Of a stretch of 64,000 nt of DNA, positions 1 through 64,000 are shown one piece after another; the stretch's first letter is position 1; every line of letters starts with the position of its first letter. The stretch is from contig NC_067401.1 of assembly GCF_016432865.1 (NCBI RefSeq), positions 348,812,001 to 348,876,000 of the forward strand. The letters are read 5' to 3'. The position numbers and the translations under genes are program-made. The notes under the pieces were generated by a model that was given only the letters and a program-made list of their open reading frames with translations, did no database searches and was not told where the DNA came from. Origin of the DNA: Antechinus flavipes. Lineage: Eukaryota.

Positions 1-28325: not shown

Positions 28326-29048
28326 CAAAGATATTTCCATTGAATCTATAGAAAGTGAACTTAAATCCCAATATAGAGTCATTTAATCCCCCTATACATG
28401 TCTCACTAAACCCTAAAAACTAAAAGGACAAAGTCATGAGAGTGACCCAGGACCAGTTCTAACTTATCTCTGTTGAAAAAGGAGAACAAGAAAATATCTG
28501 ACTCTCCTGACAGAATGCCAGGTGCTCTAAGTTAAAATGTTCTCTTAGAGACATACAATTTGTGTGACTCTGGGCAAGTCATTTAACCTCTGTCTACATC
28601 AATTTCTTCAGTAAAATGAGGAAAATAACAGTATTTACTTTTCAAAGTTGTGAAATGAAATGATTTTTGTAATGTGTGTAGCACAATGCCTAGCACATTA
28701 GTGAGTGTTAAACAAATGTTTGTCTTTAAGCTTTGCGAATTTTCTCATTTGACTTTTACAACAACCTCTGAGATAGGTAATATAGTTGTTATTATCAGGC
28801 CCATTTTTACAGATAAGGAAACCGGGACTCACTAGTAAGTACTAAAAGAGGGATTTTCAATTTTTTCCAACACGAATAGCCATACAGCATCACCAGAATA
28901 ATATTGGAGATAAAAAGACAGGTTTGTATGTCAGCTTGATATTGTTGGAAATGTATACATTTTCCAAAATGTGTTCTAGACCACTCTCCTCCAACTATTC
29001 CATTCTGGACTCAGCTTATTGTCCATATGCAGTCTTACTCAAATTATA

Positions 29049-29108
29049 CAGTGTGTCCTGAAAGTTTTACTGCAGTTTTAAGCTAGCAAAGACTTGTGGG
29101 ACACCCTG
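29049..29108. mobile_element. Tiny Tc1/mariner-type hairpin MITE with TA target duplication
   Basis: TA-CAGTGTGTCCTGAAAGTTTT...AAAGACTTGTGGGACACCCTG-TA; terminal 20 nt are 15/20 inverted-complementary. Confidence 0.7.
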
Positions 29109-29114
29109 TATGTG

Positions 29115-29520
29115 GGGAATTAAGTCCAGCGATTACTCATCAATTATATCTGATGAACAGGTCTTCTTCATCCACTCAGTTTTACCTTTATGGATTGTTA
29201 GGCTAATATTTTTTGAAGATGTATCTTGTTGAGTAATAGTATTCTATATCCCTGTAGGGTTTGGGTGCTTGATGTTATCAGCATGTCATTTGTAAATAGA
29301 AGCATCTGGAGAACTTTACCATCTATAGGGAATCTTTCTGTCTGATCTCTGTGTAGGACATTCTCCCACACAGTGAATGCTTTGGTTAAACACATGTTTT
29401 CCTGTTTATATTGCTTGATATCGAAAACCAGAGGATCATTGATTGAAGTTATCTGATTGAATATATCAAGCAATTGTGTACATTCCTAACATCTATACAG
29501 GCAGCTGATGAAAAACAGCT
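29115..29520 (-). mobile_element. RTE-clade LINE reverse transcriptase fragment
   Basis: ORF 29198-29473 (NDPLVFDIK..KQ..; FPIDGKVLQMLLFTNDMLI) follows the RTE RT pattern ending in a degenerate FADD motif. Confidence 0.8.
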
Positions 29521-30280
29521 GTCGAAGCTGTGTTTAGCTGTACTTAAAATACTTTTGAGTAATCAATAAACAAAATGTCCTTTTTCTTTGTTTCGTCATG
29601 GTTGACTTGGAAATCTCCAAAAACTATGTGGGCATAGTTCAAACTATAGTAACATCTATTAATCTGGAGAGGTTATTAAACTTTTGAATAGAAATATTGA
29701 TCAGAAGCTTGGTGGAACCAAGTACACAGGAGTGACTTTTCAGAATCCGTAAGGAGGGAAATATTTTCATTTGTTTATTCATATAGTTATCCCAGAAACA
29801 TTAAGTGACAATGATCTTTGATCAGTGTTTGCTTAATTCCCCAAAATATTTATATCCTTTGTTTGAAAAATTGAAATATATTCTTTCTAAATACTTTTAA
29901 TATAATTTCCACTTTTCTGAATGTTGTACACTATTTTTTCCTCCCTCTCTTTTTCCTCCACTTTGGGACTCTATCTTGGTGTGGGGATAAACTAGCAGTG
30001 AGTAAAATCTCATCTCAACGACTATACATAGCCAGACCTACATTTTACTTCACATCACACCCAGCCAGCTATGAGGAAACCTAGACCTACCCAGCACAAA
30101 CATTTGTACCACCCACCTGTTTTCATGTCTAGATCTTACTCTGAGAGCAATAATCAAATTAATACTACCATTGTTACTGGAAAAATTATGATGATCTTGT
30201 GCTCAAAGGCTCCTTTCAAAATCTTTGTTACTGTGTAGAACAAAACCACTTTTCCTAGACTCTGCTGCTCTATATTGCTG

Positions 30281-30463
30281 CAGGTTTCCTCAAACTACGG
30301 CCTGCAGGCCAGATGCGGCAGCTGAGGACGATTATCCCCCTCACCCAGGGCTATGAAGTTTCTTTATTTAAAGGCCCACAAAACAAAGTTTTTGTTTTTA
30401 TTATAGTCCGGCCCTCCAACAGTCTGAGGGACAGTGAACTGGCCTCTTATTTGAGGACCCTTG
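30281..30463 (+). mobile_element. Non-autonomous hAT MITE, OC1 (OposCharlie1)-like
   Basis: TIRs CAGGTTTCCTCAAACT and TTGAGGACCCTTG; body closely matches the copy at 55798; small deletion near the 3' TIR. Confidence 0.8.
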
Positions 30464-31879
30464 GACCCTGAGGTCAAGGACTGTTTTCATATCCCTAGTC
30501 CTTAGCATAGTTCTTGATACACACTACTTGCTTTAAATAATATTTGCTGATTGATTGATAAAGGAGGTATTACCTCTATCTGAATTTAACAGCAAAAATG
30601 TTTACACATCAGAGTCCTTGACTAGTTCCAGAAAATACAGATACATACAGAAAGATCAGTGAACATCAATTTTAAGTGATGTGTGTGTGTGGTTGTCATG
30701 TCGCATTTTTGTCACTTAATGTTTTATGTTGAGAGAGAATGTCTGCTGAGATCCAGAGATTGCCCTGTATTTCATGTATTTATAGTATGATTTTGTAAAA
30801 TCTCGTTTTCATTCAGTAAACCTCTTTACTTCAGCTACCTTGAAGGTGTTTGGAGATATCTGATTGAAGGAACTGGGTGAAGGTGAATAAAGTTTGTTCA
30901 TGATATAGCTCAGGTTGCTGCTAAGCCCAGCCCAATATGTACCCAGCTGGGGAGAGCCATGAAATCAGAAGGCTGTTTAGGAAACATCTATATTTTTCCA
31001 AGCAAATGAGCCTGACATACGTGGCTTCCATTTTTGATACAGGGTTACTGTGCAGTGTTGTTGTATTTCTAGTTTTCACATTTCTTAGTAGTTATGAAAA
31101 TTTCCTACTGCAGTAGTAGATGACATAGTGGCTGCTGCTAGATTTAGAGTTGGAAATACTTGGATTCTTATGTTCCCTCATTACCTGTATGGACCCTGGA
31201 CAAATTACTGTGAGCCTCAGGTGATTCTCAAAGACAATAAGGTATAGGGAGAAATAATAGATGGAATCACCAGATGGTGACAGATAATTTCAAATGCAAC
31301 ATTCCTTTTCATTAAGATTTTTTTCAACTCCTAACTTTTTTTCTTTAAACAGAAAAATGTTCCCTCTCTGGATGTGGATGGCATTTTCTATCCCAAGTTT
31401 TTTGGAACTTCTGAAGATTTACCATATTTACCATATGGCAAATAGATGCATATAAAAATATTTAGTTTGTAAATATAGTCAGTGGTAACATTCAAGCTTT
31501 TGTTACTAACATGGTGCTTGAACAGAAGAGTTCCAGATGCCTTGTTGTATATTCTTTTTATGCTGTAAAAAAAGCACTTACATCTCACTTAAAATTTTTT
31601 TTTCACTTAAAAGAAAATAGAGGGATACCCACATTTACTCCAGAGGTAGGAGTAAAGGAAAAAAGAATTGTGTTCCAATTTTCCCCCTCTTCTCCCATCC
31701 CTTCCCTAGAAGGCAAGTAATCCAATATATATTAAACATGGTAAAATATATATTGTTTAACTATATATTGAATGGGATCAAGAATTTCAAGAGTTGAAAG
31801 AGGAGTCAAAGCAGAAGTTATGTACTGATGAACAAGAAGAACAGGGAGAGGTATAGGGACTAGATATCATGGTAAAGAT

Positions 31880-33700
31880 TAGTCAAACAGTCAACGAACA
31901 TTTATTAAGCCTCTACTATGTGTCAAGTACTGTGTTGAGCATGGGGATACAAAGAAAGATAAAATACAGTCTTTGCTCTCCAGAAGCTTACAATCTAATA
32001 GGAGAGACACTATATAAATAACTATGTATAAATAAAGTCAATCACAGGATAAATAGATGGTAATTAACAGAAAGAAGGTACTAGAATTGAAGGGGATTGA
32101 AAAAGTATTCCTGTAGAAAATGGGATTTTAGATGGGAACTAAAATAGAGAAGATATGAAGAGGGAGATCATTCCAGACCAATGAAAAGGCCCTGATGGAA
32201 CATCTTATTCAAGGAACAGTAAGGGACCAGTGTTAGGATGGCAGAGTACAAGACAAGAAGGTCTAAGAAGCATGGAAAGGAGAAGGAGGAAGATAATGAA
32301 AGGTTTTGAAGCCCAAACAGAAAAATTTTATATTTGAACTGAGATGTGATAAGGATCCTCTGGAGTTTATTGAGAATGAAAATAATAGAGTCAGAACGGA
32401 ACTTTAGAAAGATCACTTTGGTAGCTTGAGTGGAGGATGAACTGAAGGAGAGATATTTGTGGCAGGGAGAGCAACCAGTAGGCTATTTCAGTAATCCAAA
32501 TATGAAGCCTTCATTGGGGTAGTGACAGTATCAAAAGACAGAAGGAAATATATGTAAGAGATGTTACAATAGGAAAATCCACAAACCTTGGCAATAGATT
32601 GACTATGGGGGAATGGGTGAGAAAGTGTGAGGAGACAAGAATGATACCTAGATTTTGAGGCTAGATAAATGAGAGGATATAAGTACCTTTGATAACAACA
32701 GAAAAGTTAAGAAGAGAGGAGTAGGGGTGGGGAATAATGAATTCAATTTTGACATGTTGAAATCCAGGTGTCCACAAGACATCAACTTTGAAATGTCCAA
32801 TAGCAGTTGAAGATGTGAGACTAGTTAGGACAAAACAAGTAGATTTAAAACCTTTAGCATGCAAATCACAGTTGAATCCCTGGAAGCTGGTGAAGTTATC
32901 AAGTGAAAGAATATAGAGAAAAAAGAGAAGGGGGTCCAGGAGAGAGCCTCGGGGAACAACCATGGCTAGCAGGCACAGCATCACCTTGAGAAGTACCAAC
33001 AAAAGTGACAGAGAAAGAATGGTTAGGTAGGAAGGAGGAGGAGGAGGAGAAAGTCAGGAAAACCTAAACACAAGAGAATGTCAAGAAGAAGAAAGTGATT
33101 GAAAGTATCAAGAGTTACTTCTCTGCAGAGTATCCAAGAAAGATGAAGGTAGAAAATGGGCCATTAAATTTGTCACTTAAGAGATCATTAGTAACTTTGG
33201 TTAAATAGTGAAGCCATGAATGTAGAGAGTTAAGAAAACAAAAGATACAAAATGGAAGAACCTTTTGTAGAAATATTTCTTAAGGAATTTAGCCATAAAA
33301 GGGAGGAAAGATATGGAATGATTCCTAGCAGGTATGGATGGACCAAGTGGGGATATTTTTGAGGATGGAGGAAACATGGGCACATTTATAGGCTATATAG
33401 AAGCAGCCAATAGACTTGAAGAGATTGAAGATAATTAACAAAGTAGGAATGATAGAGGGGTCCATCTTCTGGAGAAGAGGAGATGGAATGGGATCTTTTG
33501 TGTATATAGAAGGTTTTCCTTTACAAGAAGGGTCATCAATTCATGTGAGATGAGTGAAGGAGGAGATAATGACTGAAGGTATCTGGACAAGATAAGAGGA
33601 GGAAGAGAAGGAAAAAAAGAAGCTTTTGGCAAATGATTTCAATTTTTTTAGTGAAATATAAGGCCAGTTCTCAGTTGAGAGGGTTGGGGGGAGGGTTATG
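31880..33700 (-). mobile_element. Long L2 fragment (RT region to 3' end)
   Basis: Minus ORF 32661-33002 contains VVPRGSLLDPLLFFLY...FQGFNCDLHA, a decayed GVPQGSVLGPLLF...YADD; reverse-complemented L2 3' end at 31880-31960. Confidence 0.88.
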
Positions 33701-34156
33701 GAAAGTTTGAAGAGGGATGAAGAGATTCTTCACATGGTGGTTGTGAGGTTCAAGTGAGATAATATATGTGAAAATCTTTTGTAAACCTTAAATTGTTCTA
33801 TAAATGTTAGCTGTTAACTATTATGGTGAGATTTAAATAAAGATTATTATTGGGGAGGGCTCAGGTGGAGTAAAGAGATAGGTGATGAGAGTGTCAAGGG
33901 TCCATTAGGCTCTACCTGACATTACTTACACTAACCTTTCTAGTTTCCGGTGTATTCCAGCCAGACTTTGGGGTAACACTAGGTGATATTTTTAGGAAAA
34001 TATAGATAAAATAGCAGCTTTTTGACATGTAGTAGCATTAGACTCTATTGGTTTTGTTAATTTTGATTTACTTGTTATGTTGAAATTAGGAAGTATGGAA
34101 CGTTCACTACATTGAAACACATTCATTATCTATTTTCCATTTTTTTTTCTTTCTAG

Positions 34157-34335
34157 GGAAGTTTGGCGAGCATTAGTAGCACTTGTACAGAAGTGGGCAG
34201 TTTTGACAATGCTAATGTCACTGGAGAAATACTATTTGCCCTTCAGTATGACTTTAAGGTTTCCACATTAGAAATCTGCATCCAAGCCTGTAGGAACCTA
34301 GCCTTTGGAGAAGAAAAGAAGAAAAAATGCAATCC
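34157..34335 (+). CDS. SYTL3: SYTL3 exon, start of C2A (GSLASISSTCTEVGSFDNANVTGEILFALQYDFKVSTLEICIQACRNLAFGEEKKKKCNP)
   Basis: ttctag acceptor and gtaagt donor; 179 nt, phase 0 to 2; classic Slp C2A start (NVTGEI.FA..Y, LEICI.AC.NLA.GEEKKKKCNP). Confidence 0.96.
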
Positions 34336-37300
34336 GTAAGTTGTTATTTTTTTATATGAAGGTAAAGAAAAATATTCTTCCTCTCCTCTCTGATCTCTTG
34401 ATCCTTTATACTCTATAGAGATCAGTTCCTGTGGAGAAAGTTGCATAAAGTCCTCTTCCTTACAAATCTATATAAAGTGATCAGACACAAATTCTATAAA
34501 ATCTATATAAAGTGACAAAATCTATATAAAGTGATCAGACAAAAAATCATGAGCAAGTCTTGGGCAGTCAAGAAGGCCTAATCAGGATGTTAGGACAGTT
34601 ACCAGGAGCAAGTCTTTTCTGAAGATAGGAAATGCAAACAGTGAACACTGAGGGGATCTGAAAGCAGCTAGCCAAGGCAAAAATATCTTGCACATTTGTA
34701 TCACTGAGATCAAAGTAGTTCTCAATCTTTTTGATCTCAGGGTATCTCTATACTCTTAGAAATTATTGAACTGCCCCACCAATAGTATTTGTATATGTGG
34801 GTTGTACTTATTGATATTTATCGTATTAGAAATTTAATGTCTTAGTTATTATAATGAAAATAGTTTTGACCTCATGGATCCCCTGAAAGTGTTTTGATAT
34901 CCCAGACTATACTCCTCTTCCATATCTCTTCCTTTGTTTTTTGTTTTAAGCCCTAGATATAGGAGGATTATCAACTCTTATAAAGCTCTTAGTTGAGATT
35001 TTTAAAAATAGAAGTGGCCCTTTTTATGGTTGGAAAAATGTAAGACTCAGGCTTCTAGCCTTAGGGACTTAGGGACACCCAACTTGAAAGACAAGCAACT
35101 GGTCCCAGAGGAGGATTTACAGCTCTCCATAATAGCCACTCATTTATCTCACCTTGCACAATGCCCCCAGCTATAAATATGGCAGCAGAGACCCTGGATG
35201 AACTGATAATTGATGGTGTCCTATGGTTGGAAGCTGTCTCTGGGTATTTGTGGCAAAGTGCACCGTGAACAGATTAAAAAGAAAATAATGTGTGTGTGTG
35301 GAAGCAGGGAGAGCAATTCCGAGTGAAAGTAAATGTGTACAAGTAGTGAGTTTTTGATGAAGGACACACTCCCAAAAATATGTGAATCAGTGCTTGTGTG
35401 TATGTATGTTATGTGTATGTGGGGGGTATTTTGGGTGGGAATTAGGGGGAATTACCCACACAATTTGAGGGTGCTCCCTCAGGAGAACCTCCATTCCTTG
35501 AGATCTATTTGGCCCTAATTAGGTGTCCCCAGTAGATTCTACATCAGTAATGAGAGTACCTGGAGGAAGAAGAAGGAAGCCAGAGCCTGAGACTAAGGGT
35601 GTGTGTATGTGTGGGTCTGAGTTTCCACTCTCAGTCCTCCCCCGCTGTGTCCCAGCCATTGTCACTCCCAGATAGATGAGAATTGTTTCTCTTCTAAAAA
35701 TTCCTAAAGGAGATTCCTTAGTAAACATGTGTTCAGCAGTTCTTTCCTCTCCTCTCCAATCTGTTACGTGGCAATTTCCCCACCTTGAGTCCTCTGTGAG
35801 GGTGTGAGGAAGGGAAAGCAGTTGACCACCATCCTCTCTAGGATAATCCTTCATATTCCTCACACTGGGAATTTACTCTCTTTTATCCTTTGATATTGGA
35901 GTGAATATCCTTTCTGCATTGAGTGGTATCATATCCTAAAAAAAAATGATGAATTTAGAGTCAGGAGAGATAAGAATTCATATCTTGATCCTCACACTAG
36001 TTGTGTTTCCATGGACAAATCATTAGTGGGTCTTTGCCTCAGTTTCTTTATCAGTAAAATGAGGATAATAATAGCACCTGCCTCATAGGGTTATGAGATC
36101 AAATGAGTTAACTTGGATAAAGCTCTTTGTTAAGCTTGAAACACTGTATAGATGTAGTATTTTTAACAGTGTTTTTTTTTAAATTTATAAAGCAAAGAAA
36201 ACAGAGATAGGATACAAACTTTTATTTCAAAGTAAAATTATAATAATTACAATAAAATTGATGAGTTCCTGGTTTATCTAGTGACAAATCAGTTTGTTCT
36301 TACAGTTGCATGCTAAAACAACCAAACCTAAAGCTACTGTCCAAACTGCTATATGCTCTCCCAACTCTATTTCATATTTCCCATTTCTTTTCATTTTGTC
36401 TGTAACCTTTTCTGCTAAACAAACCTATCTTTTGCCAAAGAGAATGGCTATTGTGAATTCTTTACATGACTGAATCCCAACATTTGGTGCCTACATCAAT
36501 CTCATCATCCGGTGCTGAATCCCAAACACATCATTCCCACCTCTTTTCAGAGAAGCAGTACGCTTTGGGTGTGCAATGAGGCTTATATTACCAGACCTAA
36601 CCAAAGAATAACTGCATAATATTGTTATGTAGAAAGGGTATCTTTTTTGGGGGGGGTACGGTGTCAATGTTAGGGGAGTCAATAGAAAGTTATTGGGAGG
36701 TGGAGAAAAAAGAACATCAACAAAACATTTTTAAAAAATGAAAGAAGAAATTAAAAAAAAAAAAAAGACTGGGAGAACAGACAGCCCACAGGATGTGTAT
36801 TCCCCTGTAGAAGGCAGGACATATTTCTGTATGCATGTATTACACAGAAAGCATTTCAAAGTGTTTTGTTTGATTCCAGTTTAGTTAAAATAAGTTTGAA
36901 ACCAAGTGGGTTTCAAGTTACAAACAGCTTAAATGGGAATAACCACATGTAATTTTTGGGTTATCAATTATACCCCTTAGCTAAGAATTCACTTTAAAAA
37001 TTAGAATAGGTTTCAAAAAGCAAAGGACAGAGAACAAATGATGAAATTGAGGTGAAAAATTGGCACCAAATGATGAAATTGGGGTAGTTATCAAATGTTT
37101 TAGTTCGGTATGTGATAAATTTCCAATGTCCTTTCTCATTAAAAATAAAAAGTATTTTTATTTGTGAGATAAAATAAAGAGATACAATAGACACCAGGAG
37201 TGACAAATATGAAATAGATTTGGGAGAATATATAACTAGCAAGGAAAATGGTTTTTAACAATTCATTATGAAAAAAGATGAGTTTCCCGGTAGAACTCAT

Positions 37301-37782
37301 AATTAACCAGAAGAAAGGAAATATTCCATGAGGTGGGAGTATACCATTGGCAGGCAGATTAAATCCATAGGACTTTAACATTCTAAAAAGAATTAATTAA
37401 TTATAAGAAGGGGGAAGGCATCATGAGGCAGAAACACTGCAGCGGGCTAACCCAAAAAGGGATTCAGCAAAGATGACATAAGCCATGGACAATTTACAGG
37501 GGAAATTTAACCTTTGGAGTTTCATATAACTTGACTTTCTTATTGGATACGGTAAAATGGGGTTACCCAAGACCTCCATGGGGAGGGGAGGTTGAGCTGA
37601 TCCCCATCAGTGCCCACTTATCTCAGAGAGTAATCTTATCAGTATTTCAGGCTCTCTGCCAGCCTCACCTGGTTACCCAGGACCTCATCATAAGGGAGTA
37701 GGTGGGAGAAGTTTGCCATTCTACTTGGTGTTCAAGAAGATTTCTGACTTTTTTCTTTTTTCTTTTCTTCTTTGGTTCCCAG

Positions 37783-37885
37783 CTATATAAAGACCTATCT
37801 GCTACCTGATAAGGGCTCTCAGGCCAAGAGGAAGACAAGTATCAAAAAGAACACTGTGAATCCTCTCTTTCATGAGACTCTGAAG
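37783..37885 (+). CDS. SYTL3: SYTL3 C2A exon (YIKTYLLPDKGSQAKRKTSIKKNTVNPLFHETLK)
   Basis: Pyrimidine tract with cccag acceptor and gtacag donor; 103 nt, phase 2 to 0; C2 core motif Y.KTYLLPD and polybasic KRKT..KK.T.NP.F.ETLK. Confidence 0.96.
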
Positions 37886-38569
37886 GTACAGACAGGATCA
37901 ATATTCATTCAAAAGCTCACCCCTTTGCTGCTCTGGGCCCCACACCTGCATGGTCAAAGTTAAACTTATGAGTTTTTCCAAAGTCTGTGAGTCAGTTAAA
38001 TTAAGATATTAAAAAAGCCCTAAATACCAACCTATAGATATCTGTAAGCCTCTGTCAATAAGTTGCAAGTCGGGGAAAAAATAAATTTTAGCCTTTGTTC
38101 AGGAAAAGTGCAGTGTCCACTGAACTTGGGAACAATGTTTAGTTAATGATTTCTGGGTGGGGAAAGGGTGAAAAAGAAAACCTGGATGAACATTCATTTC
38201 TAAACTGGGCAAGGGGCAAGTTAAAAAAATTCCTTTGACTTGTTGAATCTTGGTGAATGTCAAAGAAGTTTTTGCATTGTGCACTGTGTAAATGGAGAAA
38301 CATGTTAAATAAGATATGTTCATAAGAATACATGATAAATGAGATATATAGTAATAAGAAGAGCAATCTAATGCTTTACGTCATGCTTTCAAAATATTAT
38401 TTTCCTCATTTTATGACATCTGTAACACATTTTCTTGGATAATAGTTTCAACTAATTTCACTGGAAAGATATGAGCTAGATTAAAAATATATATTGTTAG
38501 GTTTGTTCAGGCTGAGTACCCAGACCCAGGAAATTCATTAAAATGACACAAAATCAAGAAGAGATAGCT

Positions 38570-39070
38570 AACACATTGTTGGGCAGAAGTGAGATCTCCA
38601 AAGGACCTGACATGCTAGAATGATAATTGAATGTAATAAGATGAAATTTAATAAGGACAATAAACAGGTTTTTAAAAACGGACTACATAAATGCTGGATG
38701 GGGAGATATGGCTAAACAAGAAATTATGTGATGAAGAGCCTGTTTTTAGATGACTACAAGCTCAATATGAGTCCACAGAATGACATGGCAGTCCCCAAAC
38801 TAAAGTGATTTTAGTTTTCAGTAAGAGAATTGTAGAACAAGGGAAGGTATAGTCCTGCTGTTTACTTCCTGAGTGAGATACATATAGAATTCAATTCTAT
38901 ATTCCTCTTTTTAGGAAAGACATTGATAAGCTGGAGCATAGGCAGAGGAAGTCAGCTACAAGGTGGGGAACCTTGAAACTATCTCATCCAAGACAGTGAA
39001 AGGAAATAAAATATTTAGCAAGGATATTATCCTACCTTCATATGTTTGAAGGACTGCCATTCAGAAGAAT
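38570..39070 (+). mobile_element. L3/CR1 LINE 3' fragment
   Basis: CR1-type text (aagctcaatatgagtccacag..tgacatggcag; gacattgataagctggagc...cagaggaag). Confidence 0.75.
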
Positions 39071-40705
39071 AATTGGATTTTCTGTCTTTATTAAATACAT
39101 TATTCTCCTTCATGAACTCTTTGGTCCAGCAAAGCTGAATCATTACTGTTTTTCACACTTAAGGCTCCATCTTCCATCCCCATGTGTGTAATGCCCTCTA
39201 TCATTATCTTCACCTAGCTTTTTTTCAAAATCATTATTTGGTTTCAGAAAATGACTTAATATGCCAGGATTTCCCCTTACTGCAAGTCACTTAAATTCCT
39301 CTGGGCTGCAGTTTCTTTTTTTTGTAATTAACCAGTTGACAAGCATTTAGTAAGCACATAATATGTATTAGGTANNNNNNNNNNNNNNNNNNNNNNNNNN
39401 NNNNNNNNNNNNNNNNNNNNNNNNNNNNNNNNNNNNNNNNNNNNNNNNNNNNNNNNNNNNNNNNNNNNNNNNNNNNNNNNNNNNNNNNNNNNNNNNNNNN
39501 NNNAGGATAGAGGGGAAGAAAGAAGAAAAAAAGGAAGGAAGGAGACAAGTATTAAATTCCTACTGTGTGTCAGGCACAGTGCTAAGCACTTTATAGATAT
39601 TATTTCATTTTATCCTCAAAGCAGCCCTAGAGGTAGGTGCAATTATTATCTCCATTTTACAGATGAGAAAACTGAGGCAGGCAGCTGTTAATTGACTTAC
39701 CAAAAGGTCATACAGCTGGTAATCGTCCAAAGTGGGATTTAAATTTAGATCTCCCTGATTTCAAGCCCAGTGCTTTATTCGTATTGAGCCATCTTGCTTT
39801 CTCTTTGGAATTGCCTCATCATAGGATATAGGAAAACAAAAATAAAATAGTTCCTGTCCTCAAGAAATTTCATTTTATTTGAAGCCTTACTTTATACACT
39901 CTATTCCCTTTCTTAGGTAAGCATAATAATTCTGCATTATTCCTGAAAAGGCTGTGTTAATTAATTTCCCTATATCTCTACACCATTTTTGTGACTTTTT
40001 AAACTAAAAACTCTTCTCTGGTCCTATAGATATAAACTCCTTGAGGCAGAGACTATCTTGATTTTATACTTGTAACATCAGAACTTAAGAATACTTTTTC
40101 ATTTATTCATACATAAATGGAAATCAAAGCTCTGGCTTATGGTTTGAACAGTTCATCTTCCCTTTTTTTGAATTTACCCATTTCTAGTCTTAAGGCACTT
40201 TTCCAAGCTTTTGGCTTTAATGTTTGATTCCTCCAGAGCGCTAAATTCCTTGAGGGCAAAAACTGTTTGTTTTTGTTTTTTGGTAACTATATTCCCAGCT
40301 CTTAGAGCAATCTTGTACCTAGCAGGTGCTTCATAAAAGCTTATTTGCTTGGGCTGGATTTCTAGGACTTGCCAGGAAAGAACTTCACCCTGGGGGAGGG
40401 TCAAGGAGATAGTGCCAGAGCAAACAGTCCTATTTTAAGCAGAGGATGTTGATGGAGTACAGTAAACCTCTGCTTCTTCCAGGGGGAGAGCTTGACTGTA
40501 CAGGTGTGGAATGGAAATTTGACACCTGGGAAGCAAAGGGAGTGTCTGCGCTATAGAGTCACTGTACCAGGCAGCTTCTTTATACTCTGCCAGCAGGCCC
40601 GAATCTTGAACAATTCCCTGAGCTCCTCGGGTATATGGTATTATGGTATTATGGGCTGCAAAGACACAGATGGAGGTCATTCACCCATCCTGCCATGTTT
40701 TTCAG

Positions 40706-40876
40706 TACCCTGTGGAGTATTCCCAGCTGCAGACCCGGCTGCTCCAGGTCTCCGTGTGGCACTTAGGAACGCTCACCAGGAAAGTGTTTCTGGGAGAAGT
40801 TTTGATTCCTCTGGCTTCTTGGAACTTTGAAGATAGTGTATCCCATTCATTCCACTGGTATCAGCTCAAAGCTAAG
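40706..40876 (+). CDS. SYTL3: SYTL3 last C2A exon (YPVEYSQLQTRLLQVSVWHLGTLTRKVFLGEVLIPLASWNFEDSVSHSFHWYQLKAK)
   Basis: ttttcag acceptor and gtgatc donor; 171 nt, phase 0 to 0; QVSVWHLGTL.R.VFLGEV.IPLA.W.FED is diagnostic of SYTL3. This is the last intact SYTL3 exon found. Confidence 0.96.
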
Positions 40877-43449
40877 GTGATCCTTGGGTTCAATGGGGTT
40901 TTTGTCATGTGGTAGAAAGAAAAAAAAAAAACAACAACAATTCCTCAGAGGGTCTGGGGGATGAAAAATATTACTGGGAAGTAATGGGGTCTCAATCACT
41001 CTGCTTTCATGGAAGGCTTAATTGGCCATGACTCTAATTTAAAGCAAGATTACGCTAAAATTGTCAGTATATGAAAAATTTACAATGAGCAAACTTTGTG
41101 ATTTTTGAAAATTTGTTGCCAAGGTTTTGTTTAAACAACTAAATATCTTTTTAGGTTTCTTAAAAAAACAAAACAAAAACCACCTCAGTGTAACACACAC
41201 ACACAAGAGATCTGGCCCAGCTCCTCAGGAGAGAGTGAGCTATGACAGATAATGAAAGGGGGCCCATTCAACAAGAGTGTTATTTTTTTTTTCTTTAATT
41301 ATTTGATTAAGAAACTGTGGGAGACTAAAGGATCTCTACCCCACTGATACCCACGTGTTTCCTGTCAAAGACTTCCTTTTGGCACCTTACTCAATTTCCT
41401 GAACCTCCTTCCAAATTTCAGTTGAAGTTAGTCAGTATTGGCTGCTGATAATCACCCCACCCTTCCCTGAAATTCCTAATGTCCACATTGGAATCACAGA
41501 TCTGAGAAGGCCTTGAGGTGCTAATCAATCCACCCCTCTCCCGCTGACGTAAAGATAATGCACTATTGATTCTACTTGATTGTTATAATTGCAAGTTCAA
41601 ACCCAAACCTAAAACAATAACTTTAAAGTAAGGAATCAAATGATATTTAGAGCAAATAATTTTTAGAAAACTTAACCAACTCTACAATATTGATCTGGGG
41701 AGGTAATCATTTTCAAATCAGCTTTGTAGTGGGAAAAACTGTTTATCCCTAGGGATTTGGATTTACAGATGAGGAAATTAAGGCAGAGTTAATGACTTGC
41801 AAAGGATCACACACCCAGCATATGTCTAAAGAGTGTTTGAATTCATACTTTCTCGACTCTAAGTCTAATATGGTAAGTTCCAAACAGTATCAACCAAAAA
41901 TTAAATACCTTAACAGGGAGCAAATAACTTCTTCCCAGCGCTCAAGTTATTTCAAAGTCAATTGTGTTTAGTTAGATTATCCACTGGTTAGAACATTGGT
42001 AAATATTAACACCAAAATAAAAGAAAGGATAAAGAGGAGAGGCTCCTGCTTCTGATCGCAAATAGTGACCATCACCACTTCAAAGGGAGTAGAATTCGTT
42101 AAGCCAGGAGCTTCTAAGGTGTCCATGGCATTTTTCTGGACAAGGGTGCTAAGAGAGCCAATTAAACACAGGCTAAACTCACAAAGCCCTGGCAAGGGAC
42201 AGAAGAGGCATCAAAGTGAGCAAATATATTACTCATAGCTCATAAAGGGCAGAGGAAAAGGAATGTTTTTCATGCAAAGATGTAAAACTTGCACAATTTG
42301 GATCAGTTAGAAAGGTCACCTGGGAAAACCCTTTAGAGCCACTACTGTAAGATGATACAGACCTCTCTCCCAGGTTGCTCCAACAAAGGAGGACTCCCAT
42401 AGACATGGATATACACAAAATATTAAATATAGCCCCTTCTCTCTTTGATCTTCCAGCTGATGGCACAGCACCCCCAAGGCATTTCTCTTGCATGTATCAC
42501 TAAGCAAGTTGTTTCTTGCCTTCCAGAATAAAAGAGGTCTGGCTTTAGAGACATGGGCCATAGAGTAGAGTCATGGCCTTAGAAGGAAGGATGGGAATGC
42601 TTCTTATTTTGCAGAAGAAGGTCAGTTCCCAAAATATTTTTCATCCTTTATTCCTATTGTAAACTTAAAAAGATACCCAACCCTCAATTATTTAAATCTT
42701 GAAGAGGAGGTGCTTTGGAGAAGTCAAAAGGCATATTCATAAGTGGCCGGTCTTGCAGTCAGGAAGACCTGAATTCAATCCAGCCTTGATACAAATTAGT
42801 TGTGTGACCATGGATAAGTCACCTAAACCCTGAGGGCCCTGGACAACTCTTTAAGACTCCAAATTGCAGATGGATTACTAATCTGGGAGTTTCCTCATTG
42901 ATGAATTTTGCTGGTCTGTACTAAAAAAAAAAAACCCAAAAAAAAAACAAAAACAAAAAAAAAAAAAACAACTAGAACTTAGGGAGTGAGGATGAGGAGA
43001 TGAAGAATTGGGTCAAACACAGAGGCAGCTGCATCTTAGGCATGTATAGCCTAAGCTCTAAATCTGTTTGCACCCCCTTTAAGCAGTCTTCCCAAAGAAA
43101 AACTAGAGGGAGCCCAGAAATGTGCCATTTTGCTATATGGCAACTGACTGGGCTCTCTTACCATTGCACAAACAAGTTTCACCTTCTAGGAAGCCATTAG
43201 GATCAAAGATTCTGTCCCTAATGACTGGGGGCTCAGGGCACAGGTGAGGTGGGGCAGCCTTTGCTCTCCTTGAATCTTGTTACACTCCTCCAGGGTAGGG
43301 CTCAGATCCAAATCACTGGGGCTCCAATCTCCACCCACTCCTTCGCTTTCTTGCTCCAGGACAGAATCACTGCCAGAGCTTCATAAATCCAGAGCACACC
43401 TTTAATTATCTGGACTGGTTCTGATTCATGTAGTGCTTTTCTTTCCCTC

Positions 43450-44160
43450 TCTTTCACAGAATCAAAGAACTGCAGAATCTCAGAGTTGGAAGAGATCTCG
43501 GAAGCCATCTAGTGCAACTTTTACCTAAAGAACATCCTCTCAAAATACAAACTGCAAGTGTTTGTCCCGCCTTGCTTGAAGTGCTCCAGGGATGGAGGGA
43601 GCCATTCCACCAAGATCTCCCCCCTCAATCCCAGCCATTTCTACCTTGATATTGTGCTGTTGGCTGGGAATTTTTTCCCTAACATCAAGCCTAAATCAGG
43701 CTTTCTGCATCTTGTGTCCAGTGTCTATAATTCTGCTCTTTCAGGTCAAATAGGACAAGTAACAGCCTTCTGATCCTCAAAGATAGCTACCACGTCTTCC
43801 CTGCCCTCTCTGGTTAAACATTTCTGGATCCTCCAAATGACCTTTATGTGTATGGTCTTACTGCCTTTCATCATCCTGGTTATTCTCTTCTGGATGCACC
43901 TGTTAATGTCCTTAAAATGTATGGCCCCCAAATGAACACAGTGTTCCCAGGAGGGGCTGAACAGGACAGAGTCCATATGATCACATTTGCTTTTTTTGGC
44001 TGCAGTATCATACTGTTGATGTATATTGACCTTGCAGCCTATCAAGTCCTACCTCCCCCCAAGTCTTTTTCTGATAAACTACTATCTCCTACCTTATCCT
44101 TGTAAATGATATATTTTTTAAAATCCATAGTACACATTTGTTCTTGTTCAGTTTCATCTT
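43450..44160 (-). mobile_element. L3/CR1 LINE 3' fragment
   Basis: ORF 43746-44045 (SVLFSPSWEHCVHLGAIHFKDINRCIQKRITRMMKG) matches CR1 ORF2 [21 protein letters not shown]...QRRATRM. Confidence 0.85.
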
Positions 44161-47100
44161 AATACGATCCACACTTTTGTTCTCAACACTGACTCAATCG
44201 GTGGGCATCTCAGATTTCTTTCCACACCCCCTGGAGTAGTTTCTAGCACCATGTCATCTTGATAGTTAGCATCTAAAGAATGTCCTGATGCTTCTAAATA
44301 CACAACTCCACCACCACAAAAGTGCCAGCAATTTTCTCCTAGCCCAACCCCTGATGTACAGCTGTTCTGCCTTCCAATATGAGTGATGAGCCTGGAGAGA
44401 AGTTTTGGGGAGAGTCTTCAAGAGTAATCAAATTCATGGCTAATCCCACATTCTTGCTTTGGCCATCAATCCCTTTCATTCACCAACAATTCCATCAGCA
44501 CTGGAAAAATGTTAACATTATTGTTTTGATCTAATCTTTCTCTTTGACCCTTTGTTCCTTCTACCAGAGCGGCTACATAGCTACAGCATGGCAGATATTA
44601 GGTAGTTAGAAGAGAAATTGGAGAACTGGATAATCTATAAGCTCTATTTGTGTTTTGAGTAATCAAGATTTGACTTTTCTTTTGATGAGGGAGGGGAAGG
44701 AGTACTACCCTTCTTCTAAACAAAGATACTGGTAGCAAGGTAAATCAAACTGGCATTTTTTCTCCCCACCCAGAATTTTATGATCCTGGGCCGGTAGTCA
44801 GGTGGCAATTTCCAAAGCTGATTAAAACATTGGCAAACATGATCCAGTAGCACTGGGCAAGGACAGTCATCTTAAAGCAGCCAAGCATGTCAGCTATAGT
44901 CATGAATTTCTTTCAAGCAATAAATACCTAATGAAAGTCCTTTAGTCAATATTTCTCAAGGACCTGTGAAATATTAGAGGAACTCAAAAGGTACATCACA
45001 TACTAATTATGTATGTATTTTAATGTGCCAAATCTCTCTTATTGCCCTGTCAAGCAATAAGCTTAGAGAGCCTTATCCTCAAACTGATCAAAAAGTACTA
45101 GTTTTATTATAAAGAAAACAACTTTGAAAGACATGACAACTCTGATGCAACAGCTAAAAGTCTAGAAGACAAATGATGCAAATCATCCACCACTTGACAG
45201 AGAGATGAAAGACTCAAGATGGCAAATAGACATATTTTTGGACCCAGCCAACTTAAGAATTTGTTTGCTTGATTATATATTTATTATAGATGGCTTTTTT
45301 CTTTTTTCCAGGCATGGAACAGTGAAAAAAAGAAAAGGAAATAAAGAAATAAAAAGATAGAAAGAAGGAAAGAAAAAAGGAAAGAAAAGAGGGAAGGGAA
45401 AAAAAGGAAGGAAGGAAGAAAAGGGGGCCAAGAGAGATTTTTGAAAAAAATGTAGAGAAGAGAATGAAGGCCCGAACAGTACAGTTGAGCAGAACAGCTT
45501 TGAAAACCAGTCTTTACTTTTTATATACTTAAAGAAAAACAAGCTCTATACAATAGAAATCTTCAGTTTCATGTATAATCCTCTTTTTCTGTTCTATGAT
45601 GTGTTTAGAAATGCCCATTTTATTTGGTGTTAAGTTCAGAATAAAAGTCTACCCTTTCATCTACGAAGTCTTTTTGAATACCAGTTGTAAAATTGTTTCT
45701 TCCTCAGCTGATCATTCTAAATGCCTCTTCCACATTCATCATGTTCTAATTTATAATGTGCATATCATAGTTTCTCTACTAGTTTATAAGCTCACTCCTT
45801 GAGAGGAGATATCTTATTTATTTCTATATCCTTTTCCCTTTCTCGGCATAGTACCTTGCATATAATAATCATTTAAGAAGCAGGACAAGGCCACAAGTGT
45901 TTATTAAGCACTATATTCTGTAACTGGCATTATGCAAAGCACTGGGAATACAAATATTAGGGAAATGAAAGATAGTTCCTGCCCTCAAGAAATTTTCATT
46001 CTAATGGGAAAAGACAATACACAAAAGGGAGTTAAATGAAAAGGGGATTGGAGGAATGAAGGTTAACTAGAGTTTTGAAGTCCAGAAAGTCAAAAGCATG
46101 GTTGGGAGGAAAATGAAGGTTGACCAATCAAGACCCTTCTTCAAAATGGAGGTCCTGATATGGACCCCAGCCTTTAAAGTGGGTTCTGCATTTTCCCAAA
46201 TTGATCACTAACTGACTGACTGATGGAATGAATGAATACCCCCTCACTGACCACCAGAAAGAAAATGGCTTTTATCAATAAACAGTGCTGTAGATCTGGG
46301 ATTCAAATTGGTTCCTTTGTGAACAGTGAGAAAGATTCATGCTCTTCTAACTCTATAAGATGGCAGGAGTCTAAAGGGACTTGCTTTTTAGCTAACACTT
46401 GGCAAGGAGACTTTTGACCCAAGGTGGGGTACTTCCTCCCAGAGAGGGGGAGGGCACACTTGCTTCCTATCACAACTGCATTTCTTCTCTGTATTGACTC
46501 AACCATGTTGATCCTAATCAGTGCCTTGCCTCCTGTTCTTCTACTGACCTGTGCTGCTGGGAAGCCCCTATATCCTCCTACTGCAAGCGGAGACAACATA
46601 TATGGAGGAATAGTGGTCAAGTAAAAGTTATTTGATTTGGGAAAGCACAGGGATGATCAGTGGAACAAATGGACACTTTATTAAAAGCCCTTTCTAGAAG
46701 GGAGTGTTGATTTGATTACAGTTTTCAGAGCAAGAGATGGAAATGTGGATGGAAGAAAGGAGAGAACAGAGCAAAAGATGACTGGAATTCAGAAACATGG
46801 TCCCGGGGAGTTCAAAGCTGAAAGGCTGAGCAGGTGGAGGGGCAGGGTCTCTGGAAGCCCATTTTGGAGTACAGTGGTAGGGTGGCAGGTCATGGTAGGA
46901 GACAGCAGGAGGGAAGAGTCTCCCCTTTTTCTGGCATGACTGAATCCATAACACTGCCCCTGTACCCCAACTGTTCCTTTGTCCTGGGTAAAAAAGTAGC
47001 TAGTATAACTAGAGGTAGGGCTTCATCTACTTCTGGCTATCACAATTTCCCACTTCTAATTGAAGTCATTACTTAAAGTAGACAAATTCTGTTGAGGGAA

Positions 47101-47464
47101 AGGAGTAAGGAAGGTCACATATCCTCCAAAAATAGGAAAGGAATATGATAGGCAAAGAACCCACTTCCCCATTTTATTTAGTTTTATCTTTAGTTTCCCA
47201 GTTTAGATAGTTTCCTTTCTTCCTCCTTAACCTTTTTGCTCTCTATCCCTTACTTGGGACCTCCTTGGCTTGCTTATAAATGCATTCAAGGCGGTCCTAT
47301 TCATGGTTTGTGATCTGATGGCTTAAATGTGGGGCCATGGAGTAGGCTCATGGATCAAGGTTTCCAGGAATATTCTTAGATGTTAAGGAGGAAGGACAGG
47401 ATGCTGCTTATTTGTTAGGAAAAGGTCAACCTGTTTCTTAATTGCTGGAATTCTGCCCTCATTT

Positions 47465-48015
47465 CTTTTCTTTTTTAAAATTTTATTTTAATAACATAAT
47501 TTTTTCCAATTACATGTAAAGATAGTTTTTCATTTTTGTATGATTTTGAGTTCTTTTTCCCTTCTTCCTTTACCTCTTCCCTCCCCAAGATAGCAAGCAA
47601 TCTGATATGTTATACATAAACAATTGGACTAAACATATTTCCATATTAGTCATGTTGTGAAAGAAAAATCAGGATAAAAGGGGAAAATTACAAGAAAAAA
47701 ATAGTATACTTTGATCTGCATTCAGTCTACATAGTTCCTTCTCCAGATGTGGATGGCATTTTCTAGCCCAAGTCTATTGGAATCATCTTGGATCATTGTA
47801 TCACCGAGAAGAGCTAAGTAAATCATAGCTGGTCATCATACAATCTTGCTGTTACTGCGTACAGTGTTTTCCTGGTTCTGCTCACTTTACTCAGTATCAG
47901 TTTATTTAAGCCTTCCCAAGTTTTTCTCATCAGCCTTTTCATCACTTCTTATAAAACAATAGTATACCATTACATTCATATATCATAACTTATTTAGCCA
48001 TTCCTCAATTTCTAA
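47465..48015 (-). mobile_element. L1 3' fragment
   Basis: Same 3'UTR and ORF2-end motifs as the 9985 and 22190 copies. Confidence 0.85.
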
Positions 48016-48907
48016 TTGAGACTTGCAAGTACCTGAGTTCATGAATACAATTTAATAAACATTGTTTTTTGTTTTAAGGCAGCATATTATTTATTGTGGG
48101 AAAAGAATCAAATCTGAAATTGGAGACCCTTTAATATTAATATTAATAATGATAAATCTGCTATTTACTACTTCTGGTAATTTAGTCATCACTTTGTCTC
48201 TTCACTCTTCAGTTTTCTTGTTACCAAAAAGAGTTGATGATAGCTAGTGATGATGAGTATATCTTTTCAGTACTAAATATGCAAGGTACTAAAGTGGACC
48301 TGGGGTTCCAAAATGACAAATAATAAAAATAGCTAAAATCATAGCACTTGAAGTTTTACAAAGCACTTTACATGTATTATTTCACTTTATCCTCTAGCCC
48401 ACTTGGAAGTAAGTACAGTTCTTATTCCCATTTTACAGATGAAGAAACAGACAGATAGTCATTTAATGACTTGTCCAGAGTCATGCAGTCAGTGTTTGAA
48501 ACTATATTTGAATTCAAGTCTTCCTGACTCCTGGTTCAGTGTGTTACCCACCATGCCCCCAGCTGCTCTCAAAGATGTGGTTCTTACTTTTGAAACATTT
48601 AGACTCTGCCAGGAGAGTTGTCATATGTTCTAATCAATAGATTATAGAATATGATAATTGAGTTTGGATCTTTCAGAGGAAGAGATTGTTCTTAGGCAGA
48701 GGTCCCAGAGAAAGCTAAATGAAAGAAGTGGCACTTGACCAGGGTCTTTAATGGAAGGGAAGGTAAATATTTTAATATAAGGGAATTTATAATGTAATAT
48801 AATATTGTGTGGCTTTATATAATGTAACATAACAAGATATGAAACATAATAATGACGTGACATGATACAATAACACAACACAGCACAATATAATACAATA
48901 CAATTTA

Positions 48908-49110
48908 AGGCAGTCAAGTGGTACAGTGGAGAGAGTGCTGGTCCTAGAATCAGAAAGACTCATCTTCATGAGTTCAAATCTGGTCATTTCACCTGGTTTG
49001 CCTCAGTTTCCTCCTCTGTAAAATGAGCTGAATGGCAAACCATTCCAGTATCTGCTAAGAAAACCCTATAATGAAGAGTCAGACATTACTGAAAATAACT
49101 AAACAACAAA
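48908..49110 (+). mobile_element. Mar1-type CORE-SINE
   Basis: aggcagtcaagtggtacagtggagagagtgctgg head and actgaaaataactaaacaacaa tail. Confidence 0.78.
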
Positions 49111-49309
49111 AATACTATGAAATAATATGTGAATTTCAAAAGATAAATGGGGTAGGGTGCAGGAAACAGGTACAGGGAGGACCGTGCTGGATGCAAATCC
49201 CATGGGCTTTAAAGAACTAATTATTAAATTTTCTCTGTGAGCTTTTACATCTCAGAAATTTATCACAATTATTTATGTTGGATTGTATCATTTATTTATT
49301 TTGTTAGGC

Positions 49310-52140
49310 ATTTTCCAATGACATTTTCAAAATTTTATTTATTTAAAACTTAAATACAAAATAGAAAACAAAAAACCCCACCACTGTCATGTGCACAGCA
49401 GAATATTAGAAAGGATTCAAAATATACAGCAATAAATTTCCATTTCAAGAAATCCTGTATAATAAATACTACACAATTGTATTCAGAGTCTTTTCTTTGC
49501 TTCCATATAAGTTTTCTTTTGTTCTCTGATGTGTACTTTTTTCCTTTATTCTACCTCCTCCCAAAAGGCTACAATTAAGCATGCATATGTTTATACATAC
49601 ACACATGTACATTAATATACACATGTGGACATGTATAAAAATATTGTATATAGATATCTATGATCATATATACACATTCATATACACCTATGTAAGACCA
49701 TGCTATGTTTGTCCTCTGTTTCTCTGAAGGTTCCTTTTCCTTTGTAAATTCAAGTCCTTCCATATTTTTCTAAATCCACAAATTCATAGTTTCCTACATC
49801 ATAGTAATATTTCGATGTTATACTCTCTAGTTATTTTAAATAGTCTAAACATATTGATTAATATGGTTGACATATAGTGTAACCTCCCTATTTTTCTCTT
49901 TTGATTAAAATACATTTTAGCTTTGTCTGAGATCATGCTTATTACTCCCGCTTTTTTTAACCTAATAAATTGCACTCCTGATCTTTATTATGTTTCTGTG
50001 TATTTCTTATTTCCTATCCCTCATGATCCCTCTGCTTTACTTCTACCAACTATTAATCCACTCCCTCTCCAAGGATCTCTCCCTTATCCTCTCAGCCCAC
50101 TCTTTCCCTTTGCCTTATTGTTTTTATCTGAATTTAGAATACTTTTATAGCCTTCCAAGTATATGTGTTGTTCCTTCTTTATCCTATTCCCATTAATCTA
50201 TACACTTTTCTATGCTTCTGTCTTATCCTATTCTTTCACCTTCTTATTTCTTTATAAATTTAAAAGACTTTTATTCCCTTTAAAATGTATGTGTTGTTCT
50301 CTCTTTAACCCTGTTTCTTTTCTCTCTTGAAGCCTCATCCTCTCCCATCCCCTTAACATCATATTTTTTCTGAATTTAGAAGACTTTTACACACATCTGT
50401 GTAAATATATATGTACTGTATGTTATTGTATATATGTATTGTATGTTATATATGTTAGTACATACACATATGTATTGTTTCCTCTTTTAATCCATTCCTT
50501 AGGAGTAGAATTTCAGAACTACCAGCTCTCCTCCTTCTAATTCTTGTGTGCCAGTTGTTCCTCTTGCACCTCATTTGTATAATTAATCTTTTTAGCTTTT
50601 TCTGCAGTAATACTTTTTAGAAACACATTATATTCAGCTCTGTCCCAATCTTTCTTTAGAACTATGTAATTCCTAATAACAATCTTAGACTTACAGTTTA
50701 TATTTCCACATTTAAAAAGTAAACAGTTTATTTTGAGTCTTTGATATTTAGCTTATATTTCTCTTTGATTTTATGTGCCAAATTTTCTGTTAAGTTCAGG
50801 TGTTTTTGCAACAAAATCTTGAAAATCTGACAATTCATTGAAAGTCCTTTTTTCCCTTCAGATTATGTTTAACTGCTGGGTATAATATTTTTAACCATGA
50901 CATTAATTCTTTTGCTTCTCAATATATAGTGTTTTCAGACCTGTGTTGTTTTAGTGTTGTAATGTTAGATTTTGTGTGATTCTAAATATGGCTCCACTAT
51001 ATTTAAATTTTTTTTCCTTGTTGCTTGAAATATTTTCTCCCTGAGCTGTGGTTTCAGAATTTGGCTATGATATTCTTGTAGGTTTTCTTTGTAAGAATTT
51101 TTTTTGGTAGTGACTATTGGATTTTTTTTCTGTTTCTATTTTCCCCCTCTTATTCTAACTCTTCAGGACAATTTAAAAAATTATTTCTTATATTATTGTA
51201 TCAAGATTCTTTTTTTGATCACAGTTCTCAGGTAATCTGATTATTCTTATGTTTTTTCCTTCTTGATCTGTTTTCCAGATCAGTTATTCTTCTTCTTAGA
51301 TGCTTTACATTCTGTTCTATTTTTTTCATTCTTTATATTAAAAAAATATTTATTGGTCTCTTAACTTCATTGGCTTCCCCTTGCCCAATTCCAATTTTCA
51401 AGGAGTTGTTTTCTTCCTTAAGACTTTGGATCTCTTTTTCCAGTTACTTGTCTTTCTTTTTATAATTTTCTTATTTTTCTTGGATTGTATTTAATTTTTT
51501 AAAAATGCATTTGATTTTTAAAGTCTTTTTGAAATTCTTCTATGAACTTCTTTGAGCAGGTGATCATTTGATGTTACTCTTTGGAGTATGAGACACTTTT
51601 CTTACTTCAGTATCCTCCTCTGAAGATGAATCCTCATCTTTATTCACATAATAACTTTCAAAGGTTGGGGTTTTTCTCCTTTGCTTATTATTATTTTTTT
51701 AAATAGGAGCTTGTTATTGTAATTACCTCTGGTCCTGAGGTATGGGGGATAGTGTCATTCTTCAGTTCTCTTCAGGCTGCAACAGGAACTGACAACTCAA
51801 CCCTCCTGTACGTGCCCACAGAAGCATCTGTGCCTCACATACTGTAAGTATGTGCTGGTTCCTTCTTGCCCGAAGCAGTATCTCAGTAGCACTTATCAGC
51901 AGTCCCTTATCAGCAGAGGTTTCCCCAATTTTCCTCTCAGAAGAGGGACTCCCCACATTGTTTACAAAGTGAAAATTCCCGTGACTGCCGTAGAAGCTAC
52001 CTCCTAACCCAGCTAGCTCCAGGGCTATGAACTAGCCTGGAGCTAGTCAGGAGTTCACATTGGCCAAATCTCTGTTCTGTAATTTTTCTTTGGATCTTCT
52101 CAGTCCCAGGAATACTACTGTCCTACCCTAACTCTTGTTT
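49310..52140 (-). mobile_element. Old L1 remnant (3' end, ORF1 region, 5'UTR)
   Basis: T-rich degenerate similarity to the ORF1 region at 23700-24430 (ttggctatgatattcttgtagg, ttcttgatctgttttccagatcagtt); GC-richer 5'UTR-like end. Confidence 0.7.
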
Positions 52141-55100
52141 ATTTTACATGTCATTATACAGTAAATTGAATGCAAGTCCTCCTGATTTTGAGTCCAATAT
52201 AGTGTGAGATAAAGCGAAAAGGCATTGGACTCATTTTGTTGAGGACCTTGAATGTTATGGGGAATCAAGATGAATAAATCAATAGATTGACAAATAGATG
52301 GATGTATAGAGATCAGTAGGACATTTCCTATGTCCTAGGAAATGTGTATTGTTAAGAATACAAATACAAACCAAAAGAAACAGTTCCTGCCTTCGAAGAA
52401 CTTATATTCTAGAGAGTGAAGAAACACATAAAAAGGGAGTTGAATATTTTTTTAAATAGGGGAGGGAAGAAAGAGTGGAACAAAGAATGAAGGAGACCCT
52501 TCCTCGTGGAGCTGTTTGACCTAAGTCATGAGACCAGAGGGAGTGATGCCCTGAAAGGTCTTGTGTCAACCATTGCTCTGATAGGAATTCTAGGTCTCTG
52601 CTTTATTATCTGTAAAATGAAAGCTTTAACAGTTTGTGAGTCTATGACATTCAAGGTCTATTAGAACTTCATGGAAGCTCAGGCTTACTTGATAAGAGTT
52701 GGATGAGCCTTCCTTTGTGCCTTTCTGTGGGATCTCCGTTTCCTTCTCTGTAAAACCAAGGAGGCAGACTAGAAGCAGCCAGTGAATAGAGAATTAGTCT
52801 CAGAATCGCAGACTAGAAGCAGCCAGTGAATAGAAAGAACATTAGGCTCAGAGTCAGGAATCTGGCTTCAGAAACTTGCTAGTTATGTAGTCTTAGATAA
52901 ATCATTTAATCTCTATCTGTCTCAGTTGCCTCGTCATAAAAATAGAGATAATACTAACCTACCTCCCAGGGTTTTTGTAAGGATAAAATGAGATAATATT
53001 TGTAAAGCATCATAGAAATGCTAGCTACTATTATTATTAAATGATCTCTCAAATCCCTTTCAGGTCTAACATACTTTGAGGTTTTGGTGGGGTGGGGTTA
53101 GTTTCAAGAAACTGGTTGCTATAAACATTTATATACTATTCCCTAGTAATCAGGGATGTGTGAAAACACAATTAATTATTCCTGATAACTAGCTATTTAG
53201 AGCTGTTTAAATAGGAAGCTAATAGCCCTCTTCCTCTGCTTAGGAGGACAGAGGTGGGCAGCATCCCTAACAATGACCTTGTCTCTGACCCCATGCATGA
53301 GTTTCTCCTCCTCCCCTCTCCTGACTGTTCATCTGTGATGTTTGCTCCAGATATAAAAATGCTGATTTACTACTCTGTCAAAAATGGAGTGGTCAATCCA
53401 ATTACACAAGTATCCTAGCATAGGAGCACTTAGCAGCACTTAAAAAGCCAACAGGAAATTTTTTTGATCGATTTGAAATGAAACCTCTGAAGGATCCAGA
53501 CAAGATAGAGTAGGTAGGGAGAGACCAATGTGGACCACCATGTCCAGGAAGGCTTCCCGGAAGGTAGACCTCAGACTGGAGCCCTTGAGGGTGGGCAAGG
53601 GCTGGAGAGAGCTCAGCAGGGAGGAGAAAAGCTGAGTGCTCCTGGTGCCAGAGATCCTGAATTGACAGATACCAATCACACTTTAGTCTGAGTCACCCGG
53701 AGAAGTTTTTAGCCTCAGCCTGGAATGATGAGTGTGGGGAGTGCAGAAAGCAGAAGTGTGTGTGTAGGGGTCCAAAGCCCCTTCCTCCATACTTTTGAGG
53801 AACAGCATCGCCTTTGGGGACCCTTCTGTTCTTCTCCTGGAAAGCCAGCTGAACTTTTTGGAAACCATAAATCCAGGCTTATTTCAAAGGCAGGAAATTA
53901 CTGAGTGGCAAGTGAATTGTGCCCTCCCAGAAAGGACCATGGTGCCATTTAGTCCAGTCTATACCTTCCCAAGAATTCCTCTATCATAGACCCAGCAAGT
54001 GATCATAAAATCTCTGCCAAGGAAACACTTTGGGAGCACTCTCCTAGTCGGTGATTTTCCCCTTCTGTCAAACCCCAATCTTCCCAGTGCTTTCCATCCC
54101 TTCTCTCCGGCTCTCTTTTTTAAGGTCTAGCAGACATGTCTAAGCCCTCTTTTCCAAGTTTGTCGTTCAGTCACAGCTGTGTCTTCACGACCCCATTTGG
54201 GGTTTTCTAAGCAAAGGTACCGGAAATACTACCTTCTGAGGCAAACAGGGCTAAATGACTTGCTCAAACACATGAGGCTGGATTTAAATGCAAGAAGATG
54301 AGTTTTCCTTACTCCAGACCCAGCACTCTATCCACTGTACCTCAAACTGCTCAAACGACAGCCCTTTAAATGCTTTCAGGTAACTACCATAATTTGAGCA
54401 AATTGCTTGGAGAATACATATATATACACACACATGCACATACTGCTTGTGTCCTGTGCCATCTGAGATAATATATACACATTTATAAATGTGTGTATAT
54501 ATAGAAATATTTGTGTTTATACGTGTGTGTATATATATATATACACATACATATACACCCAAAATATATATGTATATGTACACACACATAAATNNNNNNN
54601 NNNNNNNNNNNNNNNNNNNNNNNNNNNNNNNNNNNNNNNNNNNNNNNNNNNNNNNNNNNNNNNNNNNNNNNNNNNNNNNNNNNNNNNNNNNNNNNNNNNN
54701 NNNNNNNNNNNNNNNNNNNNNNNNNNNNNNNNNNNNNNNNNNNNNNNNNNNCTATTTGGTTAAAATGATTTACTCATAAGAAGGGGAAGAAAGCTTTTGT
54801 TCTGGTCAGAATTTCAATTAATTGAATTTTTTTTTTCAAGTTTTACTAAGTGGAGGTTTCCTCTTGTTGCACTTACTGGAAACTTTCTTTTTTGTAGTTT
54901 GGGGGAGGAGGGAGGAACCTTTTTGTCTGTGACTTAAACAAAGATGGGCAGTTGGGGCTTTATCACTGGTTGCTGCCCTAAGTCCCCAAGTGGCTGGGAT
55001 TTTAAAATTTCACTTACAGATAACTCTTTTTGTAGCAAAGCTGAAAAAGAGTTTTATTTTAGTCCATGAATGCAATCCTAATGGAACATGAAAAAGAAAT

Positions 55101-55797
55101 AAAATGATGTTACAGGTTCTTAATGAATTCTAATTGTAAAGGCACAACTGCCTTTTCCTTCCCCTAATTAATGCCTATATTAATTTAAACATTTTTCACC
55201 TTTAGATTCAACAATTTCAAGATCAAGATTTACTGGTAGATATTGAACTTTTAAAATAAAAATGTGATTCTTAGTTTTCCCATTTACAGATAACTCTTAA
55301 TGGTTTCAAAGTTAGATGAAGAATTTTGAGGAAGAGTCAGATGATAAAAGTATCTCTCTTTACTTTGAAATATCTTTTATTAAAAACAAGAAAGGTTTGC
55401 TCTTCCTTGGGTTAAGTGCACAGGCTATGGAGTGGAAGGATAGAACTTTGGAGATCTCTTCCTGCCTAAGGATTCTACAGTGATCAATGGCATGAATTAT
55501 ATAATCTCAAGGTCTGGGTTATGAGGAGGACTAAGGGGGCAAAATAAGGGAAATTTGATCAGGTTAGACCAGTAATGCTGGCTGACAATGTGCAAGGTAG
55601 CGGTGAAGGGCCCTGAGTAATGGCAGGCTCTTGCAGCTAGCTAAGGGCTTCTGCTATTGTTAGAACCAGAAGAGCTCAAAGCTCACTCGAAACTCATATG
55701 ATAGCCAGGATTTTAAAGACCTTTCTGAGTCTTTCTTACTGCTTGTCTCTTAAAGCCTCTTGAGAAGTAGGGATCGCTACTATATTGTAGATAGTGT

Positions 55798-55990
55798 CAG
55801 GGGTCCTAAAACTATGGGCCTGTGGGCCAGATGTAGCAGCTGAGGACATTTATCCCCCTCATCCAGGGCTATGAAGTTTTTTTATTTAAAGGTCCACAAA
55901 ACAAAGTTTTTGTTTTTACTATAGTCCGGCCCTCCAACAGTCTGAGGGACAGTGAACTGGCCCCCTATTTAAAAAGTTTGAGGATCCCTA
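55798..55990 (+). mobile_element. Non-autonomous hAT MITE, OC1-like, 193 bp
   Basis: TIRs CAGGGGTCCTAAAACT and AGTTTGAGGATCCCTA (13/16 complementary); a 43-nt stretch is identical to the 30281 copy; 8-bp TSD not clearly preserved. Confidence 0.85.
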
Positions 55991-56211
55991 GTAGGTATTC
56001 AATAACTGTTCAATTGAATGGAAGATACCTATTAGCCAAGGAGCTTCATTATTGGTGAAGTTTTCTCTATTGTTCTGGATTTGGGAATACAAGAACTCTG
56101 ACAATGTTCAAATCTGCCCCTTTTATAATTTTTATTTTTTAATGTATTTGTTTATTTATAATTTGTTTTTCTCTTGCAATGAATAGGTTCTATTTGGTCA
56201 GTCCGGCCTTC

Positions 56212-56317
56212 CTCCTGAAATTGGAAGACAGAGACCTCTCAAGTCATAGAGATCAGCAGCTAGAATCTTGTATCACCACGAATGTCAGTCACGGCAATAT
56301 TCTGCATCCTCTTGAAG
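56212..56317 (+). pseudogene. SYTL3: Probable decayed SYTL3 C2A-C2B linker exon (AEKYEDSVPQSNGEL-type)
   Basis: AAATTGGAAGACAGAGACCTCTCAAGTCATAGAGAT resembles the recalled human AAATACGAAGACAGCGTTCCTCAGAGTAATGGAGAG. It ends in GAAG at the expected distance, but there is no AG at the expected acceptor and ttcatg sits where the GT donor should be. Confidence 0.45.
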
Positions 56318-57157
56318 TTCATGTATCAATGTATCTGAAATACATGCTAGCAATGAGACTATGGAGAATTCACAGAAATTCAATGGAATAAGGAAGTCTC
56401 CCTCTTAGCTTTGATGAGGAAGAGAGGTAAGGGAATGGCCTTGTATGAGCAAAATTTGGGTTTTTGCCTCAGTTTGTGGCTAAGCCCTGTCCTAGGAGGT
56501 CACTCATTCTCAAAAAAAACTTCAACAACTTCCCTCTAGGGTTATCTATAAACTCCAGCTAACTTTTTAAAGCCCTTCCCAATCTATTTCTTTATCTCTA
56601 GCCTCATTTTCATTACTTTCCCCAAGAAGAAACACTATTCGTTTCAAGGGAGCTCAGGAAAGATGGTACCTATTTAACATTTTGAAGGAAGGAGGGTTTC
56701 AGTGAAAAAGGAATGCATTTTACCTTGCTCTCTGTCCTCCACACACTACACCATCTCTAGTTTTGAAATCACTAGTCTTCTGTCCCAAATTAACTTGTCT
56801 TCATATCTATTTTGTACATATCTAAAATATGCTGTTTCCTATTAGAATGAAAACTCTTTGAGAGTAGGGATGGATTGATTCCTTGTATTTTATCCTTGGT
56901 ACCTGAGACAAAGCAGCTACCCAATAAATGCTCGTTGACTGGCTGAATATTTTGATAAGTGTGGCCCAGTACTTTCGCAAGCATTCCCTCCCCTCCCAGG
57001 CTTGCCTTGACAGTAAAATTAATGATACTTGGCATTCCATCCCATGCACCCTGGGCAAGGTTGATTATCTCCAAAGCTGAAGTAAAAACATCAACCGTAA
57101 ATGCTGAATTGTCAAATCCCAACGGCAAGATCTCCTTGGTTAGCTCTGCTCCAGCAG

Positions 57158-57267
57158 GGCGCCCTGTGGGAGGGTAATGAACAGCTCAGAAGGAACCAGA
57201 CTGAAGCATGTGTCCAGAGAGCCAAATGGATCTTTAATCTCCCATGAAAGAGAATTTGTCTCTAAGG
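57158..57267 (+). pseudogene. SYTL3: Possible decayed first C2B exon (GQL...GAKNL...PDGTLNSFVKG-type)
   Basis: ctccagcag acceptor-like sequence, then fragments EQLR / GTR / PNGSLIS / FV.K in the expected order. It needs indels to align and has no GT donor (aagg|ataaat). Confidence 0.35.
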
Positions 57268-57533
57268 ATAAATCTAGATTAGGACGGGAGGTCGAGTAAC
57301 AGGTTTAATGAGATCACATTATAGTCCCTTGCTGAACACAAGTTCTGTAAGATTTTCATTCTAGTTCACATGGCTCGACAACCTCTTTCATAATGGACTT
57401 AGTAATATATTTAAATGTTTCCTGTTTTGCAATAAGGAACAACTGCCTACACATAGGACTAGGGAGGGGAGGCGGCTTGATCCCCTGTTATATCTTAGCA
57501 CTGAGTGTTTGATGGTTTCCCTGACACCATCAG

Positions 57534-57780
57534 TTGCCTTGTTGGGGTGGGGAGTGGGGCTGGAGGAAAAATCGTCTCATCCTTCAACACCAAAAAAATT
57601 AAAACTGAAATATCCAGTTGTGAAAAAGTAAATCTGCCCACATTGGGCAGAGACACTTCTTTGTTCTCAATGGCGTGACCCACTTCTTAGCTGAAGCAAT
57701 GGATGAACTATCTGGGATACACCATGTTGGGATTATTTCAGTGTAAATGAATCTTTTTGAAAGGATCAAAATATGAATAC
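57534..57780 (+). pseudogene. SYTL3: Decayed main C2B exon of SYTL3
   Basis: Reads RLILQHQK/LKLKYPVVKK*ICPHW/HFFVLNGVT/S*LKQ/TIWD...FSVNE/FLKGSK against human CLTLPDQQKLRLKSPVLRKQACPQWKHSFVFSGVTPAQLRQSSLELTVWD...FGMND.LLGGTR. TAA at 57629-57631 and TAG at 57688-57690 both fall at Gln positions; several frameshifts. Confidence 0.88.
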
Positions 57781-59114
57781 TTCACACAGCTTAAGCAAGA
57801 ATGTCCTCTCCTTGTTACTGTCCATAACTACATTTAAAAAAAAAATCTTTCAACCTTTCTGAGACTGTTTTTTCATCTGTGAAATAAAATAATGGTATTT
57901 AGTAGGGCTTTCTGAGGGTCAAATTAGATAATGTAAAATATAAAGCACTTTGCAAATCTTAAAGATGTCATTATTAGTAACAATAATAATAATTTAAAAA
58001 ATACTTCCTCAATAGTAGGTTACTTAATTTGCTTCTAGGGTATTTAGAAATGGTTATTGCAAAGCTTAATACCTATTACTAAGGGATAATACATTAAGGT
58101 ATTTAAACAATTTAAATTACTCTAATCTTCTAAAGGAAAAAAATCTTAATATTGAAAAACCCCAAACCAACTCTGATCTAACTTTGAGCTAAAATATTGG
58201 CTTTTTGTTTTAGCGGCTGGCTATTAAAGGATTACTTTAAAAAAAAAAAAGAAAAAGAATCCACTCCTTTTTTCAACTCAAATAAAACAAAGATAGCCTA
58301 GATAAATGTCATTAAATGGAAATTAAAATCTACTTTTTAAAAAAGAAAGCTATTCCATAGAAGTATGTGTCCTCCTATTAAAGGAAATGGTCCCAATTTA
58401 CATTCAGCCTCAGGGTCTCCCGTTTCTTCTTCCCTTCTCCTCTTCATGAAGAATCAACCAATGCACTAACATTTTTGTTCTTCTCCTTTCCTATCAACTT
58501 TTTTTGTATGTAATGAGTCACCTAAACCTTGAGCTTCTTTTATGGAGAAGTGATTGCTAAAGACTCAGTACTGAATTTGGGAGTCCTTCCTATTCCTTAA
58601 TGTAAGTAGTTAATGCCTGCATATGTGATACTTCAAATGAAACTTTTCTTGGACAAGACCTATTATTTTATTGGTATACAGAAATAGTGAGGAAACTCCT
58701 TCTACTGATGTAGATCTGCTGATACTGGAGGAGTCATACATAGAGAGCTGGCAAGGATTGTAGAGCCCACAAAATCCAACTCTCCCATTTTACAGATGGG
58801 GAAACTGAGGCCCAGAGAAGGAAAGTTATAGGATTGTGGATTTGTAGCTAGAAGGGATCACCAAAATCATGGGCCCATCTCCCACCATTTTTCAAATAAG
58901 TGACATGCCCAGCAAATGACAGAGTTAGAGACTTGAACCCATATTTTTTTGACTCTGGGGTCAGCTCTCTATCCACCAACACCATACTGCTTTTTAGCTA
59001 TATAACTTCATAATGATCAAGAAAGGTTCACTGGAAAAAGGCTAAAAGGAAAATAAAATTAAACCTTTCTCGCCACATTCTGCCAATATCAACTTTTTTT
59101 TCTTCAAAATTTAG

Positions 59115-59232
59115 AATCAGGCAGCTGGGGGGAAAGGGGGGGGGAGGAGAGGCTTAGACTTATTCTCACAATCAAAATTTATGTCCAAAAGTTCTTTCCA
59201 TGTCAAAATTATGGACAATGATATTAAAGTAA
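59115..59232 (+). pseudogene. SYTL3: Decayed terminal coding exon of SYTL3
   Basis: tttag acceptor; SQSK then frameshift, then KVLSMSKLWTMILK* (59188-59232) against human SQSKLQWQKVLSSPNLWTDMTLVLH*. G-run expansion at the 5' end. Confidence 0.8.
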
Positions 59233-60612
59233 ACCACCACTTGGTAAAGACAAATACATTTATTTTTTTAAAAAAACCTGGGGATTGCATTCTTGCAAGA
59301 AGCTAAAAGTCAGGTGCATCCCCAAAATTCCAAGTGGCAGCATAATACCTCTCAACACATTTACTTTCTCAAGTATAAATGTGAAAAATCACCAACTCCT
59401 GCTGCAGGAGAGGAACTAATTTTCATAATCTTTTTTTGTAAATATTTAACTTAAGCCGGCCAGTCACTGTTGAGAGTGAAAAGAATGCTATCATAGAAAT
59501 AAGGTTCAAGTCACTGACCTCTTCTTCACAGGCAAGATGCTTACTTACCCTGTAGTAGTAAAAAGCCCATTGGGAAGTAGTTCAATTATCACTAAGTGTC
59601 CACAAAACATTCTGTGATGTCACTAGTAATATGTCCAAATACATAAAATGACAGACGCCCAAGGTAATTTTTATTATGAACATTTGGAGGGAAATTTTTT
59701 TTTCTGAATATTTAATTTATAGTTCTGCACCATGGATGTTTTTTTGTAGGGGAAATTTTTCTTACTCTTTGTCCCCAAACATCATTAAGCACTGATGAGC
59801 CATTCATTTTCACTTTCAAGTTCATGTAATGTTAATAACATATGCTGTCCAGAAATGCACTACAGCTGGTCTCCTGTCCTATTTTCTGAATCTGCATTAC
59901 AGCAGAACCAATTACATATTTTAAATAATTAATAATAACTAGCTTTTATATAGTCCTTACTAGTGCCAAACACTTTTTAGTTATTATCTCATTTGCTCTT
60001 CACAACCACCTTGGGAGGTAAGAACTGTTAATATCCCCATTTTACAGATGAGAAAAACCGAGGCAAACAGAGTTAAATTGATTTGTCCAGGATCACAGCA
60101 TCAGCAAGTGTCTAATGTTGCACTGGAACTCAAGTTTTCCTGATTCTTGGTCAAGCACTCTATCCATTGTACCCACCTAGCTGCTGCCCCCTAATAATAA
60201 TCATAATTTTAAAGAGTGCAAATTCAAAGATATGTGATTATATCTGGGGATTCATTATTTCACTATTTTACTAATTGAGACTTAGTTATAATTAACAGCT
60301 AGACAAATGTGAAATGGGCAAGCTCAGGAAGCAATGGGTCACCCATCACTGGAGGCAAGGATTGAGGAAATCCTTTGTTGGGTGGCTAGCAGAAGGAAGT
60401 CTTTTGTAGTACAGGCGGGATGAGATGGTCATTGAGTGGATGTCCCTTCCACCTCTAAAATCCCTGAGATATACACACATCACAACCTAGCTCAATCCAG
60501 TTGCTAACGGCTTCCGAGTAGTTTATGAAAACCACAGTCAATAAAAGGGATTCCCCGGCCCCCCAACATGTAATCAAACATCAAATGCTCTGCAACATCA
60601 TCTTGAAGATAT

Positions 60613-60618
60613 TTTATT
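60613..60618 (-). terminator. EZR distal polyadenylation signal AATAAA
   Basis: Minus strand CCGCATACACACAAAATAAAATATC resembles the recalled human end CCGCAGACATGAAATAAAAGC. Confidence 0.7.
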
Positions 60619-61093
60619 TTGTGTGTATGCGGTGCAGAAGATGTCGGCATACGGTGTTTTAACTTAAAAAAGACAAAGAGGAGGGAGTTGATGAGGAAGC
60701 AGGGCTGAGAGCACACCACGGCTAGTATGCTAATGGTTTTCCAAAGATGAGACAGGGAAGGGGAAGGAGGTCATACCAAAGTTTTCCTGGTCAGAATACA
60801 GAGATGACTCACAGAATTAAACAGTCCCTTCATGGATGGAGTCTGAATTGTTATTAATCAACATTTTCTTTTAAAAAATTAGAAGCTCTTTTAGGAAAAA
60901 GGTGAGCTGTTTGTGTATGTGTGTGTGTATGTACACACACACACACGTGTATGTATACTGAATCACGTGTAAGACACAAATAAAAAAAAATCATTTTACA
61001 AATGTGATTACATCGAGTAATCAGTCTCCTGTCATCACAGTACATCAGATTAAGTACCTTGTCTAAGTGGTTTTGTTTTTCATATTTAATTCC

Positions 61094-61099
61094 TTTATT
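61094..61099 (-). terminator. EZR proximal polyadenylation signal AATAAA
   Basis: tttatt on + immediately after the conserved UTR block. Confidence 0.65.
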
Positions 61100-61992
61100 A
61101 TTCTGTAAAAGGTAACAAAATATACAGAACAAAACTTTCCCTTTTTTAAACTAAGGTTACAACCCATATTCATTATCATTTATATATAAATACTATTCTC
61201 TATAACTGATCATTAATTAAGCCAGAGTATAACACATTAGGTGTATAGAAATTAAAAGTATACCTAACGTTCATGCAAAATAAGGTATCAGAGTGTGTTC
61301 CTATATTGTTCCTTCTGAGGGATCACTGCAGGAATGTTTTTTCCAACTAAACCGAATTACCTGAAGGGGGAAATAGACCATCTTGGGGAAGGAGGGAGAA
61401 GGGAGATTTTTTTTTTTTAAAGACCAATCTTTCAAAATGAGCACTTTAGAAACATGGATCAATTTTGCATAGAATGGAAAGTGAATCAGGCACTTCTTAG
61501 GCTAATTTCTTTGAATATGCAGAGAGAGAGAGACACAGGGAGACAGAGAGAGGGAGGAAGAAAGGGAAGAAGAAAAGGAGAGGGAAGAAGGGAGAATCAA
61601 AGTATGGCACTGTCTGGCCACAATGTGATTTTCTTTAATTACACTCAATCTTGATGCATCACACATACCAATATGAAATGCTGTCTATCTCTTTATCAGG
61701 CTTTAGAGATGCTCAATCTTACTCAAATCAATCCTGCTGCAGGCCTTTTTGGCACTAATATACAAGGGGGAAATGCTCTAGGTGTCCCTCCAATCTCCCC
61801 ACCTCCCAGCCCCCAGAATAATAATGCTGAATAATTATTTTCTCTCCATCAGAGAAGCTGGAATATGGGAGTTTCTAGATTTATAGTATACCAAAAAAAT
61901 ACACATTATACTTGTCATACAATGGACTCCCCTCAGAAAAGTTCGGATCTGCTTTTTCCCACAGTCCTGCCTCTTAGCTGTACAGTGCGTTT

Positions 61993-62157
61993 TTACATAG
62001 CTTCGAACTCATCGATTCTCTGCTTTGTATTCCCCTGTCGAATCTGCCTCAGAGTCTTGTACTTGTCGCGTCCTTGCCTCATATTCTCGTTGTGGATGAT
62101 GTCGTTGTGGGTTCTCTTATTCTCATCTCTGGCTTGGGACAGCTCATTTGTCAATGT
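61993..62157 (-). CDS. EZR: Ezrin, last coding exon (C-ERMAD / actin-binding tail): [54 protein letters not shown]
   Basis: Minus-strand tgtttcag acceptor, 54 codons plus TAA. Near-identical to the ezrin C-terminus including the KYKTLR regulatory threonine motif; SYTL3-EZR tail-to-tail synteny. Not in the ORF track because it has no ATG start. Confidence 0.97.
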
Positions 62158-62989
62158 CTGAAACATTAAGGAACATAGTTAGATAAATGACACGTCAGGA
62201 ATTTAATGACAGCTATGACGGATACCCATGAGAGGCTCTGATGTCTGTAAAACATCTCATTTGGAAACAAAACAAAACAAAACAAAATCTCGTTTGGAGT
62301 TCTGCAAGTGAGCTATAAGCTGGGTCCCATTTGGGGTTCTCTTGACAAAGATGGCTTGCCATTCCCTTCTCCAGCTCATTTTACAGAGAGGGAAACTGAG
62401 GCAATTAAGATTAAGTGGCTCAGCCAGAGTCACACAGCTAGTAGGTATCAAAGGAAGGATTTGAATTTAGGAAAATGAGTCTTTCTGGCCCTCTATAGGA
62501 TTTATAACCCTCATTTCAGAGGTGAAGAAGTGAGGTTAAGAGCTTGCCTGGGGGCCATATAGCTAATGGCAAACAAAGTGTTCCAGACCCCAACATATAG
62601 TGCCAATGATGTGTCTCATTTATGAAATTTTTATTTTCAGTCCCCTATGACATTATTTCATATGGCATCAGATAGAGGCCATATTGATTTTGGAGAATTG
62701 TTTCCTTCTCCTTTTTTTTTTTCTTTCCTCTGTTTAAAAATAATTTTACTTTTTAAAAAAAAGTTTCTCTTACTTGCTTTGTTTGTAAAAAACTTAAAGT
62801 TTTTTATTTTTATTTTTTACTTATGAAAATATTATGAAAAAATTTAAAAATTATGAAAATTTATAAATTTCATGAATTTTGTTTTCAGTCCCTTCTTTTA
62901 TTTATCTTATTTTTAAATTAATTTAATTTTAATAAAAATTAATTTTATAATTTAATTTTAATTAAAATTTAATTTAAAAATTTTAATTT

Positions 62990-64000
62990 TAATAATTTGC
63001 TTAGTCAATTTATTCAGCCATTCTCCAATTGATGGGCATCCACTTGGTTTCCAGTTTCTGGCCACTACAAAGAGACCTGCCACAAACATTCTTTACACAT
63101 ACAGGTCCCTTTCCCTTCTTTAAGATCTTTTTGGGTTATAAGCCCAGTAGTAACACTGCTGGATCAAAGGGTACGCACAGTTTGATAACTTTTTGAGCAT
63201 AGTTCTAAACTGCTCTCCAGAATGGCTGGATCCATTCATAGTTCCACCAACAATGTATCAGTGTGGCAGTTTTCCCTTCCTACATTTGTCATTATTTTTT
63301 CCTGTCATCTTAGCTACTCTGACAGGTTTGTAGTGATATCACAGAGTTGTCTTAATTTGCATTTCTCTGATCAATAGTGATTTGGAGCAGCTTTTCACAT
63401 GTCTACAAATAGTTTCAATTTCTTCATTTGAAAATTGTCTGTTCATATCCTTTGACCACTTATCAATTGGAGAATGGCTTGAACTATTATAAATTTGAGT
63501 CAATTTTCTATATATTTTAGAAATGAGGCCTTTATCAGAACCTTTGGATGTAAAAATGTTTTCCCAATTTATTGCTTCCCTTCTAATCTTGTCTGCATTA
63601 GTTTTGTTTGTACAAAATCTTTTTAATTTAATATAATCAAAATTATCTACTGTATGACCAATAATGATGCCTAGTTCTTCTTTGGTCACAAATTCCTTCC
63701 TCCTCCACAAACCTGAGAGGTAAACTATCCTATGTTCTTCTAATTTGTTTATAATATCATACTTTATGTGTAGATCATGAATCGATTTCAACCTGATCTT
63801 GGTATACAGTGTTAGATGTGAGTCAATGCCAATTTTCCCAGCAGTTTTTGTCAAATAGTAAATTCTTATCGCCAAATCTGGGGACTTTGGGTTTGTCAAA
63901 TACTAGATTGCTGTAGTCATTGACTATTTTGTTCTGGGAACCTAATCTATTCCACTGATCAACTACTTTGTTTCTTAGTCGATACCAAATGGTTTTGATG
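62990..64000 (-). mobile_element. L1 ORF2 fragment in the last EZR intron (runs off the window)
   Basis: ORF 63339-63899, 186 aa of L1 ORF2 (LTLYTKI...IKLKRFCTNK...WENIF...SDKGLISKIY...PIDKWSKDMNRQFS). Confidence 0.95.

What the first reader, a model, noticed from the sequence alone, without database searches (positions are those of the whole stretch)
40706..59232. SYTL3 appears to have lost its C2B domain while keeping an intact C2A: a candidate single-C2 Slp3
Seen in sequence: eight consecutive exons (905 nt) splice into one stop-free frame through the end of C2A. The syntenic C2B and terminal exons just before EZR carry nonsense codons, frameshifts and lost splice sites. Established: Slp proteins are Rab27 effectors with an N-terminal SHD and tandem C2A/C2B; Slp3 C2A is the atypical Ca2+/phospholipid-binding module, and its loop-1 EE and polybasic strand are retained here (GEEKKKK, KRK). 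Inference: the sharp contrast between clean upstream exons and heavily decayed downstream ones suggests selection kept an SHD-linker-C2A protein after C2B was released, giving a lineage-specific architecture. A recent whole-gene loss would not easily give this asymmetry.
Basis: partly seen in the sequence, partly recalled or inferred. Interest (0 to 1): 0.88.

Follow-up and report, generated by a model that had tools for sequence, protein, structure and literature searches.

The report
Marsupial SYTL3 lacks its C2B domain
This marsupial copy of the vesicle-docking gene SYTL3 has an intact Rab27-binding part and first C2 domain, but its second C2 domain has decayed and been replaced by a short 22-residue tail, a change shared by every marsupial gene model examined and not discussed in the papers I could search.

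Summary
Eight + strand exons (905 nt, all AG/GT) splice into one open frame through the end of C2A.

It encodes 22 residues plus TAA. The nine exons together give residues 133-455 of the 455-aa RefSeq SYTL3 of Antechinus flavipes, with 100% identity.

Downstream, on gap-free sequence, two C2B-region exons survive only as wrecks:
- The main C2B exon (57567-57811) has two in-path stops and about six frameshifts.
- The old last exon (59122-59237) has three frameshifts and has lost its stop codon.

The linker exon and first C2B exon cannot be detected. The gap at 54594-54751 lies 11 kb beyond the stop codon. It touches no exon or remnant and does not affect the conclusion.

The architecture is not specific to this species. 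NCBI-annotated SYTL3 models from eight marsupial species in four orders end with the same-length 22-aa tail. Eutherians, birds and reptiles keep about 610-aa proteins with two C2 domains. SHD-linker-C2A is 88-91% identical between American and Australian marsupials, at least as conserved as in eutherians. So the retained part is a functional gene, not a pseudogene.

Monotreme models also lack the body of C2B, apparently by an independent event.

The short form is implicit in public annotation, but no paper in the searchable library discusses it.

The parts
2610..2661 (+). SYTL3 coding exon (residues ~133-149 of the 455-aa protein; first SYTL3 exon in the window)
   Evidence: AG acceptor, GT donor; 100% match to P0267
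4172..4238 (+). SYTL3 coding exon (linker, ...SKISVVPPTPPP...)
5975..6047 (+). SYTL3 coding exon (linker, ELGQLKGFNKSMENLF...)
16474..16598 (+). SYTL3 coding exon (linker, ISKSQNDMTSDK...)
27575..27709 (+). SYTL3 coding exon (linker)
34157..34335 (+). C2A exon 1, with the loop GEEKKKKCNP
   Evidence: invariant in alignments A1 and A2
37783..37885 (+). C2A exon 2, with the polybasic KRKT strand
40706..40876 (+). C2A exon 3, the last strands of the domain, ending WYQLKAK in phase 0
   Evidence: in the AF2 model the strands run up to residue 429
43460..43528 (+). Marsupial-specific terminal coding exon: 22 aa (NQRTAESQSWKRSRKPSSATFT) plus TAA, with a canonical polypyrimidine/AG acceptor
   Evidence: a tail of the same length in 8 marsupial species; no Pfam match; no copy elsewhere in the window
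43529..44940 (+). Probable 3'UTR. The first poly(A) signals after the stop are ATTAAA at 44821 and AATAAA at 44919. The extent is inferred.
   Evidence: no transcript data available
54594..54751 (.). Assembly gap (158 N) in the former SYTL3 3' region, outside the present coding sequence. Its left flank is a TA/CA-rich simple repeat.
57567..57811 (+). Pseudo-exon, the remnant of the main C2B exon: stops TAA at 57629 and TAG at 57688, and about six frameshifts
59122..59237 (+). Pseudo-exon, the remnant of the ancestral last SYTL3 exon (...SQSK...LWT...H): three frameshifts, stop codon lost
61993..62166 (-). Last coding exon of EZR (ERM_C domain), tail-to-tail with SYTL3. This is the synteny anchor.
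   Evidence: ORF; Pfam ERM_C, E 4.6e-28

Best explanation
The window holds the 3' two-thirds of the marsupial orthologue of SYTL3 (Slp3), from Antechinus flavipes or a very close relative. In the marsupial stem lineage the gene stopped using its four 3' exons (the C2A-C2B linker and C2B). It now terminates in a new exon 2.6 kb downstream of the last C2A exon. That exon adds a 22-residue basic, Ser/Thr-rich tail that AF2 predicts with low confidence, consistent with disorder.

The abandoned C2B exons then decayed neutrally. Only the two best-conserved ones are still recognisable, and both are full of stops and frameshifts.

The product is SHD, a long disordered linker, one complete C2A and the tail. 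It has been kept under purifying selection ever since.

Inferred mechanism: it still acts as a Rab27 effector. It binds Rab27-GTP on secretory granules through the SHD and binds acidic phospholipids through C2A alone. The Slp3-specific GEEKKKK loop and the KRK polybasic strand of C2A are invariant. So whatever C2B contributes in eutherians is dispensable in marsupials or is provided in some other way.
For: Shown:
- Nine canonical exons give a product 100% identical to residues 133-455 of XP_051853977.1 (P0267).
- Pfam finds FYVE_2/SHD and a single full-length C2 in the marsupial proteins, against two C2 stretches in cat.
- AF2 gives a confident eight-strand C2A (pLDDT about 80-93) and a tail below 50.
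- The main and last C2B exons are broken, on gap-free sequence, collinear with and just upstream of the EZR 3' end.
- NCBI-annotated models from Gracilinanus, Monodelphis, koala, Petaurus, Antechinus, Sminthopsis, Sarcophilus and Macrotis end with a 22-aa tail of identical length. Positions N1, R3, W10, K15, S17 and T22 are invariant. No marsupial SYTL3 with C2B appears among the top hits of a search that admitted proteins of 250-796 aa.
- The retained part is 88-91% identical between didelphids and Australian marsupials (SHD 91-95%, C2A 86-90%). Eutherian pairs show 80-87%.

Established knowledge: Slp proteins bind Rab27 through the SHD and bind phospholipids through their C2 domains (PMC5084650; PMC10369986). 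SYTL3 phospholipid binding needs Ca2+ (PMC12656530, citing Fukuda 2002).
Against: - No transcript data could be reached, so use of the 43460-43528 exon rests on gene models and cross-species conservation.
- dN/dS could not be computed, because no marsupial DNA other than this window was obtainable.
- The tail is only about 59% identical between didelphids and dasyurids, so constraint on it is modest.
- Two of the four ancestral 3' exons are undetectable, and one could lie in the gap.
- Rab27 and lipid binding by the marsupial protein are inferred, not tested.
- Ensembl models for opossum and wombat propose other tails, for example intron read-through.
Confidence: 0.85

Rival explanations
1. 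The C2B-less gene is real, but the 22-aa terminal exon is an annotation artefact. The true transcript would end by read-through of the donor at 40877 (adding VILGFNGVFVMW and a stop at about 40913) or in some other 3' exon.
For: Ensembl models for Monodelphis (P0270) and Vombatus (P0375, P0372) carry read-through or other tails. No transcript evidence was available here. A read-through frame of 12 codons exists.
Against: The 43460-43528 exon has a strong polypyrimidine/AG acceptor. It is in phase with exon 8. It keeps exactly 22 codons and six invariant residues in eight species of four orders. Neutral intronic sequence would not be expected to do that over a divergence of about 80 My (the date is from my own knowledge).
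Confidence: 0.08
2. An intact C2B exists but is hidden, either in the 158-N gap, in misassembled sequence, or at another locus, so the protein is really a normal tandem-C2 Slp3.
For: The linker exon and first C2B exon were not found, and there is a gap at 54594-54751.
Against: The main and last C2B exons are present and broken on contiguous sequence downstream of the gap. A gap estimated at 158 nt could not hold a whole C2B. Independent assemblies of at least nine marsupial species yield only single-C2 models.
Confidence: 0.03
3. The whole gene is a pseudogene in slow decay, and the upstream exons merely look clean.
For: Half of a domain pair has been lost. No expression data are at hand.
Against: There are no lesions in nine exons, and all splice sites are canonical. 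The RefSeq model has a complete SHD. Identity across the deepest marsupial split is 88-91%, equal to or above eutherian SYTL3. By contrast, the really abandoned exons are only just recognisable, with about one frameshift or stop every 10-13 codons.
Confidence: 0.03

Closest known systems
Eutherian and sauropsid SYTL3 / Slp3-a (about 610-620 aa)
   Same: It is the orthologue. It has the same SHD, linker and C2A (67-71% identity to human over residues 1-433), the same GEEKKKK loop and KRK strand, the same exon boundaries through C2A, and the same tail-to-tail synteny with EZR.
   Different: It lacks C2B entirely. It ends 22 residues after C2A in a marsupial-only exon, and the ancestral 3' exons are pseudo-exons.
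Slac2 proteins (melanophilin, Slac2-b, MyRIP) and Noc2: SHD-containing Rab27 effectors without C2 domains
   Same: They have an SHD but do not have the canonical tandem C2 pair.
   Different: They have no C2 domain at all and are separate paralogues. The marsupial protein keeps a complete C2A, so it is an intermediate architecture reached by domain loss within the SYTL3 orthologue. The Slac2 description is from my own knowledge of the family.
Monotreme SYTL3 models (platypus XP_039767073 547 aa and XP_028908159 513 aa; echidna 518, 513 and 445 aa)
   Same: They also lack the body of C2B while keeping the SHD, linker and a full C2A.
   Different: They retain the ancestral linker exon and the first C2B exon (...CLVTLGARNVPTRS...LNS) and then stop after KG+GGTS or in an unrelated tail. 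The break point and the tail differ from those of marsupials, so this looks like a separate event. It rests on gene models only; no DNA was inspected.
Eutherian exon-skipping isoforms (Odocoileus X2 569 aa, Tupaia X3 528 aa)
   Same: These are predicted products that skip the main C2B exon and so lack a functional C2B.
   Different: They are minor predicted isoforms alongside a full-length form. In marsupials the short form is the only one that can be encoded.

Membership tests
SYTL3 orthology group | Closest relatives in an unbiased search are SYTL3 proteins | tested here: met
   The best named hits to the last C2A exon and to full proteins are SYTL3 across vertebrates. Paralogues (SYTL1, SYTL5) score far lower.
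SYTL3 orthology group | Conserved synteny: 3' end facing the 3' end of EZR | tested here: met
   The last EZR exon (ERM_C, E 4.6e-28) lies on the - strand at 61993-62166, downstream of the SYTL3 remnants. That eutherians have the same arrangement is from my own knowledge.
SYTL3 orthology group | Slp3-type C2A: acidic/basic GEEKKKK loop and KRK polybasic strand | tested here: met
   Present at 34307 and 37826. GEEKKKKCNPY and the K-K-T residues of the KRKT strand are invariant in A1 (13 sequences). In A2 (28 sequences) G333, K336, K337, K339, K357, K359 and T360 stay invariant, and E334, E335 and K338 are at least 90% conserved.
Slp family as defined by architecture (SHD + tandem C2A/C2B) | N-terminal Slp homology domain (Rab27-binding) | tested here: met
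   Pfam FYVE_2 covers residues 10-123 of P0267 (E 2e-18). These exons lie upstream of the window, so this rests on the RefSeq model, which is identical to the window over residues 133-455.
Slp family as defined by architecture (SHD + tandem C2A/C2B) | C2A domain | tested here: met
   Pfam C2 covers 319-430, positions 2-104 of 104. AF2 gives an eight-strand sandwich with pLDDT about 80-93.
Slp family as defined by architecture (SHD + tandem C2A/C2B) | Second C2 domain (C2B) | tested here: not met
   Marsupial proteins have a single C2 stretch against two in cat. The genomic C2B exons are broken or undetectable.
Slp family as defined by architecture (SHD + tandem C2A/C2B) | Binding to GTP-Rab27A/B and to phospholipids | not testable with these tools
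   This needs pull-down and liposome assays with the marsupial protein.
Slac2 (SHD proteins lacking C2 domains) | No C2 domain | tested here: not met
   A complete C2A is present.

The most novel reading that the evidence does not exclude
Two of the three living mammalian lineages, marsupials and monotremes, independently discarded the C2B domain of Slp3 while keeping SHD-linker-C2A under strong purifying selection. Marsupials replaced C2B with a newly recruited terminal exon encoding a conserved basic Ser/Thr-rich tail. This would make Slp3 a Rab27 effector whose core, conserved function needs only one C2 domain. It would also make eutherian C2B a lineage-retained accessory module.
Probability: 0.45. 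Interest if true: 0.6.

Novelty: new variant of a known kind. Interest (0 to 1): 0.5.

Why it matters
The Slp family is defined by an SHD plus tandem C2 domains, and the specific role of Slp3's C2B is poorly understood. Marsupials offer a natural form lacking C2B that appears to date from before the split of American and Australian marsupials (roughly 80 My by my own knowledge of that date), with a probable second, independent case in monotremes. This amounts to an evolutionary deletion experiment. It argues that Rab27 binding plus a single Ca2+/phospholipid-binding C2A is enough for the selected function of Slp3, for example in granule transport and docking in lymphocytes and mast cells. It gives clear constructs to test against eutherian Slp3. 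It is also a clean example of domain loss through a switch of 3' terminal exon followed by neutral decay of the abandoned exons. Finally, it warns that annotating marsupial and monotreme SYTL3 as a tandem-C2 protein by homology would be wrong.

Tried and rejected
1. Marsupial DNA for lesion dating and dN/dS. The look-up of encoding contigs returned no DNA for Gracilinanus or Petaurus ('sample's file is too large'). The platypus and echidna isoforms I queried were not on record. So there is no codon-level test and no check of which lesions are shared.

2. Transcript evidence. A search with C2A plus the tail (P0267:283-455) for short, transcript-derived proteins found no marsupial fragments.

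3. Homology of the new terminal exon to the ancestral linker exon. Neither the sub-profile search nor the frameshift-aware alignment found a signal at 43460-43528. The best 'linker' scores (38 and 37, at 55680 and 45425) are at background level (33). The origin of the exon is unresolved. It is not a repeat within the window.

4. First C2B exon. Not detectable (score 36 against a background of 31).

5. An apparent second copy of the exon 1/2 peptide just upstream of exon 3 (5843-5893). It scores 46 against 41 for other forward positions. I treated it as a chance Pro-rich match.

6. Literature. Nothing links SYTL3 with marsupials in the searchable library. Fukuda 2002 and Kurowska 2012 are not held, so the roles of C2A and C2B in Slp3 are cited second-hand or from my own knowledge.

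7. Pfam on the 186-aa ORF at 63339-63899 (-) gave nothing significant.
Full report
**What is in the window**

The window is vertebrate genomic DNA with five N runs. On the + strand it carries the 3' two-thirds of SYTL3. On the - strand, at 61993-62166, it carries the last coding exon of EZR (ORF; Pfam ERM_C, E 4.6e-28). The two genes lie tail to tail.

**Checking the observation: the eight exons**

The exon at the start of the finding (40706-40876) has a tttttcag acceptor and a GT donor. It encodes the last strands of a C2 domain. I searched 1.84 billion representative proteins with this exon and recovered SYTL3 proteins from many vertebrates. tBLASTn with these proteins located all upstream exons.

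I then searched exhaustively for AG...GT-bounded exons whose spliced translation is contained in the closest protein, P0267. This gave a unique chain: 2610-2661, 4172-4238, 5975-6047, 16474-16598, 27575-27709, 34157-34335, 37783-37885 and 40706-40876. The chain also has a ninth exon, 43460-43528. The GEEKKKK and KRKT motifs are at 34307 and 37826.

Exon 9 has a ccctctctttcacag acceptor, is in phase 0 with exon 8, and encodes NQRTAESQSWKRSRKPSSATFT followed by TAA. The nine exons translate to residues 133-455 of XP_051853977.1 (SYTL3, Antechinus flavipes, 455 aa) without a single mismatch. The window therefore comes from that species or a very close relative.

The first poly(A) signals after the stop are ATTAAA at 44821 and AATAAA at 44919. 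This suggests a 3'UTR of about 1.3-1.4 kb.

**The C2B region**

I built a profile from the C-terminal parts (linker plus C2B) of 162 full-length orthologues and searched the six-frame translation of 40877-61900 with stops masked. There is one significant hit, at 57593-57787 on the + strand (i-E 1e-5).

A frameshift-tolerant protein-to-DNA alignment gives more detail:
- **Main C2B exon, 57567-57811.** It has recognisable blocks (LIL..Q, KLK.K.PV.KK..CP.W.H.FV..GVT, WD, F.V.E). It also has about six frameshifts. The score is 84-91, against at most 41 anywhere else on either strand.
- **Ancestral last exon, 59122-59237.** It shows ...DL.SQSK...KVLS...LWT D...V.H, with three frameshifts and no stop codon after the final His. 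The score is 63, against a background of at most 39.
- **Linker exon and first C2B exon.** Neither rises above background.

The two remnants are collinear, on the correct strand, and sit between C2A and the EZR 3' end.

**The assembly gap**

The 158-N gap at 54594-54751 is flanked on the left by TA/CA simple sequence. It lies 11 kb downstream of the present stop codon and 2.8 kb upstream of the main remnant. No exon, remnant or open frame reaches it. Everything from 54752 to the end of the window is free of N.

The gap might hide one of the two undetected small exons. It cannot rescue C2B, because the main and last exons are broken on contiguous sequence. I did not attempt to fill the gap.

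**Comparison across species**

Searches of the 5.8-billion-protein collection admitted proteins from 246 aa up to 784-796 aa. They return marsupial SYTL3 models of only 389-466 aa:
- Gracilinanus, 455 aa
- Monodelphis, 390 and 464 aa
- Phascolarctos, 455, 431 and 389 aa
- Vombatus, 430 and 466 aa
- Petaurus, 455 and 389 aa
- Antechinus, 455 aa
- Sminthopsis, 448 aa
- Sarcophilus, 455 and 391 aa
- Macrotis, 454 aa

Eutherian, bird, turtle, crocodilian and tuatara proteins are about 606-630 aa.

The NCBI-annotated models of eight marsupial species end, after WYQLKAK, with a tail of exactly 22 residues (the Vombatus models, from Ensembl/UniProt, have other tails). N1, R3, W10, K15, S17 and T22 are invariant, and positions 11-12 are always basic. 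By my count, Gracilinanus and Antechinus share 13 of 22 tail residues (59%).

Pfam finds one full-length C2 in Antechinus, Gracilinanus and platypus, but two in cat.

**Is the retained part under constraint?**

Between the American Gracilinanus and four Australian species, residues 1-433 are 88-91% identical (SHD 91-95%, linker 87-91%, C2A 86-88%). Six eutherian pairs give 80-87% overall and 86-92% for C2A. The retained part is therefore at least as constrained as in species with a full-length protein. The abandoned exons have picked up a frameshift or stop about every 10-13 codons.

An AF2 model of the Antechinus protein, built from a 28-sequence alignment, shows a confident eight-strand C2A that ends at residue 429. 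The linker (128-300) and the tail (437-455) have low confidence, consistent with disorder.

**Interpretation**

The simplest history is a switch of 3' terminal exon in the marsupial stem lineage. Either the exon at 43460 came into use first, or C2B was disabled first. Afterwards the four ancestral 3' exons drifted neutrally. Because both didelphids and Australidelphia share the tail, the event predates their split, which I recall as roughly 80 My ago.

The product keeps everything known to be needed for a Rab27 effector that reaches membranes:
- The SHD binds Rab27 (PMC5084650; PMC10369986).
- Slp3's phospholipid binding requires Ca2+ (PMC12656530, citing Fukuda 2002). That paper is not held. 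From my own recollection of it, the activity maps to C2A rather than C2B.

That the marsupial protein actually behaves this way is an inference. Whether the basic tail contributes to membrane binding or regulation is speculation.

**Rival explanations**

- Whole-gene decay is contradicted by the conservation figures and the intact splice sites.
- A hidden intact C2B is contradicted by the broken exons on contiguous sequence and by independent assemblies of at least nine species.
- The main residual uncertainty is whether the 22-aa exon is the terminal exon actually used. Ensembl models in opossum and wombat use read-through tails, and I could not reach transcript data. The exon's conservation in length and phase across four orders favours it.

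**Novelty**

The short proteins are already in RefSeq and UniProt, so the sequence fact is public. I found no paper that mentions SYTL3 in a marsupial context. A 2023 phylogenetic study of Slp C2A domains states that all Slp proteins contain two C2 domains (PMC10369986). I therefore class this as a new variant of a known kind. It is of moderate interest to specialists in Rab27 effectors and C2 domains, and as an example of domain loss by terminal-exon switching.

**Seen in passing**

Every platypus and echidna SYTL3 isoform retrieved keeps the linker and the first C2B exon. Each then ends after ...LNSL(V)KG, either with GGTS or with an unrelated tail. If the loci confirm this, C2B was disabled independently in monotremes.

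**What could not be done**

- No codon-level selection tests and no dating of lesions were possible, because no other marsupial DNA was obtainable.
- No transcript evidence was available.
- No judgement on 'lost splice sites' was possible.
- No genome-wide search for another C2B copy was possible.

Noticed in passing
Proteins P0147, P0367, P0368, P0370, P0148 (not in the window): All platypus and echidna SYTL3 isoforms retrieved (445-547 aa) keep the SHD, linker, C2A, the C2A-C2B linker and the first C2B exon. They then terminate after ...LNSL(V)KG with GGTS or an unrelated tail, so monotremes also seem to lack a functional C2B. The break point differs from the marsupial one, so this would be an independent loss.
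   Followed up: partly
window 44821 and 44919: These are the first ATTAAA and AATAAA signals downstream of the SYTL3 stop codon (43526-43528).
   Followed up: partly
window 63339-63899 (- strand): A 186-aa ORF ends ...LLIREMQIKTTL. By my recollection it resembles the C-terminal part of LINE-1 ORF2. Pfam gave no significant match. It lies upstream of the last EZR exon, presumably in an EZR intron.
   Followed up: partly
window 5843-5893 (+ strand, just upstream of exon 5975-6047): A Pro-rich stretch (...TGVHPTPPPHAS...) in frame with exon 3 resembles the exon 1/2 peptide SKISVVPPTPPPVSES. Its score (46) is barely above other positions (41), so this is probably chance or low complexity.
   Followed up: yes
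window 40877-40915: Read-through of the exon-8 donor would add only 12 codons (VILGFNGVFVMW) before a stop. Ensembl models for opossum and wombat use analogous read-through tails, so a second short 3' end is conceivable.
   Followed up: no
window 290-1070, 20073-20219, 20230-20382, 39375-39503: Four further N runs lie in SYTL3 introns. None touches an exon of the model.
   Followed up: yes

Follow-up and report, generated by a model that had tools for sequence, protein, structure and literature searches.

Slp3, the product of SYTL3, is a Rab27 partner that acts in granule secretion. Members of the Slp family are usually defined by a tandem C2 layout, in which a Slp homology domain is combined with C2A and C2B domains, and the Slac2 proteins, which are encoded by separate genes, carry the Slp homology domain and no C2 domains. 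In full-length SYTL3, for which exon limits were mapped on the paddlefish (L001) and desman (L002) loci, the last C2A exon is followed by a linker exon, a first C2B exon (encoding ...GQLCLVVLGAKNLP...SFVKG), a main C2B exon (CLTLPD...DRLLGGxxLG) that supplies most of the second C2 domain, and a last exon (...QWQKVLSSPNLWTDMTLILH). The resulting protein comprises about 610 to 620 residues in eutherians, birds, and reptiles. Functionally, Slp3 couples Rab27 to kinesin-1 in mast-cell degranulation (PMC5084650), and its C2A domain is a reported calcium-dependent lipid binder (Fukuda 2002, in the citation given by PMC10369986).

We analyzed a 64-kb stretch of DNA from Antechinus flavipes, hereafter the window, by tblastn with SYTL3 orthologs that had been found by using the last C2A exon as the query. 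Exons were searched and aligned individually, all comparator loci are non-human, and positions 58777–58830 were masked in part of the searches. SYTL3 lies on the + strand of the window (Table 1). The translations of its exons and its C-terminal tail are identical to the A. flavipes SYTL3 model P0273 and differ from those of Sminthopsis and Sarcophilus at diagnostic residues, in agreement with the dasyurid origin supposed in the initial annotation. A C2A exon yields a Pfam C2 match at 4.6e-05, and the C2A exons align with those of the desman at 70 to 78% identity with no gaps. The second C2 domain is represented by a sole C2B-related tblastn match in the window, at 57593–57796, with the strand and exon order expected for SYTL3. 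The main C2B relic aligns with the desman exon at 57 to 59% identity with 8 to 10 gaps, 5 to 7 of which are not multiples of three.

Homology of this segment to the main C2B exon was assessed by protein-to-DNA local alignment permitting frameshifts (BLOSUM62, gap 11/1, frameshift 10). At 57567–57777, five orthologs (otter, elephant seal, owl, paddlefish, and another eutherian) yield scores of 77 to 89 with their C2B segments, whereas the highest-scoring other 400-base block, on either strand of the whole window, reaches 42 to 59 and the median is 27 to 28. With six exon-limited queries, the real scores are 52 to 87 (z of 7–16), and none of the 400 shuffles per query (200 of the DNA that preserve dinucleotides and 200 of each protein; mean 25, SD 4, maximum 48) reaches them. 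Several elements of the full-length exon can still be recognized in the relic, including KLKLK.PV.KK, CP.W, FV.NGV, and T(V/I)WD. Because shuffled sequences never attain the score, the identification of a C2B exon made in an initial annotation from sequence inspection stands.

A chance resemblance might be entertained because Pfam finds no C2 match in any open piece of the relic at E values up to 10, the pieces being short and decayed, and because single tblastn matches have E values of only about 0.01. Nevertheless, this explanation has almost no likelihood when set against the shuffled controls, the absence of any other block in the window with a score near that of the relic, and the score of 111 obtained by the bilby copy in the same frameshift-aware alignment. 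Synteny argues likewise, as the relic, on the strand of the intact C2A exons, lies 3′ of them and 1.4 kb 5′ of a relic of the last exon, and the bilby and Gracilinanus loci have its ortholog at the equivalent position.

The segment is no longer an open exon with intact borders. All three frames are interrupted, and every alignment path needs at least three to four frame changes and crosses the TAA codon. Moreover, the relic lacks both an AG acceptor and a GT donor at the homologous borders. The initial annotation was correct that the donor has been lost, but the site is the dinucleotide directly after 57746, now AT, rather than a position near 57780, where the exon had been taken to end. This end was misplaced about 33 bases downstream because the 27-base deletion was missed, along with the single-base insertion and the first-codon change. 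We also considered an extension of homology past 57746 (FLKGSKYE versus FLGGAKLG) and rejected it, as these bases correspond to intron, lying 3′ of the better-kept exon ends in Gracilinanus and bilby.

Table 1. Coordinates of SYTL3 exons, relics, and lesions (window positions unless a comparator locus is named).
Feature	Position	Strand	Basis or remark
SYTL3 upstream exons	2609–2659, 5843–6046, 16473–16613, 27572–27718	+	tblastn of orthologs
Three C2A exons, open	34157–34335, 37784–37885, 40706–40876	+	tblastn; Pfam and PDB matches
Last C2A exon	40706–40876	+	Open, conserved; final exon in common with full-length SYTL3
Terminal coding exon in use	43461–43529	+	22-residue tail 43461–43526, stop 43527–43529; end of model P0273
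G-rich insert	~57541–57566	+	Between old pyrimidine tract/acceptor and exon; window, bilby, and Gracilinanus; absent in desman
Main C2B exon relic	57573–57746	+	174 bases versus 207 in desman; frameshift-aware and DNA alignments
First codon CGT	57573–57575	+	TGT/TGC (Cys) elsewhere
A7 run	57592–57598	+	One base short versus desman, platypus, and paddlefish; one assembly
TAA on Gln codon of KKQACPQW	57629–57631	+	Platypus CAA, desman CAG; window lineage only; one assembly
Four extra bases, frameshift	57647–57650	+	After Trp codon TGG (57644–57646); in all three marsupials but not in platypus, desman, or paddlefish
One extra base, frameshift	57679–57681	+	In GVTP codons; surrounding 19 bases identical in all three marsupials
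TAG on Gln codon of AQL(R/H)Q	57688–57690	+	Desman CAG; window, bilby, and Gracilinanus
8-base deletion	57699–57707	+	Between LKQ and TIWD; all three marsupials
27-base deletion junction	57728/57729	+	Codons for ~...FGVNDRLL... gone; window only, one assembly; kept in bilby and Gracilinanus
Former donor GT	57747–57748	+	Desman GTGAGT; AT in window and bilby, AC in Gracilinanus
Probable last coding exon relic	59120–59245	+	PKVLSMSKLWT versus QKVLSSPNLWT; at least two frameshifts
Main C2B exon, intact comparators	desman L002:11909–12115; paddlefish L001:28208–28417		

Individual lesions were identified by aligning the DNA with the exons of desman, paddlefish, and platypus and by a four-way alignment with bilby and Gracilinanus; note that part of the list depends on the alignment path chosen. 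Two stops on former glutamine codons, the one-base loss in the A-run, the roughly four extra bases after the tryptophan codon, the roughly eight bases missing before TIWD, and the G-rich stretch after the acceptor had all been noticed in the initial annotation, and each is present in these alignments. Absent from that list were the single extra base near the GVTP codons, the 27-base deletion, the TGT-to-CGT change in the first codon, and the loss of the AG directly 5′ of the exon, which has disappeared in both the window and bilby (the window has AAT in place of CAG or TAG before the first codon).

The DNA alignments place the TAG codon in frame, as does one of the two near-equal protein paths, and the in-frame reading is supported by the codons that follow it (CTG AAG CAA versus CTG CAC CAG). 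At the position of the TAA, bilby has AAC, and Gracilinanus has a three-base gap together with its own TAG two codons upstream. The length of the A-run differs in every marsupial compared (+7 in bilby and +6 in Gracilinanus). A GT dinucleotide is present four bases upstream of the former donor, within former codons. A tandem duplication of 14 to 15 bases that would generate two copies of T(I/M)WD was considered and rejected, because the second copy is the remnant of ...RLLGG... that was left by the 27-base deletion.

The relics used for this comparison come from the 10-kb flanks 3′ of the bilby (L005) and Gracilinanus (L003) genes; the koala flank ends about 2 kb before the relic, and the lesion comparison covers Antechinus, bilby, and Gracilinanus. 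Common to Dasyuromorphia, Peramelemorphia (bilby), and Didelphimorphia (Gracilinanus) are the G-rich insert, the four-base and one-base insertions, the TAG, the 8-base deletion, and the loss of the donor. Private to the window lineage, as represented by one assembly, are the TAA, the 27-base deletion, and the short A-run. All three marsupial relics are broken, each partly in its own way.

Given that the same lesions are found in three independent assemblies, they are not assembly errors, and this recurrence is stronger evidence than the reads of a single species would be. A homopolymer lesion such as that in the A-run would, by itself, be compatible with sequencing or assembly errors in an intact exon. 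As an account of the relic, however, such errors are barely conceivable, given the recurrence of the lesions across the three assemblies, a divergence from orthologs that far exceeds that of the C2A exons, and the omission of the exon from the RefSeq models of the listed marsupials. The earlier proposal that the decay is real and old, with only the A-run lesion resembling a sequencing slip, is borne out by the five or six lesions that recur base for base in bilby and Gracilinanus.

The shared lesions arose before American and Australian marsupials separated. As judged from the alignments, the main C2B exon was already dead in the last ancestor shared by all living marsupials, and loss of the C2B domain is pan-marsupial rather than dasyurid. 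By published estimates, this ancestor is some 70 to 90 million years old. We attempted to date the decay with Jukes–Cantor distances, but the excess over the C2A exons was 0.26 to 0.32 relative to desman and only 0.06 relative to paddlefish. These values were unusable, and the age consequently rests on the shared lesions. Recent, dasyurid-specific decay is what the TAA, the 27-base deletion, and the short A-run would suggest if they were viewed in isolation, as they are seen only in the window. This alternative is extremely improbable, because the window shares six lesions with Peramelemorphia and Didelphimorphia and because the SYTL3 models from four marsupial orders are short. The exon thus began to decay far earlier than would be implied by the suggestion to seek the first inactivating mutation among related dasyurids. 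Likewise, because the TAA is not shared by bilby and Gracilinanus, it is a late event on an already dead exon and no candidate for the first lesion.

Marsupial SYTL3 protein models were found with a profile of platypus SYTL3 and the window exons, in which each exon formed its own row. They comprise 455 residues in Antechinus, Sarcophilus, koala, Petaurus, and Gracilinanus, 454 in bilby, 448 in Sminthopsis, and 456 in Monodelphis. Among the marsupial models listed, all stop after C2A, and seven carry a 22-residue tail of fixed length, which in Antechinus is NQRTAESQSWKRSRKPSSATFT. The N-terminal Rab-binding domain PF02318 is present in these models (precomputed Pfam), with its exons lying outside the window or at its start, and the C2B exon is absent from every one of them. 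The marsupial protein, then, has C2A and lacks C2B. The loss of C2B accounts for the 155 to 160 residues by which the marsupial models are short, which is a matter of biology and not an annotation gap.

The exon that encodes the tail is the terminal coding exon in use. It is preceded by a CAG acceptor with a conserved pyrimidine tract, lies about 2.6 kb 3′ of C2A and 14 kb 5′ of the relic, and is kept in Gracilinanus (L003:96686–96862), koala (L004:87928–88097), and bilby (L005:91771–91937). Two origins for this exon were considered. Derivation from a dispersed repeat is a lead at most, for which two weak extra copies in the Gracilinanus locus (L003:16833–16881 and 64603–64640) can be cited and against which stands the absence of extra copies in the window. 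Derivation from the former linker exon, translated in a different frame, draws weak support from an alignment. About 1 kb 3′ of the tail exon, the interval 44531–44945 is conserved at 72 to 83% and may be 3′ UTR.

We propose that the relic is very probably the dead main C2B exon of SYTL3, freed after the new terminal exon took over. On the marsupial stem, the gene would have come to end at this new exon directly after C2A, the exons 3′ of the new stop would have gone untranslated and begun to drift, and the main C2B and last exons would persist as relics about 14 kb beyond the present stop. As the simplest sequence of events, we infer that the terminal-exon switch, rather than a lesion inside the exon, released the C2B exon from selection; equally, one of the shared lesions could have come first and the short form been fixed later. 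The relic is presumed to have no function now, although it may be included in some rare transcript.

The remaining exons of the lost C2B region are consistent with this proposal. A probable relic of the last coding exon (Table 1) scores 59 versus a window-wide 99th percentile of 34 for one ortholog, and 38 to 48 for the others, and a pyrimidine tract and AG sites are still present 5′ of it. The linker exon and the first C2B exon were not detectable in window positions 43600–57500, an interval that includes a run of N at 54594–54751, nor in three other marsupial loci. To judge from these searches, both exons appear to have decayed past recognition in marsupials.

Another possibility is that the relic has been preserved by some non-coding role, for example in a regulatory block or a non-coding transcript, and has not merely escaped erasure. 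Its core (57640–57727) has 91% identity with bilby, compared with 68 to 72% for most alignable intron, and 80% with Gracilinanus, and the relic adjoins a block at 56950–57445 that is about 89% identical to Gracilinanus and lacks codon periodicity. Furthermore, two RNA runs contain about 30% of the words of 57000–58300. The relic as a whole, however, is only 82% identical to bilby and 72% to Gracilinanus with 35 to 40 gap columns, which is no higher than its flanks; each lineage carries large private indels (27 bases in the window, and the changes in the A-run); and no Rfam match was found for the relic. We therefore regard a retained non-coding role as unlikely and favor the reading of the relic as a dead exon that has simply not been erased.

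The adjoining block is an observation in its own right. These roughly 500 bases just 5′ of the relic are 85 to 100% identical to bilby over 60-base segments, with indels of one to two bases. Rfam gives no match for the block, and the desman and paddlefish introns contain nothing that corresponds to it. The block probably represents a conserved non-coding element specific to marsupials. Sequencing runs labeled with nine organisms contain 29 to 98% of the sampled words of 57000–58300; the two RNA runs, at 30%, are metatranscriptomic.

In monotremes, the main C2B exon of platypus SYTL3 (L006:88880–89069) is also disabled, its last exon is likewise degraded (L006:91896–91979), and monotreme models lack a complete C2B domain. 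The platypus relic has lesions of its own, namely a TAG on a lysine codon, a one-base insertion in which the added base differs, and, at another site, a 9-base deletion. It does not have the marsupial four-base insertion, glutamine-to-TAG change, or 8-base deletion, and its donor (GTGAGC) is intact. Platypus and echidna models also differ from the marsupial ones in that they continue through the linker exon and the first C2B exon before ending. Because the platypus lesions differ from those of marsupials, they indicate a separate loss, independent of that of marsupials and apparently younger. In the platypus locus, the strand opposite to SYTL3 carries an ezrin-like gene 1.2 kb downstream.

Taken together, these comparisons make it likely that the C2B domain of Slp3 was lost twice in mammals, once on the marsupial stem via a new terminal exon after C2A and once independently in monotremes. 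If so, all living non-eutherian mammals use the Rab27 effector Slp3 with a single C2 domain, and the two lineages are natural experiments on the role of C2B in granule docking in cytotoxic lymphocytes and mast cells. An entire infraclass that has been without this domain since before the living orders diverged indicates that the tandem C2 layout is dispensable for Slp3, and the marsupial protein offers a natural single-C2 form for comparison with its eutherian counterpart. Our literature search found no paper on the loss of C2B from marsupial SYTL3. The fact is implicit in public databases, where the short marsupial models have long been present. As a real and ancient pseudo-exon, the relic is ordinary in kind; its worth lies in the clade-wide loss of a family-defining domain.

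In relation to the described systems, the marsupial relic corresponds to the main C2B exon of full-length SYTL3 from eutherians, birds, reptiles, frogs, and fish in gene, exon order, and strand. It differs from that exon in carrying two stops, at least four frame-breaking indels, and a 27-base deletion, and in having neither the AG nor the GT. At the level of the protein, marsupial SYTL3 resembles the Slac2 proteins in joining an N-terminal Rab27-binding domain to a reduced C-terminal membrane-binding part. Unlike Slac2, it is an Slp3 ortholog that has kept C2A and lost only C2B.
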